From NCBI GenBank assembly GCA_963924565.1, contig OZ004608.1, positions 29,326,001 through 29,390,000 of the forward strand: 64,000 nt of DNA. The letters are read 5' to 3'. How positions within the stretch are numbered: the first letter of the stretch is position 1; every line of letters starts with the position of its first letter. The translations under genes and the position numbers were made by a program. This document shows positions 1 through 64,000 of the stretch, piece by piece. The notes under the pieces were generated by a model. The model saw only the letters and a program-made list of their open reading frames with translations. It made no database searches and was not told the origin of the DNA. The DNA comes from Ascidiella aspersa. Lineage: Eukaryota.

Positions 1-208
1 CGTTAGGTGGCCCGTTACACTAAACACATCCCACTTGCCAAAATGGCCATTAGCCCACCTGTCTCCTACATAGCAACCCCGTTATGATTCAGAGAACGTT
101 GACTACACAAGTGTAGGCTACGAATTTAGAAGTATAAAGTAACACATTGATTTTAAGTTAACACATAAAAAGCGTAATAGAACCATTTAAACTGCAGGAA
201 TTAGTTAG

Positions 209-630
209 CAGTGTTGTAATGACTTAAGTCAATAACTTGACTTAAGTGCACTTAAGTCACTGTTTTTAAATGACTTGACTTGACTTAAGTCTTTTGGACA
301 AAAAGACTTGACTTGACTTAAGTCTTTTGGGCAAATGACTTGACTTGACTTAAGTCATTTGGACAAATGACTGGGTTAAATTTAATTGTTTTAATTAAGC
401 AATTAATTATAAAGTTGCGTTATTTATCCTAATCTTTGCACATAAAAGAATTTGCTTGTTATTATCTGCTTTGTGTTATTTTTGACTTGAGTTGCTCATA
501 ATAATCGGAGGAGTTTGCCGGTTTTCATAATTTAAAGTTTTATTTTTTTGACAAGGGCTGGACTTGAAGTTGACTTGCTCTAATTATGACTTGGACTGGG
601 ACTTAAGTCATTACAAAATGACTTGCGACT
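209..630 (+). mobile_element. Truncated copy of GACTT-rich hAT-type MITE (family A)
   Basis: Begins CAGTGTTGTAATGACTTAAGTC and carries many GACTT/GACTTAAGTC subterminal repeats. It is the reverse-complement homolog of the complete copy at 15908-16355. No matching right end or TSD is visible. Confidence 0.75.
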
Positions 631-2639
631 TATAGGTTGGATACCACTGGCCTATAGGACTGGTTTAAACAGGCTTAACTTGTTCGAAACTGTCAGAATA
701 CAAAAATGGACTCAAAAAAACAACATTTTCATGAGAAACCAATAATTGAATAAACTTTCCTACATTTTAATAAACTGCGGAGTGTACGGTCACCGAAAAA
801 TTTAGATAACCAAAATCAACTCTGATATTTCCTTTACATGTTCTTCAATTTGCGAAAATAACTTACACTTTTCAAAACAAAAATCAATTGTTTTCAGTTT
901 AAATCAACTTGTTAGATCAGTGGTGGTTAACGTTTTTCTACCAAAGGACCAGAAATTGTGGTTGTCGGGAAAAACAAAACGTTTGTAAATATAAAGGAAC
1001 ACAAAAGGGCCTCGTTTGAAAAAAAAATCATCTAGTGAGGATTTGTACACAATATGGAGCTATAGCGATATAACAAAGATTTTAGTATAGCATGAAAATT
1101 TTACATGAACTAATTTAACACCTTGTAAGAAATGTGTTAATTTCTAAAGGGTCTTACATAAACGTTTTTGGCATTTTATTGTTGTTGTGCGACTTTTCTG
1201 TACAATTTGGCAATGGTTTAAAAATATAACGGATCGTCAAGAAAATAAAAAAATCATAGATAGTGTATATAGTTTTAAATAACCCAACATGATATGTAGT
1301 TCTAGTGAACAACAGTTTTGACCCTAAGGGAGAGGTAAAATATAGGAAATTATAACGGATAAACATACTAAAAATTGAAGTAGAAGATAATTCACTAAGA
1401 TCATCTCTTTTTTTCGTTTTGACACCGAAGGTAAAACATGAAAAGAATGCTCACATGTTTCGTTAAGGTTGGTAGCGATATTTGTCCTATTGTAAAACTG
1501 AAAAAACAAGCGGAACTGTTAATGATCTGGTATAGTGTTTACATTTGATGAGTTTTCGCACAACCGACAAATTTAATTATTAATTTCGTACGTTGAAAAT
1601 TTGGTTTTTTATTATACGAAAGGAGTTGGAAGAGTGTTTGTATATCTAGCCACCATTTTACCAACAATTAAATAAAAAGTATTTATTTACAGCACAATGT
1701 AGATTAGTAAAAATTGGAGGGCTAACTAACTTTACTATAATGCGTTTAAATATCCCTCAACCTTATAACGAACCATTGAGCTCCAATCAACTCCAAGGCC
1801 TATAAAGATAAACTTCCTTTTTTAAACTAAAGTAGCACAAATATAAAACTAAATCAACTTGTTTCATTAAAAACATTCACTTCTGAGTCCAACTTACTGT
1901 GGTCAAGTTATACCACGAAAAAATATTACTAAATCGGCTAAATAAAAAAGGGAAAGTTTTTGAACACTCTTTTATAGTTTGACTATACTTATTTGCCGTA
2001 CACTAACTCAAATCCTGAATCCACCAATAACCGTGCTGTACTTCATATAGTATCAAGCATGGCCATAAAGGGGATATTTAGGTATAGCGTACATAAAACG
2101 AAACTCGATCTGTAGACCTAACCAAAATGCTGTCTTTGGTATCTGCTTTGCATAAACACAAAGCTTTTTTACACTTATTGTTTCAAAAGAGGTCGTGCTT
2201 TCTGAGTGTCCGATTTTCGTTTGGTAGCTTAGTTTCATGATGTGAAACATAACACTAAGAAACCAAAGGGGAATCAGATTCATAGGATGACCCTCTTCAA
2301 AATTGGCCGTTTTTCATAAGTCTTTTATTAATTAAAAATACTTCTAAGAATAAGAAACATATCGTAAAACGTCTATAAAACTCATTGAGCGTAATTCAAT
2401 AACACAATAAGTAACTTTTATTTATCCGCATTTTTTCTATTTGATTAAGTAACTTAATACTTTAAGCGTTTCGTAGGTATAAAGACTCCTGTTTTACAAC
2501 GTCCGGATTTTCCATTACAACTCTCATCCAACATATTTAGCAGAACGTATCGAGAGTAATGCTTTCGGAAGTAAAATATAGTCTAAGCAAAAGTATGCAA
2601 CCTTGCCCTTTCTTCGCCGCTCGCGCAAATTAATCGCCC

Positions 2640-2890
2640 ACCGCCGAGGTAGAAATCGTTTTCCGCCTTTTGCATCTCCCCCTCGTTCCGGGAAACCTGA
2701 CGTCACAGCTCGATGAGGGCTTCCGTAAAGGCACCGCAATGACGCCCGGCGCACTAACTCCCGCGCGCTTTTTACGACGCATCTCGGTGCGCCGATCTGA
2801 TGAAGATGAGCTTGAGGCGAGAGATTGGAGGCGCAGGGCTCGAAATGTTTCCCAAGAATAGACGATGATCTTTGTTCCCAGAACCTAACT
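2640..2890. promoter_or_regulatory. GC-rich putative enhancer with STAT (GAS) and CRE motifs
   Basis: TTCCGGGAA 2686-2694, perfect CRE TGACGTCA 2698-2705, TTCCCAAGAA 2849-2858, TTCCCAGAA 2875-2883 and an inverted CCAAT at 2824-2828, in a CpG-rich island within AT-rich DNA. No convincing protein homology in any frame. Confidence 0.4.
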
Positions 2891-4888
2891 TTTATGTGGA
2901 CAGCCTGCGAAAACATGTCTTCTTGGGACTCAGTGGTTCCCAAACTTTTTCTTTATTGTTATTTCTGTGACCCAAAACGAATTTAGTCAATTCATGACAA
3001 AAAGTATAAAATGATGGCGTTTCAGTCCACTGATCTATTTACTAAACTATTTAGCTATATTCGAGTTCCAAAATAAATTAATCAACCAATCTTGTCTTGT
3101 AAACTTTAACGTGATTGAATAAAGAAAGTAACTTGAATGCCGTCAAAACTGCTTATGATGCAATAACTGAAAAAAGTAACAAAAAGAAAGGCTTCCATTG
3201 ATATTTTTGTCACTCTTGCATCTTCCCTTCTTTACCTTTCTTGGTTGGGGTCCGTCTCAAAATAAGAGATTTTATCAGTTGGATAACTTTTAGAACAGTT
3301 GGGTGTCACTCGTTTTCACTATTTAAAAAAATACATTAAGAACGTATATGGCGAAATAGGATATCTTGTTTCTTTGAGGGTAGCAATAACTACTATAAGC
3401 TGAAATTTCTAGACTTTATGTGTTTAATGTCCTACAGAGCATAACGTAAACCAATTTTTTCCAAAACGATTTTTCAACTATTTTTGCGTGAATTTCTGCA
3501 CCCATGACTGATTAATTATTTTTAGGGTATGGGTTGTTTACCATGTACACGAAGATTGTTTGTTTCTTCTGTTTAGTGATGTAGTGTCATAATAAGAAAT
3601 GATCCGCGTGAATAAAATGGCAATTAATAAATAGGTTAACATTTGAAAACACTGTCAATTTACTACGTCGAAGCAGTATTTCGACTTTTTGGTTGTTCGG
3701 TATAATGAAAAGCAAAACGTCGTTAAGAGCCATATAGGTCATGAAAATCATGGAACAACGGTTTTTGACAAATTAAACTAAAATAAAGCAATTGTTTGGC
3801 GCAAATCCCTGTCATTTTCTTAGAGAAATCATAAAATATAAAGTTATGACACTTCCACACACATCAAACTTAAAAACATGCCGTTCATCAATTTGTCCTA
3901 AGTTTTGAAGCTAATAGATGGGTTTAACTGCAAGTTGAAAAATGACATTTGCGCCTCAAGAGATTTTTCAGGTAAATGGTGATGCTGGGTAGAACAATGT
4001 GTAAGACTTGAACATAAAAAGTTATTTTTCTAATAACGCTAGTGCCAAAACATGAATTGAATACCGATTTGGATGCGTATGGTCGAACAAACCATACCGA
4101 AACGCTTCTTTTAAATATATACAACCCAACAAAGAATTGGGATAATTTTGATATGTTTATAAATAATCCACTAGGTTGCAGAGAATATTGTTTCGCCGTA
4201 ATTTGTTTGTTTTTCCTGCGTCACAAAAATGGCGTATTCCCAAAGATAAAACAAAAAACTTCTCAGCCTTTCAAAATGGTGGCTTATTTTCTGCAGTTCA
4301 ATAAACATTTGTGTGGCGCATTCCTTGCGCGACAAAAACGTCAAAATTTCTAAAAAAAAATTGGGTAGACCCTGTGTGAAAAATATCAATAATCATAAGT
4401 AAAGCTAATCAACAAATAATTTCGACGAAAACAAAATGTCCTCGAACCAACCCATATGGATCAAACAGATGTTGAATTCGTATCACATCGGACTTATTTA
4501 ACTATAGGCGGGGACATTATTCAAAGAGAAGCACCTGAGCATATAAAACTTTACGTTTCACTTCTCCAAACTAAAATGGCTGCTTATTTTAAAGTCAAGT
4601 AAAACAGCTGCAATATACAAAAGAGAAACAAAACTGAAAAACAAAAAACATTGTTTAGCACAGGAGTGCATTCATGAAAGATCTAATCTTTTAAATAGCA
4701 GTTCAAATAATTATGTGCGTTTTATTGGCGAAAATTGACTGAAAAAAAATACATCATGCTCTGGCCTTACAGTGATGTCCAATGCAGTCCGTCTATGAAA
4801 TAAAATCACAGTCCTTAGCAGGTATTGTAGTACAAAAATACTGCGGGGTAAAGTGATTTACAAAATTACTGCAAGGTAACTCACTTAC

Positions 4889-5350
4889 CTCGACACAATA
4901 TACATTACGAACATTTTTTACTGTAAAGTCTAATTAAGGTTTGTGAAAACCAGCATTCGAGATCAATATCATTACAATGCTTCCCAGAAGCAGAAAAGTG
5001 TTTCACGTTAAAACTTACCTTTACTTTTCGACGAGCGCGCGCCATTTTCGAAAGCCCACACAAAGACCATGCGGCACAAGGAGCGGACGCATCACGCGCT
5101 CAAGAACGGCATCATTCAAGATCCAACTTTGTGACGTAACACACACCGTTTAGCACGCGCGCCTGGCAAAATGAAACAGTCAACGCAAAAGGCGCTGGCT
5201 GAAAGTTCAGACGCCGCGCCAATTTTCTCACGACCCCGCGCAAATTCTGCCCTAAAACCCAGCCCGTTCCGGCAAACCGTAGACTGGGCCAGCGGGTGGC
5301 CTGGCCTGAGTTTTTGCTGCCAGTCGAAATGTGCTGGCAAACTCTAACAG
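4889..5350 (-). promoter_or_regulatory. Promoter and probable first exon(s) of an unidentified leftward gene
   Basis: CpG-rich block with YY1 motif GCCATTTT 5041-5048, CRE-like TGACGTAA 5132-5139, CCAAT 5219-5223 and GAS TTCCCAGAA 4981-4989. Minus-strand consensus donors AAG|GTAAGT (exon end 5019) and GAG|GTAAGT (exon end 4889). Confidence 0.4.
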
Positions 5351-8300
5351 CGTCACGAGGCTTAAAATGAATACACTTCCATTACACTTCCATTACATTT
5401 TTTGCCAGGAAAATCACAACACCAAATTGTCCAATGTTCGGCTTATTAAAAGTGCTCAAGTTGAATAGGAAAGTCAGCTTAAAAACTAGGAAAACCAGCT
5501 CTATATATAGAAGAGAAAAACCTCTACTACAACGCTGGGCAACCACTACTGGGAGCTAACTCTATGCGATGCTCCCGCGCCGTCAATAGATTTACGATCT
5601 TCGCTGAGTACGCAGATTTCAACGGCAAAAAACGGTTCACAACGGAAGGGGTGCTGTAACAGAGGCTCCTTCACTGCACGATACTTATTGTAATTTGTTT
5701 AAAAAAGAAAAGTTCCAATAGACAATGCAAATTTTTATACAAGTTTCTATTATAGCTTAGTTCGATATTTTTATTTCCATTAAGCTGAGATTACATTTTC
5801 AAGCTATGCCACAGAACTTTCGTTACATTTGTAAGAAACTTTGCATTATTAAAATTACTGGATTACTGCTGCAAGCTTGCTAAAACAAAGATTTTACCAT
5901 AAATGAGAATTTATCGTGTACACTTGTATATCAATCACTTACATGATTTGCAATTTTTATATTTTTTTAACAAAAGCATGAAATCTTATTATATTGTAAA
6001 ACTTCAGCTGTTTTTTGCTCTATGCAGTTATATTAAAGAATATGTACTACGATAAATTGTTATCGGTGTACCAAAGCTTGCTTTTGTACGATGAGCAGCC
6101 GGAAAATAATACGATTTTTTTTACGTTTTATGCCCTCAAGAAAGTTGCACAGCATTTTTATTGCGCCGTGTGGAAAACGGGAAACTTTTACACATCCCAA
6201 AAATTACAACTTTTAATCGCCTTACCAAACGCGCAACACAAACAAACCTTACAAAACATTTCAAGCAAAAAAACAAATCTTGCCAAAAACCAAGCGACTG
6301 AAAACCTCGTTTCGGTTAACGCCAAATTTTCGTGCAAAATCTGAGGCAGCGTGTACAGCGGCCGACGGATTATATATACCCCCGTCTTCATGTAAACTCC
6401 CACCCAATAAAAGCGTCACGTTGTGCGTCGACGTCGGTCGAAATAGACTTCTCGACCAAACTTCGGTTGTCACAACACATATTCTGCCTCGTTAAACCTT
6501 CCGCTTTTGTGTTACGCATCGCAATTCTCTCAAGATTTCGTTTATGTTTAGCGGCATAATGGGCGCCCGACTAAAGGCAAACTTCTCCTTTCGCAAACCG
6601 TTGCCGGGAAATAAAAACCTTGTTTTGAGAAAGCGTTAATGGCCTTGGCTGCGTTGACCTTCTTTTAACATAAACCTTGAGTCTTTCATCCTCGCAATAA
6701 ACGACCTAATGCTGTAGGCTAAACTAAAACAATTGCGTAGCTGTTTGCTTTTTTAGCAAGCAAATTTATGGATTTGCGTAACCGGTAACTGTACTCAACC
6801 TTGGCAGTTTTTAATTTCCAACTGACATTTTAAATATTAATTCTCTAAACCAAATCAAAATAAATAAAGATGGTATTTTAAAATAAATAATCAGTTGATT
6901 CAATATCGTTTCAACAAAAGTGATAAAATTAATATTAATCCTAAAGCAAAGTTAAAGACAGTTGGTTAGGATTGTTGCCGACAAATTTTATACATATCTG
7001 TTTTAAATATTATATAGTGGATATCCTAAAATTAATTTCAACTCGTGTGGGAGAGTAACGGTTAAAGAAGAGTTAGAATGCGCCAATGAAAATTTTTAAA
7101 TCGAATATTTTAGGCTTCATCATACAACTATTTTTTTAAGGTTGATCATGTAACGCTCGATCTGGACCTTAGCTGTTGTAATTTACTGAAACATTTATAC
7201 TTACGTGTGTACGAAGGCTCCCGGTATACTTCTGCTCTGAAATATTTCGATTTTGAACGATTTCTTGGAGCCACAAATAAAGTTTATAGAGCAATATTTA
7301 TAACATATTTATAGTCGAAATTAACATTTTTTTAAACAATTTTTCATTATTAAAAAAATATATATTATTGTTTAACGGTGGATTGTGGCATATATGCAAG
7401 CATGTGCAAACCAAGACTTAAACAAGATATCCCGAAAATAAATTTTCGGCCCATATAATAACGGTTAAAAAGTGTAAATAACTTTTAAAAATACTTATAC
7501 TGAAAATTAAAAAATACGAAAAACTATACATTTTTACATTTGTACATACAGATCAACGCCCAGATGAATCTTAGTTACTTTTACTGTAAACCAAACTTAT
7601 CGTAGAAAAATCAGTTTCTTCAGTTGTACTCTGAAAGGTTACATATGACCGTCCGGACCTGCCATTCGTTAATACACATTTAAAACAACTTCCAAGGTTC
7701 TTTATACCCACAAAACAGAACCTAATCTAATCTGATTAAACAAACAGAATGCACTTTGCGATTTACTCGACTTGATTACGTTCGAACGCTCGGACGATTA
7801 TGACCAAACAATACCTCAACGTTTCAGTGCGCGCAAATCCGCCATTTATGCCTGCAATATACTTACCCCATATGCCAGTCTAATCACCATATTGCTTGCG
7901 GTAAAAGTGAAATCTGTGTCGCAAAACAGTGCACCGCTGCTTTTCGGCACGGTTCACAATTGTGCCAAGGCGAGACTTAAATCTGCTTCGTTAGATTTAA
8001 TGCCAAGATTATCCATAGTTTTTTCTTTTGCTCCTTGGCGTTATTTTGCCGTATCGTTATTTTTAAACTTGATTGTTTCAGTGTTTTCTGTAAATTAACA
8101 TTTATTGTTTTAATTCATTACATAAATAAAAATAAACAAATACATTGTGTCACTTTTTTATTTGCATGTGAAAATACCAAGTTTTTTAGAAAAAATGACC
8201 GGATACTCCTAAATGAAAGTAAATTAAAGAACAACCTCACCTTTTTGAAGGTCCTATATTTAGCTTTAGAGGATAAACCAGTCGTCATAAAATCATAGTG

Positions 8301-9041
8301 ATATGTGCATGCCGATTGCATTGTGATAATCGACGATGGCGATGCGACCGGATAGCAAATGTTAATTATTTACAAGGTTATCACAGCAGACAAATCCCAG
8401 TTCTGAGGGCTGCTTAACAGCACTTATGGTTAAGTGGCAATGTTGAAAGTTATCAAGTGAAGGTAAAACCTTTGGAGTTGCAATATGATCGCTTGATGTT
8501 TATGTATTTATGCTGAAAGTCTATCGATACGTTTTACAAGAGGCAGTGAGTTCATGATTGCGTGCTTTAATTGCTATAACAGTATAAACTATCGAGGAAA
8601 AAACTCAAAGATAAGCAAGCACTACAAAACGAATCTTTAAAAGCAATACTACTATCGAACGTTACTTGAACATTATGACTTAGTTGCGATTAACTTAGTC
8701 CAAAAACCTTATAAAAACATATAAAACTGGACAAAACATGGCGCCTTAATAACTTGTTCACATGGTGTGTAATACTGAATAAAACAAGTTAAGTGGGTAA
8801 CTGGATGGGTAGGTTATTTACATTGGCTGGAATGCTGTATATTATGTATGCATAACGAATACATGCATATGCAAGATAACTGTAACAGTCGTTGTTAATA
8901 TTAAATTTTTTGATGATGTTTTCACATTGTAGCGCCTTTAAAATTATGTAGTGTTTATAAACAAAAAAACGTATTACGTAAATTTACAGAAGGTAACCAG
9001 CGTTCGTGACGTATAACTGTTTACATAACGTTGTTGAGGTA

Positions 9042-12000
9042 ATGGCGAAAAAATGGCTTGTCTGGGTGTTTGCCGCTATCGTACTAACTGCTGGAATTGT
9101 GATGATCAGCCTTGGCTCCAGCTACTTCGCTAAGTACGGCCCGCAAGAGACAACGTCAAGCGAAAACATGGAAGTTTCAATTGATATGGACTTTTATAGG
9201 GTAAGTGGTAAATGGTCTGGGTGGCCAGAATAGTAACAAGATATGAAACTTTAGCTTTGAGTAACAGACTTAGTCGATTGATTTAGTTTTTAGGTATGTA
9301 ACTATACGCTTATGCATTAGGGTAGGCTACGCCATGATAATACAACAACCTATTTTGAAGTACCTAGCGTTTCTTCAACTTAGGGGATTTTACACAAGTT
9401 AGCTATATGTGGTTGCAAAAAAACGTTTGTTAGCTGCTTATTTTAGAAAAAGAATTTTTTCCAGAGCAGCACGTAGCTGAATTCACACAAATCAAACTAT
9501 TAATTATCATCATTTAACTGTTTTAATTGTCTCTTTACACATGCTTCGAATATAAGGATGGTTTTGGCAAAACACATGTGTAAGTTATGTTTAAGCTAAA
9601 CGACAAAGTGGGTAAACTTTGCTCGCAACCGTAAGTAAATAAAAAGAGCAAGATATTTTCCACACATTTTTTAAAGATATACTGTATAACGATAACTTCA
9701 CAGTCTATCTATTGCAAAAAACAATCACTGAAAATTGTTGAAGCGTTAAAACGAAAAATTGTTGTCATTTCCTTGGCAATGCTTGAATCCCATGGTGTAT
9801 TGCAATGTTTCTTAATCAGGTAAATGGTTTACCCAAGGGTGAATAAAATTTTTGCGGGGTCAGGGGTTGAACAAAACTAGAAAAGTTTAAGAAGCACTGG
9901 TGTATTGTGTAGCGTAGTGCCATATAGAAAATTTTTGTACATAGATCTATTACAAGCGGGGCGAAGACGTCGTTTTGTCGGCGCACCTAATCCGAAACAC
10001 AACTGGAAGGCAAAGTTTGACGGCGGAAGTGGAAAGTGCAGCAGAGTGCGAAAGCGTTGCGACGATTTGCAAGAGATTCAATTTCGATGCGGACAAAGCC
10101 ATGCAGCTGGAAGTAAAGGAACTGGCGGTACATGGTTGTTAAAAAAATGTTTTTTCAACCTCCTTAAACCTATAATAGTGATAAATTAACGTTACAAAGA
10201 AACGAAGGCTTATTTTCTAATTCCACAGCAGAATAACGGTATTATTTGCGCTGATGTATGTCTTCTAGCGCTATTTTGCCTATTTTGTAAAATTGTTTTA
10301 ATCCACAGTCGTCGTGCACAATCGCACACTCGAGAATTCTAGTTTTGCCAACCAAAGCGATATGATTGCTATTTTTATGCTTTTTGCGAATCGATAACAT
10401 CTTTGTATGAAAGAAACCACAGTATTTTTAAAGTTTCGTCTTTAAAACGTCATGTTTAGACGTAACTTGGTGACGTCACGGTACTACGCCATCTCTGAGA
10501 AAATAATGATGCCTCCACCCATACCAACAACCTAGGACAGCGCCTGGTAGGGAGATCTACTGGCTGATAACCGCATTAACTCTAGCGGCCATTGCGATAA
10601 GCTTTACAGAACGTGTCGCTTGTGTTGGTTTTGTGCAAATAAGTTTTACCCTTGCTACAGGAGTGTGCTGCAATGCATACTCAATGGCTGTTATTACATA
10701 TTTGGTTCGCCTGATTCGTTTTCATGTAACGCAATCGTGTATTGTGCAATGGTGGTTATTTATAATACCGAACGTACGCCCTAAAAGGAACAAATGTCCG
10801 GCAAACCTGTACACTAGGTGTGATGCCCCGTTTTACAAGAAAATATTTAAGGTGGTGTATTACACGGTGTCCATGTTCATAGATTACCAGATATATTTGC
10901 GTATTTTTCGTCATACTATATGGGCTATCAACTCCCATGATTAATTTTGGAGATTTTATTGCGTTGTTATACTTCGTTAACTTACGTTAGTATTCTGAGA
11001 TTTTCCAAATGTAGATTGTACCCGAACGGCTAACGGTGGGCAAACCCCTAAATGGGTACAAATAGAAAAATTTGGGACATCATTAATTTTAACAACGTTG
11101 TTCGGGCCACAGAGAATGATGTGGCTGGCTAGCACACGTGGGCCTAGGTTTGGAGTTCAATCAGACTGGTTAATTTAAAGTAAATACGCATTTCTTGCTC
11201 GTTAGGTAAAAAACTAATTTTGTATCTAGTAAATGTCTGTAAAAACACAAGTCAGAAATGTCAAAATCGCGCTCTCACAAATTCCTGTAAAGTTTTTTTT
11301 GCGAGAAGCAGTGGTCGATTTTCTAGGTTGAACAGTACTTTTAACCTGTGGGTCGCCACTTAATAGTAGGTCGGTTTAAGATTGTAGTAGGAATATTGAT
11401 AAGATTGCGTTTAGCTTTTTACTTTTGTGCCCCAGTCTTTAGATACGTTTTGCTATCATTCGTATAAAAACAACAAAATTTGATAAAATCAAAATATTAA
11501 ATCGAATGGTATGGTTATGATATTTGTTTTTATATTGCGAAAAACGGTGCATTACACCCAAAGTTTTTGCTTCTATTTTCTATAATCGCCTCGCGACACA
11601 ACGGTTGCGGAGTAATGAAGTTTCAAAAACAAAAATAATGTATTTTGTATATTGACGAGACATCTTGTATTCTCAATAGTCCGAACATCCAGAAGTGACT
11701 TGCTACGAAACAACGTGGACAAGTGACAACGCTGAGCTGGAGCCGGCAGATTGCTTTCCAATGACTGACTATTGGTTTGGAGGAGCCGAAATGTATTTCC
11801 AGGACTGGCCTATTAACAGGTAACCAATATCGAACTAAGCAATACCTTTAGACACAAGAATAATCTATAGTTCCCCATTCACTAGTAAAAGTATACCGGT
11901 AGCCTTTGGAAAGGCAATTACGAAAATCAGTTGACCGAAATTGCTATGCAAGCAAGGCAAGGTTTCACCTGAGGTAAGAACTCACGACCTCGGTCACACC

Positions 12001-15000
12001 GGGATCGTCTCTTTACTGACTGCTGAGCTACAGAGGCTCATTGAAGGCTGATCGAGAAACAATCATGGCTCTGTCGCCTACAGCATCTCGTTCGTTGATA
12101 AGGATTCATGTTATAATCTATTTTAACTTTGTTGATGTTTGTAATGCTTAATTCATGGTTAAATAAAATCGATCGCAACTTTAAGGATGTTGGCGCAAGC
12201 AAGACTGGCTTAGAAATAATGAAGACTGGGGTGATGCGTTCGAACTCACGACCTCCCTACATTTATACTGTCACTTAAAAACTTAGCTAATGTATGACAC
12301 CGTTGAATCTGGCAAATACTTTAATCGGTTCGCTTTAAAACAGCAGATACTAACAAAACTCGCGTTGCTTATTTTTGCTTTTTACAAACTAAAAGAAAGT
12401 AAAGAAACTAATGTAAAATAAGTGGTGAATGTGTATTGGGGTATTCTACCCATTGTCCAAAAAGGAGGCAGGGAGTGCCTGATGTCAGTAATTGTTTAGA
12501 CCCAGTCCGTTAGGACAACCATTCTCCCATAAGGAGACGATGTCGCCAGGTAGGGGCAGAGTTGCACATCGGCAGAAAGGATAAAGCTGCGCATCGGCAG
12601 AAGGTTATTGTTTTTACCCTTTTGTTTATGGTGTAAGTGTAATGTCAGTGTGAAAAGTAGTAATTATTTAAGTATTTTACTGCCCCCCAAAAAACGATGT
12701 TACCTAGGGAAAAAATGGCAGGATGCAACCCTTAAGGGCGTTGCTTTGCGAAAACACATAACCCTTATCTGCGATCTAGCTGGAAAAAGCACATGTCGTT
12801 CTACTTGTCCGGCGATATGTATGCCAACGACCAAGAATACGGCTCGGTGCTCGAGCGCTACTGGCTCTCGTCGCGAGGTGTCGCCCTCTACGTACCCCCC
12901 GAAGTACCCCTGCACGTCAGCATAGAAGACGGCCACATTTGCGTCAAAGGTGCCGGGTGAAAACTTGAAAAATTTAGACAATATTTCGTTGTTGTTTTTT
13001 GTTGTAACTGTTTTATAATTTGATTTTATTATTTAATTTCGTTTAATTCGTTTAAACCGTTAGTTGTCAACAGGGCCGGACTAAAGGTACTTTAAACCTA
13101 AGAAACAAAAAGTAGTATCACTACCAGCCTTACAAAAATGTAACCTTAAAAAAATTGAGGGCCGAATCTTCTCAGGGCCTAAGGCTATAGCCTTAGGAGA
13201 AAATTACTCAAGTGCAATTTTTATTGCGGTTGTCATAAGCAAATTAAATCGATTGACAATAATCTAAGACTTAGCCTAGAAGCAAGACTTTTGTTATAAT
13301 AAACAAAAGTAAATTATTAAGATTAAGAAAATTAGGCAAAATGGTTTGTGTCACTAGGTGGCATACGTGACCATTAAAGTTTGAAAACCACTATTTTGAA
13401 TATCGATTTTTTTCTACTGCGATGCTGCTAAATTTCAGTTGTTTACATGTCATTTTTGCTTTATCAGTAGTCAGTACAAGGGTATTGTGCTGTCCAGCCC
13501 TATACCTCTTCACCAACACACACAAACATTTCCCACTTTATATTACGTTACATACAGCGTATACCTTTAACGAGGATTCGATAAAAAGTAAAAACTGCGA
13601 TGAAAAGTAAATACAGCATTAAAAGCAAATCTATAATTTATTGCTTTGTTACACTACTTTGCTGCTTTCATTCACCAAAAATTGTTTCTACAGCTGTGGT
13701 TTAAACCGAATTACATTTTAAAGGTTCGTACTCTGACGTTTATTCCAAGTCTACATCGACCAATCACATGTTGCGCTACATTCTCTGCTTCGGGCAATCA
13801 CCACAACAAACTCACGAGTATATACTTCAGGTTCGTTTTTTTACAGATACTTTGAAATGTTGACGGCAATAAATTATAAAGATTTGTCATCGTTTAACGA
13901 GGTGAAGGCTATATAATTTTTGCGCATATAGACTGCAAACAATTTTTTTAATTCGGATGTACGTCTTTTTGGCTCCACAACAAAATGCAAATCCATATAA
14001 GATTTAAGATGTACTATTTTTAGCCATTTACAGGGCTGAGGTTTGAACATACCCCCTCGCCAATGCAAATGCCACGTAAAGACTATAGATCGAAAAATCG
14101 ACGTGAAGGATGGACCAGTCGGTTGTGAAAAATAGCACTCAAAAATAGCTCGAAAAAAAGAATGGACATTTTTTCGCCAATTCTCCCACTTACAGAAGTA
14201 CTTTGCGAGACCGAGCGGTCTGCCCGACTTACGGATGATGAAGTCGCCGATTTGGTCGACGTGGGCCCAGTACAAGCAGGAGATCAACCAGAGCGTGGTG
14301 CTGGAATACGCCCGGCAAATACTTGAGCATAACTTCTCCAACTGTCAGCTGGAGATCGACGATGGGTAGGAAGTCCATGGCTGATTGGCTGTGTTTTGGA
14401 ATAGTCTTCAGCTTGGGTATCCAAAAACATTGTATTTTACTCCGAAATCGGTAGCCGACATTTAGGCAAAAAGTACAATCGTCTGATGTAACTTTATTGT
14501 TAAAATGCTATTTTCTAAAAAAATGCTGTAAAAATTAACAACGCTATGGCTGAAATGTCGAAATTAGTTATTTATCTATTGGCACTGATACTCCCGACAA
14601 AAATACATCACGATACTATATCACAGCGCAAGTTAAGTATAGTTTTTCAAAAACCTTGTACTTAGTCCAAAACAGGCACTTCGGCCCATAGCTCCTGCAT
14701 AACAAGTTCAAACGACGATTAAATTGGACTACGCGTTGCAACTAAATACATTTTACGGTTGCGCTACACGGTACAGCTGGTAACATTTTAGCATGTCGCT
14801 AAAAAGCTTCACTAAAATTACTTCTATTACTTAACGCATATCTGTTGCTTTCGCAGCTAAGTAATATAACACGAAAATTGTGTTGCCTTTATTTTAAAAG
14901 GTTGAGCATAATGTTTATCGAATACTTTAATATTAAGCTATCCAAATTAAAAAATAAAGTCAATCTTTGTCCCTGCGGGAAACCATTTGCATGTAGGCCC

Positions 15001-18000
15001 TACAATGGATTGTAAAAATACCTATTGGATACCTTTGTCAGGTACGAAACCAGATACGGAGATTTCACCTTCGACGAGCAAAAGTTTCCGAACGCGGCTG
15101 AAATGATCCGAACGCTTCACGACCTCGGCTTTCGCGTGACCACCTGGGTGACCCCGTTCGTGAACCCGCGCTCGGTAAACTTTGACCCAGGAGAGGCGGG
15201 CAACCACTTTGTCCTGAACGGCGAAACCGAAAGCACAGGATTAACCGCTTGGTGGAACGGTGTAGGAGCGACCATCGATTACACAAAGAAAGATTCCTGT
15301 GATTGGTCAGTTTTGCCATCTTTGTGAAAATACTTTAGCTGTCATTATCTTATAAATCTTCAAGAACAGAGAGTGGACCAAGATTGCCAAAATCTAGGAT
15401 ACTGGTTTAACACCACGGAATACTAGGGTACCAATACTAAACACTCTGAACCGATACGGCCGCATACTGTAAATCTTAAAGGTGGAATAACATAAGATAA
15501 GATTTTCACCCATGTTATGAGGGTTAGTGAGTTGTATGACACCCATATGCATGTATTGCTGTGTACTGTTTTAATTGCTAGGTGAGTGAAATATCGGGCT
15601 AAGTGATTGGAGCCGGAGGCGGGACTCGACGGATTAGATTAACGATATTCCTTAAATTCTAAGTATTGTGGTTGAGTGGACCTGCGACTGACCATCATCT
15701 CACAAACGAAAGTTACTGGAACGATAATAAGAAGTTATCATGGTCATAATTAGGGGTTTAATTGTACATTCAGATAACTGCCCGCTTTGTAACTACTGTA
15801 AAAAAATAAAAACTTATTAAAACAGTAAAAGGGTGCTTCTCAGATTAGTTCAATGACCGTTCATCGGAAATTTTTGTAAGTGGGACGAAATATCAATGTA
15901 TAGTGACCAGTGTTGTTCATTTTAAAAAGACTTCCCAGTCAAGTCATTTGTAAAATAACTTAAGTCCAAGTCAAGTCTTTTCGAATAATTCCAAGTCAAG
16001 TCCTAGTCAAAGTCATCAGTTGCACAAGTCAAGTCCCAGTCAAGTCATAATTAGAGCAAGTCAACTTCAACTCATGTCCTTGTCATAAAAATAAAACGTT
16101 AAACTATTGGAATTTTTAAACTCGTATGATTATAAACAATAACTGAAATAAAAAATAAGGAAAAAGGAACATATAGCAAGCAATTTGTTTTTTGTGCAAA
16201 AATTGGACAAATAGCTCAATTTAAAAAAAAAATACTTAAAGCAATGCTGTATTTCAACCCAAGTCATTTGTTCAAAAGACTTAAGTCAAGTCAAGTCATT
16301 TAAAAACAATGACTTAAGTGCACACAAGTCATTGACTTAAGTCATTACAACACTGATAGTGACTTACATTTTACAATGTTTGATTAGCCTTAATGTAATT
16401 TGTCTCTGTATATCTCATGTTTAAAACAAGAAAAGGTCAAGATTGAATAATTTTGCAATATAAGTTCTTATTTTACATAAAGGTACGTCGACATTCTGGA
16501 GAAAGTAAAGTCGCAATACGGAGTGGATTCTTTCAAGTTTGACGCCGGTGAAATAAACTACATCACCAAAATCCCGAGTTATAAACTGGGCAAGGAAATG
16601 GACAACTTAGGGCGCTACACACAGTTCTACGCCGAGTGTGCCACCAGGTAAGGGTATATTTCGCGAGCTAACCTTTTAGGTGAGAGTATACGTCTGTGTT
16701 AAAATGTACCACACATAAACACTAGGCGAGAATGGTAAAAGGTTTTGCCCAATTTTTTGGAGTAACATATTTTATATATTTTTAGGAAAATCCAATTTTG
16801 TGCCTAAAACTAAATAAATCGAATCCCCTAGTTGGCTGGAAAAAGTGTTTTCAAATATCACATATTTTTGTTTAAATCTATTTTATTCATTTAAGATGCC
16901 TTCCAAAGTGGACTCAATGATTTTAAATTTGTGATTGTTTGAGTCATGTTATACGGAGATGTTTGAGTCATGTTATACTATTATCTTTCCCGAAGAAAAC
17001 AGACGCAAACACATCCACAAACATCTACTTACTTGAACGCAGATTGGGTACTCAGATCGAGGTTCGAGCTTCTTGGAACAACCAGAACCTCCCGATCTTC
17101 GTGAGGATGATGGACAAAGACTCCAACTGGTCACGCGCCAAGGGTTTGAAGACCCTTATACCCACAGCCCTGACGTTCAGTTTGCTAGGCTACCCTTACG
17201 TGCTGCCTGACATGATCGGAGGTGAAACACTTAGTGGCGACATCGAACTTCTATGGTGTTATGAATAGGATGTCCGCAAATATTTTTCGCAGTGCGCAAG
17301 AATATTTTAAGACTGATTTAGCAGGGGCCCGCGGCAGATCAACGTATGCCGTGAAAATTTTAGTGATGACGTCACAAAGAATTTTACTGCGCAAATGTCT
17401 TGTCTGGCTGCGCAATTGCGCAGTTGCACACCTTAGAGGGAACACTGGTCCGGTGATTTTTGCCAAGTTGCAGTATCGGCATATTCCTCCTATCCTACGC
17501 AGGGTGGTAATACGAGCACATTAATTTGTTTATATTACAACCATTGTTTGTGTTGAACAGTAAATTTAGCAGATAGGAAACCTTTACCAATCAATTTTAC
17601 TTCGTTTTTAAGTTTCGACTTAACAGCATTAGACATTACCTTAACACGTTTCATTTTATCGATTAAACAAGAGTAGGCCTTGTAACGTATAGTAAGTGAT
17701 TTGCTAAACAAGATGATGTTGTTGGTGTTGGAAACTTTTGAAACACGGTGTAAATGCATGTAAAAATCGAATGCCTAACTTGATAGATACAGGCCGGGCC
17801 ATATCTGCATCCTTTATGTTATTAAATTAAAACGATTTTGTGCTTTTTGTGCCCGACAAACAAAATTGATTGGTTGTAGGATAGATAACCTATATGCCTC
17901 GCGAAATTGCAAAACGAAGTCCCCAATCGTTTTCAGGTAATGGATACGAAGCTGGATTTCTCGAAACCCAACTTCCTGAGCGCGAGCTCTTCATCCGCTG

Positions 18001-18454
18001 GCTCGAGATCACGGCCTTCCTCCCCGCCATGCAGTTTTCCTTCACGCCCTGGCAGTACGATGACGTCACCGTTGACGTAGCGCGCAAATACGTCACACTT
18101 CACGAGGAAGTCATCTTCCCGGAAGTAAAGCAAGCGTCGGAAGATTACGTAAACGGTAAGAGTGGTCTGGGTCCGGTTCGTCCAATCTGGTGGGTGACAC
18201 GTGATGACGTCACCGCGTTTCGAATCGATGACGAGTTCATGGTCGGTGACGTCTACTTGATCGCCCCGGTGGTGGAGAACGCCACCCGGTGGCGGGACGT
18301 GTATCTTCCGGGCCCGAAGTTCCGCGACGGATCGAGGATGATCGTGTGGGAAGATCAGCTGAGAGGAGGAGATCCGGTCCCCGGAGGAACCTTGCTGAGA
18401 GATTACCGAGTCGAGTTGGAAGAGGTTTCCTGGTGGAAGCTTACTTTGATTTGA
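9042..18454 (+). CDS. MYORG: Myogenesis-regulating glycosidase-like (MYORG/KIAA1161/NET37), glycoside hydrolase family 31, copy A; 10 coding exons, ~684 aa, N-terminal signal-anchor
   Basis: Hand-spliced GT-AG exons 9042-9200, 9945-10127, 11680-11819, 12780-12949, 13724-13830, 14196-14365, 15042-15305, 16483-16647, 17043-17221, 17937-18454 join in one frame (2055 nt). Motifs: WFGGAE, ERYWLSS, PIWSTWA, LEIDDGY, KFP, WWNG, FKFDAGE (nucleophile), RMMDKDS (acid/base), PDMIGGN, PAMQFS. Hydrophobic N-terminus WLVWVFAAIVLTAGIVMISLG. Confidence 0.93.
9803..9899 (+). mobile_element. 97-bp hAT MITE (internal-deletion derivative of the 32315-33347 family)
   Basis: Termini CAATGTTTCTTAA and TTAAGAAGCACTG. 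Perfect 8-bp TSD GTGTATTG (9795-9802, 9900-9907). Both ends match the larger element at 32315-33347. Confidence 0.8.
11961..12040 (-). mobile_element. Degenerate tRNA-derived SINE head
   Basis: Minus strand reads GCCTCTGTAGCTCAG...GAGGTCGTGAGTTCTTACC (pol III A-box and B-box-like). A second B-box fragment GGAGGTCGTGAGTTCGAAC lies near 12238-12256. No intact cloverleaf. Confidence 0.45.
15908..16355 (-). mobile_element. Complete GACTT-rich hAT MITE (family A) in MYORG-A intron 7
   Basis: TIR CAGTGTTGT...ACAACACTG, perfect 8-bp TSD ATAGTGAC (15900-15907, 16356-16363) and arrays of AAGTC subterminal repeats. Confidence 0.9.
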
Positions 18455-20520
18455 TTTCTTGATTTGTTAAACTCGTGGATGATCTCGCAATGTAAGGTTA
18501 CATTTATCGTTTTTGACTCTTTCGGGAACCGCTTGGAAAGTCTTCTATTTCTAAGCTTGCAAGTAAGCTTTTGTTTAAATTATGTGTTTAACTTAATTTT
18601 GATTTAACTTAAAATTTTACTTCTCATTGTTTTTCGTGTCATAAGAATATCTTTTGTCAAAATATGTTACTGCTTACCGTTATTCGCCATTAAACTTAAC
18701 TGTTAAAGAGCCTGCTAAAATCTAAGCGAAGAAATATAAAATTCTTCGTAACACAGTCCGACAATCTTATATTTGCGCCATAAAGAGAAAACGTTTTTTT
18801 TAACTGCAGAACCTGTCTCCAGATGTAAGAAACAATTAAAGACTCATTGCAATTTCCCACTTCACGGAAATCGTTAGTAAAACGCTAAAGATTTACACGT
18901 TGTGAACTGGGCAAAGCGTTAAATTTGCAAGTAACAAACGCCATTTCTCTCTTGGGGTTTATTCTGCAAAATTCCGTACACATAACCTAAACAAACAATG
19001 TTATTTGTAGGGCGTTGTTTTGTTTTCCGATACCATGAACAGATTAATGTTAAACTTTTAGGATAAAATGTGATAAGTTCGTTTTTCGGGTAATAAAAAA
19101 TGTAAAAAAGTAAGTTTTTTATTTGTAAGAACAAAAAAATGGAAAGGATAAAAGCGGTAAGGTAAACAATACAGCAGATTTTACACTTTTTTTATGTTCC
19201 CAAGCTGGTTATGACTTAAGAATAGGACGATTATTTTTTGACATGTCAAAAAAAGTCAAAAGTATGTCAAAATTTACACTTCAGGTCAAAATTTGTTAAA
19301 ATTATTTCAAGTCAGAATCGAATAAACATGCACATAAATTCTTTAGAAAATGAAAAAAAAACTACAAGTCATCTTTTTAAAATTGTCGTTCAGTTTTTGA
19401 TGTTTTGGTTTATATTCAACAACATTTGAACTGTACTGTACTATATCTTTATTAAAGCAAATATGGTATATAAGCGAGAAGAATTAACCAAGGCTTCTCT
19501 GATTTGGACAAATGTATTGAACAGTAGTTTCTGTCTTTTTTCGCTTGTGATTTGGAATTGTCTATTTCCTGTTTCAAAAACTGGGCCTACATTTTTCTAA
19601 TTTGGCATTTTTATAGTTGTTTAACTGAGTATTTTCATGAGTTTTGCATAAACCCGAAAAATAACTGATTTGTGTTGGACCGGTAATCAGTAAAACATCA
19701 AAAATTTACGACGCCAAGACACACTAATGCAGTACGTTAACAACAAGAGGTTATATAAATGAATGTATTTTTAACAGGTCGAAATTTTGTCAAAATAAAT
19801 TATTCCTCGGTCCAAATTTGTCAAAATTATAATTTTTTAGGTCAAAATTTCCAATTTTTTTGGTCAAAAAATAATCGCCCTAATTTGTTTTAATCATGAA
19901 TGGATCTAATTCAAACAGCTCGATTGTAAATTCACCATAAAATAGCAACGCTGTGAAAAGTTTAGCTTAAACTCCAGTTCTTGAAAATATAACTTCTATG
20001 TTTTGTGACGTTATACCTGCGTACGTTAGCATTGTGCCATTCTGAGGAGAAACTCGTTGAAACGATTTTAACCAAGCGGTCGACGTCAGTTCCTATCAAA
20101 AAGTAATATAATTATAACTGAACAAAAATGCCTAAAACTTACTTTGCAAACAAAAAATAAATGCCAACAACAATACCAGTATTTACACTTTGTTACGTCA
20201 CGCCAAATTTTGCCACAAGGAGTTACAGTAACGTGTTGTGGCCAAATAATTAACAAACGGTCGGGTGAATCTTATATTTAATTGAAAATCAATAGATTTT
20301 TAACACATACAGTGCTTGTAATAAGAAATGGGCGATGAACAATTTTATTGCAAAAGGGCACGGCTACGCTTTTTTTATTAAGAACCGCTGCAGTAAATCC
20401 ACAACATTAATAAACAAAACCAAATATAAAGATAATGAACTGTTTACATTTTATTGAAGAAACATAAGCTACATGCAGCTACAGCTAACCTTTAGGATAT
20501 TTTGTTTTATTATAACTCAC

Positions 20521-21738
20521 TAAGTTTGCGATAATAACTTTGGTATTGATACATTGTTGGTGATAAATTGGTCGATAACCTCCTTGAAAAGGTTTGTATT
20601 ACTTCAAATTCCCTTTCTGTGCTCTTCCACCAGTCAACCTCTCTTGTCATCAGAATAATCTAGTGCAGAAGTTACACGTTATTGCGTTCAAACCTAAAAC
20701 ATTTAACTCTCTACCTGGTTGTCCTATATTTTCTTTTGACTCAGTCTTTAACTTTGATAATATACTTGTAATGTAGCTTTTATATTAAAGGTAACACATC
20801 TCAGAACTTAAAATAAACAAAACTATGTGATGTTCATAACTTCTTTATGACGTCATGTTTAGATGTAACTTTGTAGCGTAACGTTATTACGTAACTCTGT
20901 GTCGTCATCTCTGAAACAATCATGTACCATCCACCCAATTAAAAATCCTGAATCCGCGTCTGTAAAGGACTTGGCAACTAATTCACCTTTCTTTTAAGAT
21001 GGCTTAGTTATATTTAGTGGTTAACTCGTATAATTTCTTAATTTACTTTCTAAGGTAAAATCCTTGCGGTTAGATCACTAAAAAGTATTGGAACAACACT
21101 GAACTTTCCGGGCACCATAAATACCGTTGTAGTGAAGAAAAAGTGACCACATCGTGTCAGGTATCGGCTCCGATCCGATAATATTGGACATGTTGAACTA
21201 CAGCTGGCCGTCTAAGCAGAACCAAACTCCCGTTACAGGTTTAAGATAGAGCGGTTTTGGAATAGGTGGGATCTCGCTTGTGTATTGCGTGAGCAAGCAT
21301 TAATAAATGGTCGGATTCAGCCGGTTCTATAAAACCGTCTGACGAAATTTTATGAGATCAGCGAGCCGGTTATCATTTTTGCATCTTATCTAATACACCG
21401 ATTTTTGAGATACAAGTGGCTCACGTGTTTATTTTTCAAAATGCATCTGAGCGTGACTGGTCACTCAAAACTCATAATTATTACCCTTGAATCGGAGAAG
21501 GCCCTGTGGATTTCATCCCAAAAGAAACATCCCGGCACGTCGGCAACGGCGTCCACGTTGGAAAACACTGTAGACGAAAGTCTTCGGTGCTTCCTCCCGC
21601 CTTGAAGATCCCCTCTCACTGTAATCCGAGGTAGTTGTATTGCTCAAAAAAACCGTACACTTCGTACCCAAGTTCGCTTGGAACAGCCGCCATTGTCTTG
21701 GTGCCGGTCTTGCACGTTCCAGCGCATATCACCATCAT
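20521..21738 (-). pseudogene. Sulfotransferase-like (Sulfotransfer_4, P-loop) pseudogene, two recognisable exons
   Basis: Exon 21738-21485 reads MMVICAGTCKTGTKTMAAVPSELGYEVYGFFEQYNYLGLQ*EGIFKAGGSTEDFR, then after a frameshift VFSNVDAVADVPGCFFWDEIHRAFSDSR|GT. Exon 20659-20521 reads IILMTREVDWWKSTEREF...LSPTMYQYQSYYRKL|GTGAGT. PAPS-binding motif VICAGxxKTGT and the DAVxDxP motif are present. There is an in-frame TGA at 21616-21618 where Trp is expected, plus the frameshift. Confidence 0.8.
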
Positions 21739-22413
21739 TATTCTTTCGGATTTCTTGCAAGCGAACCTATAACGTAAAGCTGCAATATAAATCAACTTGC
21801 AGGATAGATTTAAATATAACATGAACGAATGACAAGTTAACTTGTTTTGGCCCTGTTATTCTTTTACAACTCGGCTAGGATCTTTGTGCACTGTGATTGT
21901 TTTGAGACCTTGACTTGACTCAAACCTCAAGTATCTAGGTGATGCCTGTAATCCTGTAGAGAAGTTGTTCCCACTCTATATCGGTTTAGGAGATTCTACA
22001 GAAAAGTTAAATACGCGATTGTTTTGGGGGCTGTAATTTTATACAAACAATCTCTAGTCTAGAAGCTTGCCCATAGAGCAAAAATTTAAATACTATAGAA
22101 TCAAAAATAACTCTCGGCAGCTTGAGCCATAAAAACGACAACCTGGTTGGGGACAACTGCTGTGTCTCTTCAATATTCAGCCCTAAATGACTATGTTAAA
22201 TAGAGACCAGCCTATCTTAATAAATAGAATCCCAAAGCAACTCAAGTTTCAATTGCCCACTCTTGCTCATTACACATGTTTGCATTTAAACTATAACTTT
22301 TCAACTTCCTTTTTACACTACAATTTCAAAATCAAAACAAACTTTGTTTTAATCTAAACAGCACAAATTAGGCGCACACAAAATCTCAATAAATAAATAA
22401 ATCTAAACGAAAA

Positions 22414-25400
22414 TCAAGAAACAAGCTTAAGCTTCCACCAGGAAACTTCTTCCAGCTCGACTCGGTAATCTTTCAGCAAGGTTCCTCCCGGTACCGGATC
22501 TCCTCCTCTCAACTGATCTTCCCACACGATCATCCTCGATCCATCGCGGAACTTCGGGCCCGGAAGATACACGTCCCGCCACCGGGTGGCGTTCTCCACC
22601 ACTGGGGCGACCAAGTACACGTCACCGACCATGAACTCGTCATCGATTCGAAACGCGGTGATGTCATCACGCGTCACCCACCAGATTGGACGAACCGGAC
22701 CCAGGCTGCTCTCGCCGTCTACATAATCTTCCGACGCCCGCTTTAGCACCGGGAAGATGACGTTCTCGTGAAATGTGACATACTTGCGCGCTACGTCAAC
22801 GGTGACGTCATCGTACTGCCAGGGCGTGAAGGAAAACTGCATAGCGGGGAGGAATGCGGTGATCTCAAGCCAGCGGATGAAGAGCTCGCGCTCAGGAAGT
22901 TGGGTTTCGAGAAACCCCTTTTTGTAGCCGTTTCCTAGGGATAATTTGCACACACAATGTACTTTTTAAAACTTGCAGTAATTATTTTTAACGAAAAAAT
23001 ATTTACTTTTTGGTACTGAATAATTTATGCAAATACAAACTTTTGGAACGAACAAACTTTTTGCAAAATCTACAACTAATTGCAATAATGTCAAACCAAG
23101 ACTGGTATATCTTTTCTCTTCTGCCTATTTCGGGGTACTACCAATTTGTTAAAAAACGATACCTTATGACTAAATTCAAAATAAACTAGAAAGCAATAGT
23201 TAAATGTTATGTGAATGATGAAACAGTCTCTTTTGAATAGCGTGATCTCTTATTTAACAATTTTAAAATATGTGTCGAGACCCTTAGCAAAAGGTAAAAA
23301 TTCACCAAGGGAACACGAATAAGTACCTTCAGAAGAAGTAGATTAATACTGTTTCATCTATTCCTTTACTACACGTATCACCAGTATTGTTACTAGTCAT
23401 TTTGAAATGAATGGAGTCCCAGTCAGGTAAGTGGCAAAATAGCTTAAGTTCAAGTCAAGTCATTCCCAACAAATAACAAGTCCAAGTTCAAGTTATTGCT
23501 AAAGCAAGTCAGTTTTCCGTCAAGTCACTAGCAACAAAATCAAATACTTAAATTTAAATATGCCATTGCATTGTTTCACCTAACAACCCCAATACAAAAC
23601 AAATAGCAAGCAAATTGATATCCGACAATTGACTCACCTGTACAAAAAGGGGTCGCCTGCACAAAAGACTTGCGTCAAGTGAAGTTATTTTACTCCAAAG
23701 ACTTAGTTTTTCAGATGGGTCATTTCAAAACAAAGACTTAAGTGCACTTCAAAAAAGTCAATAAGCCATGGCAACACTACATATCACCTTTATATTCTAT
23801 AGTAATCGTCATTTGAGTCTCTACCTCCGATCATGTCAGGCAACACGTAGGGGTAGCCGAGCAAACTGAACGTCAGGGCTGTGGGGATGAGGGTCTTCAA
23901 ACCCTTGGAGCGTGACCAGTTGGAATCCTTGTCCATCATCCTCACGAAGATCGGGAGATTCTGGTTGTTCCACGAGGCTCGGACCTCGATCTGAGTACCC
24001 AATCTGCGTGAAAATAGGGATAAAAGCTAAAAACGTATAACACATAAACCTAACGTTTATATTAGTCGAATCAAGACGATTTTGTCGGTCGAACTTTAGT
24101 TCGAACTATTTTATTACCGAGGGCAGTTCATTTTTTGGTCAGCGTAACTGTTAAATTATAATGACGTTGAAGTGATGTAAAATCCTTTTTTAGAGTAAGC
24201 AAACATATTTTCATTTAGTCTTAATGATGCTTGTTTTACAGCTTGCGTACAAGGGTGGCTTGTATATGCGTACTTATTTAAATGTTAAGAGTATATTTTT
24301 TTCATTGTGAACCGAATTTTTAAAGCAATGCGATCCTATATTATTATAAGAAAGCAAAAAGCTTTGCCAGGTGAAAACGTTTAAGGATCACCAATTAAAA
24401 CTATGGACACATCAGATTCAATTTGAACAGTTTAAAATTATAAAGAGTTTTCAACATGATGATGAAGCGAGGCGCTTCTGTATAGCGTGTTCGTGTTCCG
24501 TGGAAAAGACGTTACATTTTCTTAGTCTATTAGCTTTTACTCTGCCGCAAAAAAGAAATAAGTTTGACGTAGAGAACAAAAATTCGAAACCAGAACTCGA
24601 CAGTCTAAACTACGAGTTTCTAAAGCTATAACGTTCGCATTTTGTACTAAGCTCATTATATAAACGCTTCGTATCTCTTTACTACCTCGCAACACATTCC
24701 GCGTATTGCTTTGTGTAGAAACTGGGATTCTCCAACTGTGCTTTGGTCTCGTACTCGGGGATGGAAACCACGAACCCGATCTCACCCGCATCGAACTTGA
24801 ACGAATCGACCAAGTATTCGTCCTGGATGTCTTCCAAGTGATCCACGTACCTACATTTAGTTATCTGTTTTACATGATAAAAGTGTGTAGCCTATATCAC
24901 AACGACAACGCTGGGCTGTGTATGGAATGAGCAACTGTTTATTCGAGCGGGGCAATCCGGAATAAGAAAAATAAACAGATTAAAATATCAAGTTTTAGCT
25001 GAATATTCTTCCTTGGTTTACATGCCATTGGGTCGTTTTATCTATAAATGAGTTCGATAACAGCCATCTGGTAAAAAGGTAAATAGGTAATTCTATTGTT
25101 CTTTGCACAACCAACGCGGCCTTTTCGGTAATGTTTCAAATGGACAATAAGCTGCCTGTAATGCGCTATCCTGATATTACCTAGTCAGAGGACCTTTAAT
25201 AAATCTGACCCAGGTATGATGTTGCAAAGTATGTAGGTTGCAATGACTTAAGTCCATAACTTGATTAAAGCTTAAGTCCAATTTTGAGTAAAATAACATC
25301 GTCTCTGTTTTTAAATGACCTAACTTGGCCTCAGTCTTTTGGGCATAATGACTTGGGTTAACTTAAGTTTTGTGGACAAATGACTTAGGCTGAAATGAAC

Positions 25401-28400
25401 TGTTGTTTGTTAGCAATTTTCTTTATAAATATTCGGTTTTAACTTAATTTGAAGTTGACTTGCTCAAAATATGATTTGATTTGGACTTGCCTTGGGAAAA
25501 GTATTTTATAAAGACTTGATTACAACACTGCAAAGCACCTGCTATCAATATTTCGGAAAGCTTATTCATTAAAAACATAGTATCGCCCAGTTCAGTTTAT
25601 GTCAAATACTAGGGTCCCTCAGTTTTGATGCACAAACAAATGCTGAAGAAAATAGCGTCAAATGAATAGTCAATTTACCAGTCACAGGCAGCGGGATTGG
25701 TAAAATCGATTGCGGAACCTTTTCCGTTCCACCAGGTTGTGATTCCCGCTTTCTCTTCCAAGCCACTGCGAATAAAGTAGCCGTGTTCCTCGCCGACCTG
25801 GTAGTTCTCCGAGTTCGGGTTCACGAACGGCGTCACCCAGAGCGTGACGCGAAAGCCGAGCTCGCGCAGTGTTCGCGACATTTCGCGCGCGTTCGGGAAC
25901 TTTCGCTCGTCGAACGTGTGGTCGCCGTAGGCCACTTCGTACCTGTTAAGCCGGTGAAAATAAAGCGATAAAAGTAGGAAGTAAATGGGCAATGTAGTTT
26001 AGAAAACACTTTTCTAAACATTTAAGGCTCTATGATTCATCAAACTGGAAAAATAAAAACGGATCCTTGTGATTTGTTGTATGGTGTTTAGACTAGCGAT
26101 AGCTTGCATTTTGTTTATATATTTAATATTTATGTTCAGGAGCTACATATTAAAACAATTATGTAGTTTCAATAATTTTGGTTAACGCCTTATAAAATAT
26201 CTCTCCACCCATTTCTTTACCGACTTTAATGTTTGAATATTTACGTTTCAAAATAATGACTTGACATTAAATTACGTTTTTGACGCTGATTTGAAATAGA
26301 GACTTGTTATTTTTTATTCTATATTTTGAAAACGACTGACTTGGACATCGGCTAATTTACAAATAAATTGACTTGAGACCGTTTCAAAGCGACTTGTTTG
26401 CAACGCTAGATTCCCATTTACCCGTCGTCGATCTCCAGCTGACAGTTGGAGAAGTTGTGCTCAAGTATTTGCCGGGCGTATTCCAGCACCACGCTCTGGT
26501 TGATCTCCTGCTTGTACTGGGCCCACGTCGACCAAATCGGCGACTTCATCATTCGTAAGTCGGGCAGACCGCTCGGTCGCTTCAGGAAAGTCTTCAACAA
26601 AGAGTTAAACACGAGAATTGCGTTCCTTATATATAGCTTAAGACTGCAGAGATGACCGATACTTAAAATTTCACTCCGATACCGATACCAGATATTTTGG
26701 ACACGAAGTTTGGCGATCCTATCCAATAACAAATGACGTCATTACTATACAATCAAATTAGAGAAAATTTAAACTTTAAAAGGTAAATTTTTTAAGTTAT
26801 CAAGCCAAAACTTACTTCAGCGTTAACACATTCAGTTATCTTCAGACCTATAGGCATTGTTTTAAAAAGGTTCATACCTTTCACAATGTAATCGCTGTGT
26901 GTAATTGCAAATAATGGCTGAAATTCTTGTATTAATTTGGTATCGGATCGGCACCGATGCCGCCCTAGTATCGGACGAGTCCATACTACCACGATACTAC
27001 CACGTCGCATCGGGCATCGGCTCCGATCCGATATTATCGGACATTCACTTCACAGAACTATACCTAAAAAGTGGTCATGTGGTCACACGACACAGAACTA
27101 TACCTAAAAAGTGGTCATGTGGCCACAATTATGGTCCTTATTTTAGGAATGTTTTTTAAAAATTTGTGATATCCGTGAATATCCTTGAATAAATTCAATA
27201 ACGGATGTTGGTGCAATTTATCTGCAATAATTACGTATATACCTACAATGTAATGTTAGCATACAATCTGATTAACTGTAAATTTGGACATAATAGTGCG
27301 TTTCGACTGATGAAGGATGTGTTTAGTTACTGTGGATTTTTGTTAAATGAATAGAAGAAAACGAATTTTAATCACTTCCAGTTTAGTTTTCTTGGCAGCT
27401 TACCTCTAGCATGTACTCGTGAGTGGTTTGCACTTGCCTAGAGAAGCAGGTCGTGTACTTCAACCAGTTGCCTCTCTGTGACTTGTAACCGTCGGTAGAG
27501 GAACCTTAAAAGGTTGTAAAATTGCGTCACTGTGTTTTCAAGAACTGCTGTAAAAGAGCATCCTGTCACGAAAAATTTTAAAATAGCATAAAGATTCGCT
27601 TCAATTAAAATAAGTTTATGTCGTAAATATTAGGATCAGGGGCGGATCCAGGCTTGCACGACGTCTTAGCTCCCCTAAACTATATTTTTGCCTTTTTTAC
27701 CTACAAAATCGCTTCGAGCAAACTTATATGGCTTTGTTGTATGTATTAACTCGTTTAGGGGGAATCTTTTCATTGAAACTGATTGTTTCGCGCTTCAGTA
27801 ACGTTTTCGCACAAAAGGATAAACGCACTGTATGTTTGACTTTCGACGTGGTTAATGTTTAGCTATATATTCAAAGACCCACATAGCTTGTTACCCAAAA
27901 TCATCTTGATCAATGTCATTATATCAAGTAATGTTCCAATATTAATCGTGTGCCCAAAGCGTCACGCCTCCTTGTATATTAAACATTTTGGCAAACTTAA
28001 GTGAAAGAGAAGAGACCTAATTTCAGTTGAGCATTTTCGCACGAGTTCGACCGGGAACAGAAAGTTTCTTTTCGTGTTGGCCGCTTCCGTACAAACGTAA
28101 ACGCTATTGCGATCCTGTGTTTGTGGTAATGTAAAGTGGCAGTAAAATTGAGTTATGTACCCGGATACAGATATTCACTTTCCACCTGCTTTTAGTGATT
28201 TGCTTAAAACCGGAGATTTAAATCGCTTCTGACCAGAGAAGTTTTACTTCACACTCGAAGACGATATAAATTATGTAACGTAATACACAGAGAACATTTT
28301 TTTTTACAAATTAAAACAAAATCGAGCTGTTAGATTAAACAGCTTAAACAAATAGATATTAACAAAACATTTTTTTAAAAGCCTAAAACTCTATAAAAGA

Positions 28401-31005
28401 AGTAGCATATCAAAACAATTCATATAAAACCGTCACCTTTAAGGCAGATGTGGCCTTGCTCAATGCTGACGTGTAGAGGCGCTTCTGGGTCGACGAATAT
28501 CGCGAAACCGTTGGACGAGAGCCAATAGCGTTCGATCACCGGCCCGAAAGACTGGGGCAGGTCATAGTTGTCATGTGAGAGGTAAGGGGCCATCGGCTGA
28601 GTCCAACTGTGGGTAAAACGTATTAAACACGTGGCAAAGTGTTTTCATCGTTTTGCGTACAACAATTACACACAGTCAACTATTAATTATATCAAACACA
28701 CGACCACTATTAGCCTATTAGGGCCTATCTCCTTGGTACCACAATTCTATGATTTAAAGTGTATGGCACTATTTGTTACAAGTTTAAGGGGCTCTTGACG
28801 TCATATCGAAAGAAGGTAGAATATTTCGATTTTTACTAAAAGCCAGTTATGGTCCAAATAAACCGGTACTTTCATTTATAACAATATATGATAAAATTGA
28901 TAAGACAATAAAGGTTAAGTTTTTTTTATCAAACGTTCTATCGTGAAAACAGTACAATTAAACATACAGTCGGTGGTGTCACTAAGTTACCTCAAGTAAA
29001 GACGCCTATTTTCGAAATCCGGCCCGCTTTTATTATTACCTTTTATCAGTATTTTACCAGGTCAAGCCGGTGGAGTTTCAGTAGCTTACAGCGCGTTGAC
29101 CAAACATTGCCAAAACCAAAAATATGGGTGAATGCTGGTATGAACGGTATTGCTTTTACCTGTTAATAGGCCATGTTTGGTTAGACATTTCGGCCCCTCC
29201 AAACCAGTAACTCTCTGTCATCGGAAAACAGTCGACTGGCGTGAGATTATCGTTGTTGCTCAACCACGTTGTTTCGTAGCAGGTAACTTCGTCGCTGTCC
29301 GTCTGTATTTATGTAAGCCGTTTTTCCACAGGTCTCCAGAATAATCTAATGTTCCTTCACAGCTTTTTCGGTCTATTCGGGTGACCAATTTAAGCCTAAA
29401 GCGTTCTGCGAATTTCTGCATTTTTTAAAACCATGTTGTAAGAATTTGAAATGCGGTCGTTTTGAAACACTTGGCAACACAGGACAGTAATAAAACAACT
29501 GGGAGGCTGATTGTTTACAGTTCACACAAAGGCCACAGTGAACACATAACACATTTAGACAAGGAAAAAGAGGTTATTCGTGCAATACTTTTCAACAATT
29601 GGGTTACTGTTTGCAATATTTATGCACAAGTTATAGTTTAAGCCAGGGGCTCAGACAGGGGTGTACAACTCAAACATGCTGGCGTGCCAATTTTTATGTT
29701 ATAACTTCTTCCCGTGCCAAAGTTTGGAAACTAATTCTTTTTAAATAAAAGCGCCTTTTCACTTAAAATAAAAACGTTTATTTACACATGAAAAAATTTT
29801 TTTTATTCAGGTAAACCATTCATAATTGACCAAACTGCTTCTTTGCAAACGTTTGTTTTTAGCCAAACTCTGAAGAATGATTGTAAGATGTGTACTGGAA
29901 ATGCGCATTACTGCATCTAAGTTATCGCGATTTCTCTTTTTTAGAGAGGGAGGGGGCTTGTGTGACACATTTGGCCGCGTGTTGGACAACCCTGGTTTAA
30001 GCATATCAATCGAGGGTTGAAATTGTAAGAAAAATTATACCTCTGGTTCATAAATTGCAAAATCCATGCTTTGCCCATCATAACGCATGACTGCGCACAG
30101 CGCCTCGTCACCTTCGCATTCGATAAGTGTGACGTCACTGGGAAACATTGTGTCTCTTCCATCAGGTGAACGCGACAGCCTCGAAATAAAATATCTGCTC
30201 TCCGGTATGTCGGTTCTGACGTAAATAATCTAGAAACAAAACTATGGTTGACATTTTTAATGTTAAGGTGCGAAAAAACAGCTCTTTTTATGTGCGAGTG
30301 TCCTGGATAAAAACCTTAAGTAATACTGCAAAGTATTAGGTTAAAAAGCGCTATAGTTCATCAGTTCTCCATATACGAAGCCTAAAATAAGGGTCTAACC
30401 AACGCAGGGTTTCCCAACCTTTTTTACACGGTGGCCCCCTTTGAAAGTTTTGATAAATCAATGTCTCCCCCCCCCCCCCCTTTTGCCGACCTTTTGAAAA
30501 AAAGTAACGTCCTTTTAATTAAAAAAACGTTTATACAGTAACTGGTAGTTAGGATGATAAAATATTAATAAATCTAAAAGTTAAACAAAGAAAGTAAACT
30601 CAAGATGACATCTAGATTGTGAATCCCTGGTCTAATGACAATTAGATTTCGCAGCAAACATTATTTTTGAGAAGAAGTTAGTACAAGTTGTATATAACAC
30701 AAAGCGATGAGTGCACGACGGCACGTGCCGTATGACATCATGGCTTTGTCTAGGTCTCTAGGATATATAATTTTACCATTTCGGTAACGCAAATAAACGA
30801 AAGTTTAATTCGCAACCTAGATGAATGGGTATTTTAAACATTTATTTGAGTTGAAAGGCAGCCTTCTTACCGTCATATCGTCGTTGTGAAACTCGATCCC
30901 GTAATGTGTCTGAGGGGAATCCGGCTGCAAAAAAACGTGACGGACCATCAATATCAACAGAAACGAGCATGTCTCTGCTGACTTCAAGCCTAATGGTCTT
31001 TTCAT
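22414..31005 (-). CDS. MYORG: Myogenesis-regulating glycosidase-like (MYORG family, GH31), copy B; 10 coding exons, ~678 aa
   Basis: Exons 31005-30871, 30229-30041, 29302-29160, 28606-28437, 27504-27404, 26591-26422, 25942-25679, 24850-24686, 24003-23825, 22934-22414 splice in frame (2037 nt), with the same intron positions and phases as copy A. FKFDAGE and RMMDKDS are intact. Exon 1 is the least certain. Confidence 0.92.
23382..23779 (-). mobile_element. Diverged GACTT-rich hAT MITE (family A) in MYORG-B last intron
   Basis: Termini CAGTATTG and CAACACTA, near-perfect TSD CGTATCAC/CATATCAC, AAGTC repeats. Confidence 0.7.
25233..25530 (+). mobile_element. Diverged GACTT-rich MITE (family A)
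   Basis: GACTT repeats throughout; ends TACAACACTG. Confidence 0.6.
26646..27050. mobile_element. CCGATA/TATCGG-repeat MITE (family also near 21160, 47715-48010, 54960-55200, 62300-62400)
   Basis: Termini GATGACCGATA and TATCGGACAT, with internal CCGATAC/GTATCGG subterminal repeats shared among several dispersed copies. Confidence 0.55.
29644..29994. mobile_element. hAT MITE in MYORG-B intron 2
   Basis: CAGGGG...GTTGGACAACCCTG flanked by identical 8-mers GTTTAAGC (29636-29643, 29995-30002). Confidence 0.7.
30405..30629. mobile_element. hAT MITE related to 52749-52942
   Basis: CAGGGTTTCCCAACCTTTTTTACACGGTGGCCCCCTTT matches the reverse complement of the right end of the 52749-52942 element. 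Confidence 0.65.
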
Positions 31006-32314
31006 TGCGATTTACCTAAGCCTAACCGGTCTGCAATAAAAAAGCAGTGTAAGCTACGCTAGATTTGTTATTTTGACTCTGCCGTACACAAAGGTTCAAA
31101 AAGTTACAACATATCGTTTGCGGTGGTAGCTGTTCTTATCTACAGTAGGCTACTGCGTTTTTCGCTTGTGGCACAGTTAATAGTGTGTTGCTTGACAAAC
31201 TATATACCAGGACACAGAAAAGCATTTGCTGAACTTAACATAAAAATAACACGACAACACAAAGTTTTCATTTCTACCCCGGTGCATTTTGCATAGGGCA
31301 AGTTAGTCACGAACTGCAGCATAACACAGTACAGCGGAAACCGACAAGCCATAACGTTTCGCTGCAATGGAAAATATATTCAACTAAGAAGCACTAACCT
31401 TCCATGTTACTTGTTTTGTCAGACATAAGTTTCGTTCTTACAAGCATTTGTTGCTATGTTAGACGCTAAAGTTAAGTTTTTATAACACACTTGTCTGCAA
31501 TGCACCAACCATGACTGACAATATATAACAGAAAAATTGCTGGTTACGACGAGGGCTGTAATAAACTGAATTTTATACGTAAACTTGGAACATAGCTTGG
31601 CTCGGTTTTCTTTCCTGTCCTATTATGTTCTTCATACATATTTCTTAATCAACTGTGTGTAATTTAAGATCAAGAAATGTTGTTTAAGATACAGTTCAGT
31701 AAACTGTCGAGGCGCCCTCTAAACTGGTTCTAAAGTAAATTGCTTTAGACAAGCTTGGCTGCTGTAGGCCTATTCGTCATGGATCACTACAAGCATTGGG
31801 CGACAGCCGGCATGACAGTTCAAATATTTGCCCTGTAAGCCGATGCGCATTCGGAGAAGTAGCAGGTTAATTTTTGAAGGTACACATTTTTAATAAGACT
31901 TCCTAAAAAGTACTGTCCAGTTGCACTTATTATACATATTTTAAGTAACCAGCATTTCTCGAAACACAATGTAATTGCATCACGTTTTTGCATTGTAGAC
32001 CTACTAATTTGTTTTTTTAATTTTAATTCTCTGTTGTTTTTTTTCGATTTTAAAATTGTTTGGCAATTATTATATTATTTCTTCTCCAAGCTGTTTAAGT
32101 CGCCTTCTTCAGGGTGAATGAAGTCGAACTTTAAGACTTTTGTGGAAGCAATGCGAGTTCAGCTTTTTTGGATCGCGAATTGATAGTCAGCTTTGGTTCA
32201 ATCTGGCAATATCACTTCACTTTTTTTTTAATTTTTTGGTGTTGAAATTATTTCATAACTACCGTAACTGGACAAGGGTATACATTCCATAAAATTAGTA
32301 TATATGCCTTAGAC

Positions 32315-33347
32315 CAGTGTTTCTTAAAGTGGTGAATGGTTCACCCCAGGGTGAATAAAACTTTTGCAGGGGTGAACCAACCAAAAGGGGTGAATAAGGG
32401 TGAACGAAAGTTCAGGAGCATCCAGTAGTCACTAGTAAACAACTTTCTGAAGTAAATCGACTACTGCTGTTGTTTTTTGGTGTAACTGTTGTTTTTTTGG
32501 TGTTTTTTTAGCTTATTGTAATAGTTAAGTTGGTTTGCACTGAGTGTATAAGTTATGCCTACCATATGTCCTCTTTTAGGAGGATTTGTCCCCTTTTCTA
32601 AAGAAAACTGAATGGTCCTCCGAGGACGCTAAAAAATGTCTAAATGTCCTCTTTTTTCGCATTTCGAGTTAGTTGCTTATACTTTTAACAAGACTTTTAG
32701 GCGAGAGGTTTGATTTATTTCCAAAAAATACTTGAGCCATGAAAGATGCTGAATTGCTAGTTTAAAAAGGGTTTCTAGGGGGGATCCAAGCAATTCGTAG
32801 GGGGGGAGGCGAGCTCTAAGTTAATATTTATTTTTTTTGCTATGATTCTAATGGTATCGTTTTCGTTTTGGTTGTACACCACTCCTACAGCGCTGAACAA
32901 ACTCTGTTTTTGCCAACTTTAACATTAAAACTGCCAAAAAAAATTGTGAATCTTCTGTTATCACTTTGTTGAGCACAAAGTCTCTTTGAGTGCCATTCCA
33001 TGTTTTCATATCATTTTCGTTTTACTTGCAGGCAAAAAAATGTCCTCTTTTTGGGTGCTAAAACTATGGTAGCCCTAGTATAAGTACAACAATTTGGTGA
33101 CTTTGTTTTGTGCTTTTGTTGCTTTATATTTTGTTTAACTCAAGAAATTGTAGATTTGCAATGGTAAAAGTTAGCTTGAGCTGATCTTTACAAAAATCGA
33201 AACAATCTAAGTCATTTTGAGCTGTTATATATAGACGAGATAGTTTGTATATGTTATATATAGACGAGATATCATGAGACAAGGGTGAATGATATCTGGA
33301 GATAGATGGTAGGGGTGAACGAAACGAAAAAAGTTTAAGAAGCACTG
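32315..33347 (+). mobile_element. hAT MITE (outer element) interrupted by a nested insertion
   Basis: TIR CAGTGTTTCTTAAA...TTTAAGAAGCACTG, GGGGTGAA subterminal repeats and imperfect TSD CCTTAGAC/CCATTGAC. Confidence 0.8.
32554..33077. mobile_element. Nested hAT MITE (inner element)
   Basis: Termini TATGCCTACCATA and TATGGTAGCCCTA, TGTCCTC subterminal repeats, perfect 8-bp TSD GTATAAGT (32546-32553, 33078-33085). Confidence 0.85.
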
Positions 33348-34962
33348 CCATTGACATATGTATAATTTTCCAACATTAATTAAGCCTAAGAATGGAAATT
33401 TAAAAACATTGGCCCGCAAGATAAAATAAACCTTGTTTTTGGCCCACGATGAAAAGAAGTTGGACCACCCTGGTCCAGATAATAAGTTAATTTATTTATA
33501 CTATTGTCCTACAATAAGTTAACCTTTTTCGCCAAATGCGAAGTTTTCTACTTGGATAAAGTATTTTTAGCTTGGATAAAGTAGTGGGGTTTCAGATTTA
33601 AACAAGGGCACCCTCTGAAAATACGATAGTTTATTTTTATTATTTCACAAACAATTTGAATCAACATTTTTGTAAAAACTATTAGGTTTTTGAAATGCCA
33701 TATTGCCATAACTTCAAATACTTGCGGAGCTTAAAATAAGATAACAGTAAAACCAAGCGACCTACACGATGGTTTTGTGAAAGAAAAATGAGCTTTGTTT
33801 GCAATATAGTGCAAGGGTGTTCTGAAAAAAAAATTAACAATCAATATGATATACTTTTATTAACGCTTGTCTCCAAAGCAAGATGCAACATTTAATATGA
33901 AGTTTGCTGCATAATCGGTTCAGTGGCAACTACGAGTATATAATTTATTTATGTAAAAATAAACAAAACAGTAAGTTTGCTTGCATTTAATTGATTTAAA
34001 CTACACCAAGGGACAGGTGCAGAAAAAAGCGTTTTTTTTTTCAAGGCGATAATGTCCTTGGCCTAAACTTTACTGATAAATGATTTACTGCATAGTATAT
34101 TGGGGAGCTGTACAATAAAACACTAAATATATTTTATACGAAAAAAAAAATGGAACTAGTAGTGGTCCATATAAGGAGCACACATGGATGTCAAGAATTA
34201 CTATTTCCTATTGCGATCAGCTAAAGCATTTTAATTTTATTTTATTAAGTGTTATAAACAAAATTAAATTATAGTAAGGCGTTTTAAAAATAAATTTATT
34301 CCAAAGTGTCGCGTAGCGCCTTGGCCTATTGCGACAGCTAATAAAAAAATAGTGGTTTATTTAATGTGATGGACACTGAATGCGCAGAAATGAAGTGTTT
34401 GACTTTAAGGTGTACTGACAGAGAAAGAGGTTATGTTACACTGATCAGGACTACCGATGGAAAACAAATAAAGTATCAAAAGATGCAACACGACAATATA
34501 CACTCTGCAATAAACCTACAACACAATTTTTCACACAGCGTACACAATAGTATGACAAAAATGATTTTTAATTTCAAAATGAGATTATTTCTACTGTAGG
34601 GCCGCTTTAAATCCTGGGAAAAATGGAACATCGCAGAACAATGACTTCCTATGGCACAGGTTAACTCGCGCGCGCTGACGGAAATGACTACCGCTTAGCG
34701 AAAAACAAACAGTGAAAATACCGCGTATGCAATTCAACTAGACAGGAACATGCGAAAAGTAATTATGTGGGAGCGACAAAGGCAACGCGATAAACTACAG
34801 AAAGCTGTGGCTATAAAAAACAAGGACATTTTTTAAAGAATTCTTCAACGTTTCGGATAGAAGTTAATGCTAGAAATATCATTTCTCATACAGCGGCGTC
34901 CAAGTCAATGCGGTAACGTCCACTGCGGAGCGGCGGCTATTCACAATATCTTCGTGACATTT

Positions 34963-37900
34963 TTACGCTTTCGAAGTCCCACCAGTAGGAGCTGTGTTTG
35001 CGCCCGAGACCACTGGAGGATTGAAAAAAGCGGTCGACCCGTCGCTGTTTCCTGGGTGATGGTCGCTGCCGGCCAGGTTCTCGTATGAAGGAGGTGTGCT
35101 TTGGCCTGTTCAACGACGAGCAAAAAACGGCTCTGTTTATACTGTTGGTTGTATACCCAAATGCAATTATCCTCAAAATTTCAAGCGTTTCGATAACCAC
35201 TTTGATTTAACAACCGATTAACAATTGCCCAACGTCGAGCAAGGATTTCGGAAATTTACCACATTGGAAAGATCGGGGCGAACTTTGAAAGAATGGGTAT
35301 TATTCACTTAGGTCTGTGTTTAATTAAAAGCGATTAGTTTCAGTTGCATGAAATCACCGAATTGAATTCACCCGAATCAAAAGGCAATATACAGGGTGGC
35401 CTCACAATTTTGTGGAAAAACTCCAAAAAATATTTCACAGATCTAAAATTGAAAAGCCTGAGTTTTTATAAATATAATAATTAACAAAATAGTATAATTA
35501 CTACGGTCAACACAATTTAAAAAAGTCGTAAAAAAGAATGATTTTTAACAGCACTTTTTAAACACATAATTTAAACTGGACATAAAATCAATTTACCCAC
35601 TATTCATAGACGTTTCAAATGAATTTTAAAGACTTTTAAAGGTTGAAATACTTTGTGACAACCCTATATATAGCACTCACCAAAACGCCCTTGAGATTTT
35701 ACAAAATAATATACCAATTAAAAGAAAAACTCGATTCTAAAGGCAAATTATTCACTTTTAATAAATACAACTTCAATTTTTGAATGATGCATTTAGATCT
35801 AACCATTTATAATTTTACCCTATGGTAAACTACCCGTTGTGTATGAACTCAAATTGCTTGTTTATATTATAATATGCGTTTTGACAAAAAACGTAGTTTG
35901 TAACTGAGTGTTACACTTGGCTTACGGTTGGGGCTTAAGCACAGTTCAAATTGAAATATATTAAAATATGTTACAGATGAAAGCATGCTTTCTGAAGAAA
36001 GTTCATGCTACACTATGGATTACCGATTGGGTGTATAATAAACACTAAAAATATATCATGGCATGAGTATTATTACGAGTATTATTGTCTAAAGTTTTTT
36101 AGCGTAAATAAATATTTAAGATAATACTGTAGGTGAAACGCTTTGTGACAAATACTTTACGGTTCCTAAACCATTTTTGACCTCATGATAAACAAGAAAT
36201 ATAAGATTAGAAATGTATGATTAACAGAAATTGTGAGAAATCATACAAGATTGATTGTGGATTTGCGGGTACATTAAACAGCCTGGGTTTGATTATGCAG
36301 TTAAAAGCATTAGTTTTGCTTTGCTACGTACCAGTAGAAGCAACCATGCTGCTGCTCATAAAAGGTGTGTTATGGCCATCTGCAACTAAAATATGTGCAA
36401 CATTTAAAATTGAATTTTGAAATTGACATATCGTGGCTTTGTAACATTTACCAAAATAGATTTTTAAAGTGACATTTGCTATTAGGAAGTTGAAAATAAA
36501 AAAAAATGACCATGAGGTAAAACCATACTGTTTATTTTGACAAAAGTTGCCATTCTAATAGTTTTTCTCATTTCTCAAGAAGATGTTTGCAAACTTATGT
36601 AAGGGTGATATGGTATAAATAACACACACCATTTCAAACAGCAAGCATTTTGTTTGGTGTAAATTTCACAAAGTTTTCATTGTTTATAGAAGATACAGAG
36701 GGGTATTTTATAAGGTAACCATGTTTATGTTTTAAGAGTATTTTTTAATGAGAAATAAACAGTTTTCTTTCTACAGCAAAAGCCTTTTTTTGCACCAAAA
36801 ATATATGTATTTTCATGTCAGAAAATGTACCAAAATTAATGTTGTATTCTCCTCCCCTGTCTCTATACATCTGAAACAGCAGGATTCCAGAAAATGGCTT
36901 GATGATGAGGTTTAAAATCGCCATACCTAAACAAAAGATATAGTACTAGAAGTTATGTAATGAACGTTACAAAAAAGGTACTACTATAATAAGTAAATAC
37001 AAAAATATTTCATTTAATGATCAAATAACAATTTAAATTGATTGTGTGTTTGAAGCATTGAAACCTTTTTGGCTAATCCTGTGAATAAAATATCTCTATG
37101 TGTCTAGTAGTGCGAGAAATTAAGTGATCAGGGTCAAACTCTCTTGACTGCTAATAGGAGGAGCAAACTCATTGGCTTGTTGATAAATTTAGATCAAAAT
37201 TAAGCTTAAATGTGAATGACAAAAAAGGCATGCAGGTTAAATGGTATAGGGCGAAGTCATTCAGGAGATCAGACAAATAAGTTAATAGGAATATAGCAGA
37301 AATACATTTAAATTCAACTTACCCTCACTGAAATGTGTGGCCGAGGATCCTTCATGTGAAAAGTACAGAGATAAGCAGACAATGTCCACTATGCACGAGA
37401 TAACTTGCATGGTCAGCAGCTGTGAAATAGGATAGGGAATATTTTAAAACACAGAAGTTTTTTTTTAATGTACTTTCATTTTGCAAATGAATTTGTAAAA
37501 TATGAACAATGTTTACAATAAAGGATATAAGTTTGCAGTGGTTGTGCAAAGATAAAAGGTAACCTACCTCGCATACGCACATTATTTGGGTAAGGATGCG
37601 GGTTAGTGTTATAGTTTGGGTGGGTCAAGTATTTTTAAATTTATTCTACCAGTTTACAATTTTAATTTGGGCGACTGGCTTTGTTACTGTACCTATAAAA
37701 AGTGGTAGGATTCTAGACCACAGCTCAAAAATGATAAAGAAGTATTAGGTCACAAGCTATGATATCACAGTTTTACTATGAACATTAATGTGAAGTAAAA
37801 CAAAGCTATTTATATAAAATTTATGATCAGTGTTGCACAATTTAATACACAAAATATATCTTGTTAAAATAAGTTAATTTTGTGTACTTCTGAATCAAGT

Positions 37901-39939
37901 TATAAAGACCGTGCAGTTACAATTAGGACTACTGTTAGAAATATTTTTGCAATGGTCTGATTATAATTTACTCACCAAAAAGATTGCATCCACAGACTGC
38001 TTATCTGCAATTGCCCAAATTCCAATTGCCAACAGGGTGAGATTACACCACAAGTACGCGCCACCAACCCATGCCAACTGCGTCCTAAATTGGGGTTGTA
38101 AAGGTGTTGCAAATGTTAAGAAATACAAACTTACGGTATACTATGATATGTAAGCTATTATCGTTGATCAAACAACCACTTTAGAAAGGCTAGATCAGGG
38201 GTCGGCAACATTTTTATTGAAGGCCAAACCAAACTCACCAAGTTCTAGGAAGCCGTGAAAAATTTCCATTAACAACTTTTGTTAAAAAACGTGTGGCTTT
38301 TAAGCACTCTTAATCAGGGTTGTACATGTTTTATGCAATTGAAAATGAGTCTAATTGAAAAAAAAAGTTGCACCATGCAAAGCACAAAAATATGCTTTTG
38401 TTCAAATTAAATTGACAAACCTTTTAATTTACAGAAGACATGTCGCATTGTGCACACATACAAAAAATATCTTTCCGACACTCAAAATTATACAAAAAAA
38501 TAATATGTAATATATTTTTAGAGAGTTTTATGTTACGAATAATTTCCACTTAGACAGTTTTTGTGTGTATGTCTGTTTGGTCTGAGAAGACCCCTCAAAA
38601 CTAAAACCAACTTCAAAGTAAAATAAGATTTGGGCGAACGTTATAATAGGTACACATATGTGGTAGGACTTTGTGTCTATTTTGAGAAGGAGCTAGTGGG
38701 TTTTTCACTGCTGGTGAGCCCGATTCGGCCAGAGGTTGCCCAACCCCCCCCCCCCCCTTTTTTTTTTTATTGAAACACAAAATTTTATTGTACAGAAAGC
38801 TTACCAGACAAAGAGCATCCAGTGAACAAGTACAATAGCCTGGAAATAAAATATGGTAATGTCTTATAAAACGTGTACTGCCACAGGAAAAACATTTCAT
38901 GATCCACATTATGTTACATTAATCCACAGATATTTTCACATTAAGGCATCGTGTAGCAAAAATAAAATATACCAAGTAGTTTTCCAAACAGTTATTAGGT
39001 GCCAAAGGCGTAGCCAGGGTATTTTGCGCCCGGGGGCAAACTATAGAATTGGCGCCCCCTCCTCCATGTTTAATCATATTTTCTATTACAGTAACATAAT
39101 GTACCTTACCTTATACGAAAAAAACGATTCAAATTTTAATACAACATTGTATTTAAAGAAGAAGCACCCTCATTTTAGCATTTGTAAGCCTCATTTTGGC
39201 GCCCCGGTACCTTAGCGCCCGGGGACATATGTACCCCACCGCACCCCCCTAGTTTTTAACTTAATTAGTTTCTGCAGATAGACATTAATCTTTCTAGTTT
39301 AAAGCATTGGCGCTGGTCTAGAAACCTACCACAACAATCATTATTTGGGTTAGCGTAGGCTAGGAATTGTACCAAAATTATTAAATCAACGCACAATATT
39401 GGGATAGGGTGGAAGTTAGCGTTTAGGTGTGGGCGGGTGAAGTATTATTACATTTATTATTTAATAATAAAACTTGACCCACCCTAACCCAAAACGCTAA
39501 CCAGCAGCCTAACCTAAATAATGTGCGTTGTGGTAGGATTCTAGATCAGCGCCGGCAATATTATTAAGTAATAAATATAATAATACTAACCCAGGCGCTG
39601 GTCTAGAATCCTACCACAACGAAACACCTTTTGGGTTAGGGTGCGGGTTAGCGTTTGGGTAAAGGTGGGTCAAGTATTATTATTAAATAAAGAATATAAT
39701 AATACTTGACCCACCCACACCCAAACGCTAACCCGCAACCTAACTCAAATTTTGTGCGTTGATTTTAGAACGGTGGTAGGATTCTAGACCAGCGCCCTAA
39801 CCCACCCTCACCCAAACACTAACCGACACACTAACTCCAACCTTAATATTATGAGGTGCTTTATTAATTGTTTCAACGCCATAGTAGAATTCTAGACCAG
39901 CGCCTAAGCATTACATACCTTTAAGGAAATCGACGGCAT
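34963..39939 (-). CDS. AGTRAP: Type-1 angiotensin II receptor-associated protein homolog; 6 coding exons, 166 aa, multi-pass membrane protein
   Basis: Exons 39939-39919 (MPSISLK), 38839-38805 (AIVLVHWMLFVW), 38084-37976 (TQLAWVGGAYLWCNLTLLAIGIWAIADKQSVDAIFL), 37419-37323 (LLTMQVISCIVDIVCLSLYFSHEGSSATHFSE), 36926-36831 (GMAILNLIIKPFSGILLFQMYRDRGGEYNINF), 35105-34963 (GQSTPPSYENL...SKA*) join in frame (501 nt). This matches remembered AGTRAP motifs HWLLTTW, YAWANFTILALGVWA, SIDAI and GMAILSLLLKP...MYRERGGE. Confidence 0.9.
35392..35666. mobile_element. Tc1/mariner-like MITE remnant in AGTRAP last intron
   Basis: TA|CAGGGTGGCCTCACAA...TTGTGACAACCCTA|TA: imperfect TIRs flanked by TA. Confidence 0.45.
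39309..39904. mobile_element. Stack of palindromic Merlin-like MITEs (copies 39309-39553, 39594-39796 and an outer right end at 39904)
   Basis: 24-bp TIR GGCGCTGGTCTAGAATCCTACCAC. The inner copy has perfect 8-bp TSD CTAACCCA (39586-39593, 39797-39804). The whole stack is flanked by AAAGCATT/TAAGCATT. A further partial copy lies at about 37581-37723. Confidence 0.8.
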
Positions 39940-39974
39940 GACGAAGTGTGAACGATTGCTTTTTAACTAAGAAT

Positions 39975-40120
39975 CCGCAACCGACTTCCTTTTCAATGTG
40001 TCATATCTCCACTAATGCCAGTGACATCAGTCAGCCTTGGAATTTCGAAGGGCTGTAAATCACGTGAATTAAAAACGCACGTGACTTGATCACGGGTTGT
40101 CAACAAAGTCACGCACTAAA
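39975..40120 (-). promoter_or_regulatory. AGTRAP proximal promoter with E-box/CLEAR-like cluster
   Basis: TCACGTGA 40060-40067, GCACGTGAC 40077-40085, further TCACG half-sites near 40090 and 40109, TGACATCA 40022-40029 and an ETS core GGAAGT (minus) at 39984-39989, all within about 180 bp upstream of the ATG. Confidence 0.55.
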
Positions 40121-40520
40121 ATATGTCGGCGTCTTTTAGGTTTTATTTTTTTGTTCTTAACAGATAATTAAGTTATGAGGATAACTGGTGAGATTAAAAG
40201 GAGTTGAAAATATTATCTGGCATTTTTTTCTTAAATGCACTGTTTTAAACCAGTGGTTCTTAAACGTTTTCACCTGGCTGATCCTATTTGAGTTGACTTC
40301 ATAAATATTTAAATAAAAAAACTTACCTTACAGTAAATCTTCTTAACATTTTTATCAGAATTTATGCAAACAAACTGTCGTTTAATTTATTATCATAAAA
40401 CCCAATATGGAGAATATGCTTTAGTTGGCACGGTCGGATTAAGGGTAGCCTACTACTTAGTTAGAAGATTTAAAGTGTGCTTTATTGAAAATAATGCGTT
40501 ACGCAGAATTTACTGGAAAA

Positions 40521-40704
40521 TACTTCGGCAACTATTTTTTGACGCTTTAAAGCGCATCCAACATGGACCGTACATATTTTGGAAGTTTTAACAATCTACA
40601 CAACACGGTTCTTACTTCGGCAACTATTTTTTGACGCTTTAAAGCGCATCCAACATGGACCGTACATATTTTGGAAGTTTTAACAATCTACACAACACGG
40701 TTCT
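40521..40704. repeat. Perfect tandem duplication of a 92-bp unit
   Basis: TACTTCGGCAACTATTTTTTGACG...CAACACGGTTCT starts at both 40521 and 40613. Confidence 0.9.
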
Positions 40705-40843
40705 TTTCACAATTTTTATTTAATTAGACTGTGTTATCCACAAAGTCATTTGATTTATGACGTTTACCATATTATAATTTTAAAGTGCAAACTATGTTTA
40801 GCGTATACTGACTATAAAAAGATTACACCGCTTGAGTAATACT

Positions 40844-40849
40844 TTTATT
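40844..40849 (-). terminator. Candidate polyadenylation signal ending a ~1.4-kb CADPS 3' UTR
   Basis: AATAAA on the minus strand at the end of a repeat-free, U-rich stretch running from the CADPS stop at 42276. Confidence 0.4.
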
Positions 40850-42275
40850 TAGTTGCTGAACACCACAAGGTAAGCATGTGGGTGGAATACTATAAAGAGG
40901 TGCAACAGACGAACACAGAAACGTAGGGAGAGGAGAGCGACGATAGTTATGAAGACATGATTATTGACATTTCGATGACGGTTAATTAGAAGGGGCAGCA
41001 ACATTGCACGGAAAGAAAACACACAAGGGCAGAAGAAGAAGGGGGATAGAACGACACCTCTTAAAGGTACGAGAAATACACGGCGACTGTAATACTTTTG
41101 AAACTTCATTGAAAAGCGATTTATTGCAAAAAAATCGGCCGTTGATATTGCTTTTGGATTTCCCTGAGGGTCATTGTCATGGGTTAAATGGCTGTGGTAC
41201 GAACGCTGTTTTGGTCTTGCCTAATATTCCAGCATACATAAAGAAAAAAAGATTTTCGCTGTAGGTTAATTTATAGCATGTGTTTTTGCGGCGTGCAGGT
41301 AAAAATGTCGCAATGGCATACAACTTTATGGCACCGACAAAATAGAAAACAATGCGAAAATGACAAAATAAGTTCTAGGGAAGCCTGCGGTATTAAGATT
41401 AATTGCAAAACCGCGCTATGCTGTCAAGGCGCTATATAGTAGAGGGGTCCGTTTTTTTTTAATTCAAATACAAAAGCTGTCAAAAGTCGATGGCACGAAA
41501 TTGATGTTGACATACGACCGTAGCAAAACAAACCGCACTCGCAAAATAGGTATATTGCTTCATTGGGAACATTATTAAGAAAAACGGAAAACACGAAGAA
41601 GGATAAGTTTAAACGGTCTCCTAGCGCCTTATGAAGAATGCTCAACAATATGTTGCGAATACACTTTCAACACGACAGTGGGCGAAGGGAAATAGCACGC
41701 AACTTCAACGTATAGTGTCACATCGTTTGTGGTTTAACAACGAAGGGTCCGGTGTAGCGTTTTCATCGTTGACAAACTCGTGTGTCAAAATTGCACAAAT
41801 ACTTGTGGCGCAGCGAAATGACGTATTATTGCGAAGGGCGCAGAAAACACAGGACACAATGATAAAAGCACTAAAAACGACATCAACTACAACAACATGC
41901 CCTGGTAAACGGATAGCAGCCATTTTGGGGGCAGTTTGGTTAGTCAACCAGCATGTCAGCATATGCGAAACTAAAACAACTAAAAAACCTAAAAAACTAG
42001 AACGTGTTTATAGGAAGCAACAACATCAACGACGTCAAACGTACTTAGTAGTTAGTAAAATTGTTGTTGAAGGACAGAAAATGTGCAAGACAGGGAAAAA
42101 ATAAAGTCGTGACCGCAACAACAACAAAAACACACATTTTTTTTCACAGTAAAAAACCTTTTCGAAGAAGCGAGATTTAAGATGTGTATTGCCTTTTTTC
42201 AAAAACCTAAGATGCCACCAGCTAAAAATAACACAACTACATACGAAACAGTTCCCAGATTCGCGGAGGAGACGT

Positions 42276-45200
42276 CTATTCGCTCTCCAGTTCGTCTTCG
42301 GACTCCTTCATGGTGATGTTGTTGCCAAGGGGACCGATAGTAACCGAAGCTGTGGCCTCTTCCACCTGTTGAAGAGTTAAGCGGGACTTTTAGTGATAGC
42401 TAAGTTACACATAGACGCCAAGTTTTGGGTGCTTAGGCCGCCACGAGCACCCCTTGCAGAACTTGGGGTGCTCGGCCCCCCTAAATAATCTCGATAAATC
42501 TTCCCGTAAAATATTGTATATTTAGTTTGATGCGTGCGATTGTGAACGCTAACAGTTAGTCAAATACTTTAAGCTCTGTTTCCCATGAGGCAAATACCTG
42601 CCTATAGCAAATAAGCTATTTCTTTCAGGTATAGTTTGGTTATTAATAAGAACGTTTACAGTTACTTTTATTCGGTAAAACGAAACCGATAAGACCATTA
42701 AGGGGCTTTGTCTAAAATGCAAGACGGATTTGTTTTTCGCATTTACTAAGCAAAAAACATATTAAATCTTAAAAGTTAAATTATATTACTCCACATGATA
42801 TAAGTGCATCTTTTTCAGAGAGCATTAAGTGACGTCATATTAAGCGAAATTTTTCAGCATCCCAAGTACACGTGCAAGGAGCTACCGTTGAATTTTTTTT
42901 CCCTGGAAAATCGCAGCGCATAAACGCCGTTTTTTTATTGTGCGAAATAAACACGATAAACGAAAAACCAATCGACGAACAAACTAAAACAGAAAAAGGA
43001 TGAACTCACGGTGAGACGCTTGTGGACGCTCTCGTAGTCCTTGGAGCGTACGTCGGTGACTCCCTGCAACTCGAAGTCCTGGTAGAGCTTCTTGAAAATC
43101 TTAATAAGGGTCTTAAGCTGGTGAAGGTGCAGCTGTAACTCGGAACGCTCCTGAAGCCAGCTGGCGATCAGCTTGGCGCAAGACTTGTACCAGCGCTGAA
43201 GGGAAAAGGCAAAGCGTGATTGGTTGAAAAATTGTTTTAAAAAATGCGCCAAAACGAAAATGCATTTTTTTAGTAACGACCTTAATGTCCTCATTTTTCG
43301 CAGGTACTATGCTATGCAATTGCTATACGGATTGACCACAATCTGGGCCTAGTGGCGCCCGCTCGAAACGAGAGATATTGTTTTATTGATTGGATAGTGG
43401 AATCCAAGGTTTATGCTGACCCGGTGTGAACTTACAACTAACTTTCATCATAAGTATTAGTTATACTTCTAAAATTGACTTTTTTAACATGTTTTTTATA
43501 CTACAACATGGTATCAGTGTTGGCGTCGCGCAGACATTGGTGGCTATAATACATAGTATGCCACGTATTTTGTTTGTTAATTGAGGACATTTCAAGTACC
43601 TTACAGTCCTTTAATACTCAAAATGTCATTAACGCTATGCATCCTTTTCTAGGATAGCATTTGTGTATTATACAATATAAAATATAAGCTGTTATACACA
43701 GTGGGTAGTTGTATTTTACTATCAAGTTGTATTATAGGCGGTTCTATACAGTGAACAAGGGTATTTTGAATACCAAGTTGTACTATGGCCGGTTCTATAC
43801 AGTGAACAAGGGTATTTTGAATACCAAGTTGTACTATGGGCGGTTCTATACAGTGTACAATGGTAATTTTACTACCAAGTTGTACTATGGGCGGTTCTAT
43901 ACAGTGAACAAGGGTATTTTGAATACCAAGTTGTACTATGGGCGGTTCTATACAGTGAACAAGGGTATTTTTACTACCAAGTAGTATTATTGGCGGTTCT
44001 ATACAGTGAACAAGGGTATTTTGAATACCAAGTTGTACTATGGGCGGTTCTATACAGTGAACAAGGGTATTTTGAATACCAAGTTGTACTATGGCCGGTT
44101 CTATACAGTGAACAAGGGTATTTTTACTACCAAGTAGTATTATTGGCGGTTCTATACAGTGAACAAGGGTATTTTGAATACCAAGTTGTACTATGGGCGG
44201 TTCTATACAGTGTACAATGGTAATTTTACTACCAAGTTGTACTATGGGCGGTTCTATACAGTGAACAAGGGTATTTTAACTTCCAAGTAGTATTATTGGC
44301 GGTTCTATACAGTGAACAAGGGTATTTTAACTTCCAAGTAGTATTATTGGCGGTTCTATACAGTGAACAAGGGTATTTTAACTTCCAAGTAGTATTATTG
44401 GCGGTTCTATACAGTGAACAAGGGTATTTTAACTTCCAAGTAGTATTATTGGCGGTTCTATACAGTTAACAGCGTACAGACAATAACTGCGTAAATACCG
44501 CAAAAAAGTACCGTACAACTACAAACAGGCGACACCAGACGGCGTAGCAGAGTCATACGAGCACTCACTGAAAATACTTGCTCGACGAACATCTCGTCGT
44601 TGATGCGATCGCGCAGCACATCCTGGTTTGCGCGCGTGAAACTTGTGAAGCTGGCGGCCAGCTCCATGCCGGGTTTCTGTAGATTAAATAAAAACGCCGG
44701 TTGGCATTTGCTCGGGGTTTGTGTTGTAGTTGTACATACAGATTTCAGCAATAAGATCGAAATACCTAATAGTCGTACTAATGTCTAAATCAGTCGGAAT
44801 AAGACCTAAATGGCCATAATCTAACTTATACAACTTTTTACAAAACCCAGATATAATACTGTATTTATTGAGCTTTATTATGTCGTTGGTCCTAGTGCAA
44901 AAGAATATTCTGCTTTAAATATTGTTGTCTTGTAGGTCTACGCATCAAAACAGTACTTGTATTAACGTGGCTACGGGTTGGCACAAAGCTCCGAGATAAT
45001 TTTAAGATAATTTTCAAATAAAGATGCCCCTTAGACATTTAACTGGTTTAAGTAAGTTAGAAGGTGGTAAATAAGAACACAATATGGGGTTACGATGAGG
45101 GTTTGGCGGAAATGGAAGTTTGTAAGGATTTTTGAATAGAGAACTACGAAAAGCGTTTTAGATATCAATATTTCTACTCTTATGCTTTTTATAAAACCCA

Positions 45201-48200
45201 AAACGGTATTTTTCTTCTCCAACGTTTCGACGTCCTATATCCTTTTTTTATCAGGGAGAGTGACACAGGACACTAAAAAATGAAAAATGTTTTATTTTTT
45301 AAACTATTTTTTTTTGTAATCATACACATATCTGTGAAATTATCTGAAATCAAACGAAATAATTAAAACCAGTTAAATCCATTAGGCCGAACGAAATGCA
45401 CTGGGACCAATTAAACAACAGTCTAATACACGATTTAAAAAAAAAACAAAAAAAACATGAAATATGAAGGCAAGGCCACAGTCATCAGAACACTTTGCAA
45501 TAACTGATAACAACCATCTCTAATTTTGAGCAGGTGTCATTTATGATTTTCATTTTTGTTATATTTTTTAAACTTGAGGTGATTCTCTGAAACAAGCAAA
45601 TACCTGTAACCATACTTCTCTTTAATGAAACAAAATAATTCAACATGGTAAACTCATTAAGCAGAACGAATTGCACTGGGACAAATTAAACGACAATCCA
45701 ATCACTTGTTCAACGAGCACGCCTAAGTATGTTGGTCCTTGTGGGGCATTAATTATCAAAACGCAACGGAGCTGCCTAATTTCTCTGTAATTTAAATGCA
45801 TAAGAAAACCCAATGTACCGTGAGTGCGAAGAGGTTGACGGTGAAGGATCCCTCGTCGTATCGCGACAGTTTGGCGAGCACAGCAAGTAGAATCTTGTCG
45901 AACTAAGGAAAAAAGAGTTGGGTTTGCACACACAATAATTTAAATCCTTTTGGTTATAAATGTAACTGAAATAACAAAGCTTAAAAAAGATCGAAAAAAC
46001 AGCTACGTTAGAGGTCGCCAAAAACGACATCATCTCTTATGCTGCCGCAAATTATTAGTATGTTAAAATGATTTTCTTGTGTAATAGATCCATAGATGTT
46101 TGATGGTCGTAACAATTTCTTTAAATATGATCAGTGTTTTTAACTGTTTAAAAAAGTTAAAAAAAATTATGCTAGCAAGGTAGCAAGATTATACACTTTC
46201 CTGTTAATAAAACAAACTGTTTTTTCTATACTATTGCGATAGTTATCAGTGTGTTTCCATTTTACAAGAAATATTTAAAAAAAAAGTCATTTCTTATGGT
46301 TACAACTCGCTTCGAATGACAGAGATACTGTTATAAACAATAAAAATAAAAAATGGTATTATTTTATCAATTCTGGTTGAAACCATTTAAATTGTCTTGT
46401 TTTGAGGTTTGGCCGATTTTTATGGGTTGCTTTTGCGATTCATTAAAAAAAAGATAGAACCAATAAGGGTAAAAAAACATATACAGGAAAATCATGAAAA
46501 CATTGGACATACAATTTAAAATTGTTTAAGCAAACATGAATCCCAATTTCAGGAACCCTCAAAATGGTATTACAAACGAAATGAAAAACTAAATAGCATC
46601 CCAACAAGCCCCAATAAGCAATTACAATCGAGATACGTTTTTATAAAGATTGGCAAATACGTAAAATAAAGAATATTACGATAAGTTGCTGCTATCTAAT
46701 AGCGTTAAAAATATCAACTATAAGAACTGTTTCATAAAACAACGACGACGAAAATAATAAAATGCTTTTATAGTTTCAAGGCCATATAAAACCGATTACC
46801 CACACACCAGGCCCAGGCAAAAAGCAAAAAACACGGCTTTGGAAAACGTGCACTCACACGCTCGACAAGTTGGGACTCAATGCTCTCAAAGGCGTCATCT
46901 AGAACCTTCTCTACCTCGACGTGATAAAGATGCTGGGTTCCCGATGCGTCGTGTCCTGATGCGCAGATCTTCTCCGACTGTTGCCTGGCAACCGGGGAAG
47001 AGGGAAAAATAAGGTTGCGAGAAATGTCAAATGCTGGTCGTACGAAAGGCAGCAGTTTTTAATATAGGATAATCACTAATCAGGTGGCACTACATATAGA
47101 CAAATTGTATTTAAGTCTTGACAAGCTTTCGCACAACCGTGTTGGAATTGGCGTCTATTTAAAGTTAGCTTTTTCTATAAATAGGTCCAGGTTAAAGTAA
47201 AATATCTAAAAAATTGCTAGGTTAAAAGTAAAATAACTAGAAAATAAATACACAACTGTAGACAAATTATATTTAAGTCTTGACAAGCTTTCGCACAACC
47301 GTGTTGGAATTGGCGTCTATTTAAAGTTAGCTTTTTCTATAAATAGGTCCAGGTTAAAGTAAAATATCTAAAAAATTTCTAGGTTAAAAGTAAAATAACT
47401 AGAAAATAAATACACAACTGTAGACAAATTATATTTAAGTCTTGACAAGCTTTCGCACAACCGTGCTTCATTAGGTCAAAGAAGAAATAAAAAGAATTAA
47501 AACGCACGTAAAAGCACAAGCGCGAGTAAAATGCGATAAGAATGGTGACGTCTAACATATCCACAGAGCTTTATAGCACGCCTTACCCTACTAACAATTA
47601 GACAAATGCGGCCATAAATGCATTTACAAAGATTTTTAACATAGTATCATAAACGGTGAAGTAGTAGCATCGGGGCAGCTTCGATACAAAATTCGGAAGT
47701 TACCTTGGTATTGGGTGGGCATCGATACCAACTGAAATTAAGAATTTAAGCGATGCCTTGTGATCTAACGGGGTGATTTGTATTTTATAGGTGTGTATCA
47801 GAGAAAAAAATAAGTTAAAAAATCGAAGATGAAAAGGCTTCCAATAACGCAAAATCAAATTTCGGACTACTACGCTGAAAGTCATTAGCAATCACATTTC
47901 AACTTGATGGCTTGTTTAACCATTGTAATGAGAACATTTGGTATCCGATCGGTTTGCGGTTCTTTTTGCTCAAAATATCGGGTATTGGATTAAAATACCC
48001 AGTATCCGACATTCGTAGCAGAAGTTATAGTTAAACTTTTTTCGATATGCGCAAACCAGACAAAGCGGTTATGAAAGAAAAAATGGCTCCAAAAATCTTA
48101 AAAATACCAAGGAGAAAGTTAACTATGAACTTAACGCAATTTTGCATTTTATACATAACTTAAATCGACGCGGTGAAAGGCGACTTGCGAATCGCGACAA

Positions 48201-51200
48201 AAAAATCAAAAATAAACTTAAAAACAGTCGAATGTCTCCATAGCGAGCGAATTCCACTTTACATCGTGATTATTAGGAAAATCATTGAGAGTAATCATAT
48301 CGACCAAGGAAATCGTCAAAACTTTCTGTCGAAATCTAAGTTTAGTGCATTTACAGTATCTAATATCTAAAATCAAATTATGGCTGCACTAAACAAGTTT
48401 TTCGTTTCTTACCTTCAGAGCCACGGTTTAGCTGACATTTTTATCCATTTAAAGACTTAAACTACGCGACCCTATTCCCTATGGAGAAGCCTTGGCTTGT
48501 TCTGCGTCTGCGTTGGTATGAAGGATTATCCCAGAGCAAAATTTTTGTGTTTTAGTGATTAACGCTATATTGAATTTTGCCCCGTTCGTGTCCGTACTGA
48601 CAAACGACTACACGAAAAATATTTTTCAGTTCATCGAAAATCGATTGCATCAATTAGTTTTGTCATGTGGTTCTGTTTTGCCGAACGAGGCCTAATGATG
48701 TTACCTTTTCATGATTATTTCAAGTTTTAGCTAGAAATAGCCAATTTTAACAGTGTATTCAAATTGTTTTACTGGACATTGGGCAGTGTACAATTTGTTA
48801 GTCTAAATTGCTTTATTTTCCGTGGGTACTGGTGCAATTTTTTAGGTCGCTGTTGAAAATCAACGGGTCAGCGAACATTAAAACAACATGTTAGGTGGGC
48901 AAAAGAACGTACAGCTTACTAGCATGTATGCAATGGTTACTTTTAATTTTTTAACACCCGACACTTAAGGTATTTTATTTATAAGTTCCTTCATTAGTTA
49001 TCACATGGGGTACAGGATTGACGTTCAAAACCTGTGGATAATTAACATTTTTTCCTGTGTACTTTTTGAAAAAAAAATGCGCGCAAAAATTTTGCACAAT
49101 TTGATAACACCCCGTTCACGGTCGACTGACCTGCACTCGAGAGCGACGTTGATGAGTGCGCACAGCTGATGCGTGATGACGAAATCGAGCGACACGCGAC
49201 ATGCAGTCAGGATGGTGGTGAAGCGCTGCAGAGTCCTGCGACACGCGACAAGTTAAGTTGAAATTAGGTGTATTTTTGAGGTTAGCTTTTGCTATAAATA
49301 GGCCTAGGTTAAAGTAGAACAACTAAAAAATTGTTAGGTTAAAAATGGAATAGCTATAAAATAAGTATTTTTTAAGTAAGCTTTTTTTAGGTTTCTTCTA
49401 AAAGTATGAGCAAGTAAACTTTTGCTGCAAACAGCCATAAACTGGTTAAAGTGGAATAACTAAAAAGTAAATACACAATAAATTTAAAAATATTCTAATT
49501 ATAGTTTATAAATAGTGTTATCGTGAAGTTTATGTGCAATAACACACCAATATTGGCGTGTTTTATGTATACAACTTCACTATAATGATGCAAATCCGTT
49601 GCGACTCATGGACTAACTTTTTGATTTGAAATAACTAGTGCTCTTCAACCGGGGTGCACCAAAATATGCATGGGGTGCACCAGTACTAAAAGGTACACAA
49701 GGGTACATCACAAACTTTTAAAGAACCATTAATATGGCATTGAATGCTACTTTATGACATGCAATAGTACTCGCAAGCAGCCTGCAACCACAATCGAACT
49801 CTCACCGATAGTGTGTAAAACTTCAGCAGCTCCACTCGGTTTAATTGACATGATGATATTGATATGCATAATTTATTTTCATATCGCTTTTTACCTCAGT
49901 TTACCTTTTAAGTAAACAGGGTTCATGAGTTCGCCACAACACAAAGGGTATTACGAAACCAAAAAAGATTGAAGAGCACTGCATTAGATTACTTAGCAAG
50001 CTCGGGTTACTCAATTAAATCAGTAAAATTGTCCCCAGCGGTACAAAGGCTTCAAACCTACCTGGTGACGACACTCTGTATCATGTCGGACGCCATAAGC
50101 TTGAGCCTGTGCTCGATGTGGCAAGCGAACACGTCATCTGGCCAGTGAAGCTCAAGCACGAAAGCCTGGAGCGCCTCAAGTTTCCAGAGTACGTCGTTCG
50201 CAACGTTGATCGGGTTCGTTCTGCGCAAAGGGGAGTTTCGATATCATAACGCCGGTCAATTCGCCCGTAAAGTAAGATATGCTATAATTTAACTCTACAA
50301 TTTTAGAAGGTTTAATGATGTTAATGGTAAGTTAATATACAAGCAAAAACGGTTTCCATTTTTAAGCACGGCGATAAAAAAGGTTGTAGTAAGAGGCAAA
50401 GAGCAAACGTAAAAGTAAAATATATATTTTTAAATGAATTTTCGAAGATTTAATATGTAGTTGTTTTTTCAAAGTTACTAATAGGTTATTCCAAAGATTT
50501 AAATAGTATTATCGACGACATACGACATCCGGGGAGTTGCAGTATCATAGTAGAAAACGTCGGTTAATTCGCTGGTAAAGTAAGTTAAGCGGAAAATAGT
50601 TTCAACTTCCTAATTTTATAGCGTTAGGTGACGCGCGACGGTAAGTTACTTTGAAAGTAAAACCATATTCAATTTCGAAGCATGGCGATGAAAAAGGTTG
50701 CAGTACGAGCACAGAAGAAAAATTTAACTTGAAAAATTTCTTTGAAAAAACATTTAATTTAAATAAAAATATATAATACATATTCGTTATTTTCAATTTA
50801 ATACATGTTGAACAATTTGAATTTTTCCGAAAATTTAGAATTTTTGGAATTAGAGGCACAAAGGAATTTAAAAATGTAAAATTCAAATATCTATTTTTAA
50901 AACAATTTCCTAGGATTCAATATATAAATTGGATTTTTTTCCAGAGTTACCAATAGGTTATTTCCAAGAGTTGAATAGTGTTACCGACGACATGAAAACG
51001 ATTTATAAAAATGAATAAAATATAAAAAAACTAATCAACTCTGCGCGTTTAGCCGAAATCAAAAAAAAAATCTGTCAAAAGAAATCAACATATTTCACAA
51101 AAATAAAAACTTTAAAAACGGCTTTTACGTATTCCAAAGATTTAAATAGTGTTTTTGGCGACATAAAACCGATATATAACAAAAACAATTGAACAAACGT

Positions 51201-54200
51201 ACAACGCCCTAAACAGTCAACTTATTTACAAAAACAAAAAATCTAAAAAACGCCCATACGTGCTTGCGTCCCATGCCTCCTTGCCGAATCCGCGGTGAAT
51301 GGATTGCGCGATCGAGGATTCCATTAAGTCGACGTAGCGGATCACCAGCGGAGCGAAAGTGTCGCGCAGGTGAGAGTGGAACTTGCCCAGCTTAAGGTTG
51401 GCTGCGGGAAATCGGAGGAAAAACATTAGTTAGATGACGTGGAATTGACGGGCGTCGTGGGTAAATCATTTAGAGCGGCTATTAATAAAACCAGTGCATT
51501 CCAAGTCAATTTCTATAAGTGCAAAATTTCGCTACATTTATGTTAATAGTTTTTTTTTATATTTTGTACAGTTTTCAGCAGAATAATATATTAACAAAAA
51601 CAATGACATAACACTTACTAGCAGGAACATTAATAAATAAGCGTCTTATTGTTTACTAAAAGCCTTGCTCTTTAAAACTCCCCTTAGAATGTTAAAAAAC
51701 ACCAATACATAAAAAAAGCAATTGGCCGACCAAGTGAACCCCAAGGGTTGCTGATCGCAGGTTTAGAACCAATTTTCTTGAGCGACGAGCACTCACAGTT
51801 AGGATTATGGATGTCAGATGAACAGGATAAGTGCCGACCCTAATACCAAATGTATTTGTGCATTTCAACCATGGGTTGCAATCTAATGCAGCGTTTGTTT
51901 TCTTACCTGAAAGGCTTCATTGTATAATAAATATTTCGCACGTTTCGCACAAGCTATCGTGTATAGGTTATCAAATAAACTTACACTGACATTTAGTAAA
52001 ATACTTATCTCTATGATTCCACGTAGAGATACGCGCTTCTATATAGTAATGAAATAAAATCCAAAGCATCGAATACTCCTGTACTCACGGTCGTTGAGGA
52101 GGTAGTCGTTAAGCAGCTGGAAGACCGGAAAGCTGTTCCAAGTGTCGGGAGCCTGCCGTTCCAACACCGAGTCCATGTCGACCGCGAAGAGCGACCAGAA
52201 AATCTCCGAGTGCTCGTTCATAAGGTCGCTGAACCACGCGAACGCCTGCCGCGATTTTTCGAAATTTTTATTAAGCTGCGAAATTGGCGTTTTTCGTTCG
52301 AATGCCACCATTAGGCAAAGTGCGAATGGATCCAGGTTTACGAAAAACATATTAAAAAAAAGCAGACTGATTTCGGTTGCCCAAGTCGCGGGTAGAATAT
52401 ATACAGGGTTGTTAGCACACGCTTTTATGTAAACAGTTCAAAGACAGTTAAAGGCTTAAAAAATAAAATTTGTCGCTTTACATCGATCTAAAAGTGGACT
52501 TTTCATAAACCTAAAATTGGACTTTTCAAAATCCTGAAATTGGACTTTTCAAAAATCTGAAATTGGACTTTTCATAAACCGAAAATTGGACTTTTTAAAA
52601 ACCTGAAATTGGACTTTTCATAAACCTAAACTTTTCATAAACCTGCTCACCAAAGGTCAAGTTACGCGAAGGAGCTTAACTTCTAAAAACCGCTATGTTT
52701 ATGTGGGCAGGCTCGCAAAGCGGCCACGAAAAATCGTTCGGTGTAAACCAGGGGTTCCCAACCTGTGGGCCACAAGCCTTTTTCAAGGGGGCCATGAAAA
52801 AACTGTATGATACTGTACAAACCATTTTTTAAATTAAAATTACGTTTCTTTATTTTTTTAAAAGGTTGAAAAAATAAGGGGGCCATTGATTTCTCAAAAT
52901 TTTTAAAGGGGGCCACGGTGTAAAAAAGGTTGGGAACCCCTGGTGTAAACAATAGCTCACTGTTGTAACCTATAGCTGCTTTGTCACCAGGATCTATTAT
53001 TGATAGCGACGATTGGCGCCATATAATCAAATAACGATGGTCAAATTCACATTCAAGGGCGTCTCTGAGGGGCTGTCGTGTTGTAAAAACGAGATTAGTC
53101 TCGCTACGTTGTCTGCGGCTTGTCGTCATTTCCCAGTTGCGCTATGGTTTTGAACACAAAATGCAACATAATCGATGGCCTGTTGTTGAATTTGTTCAAT
53201 AACGCTGGCGACAATATCGATAAAAGAGCAACTGGTCGTTTTGCATTATATATGAATCGCCTATTTTGCAGTCCTTGGTCGCAAGATGTTGAGTGATTCG
53301 CGGGAGTTTTAAGTCCCTAGATTACCCCAACGTTTGCAGATAATCGCCGACTAGTTAATGCAGTGGTTGTCCCACTTTTCTCTTGCGACGCTTTTGAAAA
53401 TATTTTGCTGTACTTGGGACGCACCAAGCGATAGGAATTTTACTAATTTTTGATCTTTTTCATTTGTTCGTACCACAAAATCATTATCATTAGTTGCAGT
53501 TTGTTTCCTAATAATGGTTGTAAATCACATGCCAGAGGATAATAATAATAGCAAGCATTTTATTACTAAAACTTACTATGGCATCATTGACTGCCCTTTT
53601 TAGAGTTTTAGTGTCTTACTCCTGCCTCTAAAATTGACGTATGACCAATACTCGATTAATAAATAAATAACAGTACAATGGCCCGACAAGTTGCATACAG
53701 ATGAACAAAATAGTAAAGAGTTAAGAGACGGGGTTTTAGTTCCTTTAAATCAGCATTTTAAGATAGGAGATCATCCTAAATCATTTTTAAAAATACATTC
53801 TAAAATATAGTTAAATTTCCCTTTGGAGATAAGTAATTACATTGGTTAGCAAAAGTTGCTTCAATCGTTAAATAGCCCTGGGACGAACCAATCGTAAAAC
53901 AAACATGTGCAATATTGCGTATCAATTATATACAATTATTTGACGGCTCTTATCGGGATTGCTTTGTGTAATTTGCGTTTTAGGTGAACGGTATTTAAAA
54001 TCCTTTCTTTGCAAAAATCTAGTCTTTCTAATTTGCTAACGAATTGTCAACAACACAAACTGTTTTACGCATCCATAATGCTTGGTGTGGTATTTGAAAC
54101 GTGCAAATGCGTGCTTCAATTAGCGTACTACGCATTGTACAGCAATAGCCTTTGTGGGATACGAGCAATGGAAAAAAAGGTGTTGTCGCTATCATTTTAG

Positions 54201-57200
54201 GGTATAAATAAATTGCAAAACAGCACTTTTGCAGGGTTATGTGTTTAAAACAGTGGTTCTCAACCGGGGTGCCGCGGCACTCCAGGGTGCCATTTTTATC
54301 ATTCGGATTCCAATTTTTGCAGCTTTTTGAAACTTTTTTTTGTGTATGATAAAAGTGCCAAAATTTAAAAACGGTTTTTTAACCTTGTTACACAGGTAAT
54401 GTGCTGCTTCAATCTCGTTTATTTAAACGTTACAATTAACCACTCAGCAAAAATACGAGCAAGGGTGCCGCTACTATTTATAATTTTTGTAGGGTGCGGC
54501 AATCCAAAAAATGTTGCGAAACACTGGTTTAAAGAATCTTCGTCAAATATAGTCCTAATGTACCCGCAATTATCACCACACCAAAAAAATGGCAATTTAA
54601 TTTTAAAACCAACACCAACGTTTACAAGGTTGCACAGTACCCCCACACAACCGCTCTTGGCAAAAACATTAACAATGTAGAAGAGGCACGGCCAAACAGA
54701 CAGGCCTCGCTGTAATTCACATTAGGGCTTAACGAAAGAAAATTTTACACACGACGTAACGATTACGAAAGCATGCAGAAATATCACCCACACTCGTCTT
54801 ACCTCCTTGCCCTGGACGCCCGACAAAGCAAGCAAAAAAGCAAACGGTTAAATGATAAATTAGTGTGTGAAGCCCATTAATCAAAACCTAATCCACATAA
54901 GTCCAGAAAAAATACTTACATAACATACAGAATTTCGATGTTTATTTTTATACCTTTAGGTATGTCCGATACTAGGTATTTTATTCTGATAGTTATAACC
55001 GACATTTTTCGACAAAGTATCGCCGATCTTATCCGTGGCCAATGACGTCATTACTATGGCGAAATAAGCAAAATTAGTCAAATTTTAACGTGCAAATGTG
55101 ATGTGCTGTTTGGCTGACAACAAACTGCTTTAGATGTGCGAAACATAAAGTTGCTTAAATTTGGCTTCGGGTATCGGCTCCGAACAACTATAGTTGGATA
55201 ACCGTTGAAGAGCTACAGCGCACAGCAACTGTAAACTTTCTCGTTTGTTAAAAAAAACACTTAAGCCGCATTTATTAATTAAACGTCAAGGTGTTAAAAA
55301 AGAGAAAAACACGTATTTACTTCGGGTTCTCACGAGAAACCTTGACTCAACCAATTTGGTAGACATTATATAAAAAGTATGCTCGATGCCAGCACGTACC
55401 TCGTAATGGTGTTCGTCGTTTTGTTGAAGCACGTCGATGCAAAGTTCGGCCAGGTGAGTGGTCAACTCGAGTTGTTTGTTGGCCTCTTGATCTAAACTCT
55501 CTGTTGATAATCCACAAACATTCCGGGGTTAAATAACACGATTTGGCGACGTTTTTTGAAACGGTTTACAAAAAAATCGTTTTGTTGCCAATGTTATGGC
55601 TCAAACCGTTATCCCGGTTGAGTGTCTTGTTTGTGATAAACATTCAACTTGGCAAATAAAATGCTTTATTTTTAATGCAATTTCATTTCTGTAAACAAGC
55701 CACGAAACATAAATTTCTTTTCTTTGAGAATGGTGTTTTACAATTATCGGGGAAGGTTTAAATTACGTAGAAAAACACAAATCCGGTCTTTAAAAATATT
55801 TCGACGTTTCAAATAAATACGTTTACCGCTGACAAACAGAAAATACACATGTGTTGGTAGGATAGCAAACACCCGTGATACAGCACGCAATTACAATCTT
55901 TAGGCACTCACGAGCAAATATGAAAAAGGGGACTTTTTCACCTAATCATGCAAATAATTGTGATTCACTGCAAATGGTACTGTTTTAATAGTTGGGTCGT
56001 CAACTGTCCGTGAAAAACATAACATGCAATCATTACAGTGGTTTAGAATTACTACGTTTAATATATCGTAGAGACAGAACTATATATGAATATATTATGC
56101 AGTCCGAGTAATACAAAACATCGTAGAATAGCTGTAATTTACATTACCTAATATTTATAATGTCCCTGATCCAAAATACAAGTTTGTCAGCGTTCGTTTC
56201 GTACAAGCGGAATTAAGTCGAATAAAATTGGCAACCGACCACAACTACAGGTGAAAACAAATTTATCACTATCTTTGACCAAGTTTTAATTCTTTGCATT
56301 TAATAAATTTAGTGTTTGGAAAATTTCGTAAAAATAAAATTGGACTTTCGTAAAAAAAAAATGTTGGACTTTTTAACTTAGTAACTAGAAAATTACATTA
56401 AATCTTAACAATTGAAAATGACACAGAAAGACGACTCTAAAAAATAGTGTTTTAATATACCCAACTATAACATTGTGTCGGCAAGTCCACAATGGGACAG
56501 TTTCATCCAAAAGGACACAACAACAAGAAAACAAACAATCAAACAACCGAATAAAATCATGCAGCATCATACTACACAACTACACACAAAAACACCTACA
56601 GACAGACAGTCTAATTACTGTTTATTTGCGGGGGCACGGCTTTTACGATTGATGAAACGGACTTGGTTAAACCTTACAAGAAAAGATAAACATTACCGAC
56701 GAAATATCTTAAATAGTTGTACAGTACAAAAAGGTTAAGGATATTTTTAAAAGGTAAAGCTTGGTTTAAACCATGGATGTCCAACATTTTATTACAGTGG
56801 GCCGCATTAACACTTGAAATAATTTAATGGGCCGCAGAACCTATTAAGTTTCAAGATTAAGTATTGCTCTTTAGAGTTATAACGGGCCTTTTTAGAGTTA
56901 TATATATATTTTTTACCCATACTATACTATTAGTGCGCACCTAAAAGCTGACTGGTACATTTTAATTAGGCTAATATTGAACGTTTAAAATACTACTTGG
57001 GAGTGAAAATGACTATAGCGGACCGCACAAAAATTTCAGACGGGCCGCAGGTTGGACATCCCTGGTTTAAACTATATTTAATGTTTTCATTGCTTTTACT
57101 ATGCGTTAGATTGACAGATTAACAAAACGACACAGAGCAATTTTGTTTTGGCATTGTCCAAAGAAGTTTAACTCGGCATGAGCAAAGCAAAATGACATTA

Positions 57201-60200
57201 CAATACCAAGATTTATTTTGAGAAGTGAACCAGAGGTTTTGGGTGAAAAGGGTGAATAAGTATTTGAAAGTACGAGACAACTTTTTGAGATTATTCCTTT
57301 TTAAGAATTTTAGGTTATCCAGTTTATTACATTGTATTAATAAAACGGGTGCCTTCGAGAAGGCTTACTTAATAGGTTGGATTTCAATGGTCGCAAATCG
57401 AGGATAAAAATAGGCTGTGAGAAATTTTGCACTCACGAATACCCTAAATATATTACTGGCCGACCAATTTTTGCAAGCCTTTCCCAAAGCACATGGTCTT
57501 TTATTAGGATTTGTGAGTCGGCACACAAAATTTTATAACTGTGTTAGTTATAAAATCAAGAGGGCGGAATTATGCAGTTGCAAGGAGTATGACACTGGTG
57601 GCAGAGCGTTTACCACGTCCAACAAAGGTTAGCGATATGCCCGTTTACCAACCCAAGCGACATCTTTACAATATTTAAACGTATGTAAGTTCAGAAAGCA
57701 ACAACTCGCAGCTTGGACAGCTTACCGTCTACTTTGGCGTACTCCGACACCCTGGTGTAGTTGACCAGTGCCGCGTCTTCAAGGCATTTCTTAATAATGC
57801 TGCGTACCTCTTCGGCGGGAACGGGCGTCACGATGTCCTTCATCATTACCTGTGGGTTGCCAAGGAAGGAAGCTTTACTTTTGATGTTGATAGTCATAAC
57901 ATTTTATAAATACAGCTTTTATTTGGGCAGATTACAGCAAAGTACCACCTACACCTTTGGGGGCACATGGCCAAGTTTTAAGGCAGTGGTTCTCAAAGTA
58001 TGGGTCGCGACCCAAACATGGGTCGCTCTATAGTGATTCAATCCTGCGCAAACGAACTTTTCATAACTATTTTCAAGTATTTTCAATTCAATTCACGTGG
58101 CTTCAAATCTGTAACCTGGATCATTGGATATCATAAGAGGTTTTATGAACGTTTTGAAGGCAGCCGCAGCTACAGTATAGCCATAACCAACTACACTAGC
58201 TGTTAAGACTGGTGTAAGCTTTAGTCACCAAACAAGCCACGGTGATATTATAAAGGAAAAAAATCAGTTTCACTAATCACACTAAAATATATCAATCATT
58301 TGTTTGTAATCAATCATTCTTTCTTAGAACTGTGTAGGCTACTATATCTGGTTGTCGTGTCTTTTTTTATTTCATGCATGTCAGAAAAAATAGATTTTTT
58401 TATGTTTAAGCTTGGGTCGTGAGATGCTCATAAAACTCAGATTTGGGTCGCGCTCAAAAAAGTTTGAGAACCACTGTTTTAACAGGTCCCTTAAGATCTA
58501 AACGAAGTCTTAGTCTTAGTGTATAATTTAAAAAATAAAACAACATCCACAAAAATCTTAAATTGAAAAAAAACAACAACATTGGATCTTTCAACTAGAA
58601 TACATTTAAACTACATTTTAGTTTTACATTTGTTGAGCCGAAAACAGTTTTCTCAATCCACTTGTTTAATGACTTCAATTTACGGCGTGATCTTTCATGC
58701 CGACAATGGTTCACGCGAATCAAAGTTTTTTAGGGGATCGCGTTAAAAAAGTTATAAAACCTCTGGTTTAAAATATATTGTGAATCACTTTCGTATAACA
58801 AGTTTAGTTTTAAAATAATTCCCAGTTTTATTGCAAATAACACTTGTTATAACAACCGTTTTTAGAATGCAAGGCAGAGTTCCGTCTTTTCTAGTTTCAA
58901 CTTTTTAAACTTAATGAAACAAAAAAGACTTTCAGAATTAAAAAAAATGCATAAAAAGTACCTACATTTTTTTTAAGACTACAAGAAGCGCCCAATATGC
59001 CATCAAAAAAAACAAAAAATCAAAGAGAAGATACAGTGTTGTAATGACTTGAGTCAATGAGGGATGACTTGACTTAAGTATTTTCATCAAAATGATTTGA
59101 CTTAAACTAAGTCATTGTGTCAAATAACTTGGGTTTAAAGTGTTTTTTTTTTTAATATTTTTCAAGAAAATTTGCTCGTTTATCAAATTTTTGCACTTAA
59201 ATCAACTTGCTGGCTGTATATTACGGTTTTGTTATTTTTAGCTTAGATATTTCTAGTATTTGGACGAGTTTGCTAATCTCAATAGACAAACGTATTATTT
59301 TTTATGTCAATGAACGACTTAAAGTTGACTTGCACTTATAATGACTTGGCTGGGACTGGACTTGCTAACTTTTGAAAAAGACTTGACTTGGACTCGAGTT
59401 ATTTTTTGAATGACTTGAGTCACCTGACTAAGACATAAGTTATTTCGACAAGACTTGCTGACAACGCTGGAAGATACTGACCCGTTCCAGCAGGGAGAGT
59501 GTTGCCTTCAAAGCTCCCTGTGGCCGGCCGAAAGGGAAGCAGTAGCGGAAGTGTGTGATCTGATGCATGAGATGCCTCCTCAGCAACTCTTGTATCTCGT
59601 CGAAGCGGTTCTTCTCGTCTTGCGTCACCGTTCCAATCCCGTCAGGCCTGAGAAAAAAATCAGAATTTCGATTGGTAACCTCTTTATTTTCTTTTATTGT
59701 GCTCATAGTATAGTTGCTAAACTTTTCAGCTGACAGTAAGTAATAAAAACTGCATAAAAAATACACGCTTTTTACAAAACAAAGTTAAAATTTAAAAGAG
59801 GGGTGGGCAAGTTACGGCCCGCCAACGCAAATCATCCAGCCCGCGACCTATTTCACAAACAGGGCACTAGGCCATTCCTCATTTATTTTAGGCTAGTTCA
59901 ACTATTCGAAATAGCAAGCATGTTTTGCATTTTGCGTTAATACTGTTCCTCCATCGAGTTGAAATTGCAAAATACCCTAGTTTTATCCCTTAATTAACTG
60001 TCGTTGCGGTTATAATAGGATGCGTAAATACACAGTTAACATTTAACGGCCGACAGAGACCTTTCTGTTTTGGTTAAAAAAGTTGCCCACCCTGATTTAA
60101 AACATGGATGCATGCATAACTATTTGTAATGCGAATACGTTTATTTTTTCACACACACTGATCTCTTTTGTTTACAAACCACTTTAGTGGAGCCATACAG

Positions 60201-63200
60201 CCGCGCTGATCAGTCTGCATTGCATGTACGTTTGTGAGTTTGACTTTTTGCCGAAAAACAAAAACTGGTAGATAATATACTTATATTTCTATTGTGAAAC
60301 AGTCATTGTTTTCTATTTTTTGAAGATTTTAAATTCACGAGGTCGAACACAGAAATCTTCTGTGCGTCAATAAATAGAACCGACAGTTTTTTTTTTAATT
60401 TTTACATTGTTTTTTCGGGTTGATGATTCACAGAGGTCGTTCAAACTAGCAAGGGGTCACTATAATGATCAGTTATTTTCCTGAAGTATTTATCGATTCG
60501 TACTTCGCCATTAAGATGTTGATGGATAATCGCTTACCGCGAAAAGTCGCATTAGGGCCACGTCATAACAGCTTTCAATTAGTATTCTGGAAAAGCGGAA
60601 AGCGAAATTTTACTATTAATTTTTTGCCCTTAAATTTTTTTTTTAACTCAATATACAGTTCCAAACGTCAGTTGTAAATGTCAACCTATATTTTTTTTTA
60701 ATTTCCGGGTTATTAAAATGTCAAAATGTTCAGCTAAAAACGCAAGAAAAAGTGCCACCACCTTTCAGAAAAAAGTCAATAAAAAGCTTAAAAAACATAA
60801 ACAGGGTTGGGATTTCGCACGCGCCCGCTCGTCAAAGCGAGTGCAATTTGTTCCAGGCGAGTGGTGATTGATTTTGCATCCACTTACCTGACTGGCGAGT
60901 GGCCTAAAGCAAAAATTGGTTGTTGTTCTGTCGTTGTCAACTCTATATTGACCTATTGCTAAGTTCATCAGCGAACAATTCTGTTAAACGCCCACTGCTG
61001 AAAGCCACCTACGCAACTAACAACGAATCAACAGGCGCATCGCACATGGTAAAAATCCTACGCATCTAATATTGCGATAAACAGCCAAGCCTCTATAATG
61101 GGCATAGGAACATGTTATTTTACTGAGCATCGAATTCTTTAATAGCTTTCTCGTGGAAGATGTTTCGCCGTGGAAATGTCATTTTTTGGCGAGTGGTATT
61201 TTGTCCGGGCGATGCTTATTTAATGGTCACTCGACCGCCTTGTTTTAATTCCAACCCTGACTAACATTTTTTTTTGCATATAATGAAAGTTAAATATTAA
61301 CAAACGTCTATATGATTTAAAAAACATTTCTATGTTGTTGTTTTTTCATACAGTTTCATGTACTTAGTCGCAGATCGTTGATTGCGATTTTTACCTGTTG
61401 CCATAAATGTGACTGGCGCAGAATGCAAAGCTGTAGTGAAGCAAGGTGGGGTCGATCATCAGGCCTTGCTGGGCGCGCTCCAGTAGATCTAAAAATGCAA
61501 TTAACAGGTTAGATGTAGGCTAAGGCAGTGACGTAATACTACGTCACACGTCGGAGTGCTAGTGGTCAAATGAGGTGTTTCTGTGATGTCACCGATATAC
61601 AATTAATTAAACAACACTGTACATTGTACAACCGTGTAGGTGGTTATTACAGTAAAACTTCTCTGGTCAGACGGAATTTGGTATTATAATCGATGATTGT
61701 GTTCTATGCGAAGGTTTATGCGAAGGTGTAAAGGTAATCTATTACACATTTTGGTTAAATCCGATTTTTCTTAACATTTTCGAACAAAACACTTAATACA
61801 ATAGAAACAAGTTTGAAAACATCAGTAGGAACAGGCGGTTAACACAGTTTTAACTTTATGTTTTACCATGTAGTTTGTCCATCAGCGATGAAGTTAAACC
61901 AGCTAACATTAATTTTAGACTTCATATACACCATATTATAAAATAAAAACTTATCTGCAGGCGAAATGTTTAAAAAAATGTACAATTCAAAATTTCTACT
62001 AGAAGAAAAAATGACTCAAAACTGCAGATTTGGTTTTGAACAAAAAAAATTGCTCGGAGTGCGTTAAAAAAACTGTCGTGACGATTCTATAGCAAATAGT
62101 TTAGAGCTTACCGGCGAGATAGCAGAGGTGCCGGTGGCATCCACGCACTCCGTAGCGGGCGCAGTACTCGTCCAGCACGAACACCTGGCCAGGCGAAAAC
62201 CAGCCCTGAAAAACAAAAACATTAAAAACTGTTTTATAAACTTACCTTTCAAGGTGGAAATAAATAGACATTGCTGAAATTATTATATTACTTTAGTATC
62301 GTATCGGCACCGTTACCACCCAAGTATCAAACGAATACCGATACTACCATATCCCACTTAGCATCCGGTATGGGCTGCGATTTAAAATTATCGGACATAA
62401 TTTAGTTCATACGATTAACAACTGAAAGAGGGAATAATTTCGCCAAACTATAGTTAACGCAAGGCGTTATTCTATACAAATATTCATTCGGTAAATAGAT
62501 TTTTTAGCAAACAACAATCCTATTGGAAAGCGTTTACTATCGATTTTGTACACGAGAATTTTTTTTATAAAAAAATTGAGTAGGAAGGTGCGTTGACACG
62601 GTATATATTCTGGTTATGTACGTAAAAAGCAGATAACAAAATTGTATTACATTTTTTATACCAACTTAAAAACTATAGATTTCTTCGCACAGTGTAACCA
62701 AAACGTATTTGGGAGACACCTCTCCAATTTTAAAGTTTAACAAAATAAATCCATTATTATGGTTTGTGACGTAAACTTGTCACAACTAGTTTTCCAAAAC
62801 TGTTTGATGTATGATCAATACGTAACGTCTCCTTTAAAAGTCTGGCATTTTAAACCAAATAGAACGATTCTATATGCGTCTCTCTGTGTGTACGTGGTAC
62901 AAAAAAGAATTCAATCAATTTTTTTTATTTCCCGAAATACGCCTAGCCTCTTGAAGAAACGAAAGTATCTCACCAGGCAGGAGTAGCAGTCGTTGAGCCG
63001 ATGATCAAGTGTGAGTCGTTGCAGCAGCTCGAAGAGGGACGAGTGGTCGTACTTGCACGGGTCGGCCGATATAAAGTCGTCCATGCCGTGCTTGCGCGCC
63101 CGGTCCGCGTCTGAAGTCAAATGACGGATAAGGTAAGCGAGTTTTCAGTTAAAAAACTTTTATTTACTATCCTTTAAGAATAGTCAAAATGGCCGTAGTT

Positions 63201-63954
63201 ATTTTCGTGGAATGCGAGCAATTGACAAATAATATAAATCCAGGGTGTACTGATTTCCAAAAAAATAAAGGCCAACACAAATCGTTTAAACGTAACTTTA
63301 AGTCCAACATAAGTAATAAGCGTAGTAGTTTAAGTCCAACATAATTAAGTTATTCCCAAAATAACGAAATATCAAGTCAAATTAAATACGAAACCGTAGT
63401 CCTGCTAAGGTAATTTACAAAACTACTTTAAGCTGACTTTAAGCCTTACCATAGTAATTAAAGTTCAAGTCAATTTACTTGAAGCTTGAAGGTTTATTTA
63501 TTTGCAAATTACCTTTAAGTGCATTTATTTTCAAAAGCTAAGTTTTAAGTAATTTGAAAAAAACTCCCATTAAGTCAAGTCGATTGATGCCATGTCAAAT
63601 AAAGGGCAAGTCAAATCGTTTGCAAAATAACTGGACTCCAATTTAAAATTCGCTATATATATGTCGTCCGCAAAGTTGCCTAATATTAATCTCGTGAGAC
63701 AACAACATGACGCTGCCGACTCCACTCAAGTCAAAGTGAAATAATTATCAAAAATCGTATTATAAATTAACTTATTTGCAAAAACACAAAACAGAAAAAC
63801 AGAAAACTCACAGAATTGCGACACGGGCGCGTCGAGTTGTCCGTGTTTGCCGGCGTTTAGCTTCTGCACTTGGGTGGGCGGCACTGGCTTGTGCGACTGG
63901 CCGGTGGCTCGGTACATTGCCTGCACCCACAGAATGCGGTCCTGTTCGTCGTCG
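42276..63954 (-). CDS. CADPS: Calcium-dependent secretion activator (CAPS/UNC-31), 3' portion (PH-domain end, MUN/MHD1 region, C-terminal vesicle-binding region); 5' end lies beyond the window
   Basis: 16 in-frame GT-AG exons: 63954-63812, 63110-62974, 62205-62112, 61488-61395, 59647-59482, 57849-57726, 55500-55400, 52245-52089, 51401-51260, 50220-50062, 49235-49131, 46984-46858, 45902-45819, 44676-44569, 43195-43010, 42365-42276. Near-identical CAPS motifs: [91 protein letters not shown]. Confidence 0.96.
43703..44467. repeat. 51-bp minisatellite, ~15 copies, in CADPS intron
   Basis: Unit GGGTATTTTGAATACCAAGTTGTACTATGGGCGGTTCTATACAGTGAACAA and variants, head-to-tail with no spacers. Confidence 0.95.
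47097..47465. repeat. 162-bp tandem repeat, ~2.3 copies
   Basis: TAGACAAATT(G/A)TATTTAAGTCTTGACAAGCTTTCGCACAACCGTG starts at 47097, 47259 and 47421. A diverged relative lies near 49260-49480. Confidence 0.9.
49636..49981. mobile_element. hAT-like MITE
   Basis: Termini TAGTGCTCTTCAA and TTGAAGAGCACTG with GGGGTGCAC subterminal repeats. TSD not recognisable. Confidence 0.6.
52495..52645. repeat. ~23-bp minisatellite, ~6 copies
   Basis: Unit TGGACTTTTCATAAACCTAAAAT with variants. Confidence 0.85.
52749..52942. mobile_element. Young 194-bp hAT (Charlie/Buster-like) MITE
   Basis: Perfect TIR CAGGGGTTCCCAACC and perfect TSD GTGTAAAC (52741-52748, 52943-52950). Confidence 0.9.
54251..54526. mobile_element. 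hAT (Charlie/Buster-like) MITE
   Basis: CAGTGGTTCTCAAC...GTTGCGAAACACTG, TSD GTTTAAAA/GTTTAAAG. Confidence 0.8.
54803..54811 (-). CDS. CADPS: 9-nt CADPS microexon encoding GKE
   Basis: Minus strand TTTGCTTTTTTGCTTGCTTTGTCGGGCGTCCAG|GGCAAGGAG|GTAAGA. Phase 0/0, between HHYE and AFAWF, the position where vertebrate CAPS proteins have an optional short insert. Confidence 0.8.
55912..55941 (-). CDS. CADPS: Candidate 30-nt CADPS cassette exon ([10 protein letters not shown])
   Basis: TTTGCATGATTAG|GTGAAAAAGTCCCCTTTTTCATATTTGCTC|GTGAGT. Phase 1/1, open and frame-preserving. Confidence 0.4.
56619..56672 (-). CDS. CADPS: Candidate 54-nt CADPS cassette exon ([18 protein letters not shown])
   Basis: TTTATCTTTTCTTGTAAG|GTTTAACC...ATAAACA|GTAATT. 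Phase 1/1, open and frame-preserving. Downstream UG-rich tract with TGCATG at 56558-56563. Confidence 0.4.
56772..57064. mobile_element. hAT (Charlie/Buster-like) MITE
   Basis: TIR CATGGATGTCCAAC/GTTGGACATCCCTG, GGGCCGCA subterminal repeats, perfect TSD GTTTAAAC. Confidence 0.88.
57984..58476. mobile_element. hAT (Charlie/Buster-like) MITE
   Basis: TIR CAGTGGTTCTCAAA/TTTGAGAACCACTG, TGGGTCGC subterminal repeats, TSD TTTTAAGG/TTTTAACA. Confidence 0.85.
59034..59432 (+). mobile_element. GACTT-rich MITE (family A)
   Basis: Starts CAGTGTTGTAATGACTTGAGTC and is colinear with the copy at 209-630. Confidence 0.7.
59798..60094. mobile_element. hAT MITE
   Basis: GAGGGGTGGGCAA...TTGCCCACCCTG, GGCCCG subterminal repeats, identical flanking 8-mers ATTTAAAA. 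Confidence 0.7.
60802..61259. mobile_element. hAT-like MITE
   Basis: CAGGGTTGGGATT...AATTCCAACCCTG with repeated GGCGAGTGG subterminal motifs. TSD not evident. Confidence 0.6.
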
Positions 63955-64000
63955 CTAAAACGAAAAAGGAAAGAGATGTTCGCTATTGGAGAATGTGAAG

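Follow-up and report, generated by a model that had tools for sequence, protein, structure and literature searches.

How can two neighbouring paralogous genes be nearly identical in some exons, even at silent positions, and close to saturation in others? We investigated this question in Ascidiella aspersa, within a stretch of 64 kb (the window; all coordinates are window-based, and window A and window B denote the versions of the two genes found there). The genes, A and B, lie tail-to-tail, each with an intact 10-exon frame, all introns GT-AG and nine intron positions in common. Gene A (9042-18454, + strand) encodes 684 aa and gene B (31005-22414, - strand) 678 aa, the first exon of B being uncertain. 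Residues named below follow human MYORG numbering, which was inferred as chain position + 78. The features of the locus are as follows.

9042..9200, + strand: A exon 1, with start codon and predicted N-terminal membrane anchor
9945..10127, + strand: A exon 2, 14/60 residues in common with B
11680..11819, + strand: A exon 3, unconverted, dS 1.8
12780..12949, + strand: A exon 4, unconverted, dS 1.7; contains the Asp aligned to human MYORG D213 (+1 subsite)
13724..13830, + strand: A exon 5, unconverted, dS 1.2
14196..14365, + strand: A exon 6, homogenised tract 14209-14365; W321, D353 and D354 equivalents
15042..15305, + strand: A exon 7, dS 1.1, silent identity weakly retained; holds the barrel insert and the W426 equivalent
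16483..16647, + strand: A exon 8, at dS saturation; carries the motif FKFDAGE of the catalytic nucleophile
17043..17221, + strand: A exon 9, homogenised over its full length; R504, R517 and D520 equivalents
17937..18454, + strand: A exon 10 with stop codon; homogenised tract 17957-18443 containing a divergent patch, 18088-18166
18455..22413, no strand: spacer between both stop codons, 3.96 kb
22414..22934, - strand: B exon 10 with stop codon; homogenised tract 22914-22428 containing a divergent patch, 22783-22705
23825..24003, - strand: B exon 9; gene-A letters in alleles from other runs at 23909, 23925, 23958, 23973 and 23976 (in one also at 23982)
24686..24850, - strand: B exon 8, unconverted
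25679..25942, - strand: B exon 7, unconverted
26422..26591, - strand: B exon 6, homogenised tract 26578-26422
27404..27504, - strand: B exon 5
28437..28606, - strand: B exon 4, unconverted
29160..29302, - strand: B exon 3
30041..30229, - strand: B exon 2
30871..31005, - strand: modelled first coding exon of B, with uncertain start and no RNA cover

The best matches were MYORG-like, and both the GH31 barrel (PF01055) and the C-terminal domain (PF21365) passed their cut-offs with exons 7 and 10 of gene A; with A exon 10 alone, PF21365 scored above its cut-off and PF01055 below. A and B have their domain layout in common with Clavelina lepadiformis P0001 and with human MYORG, a GH31 alpha-galactosidase (PDB 7QQF, PMC9491548) whose natural substrate in humans is reported as unknown. 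Nine named active-site residues (D213, W321, D353, D354, W426, K461, D463, R504 and R517), including the nucleophile D463, are identical in A, B and human MYORG, and the acid/base D520 is likewise identical in A and B. Both genes are predicted from their sequence to be intact MYORG-like GH31 glycosidases. A exon 1 reaches a hydropathy maximum of 2.6 over 19 residues and can be aligned to the N-terminus of Clavelina P0001. The predicted anchor is weak in B as its first exon is modelled; an alternative model of the B 5' end joins 31352-31278 to an acceptor at 30924.

Synonymous divergence between A and B is strongly uneven: dS is 0.17, 0.34 and 0.27 in exons 6, 9 and 10 (the homogenised exons), vs 1.8, 1.7, 1.2 and 1.1 in exons 3, 4, 5 and 7 and saturation in exon 8. 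An initial annotation, made from the letters alone, had described the former three exons as nearly identical and exons 7 and 8 as far more diverged. This was confirmed. In exon 6, 8 of the 11 differences in 170 nt fall within the first 13 nt and the last 157 nt (155 nt in the annotation) contain 3, all synonymous; for exon 9 we obtained the same counts, 12 of 179 nt and one amino acid. Exon 10 has 48 differences in 518 nt, of which 8 lie in its first 20 nt, 7 in its final 11 nt and 17 in a central patch (nt 152-230); the remaining 408 nt, with 16 scattered differences, are ~96% identical, which is what 'nearly identical' amounts to here. Exons 7 and 8 have 53/88 and 28/55 identical residues (about 29 of 56 had been given for exon 8); in exon 7 silent identity is still in excess, though more weakly (32/48, z 3.1-3.9). 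The homogenised tracts are narrower than whole exons, with three of six exon ends eroded. The flanking introns had been said to lack any similarity, which is true of eight of the nine same-position pairs (local alignment scores of 20-28; shuffled mean 22.9, maximum 33) and not of intron 7, whose pair scores 66 due to a high-copy repeat in both. The 3' flanks of the two genes do not align (score 22, at shuffle level). 

At identical residues, A and B use the same codon in 210/248 cases in exons 6, 9 and 10 vs 84/149 in exons 3, 4, 5, 7 and 8 (Fisher p=9e-10); the exon grouping in this test was set post hoc, and a heterogeneity test over 8 exons still gave p=2e-8. A permutation test gave p=0.0005 for summed squared runs and p=0.024 for the longest run. 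In exons 9-10 an unlinked paralog on C7 has the same codon as A at only 43/105 identical residues. A recent whole-gene duplication followed by fast protein evolution was rejected because silent sites and introns are diverged as well.

Protein trees with orthologues conflict between the exon classes. For exons 6, 9 and 10, A and B are joined at 100/100 with branches of 0.019 and 0.061, whereas the trees of exons 3, 4, 5, 7 and 8 contain no A+B clade (branches 0.47 and 0.92; such a clade is not rejected, p-AU 0.23), and the path from A to B measures 1.39 in the unconverted vs 0.08 in the converted exons. In the unconverted exons the A/B split is of roughly the same depth as that from Clavelina, an age that rests on protein trees from data in which no sister species holds both genes. 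Word-based searches, which are weak evidence here, returned no orthologue of B in other species among 263 collected proteins of at least 300 aa or with B exon 7 as query. Among the best candidates scored in G000 there was no further copy of exons 7, 9 and 10 at this similarity; a third copy or retrocopy was rejected, the matches being only the old paralog on C7 and one weak match on C1.

Alleles were compared using contigs from public runs, here X1, X2, X3 and X5. The allele data consist of few contigs from three samples of one study and one depth-2 read of another, and bear on A-letter tracts in exon 9 only. B alleles with gene-A letters were seen in a marine metagenome and in two additional samples of the organism. 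A spliced B contig of X5 and an X2 DNA contig anchored in a B intron have the A letter at 5 of the 12 exon 9 sites that distinguish A from B, all in the 5' part of the exon (5/7 vs 0/5, p=0.03), and a B-anchored read of X3, from the other study, has it at 6 of the 7 distinguishing sites covered. Over 23893-24003, the X5 version of B has 6 listed differences from window A and 10 from window B. Compared with window B it differs at 39/658 nt in exons 9-10 vs 4/426 in exons 7-8, a contrast based on a single allele pair; exon 6, contrary to exons 9-10, has 0/175 differences (p=0.0002). X5 record 28, a spliced contig, covers B exon 10 at 22456-22933 with 26 differences. Gene B is transcribed and spliced, X5 being read as RNA on the basis of one spliced contig; the A-specific exons 7-8 have no cover in X5, which says nothing on expression of A. 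At the distinguishing exon 9 sites both letters occur in B and a single letter in A-anchored contigs, bearing in mind that contigs drop variants. These mosaic B alleles make recent, repeated conversion likely. Putative X2 alleles of A with B letters were dropped, as the depth of record 14 (60.4) fits a lost A path if the single depth is assumed to be 50. X2 also contains two intron flanks that match neither gene and are absent from the window.

We consider it highly probable that short DNA-to-DNA conversion tracts are still being copied between those exons of A and B that are similar enough to pair. The initial annotation had likewise read the locus as an old duplication with repeated, exon-confined conversion, and the silent-site tests, the contrasting trees and the mosaic exon 9 alleles of B argue for that reading. 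The duplication would be about as old as the split from Clavelina. Early loss of intron homology would have left conversion possible only in exon islands, the edges of which were eroded later; conversion at the DNA level stays in exons anyway because the introns no longer align. A feedback may have operated in which conversion maintains similarity and similarity permits conversion, with exons 1-5 and 8, and later 7, dropping out. The near-uniformity of A alleles in exon 9, against the mosaic state of B alleles, suggests that the net flow there is probably from A into B. Help from the inverted layout, also proposed in the annotation, is plausible by precedent (PMC3199776).

The least certain step, towards which we lean slightly negatively, is that selection for an altered substrate preference in B aided the escape of exons 4 and 8. 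In exon 4, B has changed 5 of 25 otherwise invariant columns, two of them adjoining the D213 equivalent, and in exon 8 it has changed 4 of 22; A has changed none in either. B alters residues flanking the D213 equivalent on either side, as well as following the nucleophile. Relative-rate tests for exon 4 gave 12:1 with Clavelina and p<0.05 with five of six outgroups, for exon 8 p<0.05 with only one of six, and for exon 7 no asymmetry (10:10). That exon 7 escaped without such asymmetry, and despite being the second-longest exon, speaks against the overall account. The B-specific changes in unconverted exons 4 and 8, beside substrate-binding residues, hint at selection. Divergence of the exon 7 insert as a block to A/B heterodimers was set aside; the human MYORG dimer-interface residues are mostly not conserved in A and B or even in Clavelina.

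Alternatively, one or two old homogenisations, or crossover exon replacement between the inverted copies, may have occurred with no present exchange, the diversity of B being deep ancestral polymorphism; the mosaic B alleles could come from such older homogenisation combined with very deep allelic ancestry. Strong allele divergence is possible in sea squirts (61 differences in a 1151-nt X2 contig), the unmatched X2 intron flanks fit such a history, and no site was seen polymorphic in both genes in contigs that drop variants. However, the tracts are unequally diverged (3/157 in exon 6 vs 12/179 in exon 9), X5-B exon 9 is part A-like and part B-like, exons 7-8 show few differences between these two alleles, and exon/intron order is standard in the X5 and X1 contigs. 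We regard this history as improbable.

If the donor were spliced cDNA or RNA from one of the paralogs, exon confinement and a 3' bias would be expected, and the untouched introns and 3' flanks, the location of the converted exons in the 3' half and the transcription and splicing of B are all in keeping with such a donor. In fungal ribosomal-protein genes, dS below intron divergence was taken as a sign of a cDNA donor (PMC6993855). Homogenisation of exons without introns fits a cDNA donor, yet is unspecific to it: unalignable introns restrict DNA-level conversion too (PMC3728101), and proximity in the tail-to-tail layout gives the 3' bias equally. Moreover, both genes keep all nine introns, no processed copy was found among the best candidates scored in G000, and the tracts leave out exons 7-8 as well as the initial 20 nt of exon 10. 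Templating by cDNA, which the initial annotation had offered as one route, thus gained no positive support; plain DNA-to-DNA conversion suffices, and nothing favours cDNA. We give a cDNA donor little credence. The same applies to its fuller form, in which reverse-transcribed paralog transcripts would serve as germ-line donor and rewrite single neighbour exons with introns kept, so that B would be an A catalytic core that is continually re-copied and equipped with substrate-selecting loops of its own (exons 4, 7 and 8).

Assembly or polishing cross-talk between the copies has next to no probability in our estimation. X1 is possibly the window's own source sample and so not independent, but its contigs recovered both versions of exon 9 on their own introns: those anchored in A introns equal window A (7 and 6 differences from B), and the one anchored in B intron 8 equals window B with 0 differences. 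In X5, another sample, a spliced contig has an exon 6 without any difference from window B and, joined to it, the B-specific exons 7-8, in a run lacking cover of A exons 7-8. The X1 and X2 contigs both break at 14264, which is 30 nt past the last A/B difference that precedes a 95-nt identical run.

That protein constraint, codon bias or silent-site selection maintains the likeness without exchange is scarcely credible, even though conservation among orthologues peaks in exon 9 (0.79) and the exons are GC3-rich (0.6-0.8): the homogenised exons exceed a codon-usage null at z 6-12; their GC3 is not raised over that of the others (0.675 vs 0.605 in A, p=0.10; 0.71 vs 0.67 in B, p=0.35); mean orthologue identity is higher in unconverted exon 4 (0.70) than in the converted exons 6 (0.66) and 10 (0.60); in exons 6 and 10 the orthologues reach only 57-73% identity to A; the same two exons contain all five changes that A and B have in common at columns invariant in 8 orthologues; and B alleles vary freely at the silent sites in question. 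The first two results reject codon bias or GC3 as the cause and the next three protein constraint, in agreement with the initial annotation's argument that protein constraint alone does not yield such synonymous identity.

Still-active DNA-to-DNA conversion would make this locus a clean and compact case in which exons with dS >1 alternate with exons apparently still exchanging, with converted alleles segregating at present. The locus is suited to testing the minimal homology that sustains conversion (170-180 nt between unalignable introns) and to separating selection from lost homology as what ends it. The unconverted exons may point to loops that set substrate preference in MYORG-type enzymes, and the pair calls for caution in trees and dating of such paralogs.

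We found no literature joining KIAA1161 with Ciona or MYORG with gene conversion. The process itself is known, and what is new here are B alleles with gene-A letters at 5-6 exon 9 sites. GOT1Sd/GOT1Sr and GOT1p1/p2 of Tigriopus californicus (PMC3728101) likewise show conversion largely restricted to exons next to an unalignable intron, a mosaic of divergence and some converted alleles; the coding regions of the exon-restricted pair are little diverged, whereas in A and B converted and near-saturated exons alternate (6 converted, 7-8 not, 9-10 converted). Dlxa/Dlxb of Capitella teleta (PMC3199776) are also old, close and tail-to-tail, with near-identity only in a conserved coding stretch, but their tract comprises one homeobox plus 12 intron letters, compared with three separate exons and allele-level evidence here. 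The same paper lists further inverted pairs with conversion (Drosophila Hsp70, amylase and trypsin; C. elegans). Mammalian BMP8A/B, DDX19A/B and TUBG1/2 (PMC2720389) likewise combine concerted and diverging exons with conflicting trees of exon classes; their tracts take in introns and have raised GC3, unlike those of A and B. Red/green opsins (PMC3924837), with divergence peaks kept by selection, resemble A and B in that B-specific changes cluster in escaped exons. In the opsins, however, the introns are homogenised around a narrow exon peak, making selection the clear cause, whereas in A and B lost homology alone could explain the escape.

The two MYORG-like GH31 glycosidase genes of the window lie tail to tail, with ten exons each:

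9042-18454, + strand: gene A, exon model, 684 aa, frame intact
31005-22414, - strand: gene B, exon model, 678 aa, frame intact

Their stop codons are separated by 3.96 kb, and nine intron positions, all GT-AG, are common to both. In the 308.6-Mb genome G000, contig C2 carries the window. Self-comparison returned inverted matches at 14209-14368/26578-26419 (98%), 17037-17223/24009-23823 (94%) and 17935-18443/22936-22428 (92%); exons 3, 4 and 7 also matched, less strongly. Exons 6-10 of B are joined at the modelled splice sites in a spliced contig of run X5; the first exon of B is a model without RNA cover, and an alternative model exists. With a putative upstream exon (31352-31278, then 30924, - strand), B could have a short signal-peptide-like start where A has its membrane anchor, and the predicted B protein would then be soluble. 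Introns of both genes contain a CAAGT-unit-rich dispersed repeat of very high copy number, likely a non-autonomous mobile element, which also occurs elsewhere (206-604, 15917-16358, 23397-23749, 25237-25494 and 59034-59392). The window further holds tandem arrays at 43711-44471 (51-nt unit, 14.9 copies, 92%), 47097-47465 (162-nt unit, 2.3 copies, 99%) and 40521-40705 (92-nt unit, 2 copies, 100%), and a small repeat family in direct and inverted orientation at 37575-39796, several copies of which fall inside 39309-39796.

The initial annotation had described markedly uneven divergence between A and B. Recounting reproduced its per-exon differences, and dS was not uniform, being 1.8, 1.7, 1.2, 0.17, 1.1, saturated, 0.34 and 0.27 for exons 3 to 10 in order. 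The flanking introns, said to lack similarity, aligned at shuffle level except for the high-copy repeat, as did the 3' flanks. At shared residues the same codon was used in 210/248 cases in exons 6, 9 and 10 versus 84/149 in exons 3, 4, 5, 7 and 8; testing the eight exons jointly for heterogeneity gave p=2e-8. About 40% is expected from codon usage alone; z-scores over this expectation were 6-12 for exons 6, 9 and 10, 3.1-3.9 for exon 7, 1.6-2.1 for exon 5 and at most 1.5 for the others. A third, unlinked paralog on contig C7 used the codon of A at 9/26 shared residues in exon 9 and 34/79 in exon 10. Three of the six ends of the homogenised tracts fall short of the exon end, by 13, 20 and 11 nt.

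Protein constraint alone had been judged insufficient to produce such identity, and comparison with Clavelina agreed: A-B protein identity exceeded A-Clavelina identity in exons 6, 9 and 10 (93, 98 and 91% versus 72, 83 and 73%), lying below it in exons 4, 7 and 8 (61, 60 and 51% versus 73, 66 and 60%). The best matches of the genes come from MYORG-like proteins of ascidians: 74% for Clavelina over exon 10 and 57% for Styela. Trees of 15 proteins likewise differed between exon sets. Exons 6, 9 and 10 joined A and B with support 100/100 (path 0.08), the pair adjoining Clavelina; this placement and the best matches make an ascidian host likely. Exons 3, 4, 5, 7 and 8 gave a polytomy of A, B, Clavelina and Ciona (A-B path 1.39), for which a forced A+B clade was not rejected (p-AU 0.23). 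At five columns where eight orthologues agree, A and B carry a shared change; each of these columns lies in exon 6 or 10. The C7 paralog (G000:C7:22645466-22648972; L003, L005) has a different intron layout, with most of exons 7-10 in one open frame, and is 66% identical to the second Clavelina and Ciona MYORG-like proteins and 52% to the first. A weak exon-10 match at G000:C1:14963051-14963212 (L004, L006; 39% over 54 aa) is probably a distant GH31 gene.

An assembly or polishing artefact as the source of the identity is very unlikely, judging from gene-anchored contigs of run X1 and the spliced X5 contig, four of the five public runs listed having been compared with the window. In X1, which may be the sample behind the assembly, contigs flanked by A introns carried exactly the exon 9 letters of window A, departing from B at 7 and 6 sites; the one anchored in a B intron showed 0 differences from window B. 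The independent X5 contig has an exon 6 identical to window B, adjoining B-specific exons 7-8. This contig differed from window B at 0/175, 1/264, 3/162, 13/180 and 26/478 nt in exons 6 to 10. The higher allele difference in exons 9-10 than in exons 7-8 has p=2e-5, exon 6 running counter to this pattern. Twelve of the 13 exon 9 differences are listed: five are the gene-A letter and seven private. Since these letters are interleaved within 31 nt, and the set recurs in an X2 DNA contig anchored in a B intron, they are physically linked. Gene-A letters occupied 5/7 distinguishing sites in the 5' part of B exon 9 versus 0/5 in the 3' part (p=0.03), and one X3 read with a B intron (depth 2, different study) had the A letter at 6/7 sites. 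The sole amino-acid difference of exon 9 (23909) occurred only on the window's B haplotype among contigs covering it. A-anchored contigs were almost uniform in exon 9, with one new letter, in X2; B alleles were equally distant from one another and from A (12, 12 and 13 listed differences). We infer that this pattern reflects segregating A-to-B conversion tracts, which predict it. A site varying in both copies is the strongest sign of conversion according to PMC3924837; variation at exon 9 A/B sites was seen in B, and no site varied in both genes among the contigs compared. Within the divergent patch of exon 10 (22720-22726), X2 and X5 have three letters in common, unlike window B, which equals window A at two of the three (among the 40 of 551 letter rows listed), hinting that the window's B haplotype may have received a short tract from A. 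X2 contigs also run from exon 9 into intron sequence unlike window A or B (at 23822 and 24017-24025; mismatch to both genes checked for two flanks); such flanks would belong either to intron alleles of another structure or to an additional gene copy carried by the X2 animal.

Neither exon length (exon 7, 264 nt, versus converted exon 6, 170 nt) nor constraint (orthologue identity 0.70 in exon 4 versus 0.60 in converted exon 10) accounts for the escape of exons 4, 7 and 8. Otherwise invariant columns were altered in B at 5/25 positions in exon 4 and 4/22 in exon 8, and at none in A; for exon 4, five of the outgroups gave a rate asymmetry between 10:2 and 12:1, and the sixth gave 11:3. Aligned to human MYORG, with residue roles from its structure report (PMC9491548), the B changes border the +1-subsite aspartate D213 and come after the nucleophile D463, and every named catalytic and subsite residue is retained in both genes. 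It is therefore plausible, if slightly short of an even bet, that B has shifted its substrate preference and that selection shields the shift from conversion, but relaxed constraint on B fits the B-specific changes as well.

As for how conversion became exon-confined, an old inverted duplication would have come first and the introns would then have lost homology; with introns unalignable, conversion would be limited to exon interiors, continuing in exons whose similarity remained high. Of the initial proposal, exon-confined conversion is upheld by alleles, trees and silent sites, and needs no RNA step. The spliced cDNA that it suggested as a possible template is very improbable: low dS next to diverged introns is taken as a sign of a cDNA donor in PMC6993855, but is also expected from lost intron homology, no intron has been lost from A or B at the nine positions, and no processed copy was found in G000 among the best matches listed. 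Because proximity in the inverted layout and the 3' bias of cDNA predict one gradient, exon position is not decisive.

Our literature search found no paper on the A/B pair. The mosaic is a real feature, and the kind of process is already known; the value of the case lies in its allele-level evidence and testable tie to enzyme specificity. Conversion in Tigriopus GOT1 is likewise limited to exons adjoining an unalignable intron (PMC3728101), the Capitella Dlx pair is also tail to tail with conversion (PMC3199776), and exons of mammalian pairs evolve as a similar mosaic (PMC2720389).

Follow-up and report, generated by a model that had tools for sequence, protein, structure and literature searches.

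CADPS-family microexons and their regulators

The closest described counterparts of the exon reported here are 9-nt exons of vertebrate CADPS-family genes. Human CADPS exon HsaEX0012113 (9 nt; chr3:62498146-62498154) falls at H899/H900/A901/E902 of PDB entry 6A68, with 31% solvent accessibility and secondary structure HCCC; its PSI is 78 in retina, 24 in neural tissue and 5 in other tissues, such that it is classed as retina-enriched, and its SRRM3/4 response is entered as NA in the same source (PMC9303857). The 9-nt exons of zebrafish cadpsa, cadpsb and cadps2 change by -30, -32 and -42 PSI, respectively, in the eyes of srrm3 mutants at 5 dpf (PMC9303857). For the zebrafish cadps2 exon (DreEX0018370) the neural dPSI is 96, and eMIC overexpression raises inclusion of its human ortholog, HsaEX0012134, by 98.7 PSI (PMC12626424). 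The CADPS2 9-nt exon (exon 19) is described as SRRM3-controlled and as adding three residues between two helices, and it is also included in neuroendocrine tumour cells (10.1101/2024.06.13.598849). HsaEX0012113 has been mapped to the junction discussed below; the zebrafish and CADPS2 9-nt exons are probably the same G(K/R)E exon, judging from length and exon order, which for CADPS2 means its length and its place upstream of a 120-nt exon.

Two other mouse microexons were considered as orthologs and rejected. The primers used for an RBFOX target in mouse Cadps flank the same junction, and the RBFOX1-rescued exon there is 21 nt rather than 9 nt (PMC13067610). The 'GLK' microexon of mouse Cadps (PMC12287369) belongs to a different junction, PISQF/ADRA, for which no ascidian counterpart was found. 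In Caenorhabditis elegans, microexons of the MUN-domain genes are run by EXC-7 and MBL-1 (PMC12287369). These mouse and worm exons resemble the ascidian one in gene family, in being tiny, in-frame and optional, and in neuron-type-specific inclusion as reported for them, whereas the junction of GLK and the regulators in the worm are different ones.

Targets of eMIC are reported to turn over fast and to be poorly conserved outside vertebrates, with four at the same position in fly and mouse, and non-vertebrates are stated to produce eMIC through processing of Srrm234 (10.1101/2021.02.24.432780). UGC motifs are described as neither necessary for nor diagnostic of a response to SRRM4 (10.1101/2024.09.17.613571). 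The literature search returned no title or abstract on the CADPS GKE exon or on eMIC in tunicates, which the microexon and eMIC papers of 2014 and 2019 may cover, and the literature searched contained no functional assay of the GKE isoform.

The CADPS locus of Ascidiella aspersa

The window, that is the whole 64-kb stretch of A. aspersa DNA analysed here, contains the 3' part of CADPS (CAPS/UNC-31) on the minus strand; the 5' exons lie outside it, extending about 17 kb further to about 29,406,808 on the same contig (G000:C2). All exons map by tblastn to the Phallusia, Ciona and shark CADPS proteins, which together with the MUN matches of two exons places the gene in the CADPS/CAPS (UNC-31) family, characterised by C2_CAPS, PH and MUN domains in that order and CAPS-type sequence. 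The best protein matches of the locus are from Ciona and Phallusia, and the closest homolog across the gene is Phallusia CAB3227414.1, with about 80-100% identity in most exons; the sole PDB match is CAPS1 (6A68). A search of the genome with the exon downstream of the microexon gives one match; the single CADPS locus found in this way is a point of difference from human.

Between two exons that both match the MUN profile PF06292 above its cut-off, we find a 9-nt exon coding for Gly-Lys-Glu. The features of the region, in transcription order for those around the microexon, are as follows:

42304..63954, minus strand: 3' part of CADPS (CAPS/UNC-31), 17 exons including the microexon; tblastn with Phallusia, Ciona, Styela and catshark proteins
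55400..55500, minus strand: upstream flanking CADPS exon, 101 nt, C-terminal end QQNDEHHYE, MUN; PF06292 profile positions 44-72
54847..54863, minus strand: two branch-point-like motifs, CTAAT (A at 54860, -49) and TTAAC (A at 54848, -37); candidates from the sequence
54828..54842, minus strand: U-rich tract with three UGC, predicted eMIC (SRRM3/4-type) enhancer; putative role after 10.1101/2024.09.17.613571 and 10.1101/2021.02.24.432780
54812..54814, minus strand: 3' splice site CAG with a 74-nt AG-free zone ahead of it; from the sequence
54803..54811, minus strand: 9-nt phase-0 microexon GGCAAGGAG, coding for Gly-Lys-Glu (GKE); sequence and homologs at the same junction
54797..54802, minus strand: 5' splice site GAG/GTAAGA, five of six intron letters as in GTAAGT; from the sequence
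54772..54777, minus strand: TGCATG, candidate RBFOX-type motif, 25 nt 3' of the microexon; from the sequence
52089..52245, minus strand: downstream flanking CADPS exon, 157 nt, N-terminal AFAWFSD, MUN; PF06292 profile positions 77-135

The microexon is in phase 0 on both sides, between NDEHHYE and AFAWFSD, and the frame is kept by the 9-nt exon since both flanking junctions are phase 0. The cis elements proposed by the initial annotation are all present: CAG/GGCAAGGAG/GTAAGA is found on the minus strand where it had been placed, the pyrimidine tract holds three TGC (starting at 54842, 54834 and 54830, or -31, -23 and -19 relative to the microexon), and TGCATG occupies 54777-54772, 25 nt past the exon. 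The AG-free zone and the branch-point-like motifs are additions to its feature list. The acceptor of the downstream exon (at 52245) is purine-rich, with pyrimidines at 7 of 20 positions. No convincing counterpart of the optional 16-residue exon of Ciona was found within 57726-55500.

Distribution of the G(K/R)E insert

The junction is occupied by the same tripeptide in other ascidians. Phallusia CAB3227414.1 reads HHYE-GKE-AFAW, and the Ciona savignyi entries H2Z3B9 and H2Z3C0 are with GKE and without an insert, respectively. In RefSeq, the Ciona intestinalis pairs XP_078487945.1/XP_078487946.1 and XP_078487947.1/XP_078487948.1 and the Styela clava pair XP_039264030.1/XP_039264031.1 each have GRE as their sole difference. 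Among the 18 ascidian entries spanning the junction (omitting one C. savignyi entry that lacks the upstream exon), six have GRE, two GKE, seven no insert and three another insert. The 9-nt length, phase 0, HHxE and AFAW on either side and G(K/R)E between them are all found at 54811-54803, and we regard it as a real exon, orthologous to the microexon known from vertebrate CADPS; two related species already have it in their annotation. The RefSeq pairs are direct orthologs, produced by automatic annotation, and differ in having GRE where A. aspersa has GKE. The initial annotation had supposed that an exon of this kind was probably missed by automated annotation, but RefSeq holds both isoforms in C. 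intestinalis and S. clava.

Vertebrates carry the insert at the same place, as the initial annotation had stated for the interval between HHAE and AFAW. Of 67 vertebrate entries, selected by name from the best 120 of 4,131 matches to the Phallusia region, 63 have GKE, three (lamprey) GRE and one no insert, a tally of 66 out of 67 that is biased toward the insert because the query itself carried GKE. Frog CADPS2 has GKE at the junction too. HsaEX0012113 and the A. aspersa exon share their 9-nt length, their junction and the GKE of vertebrate CADPS1 proteins. Mammals have a second exon there, 21 nt long and coding for PHVDKGE, that is present in no ascidian entry. Within a bat CADPS1 cluster, of which 15 of 16 members are listed, three entries have GKE, two PHVDKGE, five both and five neither, from which it follows that mammals have two independent optional exons at this junction. 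Given that GKE lies in frame at the very junction where an optional G(K/R)E exon occurs in related ascidians and in vertebrates, it is very likely to be the same cassette microexon.

Outside chordates the picture is different. G(K/R)E is found in none of 162 non-chordate full-length entries, of which 96 have no insert, 65 an unrelated insert and one could not be matched; three unnamed entries, one with GKE in a vertebrate-like context, are outside this count. The unrelated inserts come from hemichordates, sea stars, molluscs, nemerteans, crustaceans and insects, and the aligned proteins mark the junction as a hotspot where optional exons of unrelated sequence occur across bilaterians. This raises the question of whether the vertebrate and tunicate exons arose separately at such a hotspot, or whether 54811-54803 is an unspliced relic or a chance match, and the shallow RNA run described below, with no inclusion read, agrees with the latter. 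We consider either to be very improbable, since four ascidian species agree with lamprey and with jawed vertebrates in length, phase, position and G(K/R)E, which is seen in none of the 162 non-chordate entries, and the splice signals are intact and free of variants in three DNA runs.

The conservation in related species on which the initial annotation depended is found, with GKE in Phallusia and C. savignyi and GRE in C. intestinalis and Styela. Its description of the exon as ancient in chordates holds as far as tunicates and vertebrates are concerned: no amphioxus protein is present among the named matches listed, so the exon is documented for those two groups only.

Included and skipped forms are both annotated in Ciona, Styela and a bat. 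These isoform pairs establish that the exon is optional and do not speak to neural bias; no study of how the Ciona and Styela pairs are regulated was found in the literature searched. In ascidians the exon could be real and optional and yet be used broadly, or in endocrine and secretory tissue such as the neural gland or endostyle, without neural bias. The single Phallusia record includes the exon, and the presence of the CADPS2 9-nt exon in neuroendocrine tumour cells (10.1101/2024.06.13.598849) would fit such a use. We think this improbable, as vertebrate exons of this type are reported to be near zero outside neural tissue (PMC12626424, PMC9303857), the skipped form is annotated in both Ciona and Styela, and the cis elements are arranged as in regulated neural microexons.

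Splice signals of the microexon

How unusual this layout is was assessed at several scales. In the window there are 96 YAG-N(3-30)-GTRAG sites. A filter requiring one TGC or more and a pyrimidine content of 60% or higher leaves seven, among which 54811-54803 alone has three TGC or TGCATG within 100 nt. On the minus strand, three or more TGC occur in 0.64% of 32-mers and TGCATG in 1.1% of 50-mers. In the corresponding interval, zero or one TGC is found at each of the remaining 16 CADPS exons of the window, and TGCATG is missing from the 100 nt next to all of them, such that the UGC excess and the TGCATG are unique to the microexon among the gene's 17 exons there. The AG-free zone is long at 74 nt and is not special, with longer ones (97, 83 and 75 nt) at three of the 16 ordinary CADPS exons. 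Within the 3,154-nt intron there are 23 stop-free in-frame candidates of 3-30 nt; among these the microexon acceptor ranks first both for the length of its AG-free zone and for its number of TGC, and the donor score is tied by one other candidate. A genome-wide search with a pattern for 9-nt exons of the UGC type is uninformative, giving 10 matches against 4 in the reversed control with a spacing that missed the microexon itself by 1 base. Taken alone, the splice and regulatory motifs are suggestive, and the proof comes from the homologs.

The exon shares much with eMIC-dependent microexons: it is frame-preserving and, at 9 nt, within their 3-27 nt size range, it has UGC motifs between the candidate branch point and the AG, a candidate branch point shifted upstream, a U-rich tract, a long AG-free zone and a strong donor, and its host gene acts in vesicle traffic. 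It differs in that the upstream tract contains no clear UCUC-rich element, and its eMIC dependence is predicted.

Candidate trans-acting factors

A gene for the corresponding factor is present in the A. aspersa genome. A sub-threshold match to PF15230 at position 343,377 of contig G000:C4 led to an eMIC gene at 342,299-345,999, whose four exons match Ciona XP_026694906.1 in order. One exon, with SPSYLERRRIT at its end, has a phase-2 donor; the exon that follows lies 2.4 kb on and reads ARKPPIPY. The A. aspersa gene is an ortholog of this Ciona gene, LOC100182812. The Ciona protein, named SRRM4 in RefSeq, has 179 residues, scores 28.1 bits with PF15230 and has no other Pfam domain; the A. aspersa eMIC exon alone scores 18 bits, below the Pfam cut-off of 27. 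A homolog search with this exon matched none of 136 candidates, and in a full-library search the Ciona protein was the sole close match of 16, at 71% identity as compared with 30-44% for the rest.

Two matches to cwf21 are located on a contig other than that of the eMIC gene. One of them opens an 885-residue RS-rich frame, presumably SRRM2-like, and no eMIC motif is found in the 50 kb around it. From these sequences we conclude that the ascidian eMIC is encoded by a small gene of its own, separate from the cwf21/SRRM2-like gene. A stand-alone ascidian eMIC gene is a misfit with the statement that non-vertebrates make eMIC by Srrm234 processing (10.1101/2021.02.24.432780). It is a better lead than the exon itself, and it is relevant to the time of origin of dedicated regulators for neural microexons, unless the 2019 eMIC paper already covers it.

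An RBFOX gene is also present: an RRM exon (Fox-1) was located with an RRM motif at about 22.897 Mb of contig G000:C1, and Pfam Fox-1_C has no match in the genome. Together with UGCAUG at +25, this is the arrangement of an RBFOX-type target. The initial annotation had RBFOX promoting inclusion from this motif; motif and gene are both there, but the mouse RBFOX target at the junction is the 21-nt exon (PMC13067610), and a contribution of RBFOX to the ascidian exon is possible and rather less than probable.

The UGC motifs of the tract are in UGCU contexts. Such contexts are sites of MBNL type as well. The exon could be real and optional with RBFOX or ELAV/MBNL-type factors as its main control and eMIC playing a minor part in tunicates. 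Pointing in this direction are the RBFOX gene and the well-placed TGCATG that the 16 other exons lack, the control of unc-13 and unc-31 microexons by EXC-7 and MBL-1 in C. elegans (PMC12287369), and the fast turnover of eMIC targets outside vertebrates (10.1101/2021.02.24.432780). The vertebrate 9-nt CADPS-family exons nonetheless respond to loss of srrm3 and to eMIC overexpression (PMC9303857, PMC12626424), three UGC between branch point and AG fit the layout of an eMIC target, and the eMIC gene has been kept both in A. aspersa and in Ciona. Control chiefly by these other factors is accordingly judged unlikely.

We favour as the likely explanation a cassette microexon that is skipped by default and is included in neurons or photoreceptors by an SRRM4-like eMIC protein acting at the UGC tract. 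At 9 nt the exon would be too short for normal exon definition; with the upstream branch point, the U-rich tract and the UGCs from -31 to -19, eMIC would aid early spliceosome assembly, the strong GTAAGA donor would complete it, and there may be a further contribution from RBFOX bound at the UGCAUG downstream. The parts of this explanation differ in strength. That the microexon is included in A. aspersa is almost certain, a neural bias of its inclusion is highly probable, and dependence on eMIC is probable. Of the reading in the initial annotation, the in-frame cassette exon, the eMIC-type upstream layout and the eMIC gene are borne out, and the neural part is tempered by the human CADPS1 9-nt exon being retina-enriched (PSI 78, against 24 in neural tissue; PMC9303857) and not pan-neural. 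The CADPS2 9-nt exon is of the same length and inserts its three residues in the MUN region, where they fall between two helices; it is measured to be strongly neural and SRRM3/eMIC-responsive (PMC12626424, 10.1101/2024.06.13.598849), whereas for the ascidian exon such regulation is predicted.

Since vertebrate catalogues list the exon and the Ciona and Styela annotations contain it, its presence in one more ascidian is unsurprising. Its value is evolutionary and practical, as a probable eMIC target whose three residues have been retained between sea squirts and mammals, which makes it one of the rarer cases shared beyond vertebrates. We put at about even the chances that a neural eMIC regulon with vertebrate-type wiring was present in the tunicate-vertebrate ancestor, and that in ascidians, which would have kept the CADPS target with its UGC code, a dedicated SRRM4-like gene of about 180 residues drives it, in place of the alternative 3' end of a single Srrm234 gene described for non-vertebrates. 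If this is true, Ciona offers a model with one regulator and one CADPS for the role of a microexon in vesicle release, and ascidian larvae would permit a clean knockout test of one regulator and one target.

Position of the insert in CAPS

The crystal structure 6A68 is that of the skipped form. In the AlphaFold model of the Styela CADPS protein with GRE, the insert occupies residues 735-737 at the end of a helix (707-737) and ahead of another (740-767), although pLDDT is below 50 over residues 733-740 and the model is unreliable at the insert. Along with the published HCCC assignment (PMC9303857), the model points to an exposed bend from helix to helix. The DAMH domain of CAPS is reported to bind SNAREs (PMC12702071), and three further residues in this SNARE-binding DAMH/MUN part, placed where the chain bends at the surface from one helix to the next, would adjust vesicle priming finely and not act as an on/off switch for it. 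We regard an effect of GKE on vesicle priming as an evenly balanced proposition.

RNA reads and variation within the species

A search for sequencing runs that hold the region listed no RNA run. One RNA run with the same species label and no tissue stated was used, of which about 6 in 100 reads were read, giving a mean depth of at most 1.3 in bins with CADPS exons. It contains no junction for either isoform and no read across 54764-54950, and at this depth it says nothing for or against inclusion. Contigs of three DNA runs, one of them without coverage of 54851-54897, have no variant in the microexon, its splice sites, the UGCs or the TGCATG. In the one contig spanning 54560-55040, the 201 bases around the exon contain three out of a total of 18 substitutions (binomial P 0.023), a figure of little weight because this interval was picked after seeing the data and the contig is of low depth. 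All three DNA runs carry a variant at 54821, G to T on the coding strand, within the tract.

Optional inserts in CADPS

The HHxE/AFAW junction of CADPS, which the GKE microexon interrupts, is a long-lived hotspot for new exons, with unrelated optional inserts in many animal groups. Among the CADPS homologue matches listed, these vary from 1 to >80 residues and are found in hemichordates, sea stars, molluscs, nemerteans, crustaceans, and insects, with one-residue inserts present in a wasp and a scallop.

Other optional CADPS inserts were sought in two introns of the window. Ciona has an optional 16-residue exon at the place corresponding to 55501-57725 (minus strand), and Phallusia has a 16-residue insert at the same place; the position is that of mouse Cadps exon 16a, as placed by the published primer of that exon. 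No convincing counterpart of the 16-residue exon was found in intron 55501-57725. At the junction corresponding to 63111-63811 (minus strand), CADPS1 of vertebrates carries an optional SGLKD insert (12 nt), which is absent from the seven ascidian entries listed, and a motif scan of intron 63111-63811 passed no candidate.

One further AG...GT segment of 9 nt lies shortly past the exon ending at 44569:

44478-44486, minus strand, candidate 9-nt exon

It has one TGC, an AG-free zone of 30 nt, and the donor GTACGC, and might possibly be a second 9-nt exon.

Candidate splicing regulators

Genes for predicted regulators, and an SRRM2-like gene, are present elsewhere in the same genome:

G000:C4:342299-345999, plus strand, eMIC gene with four exons that align to Ciona 'SRRM4' (XP_026694906.1)
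G000:C2:32004540-32008430, minus strand, SRRM2-like gene, cwf21 match and 885-residue RS-rich frame
G000:C1:22897002-22897027, minus strand, RBFOX (Fox-1) RRM exons, top PDB matches RBFOX1/2 RRMs

The Ciona protein is 179 aa and lacks cwf21. The sequences thus indicate that the ascidian eMIC is a stand-alone gene, with the cwf21/SRRM2-like gene on another contig, and no eMIC motif was found in the 50 kb around the latter. The final residues of the SRRM2-like frame (SYSPMLKRKRR...) may be a decayed first half of eMIC. This organization differs from the Srrm234 of non-vertebrates, in which eMIC is described as an alternative end of that single gene (10.1101/2021.02.24.432780).

Repeats and neighbouring gene

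CADPS introns contain a 51-bp tandem array (14.9 copies) and short high-copy repeats:

43711-44471; 52782-53007; 54138-54589; 54951-55010; 56624-57075

Contig depth at three of these is hundreds of times that of the flanks, and the microexon lies in a single-copy island between two of the repeats.

Downstream of CADPS is another gene:

22417-30229, minus strand, glycosyl hydrolase family 31 gene

A Pfam match (PF21365) is at 22417-22965 (minus strand), and further exons, judged by eye, likely extend to ~30.2 kb.
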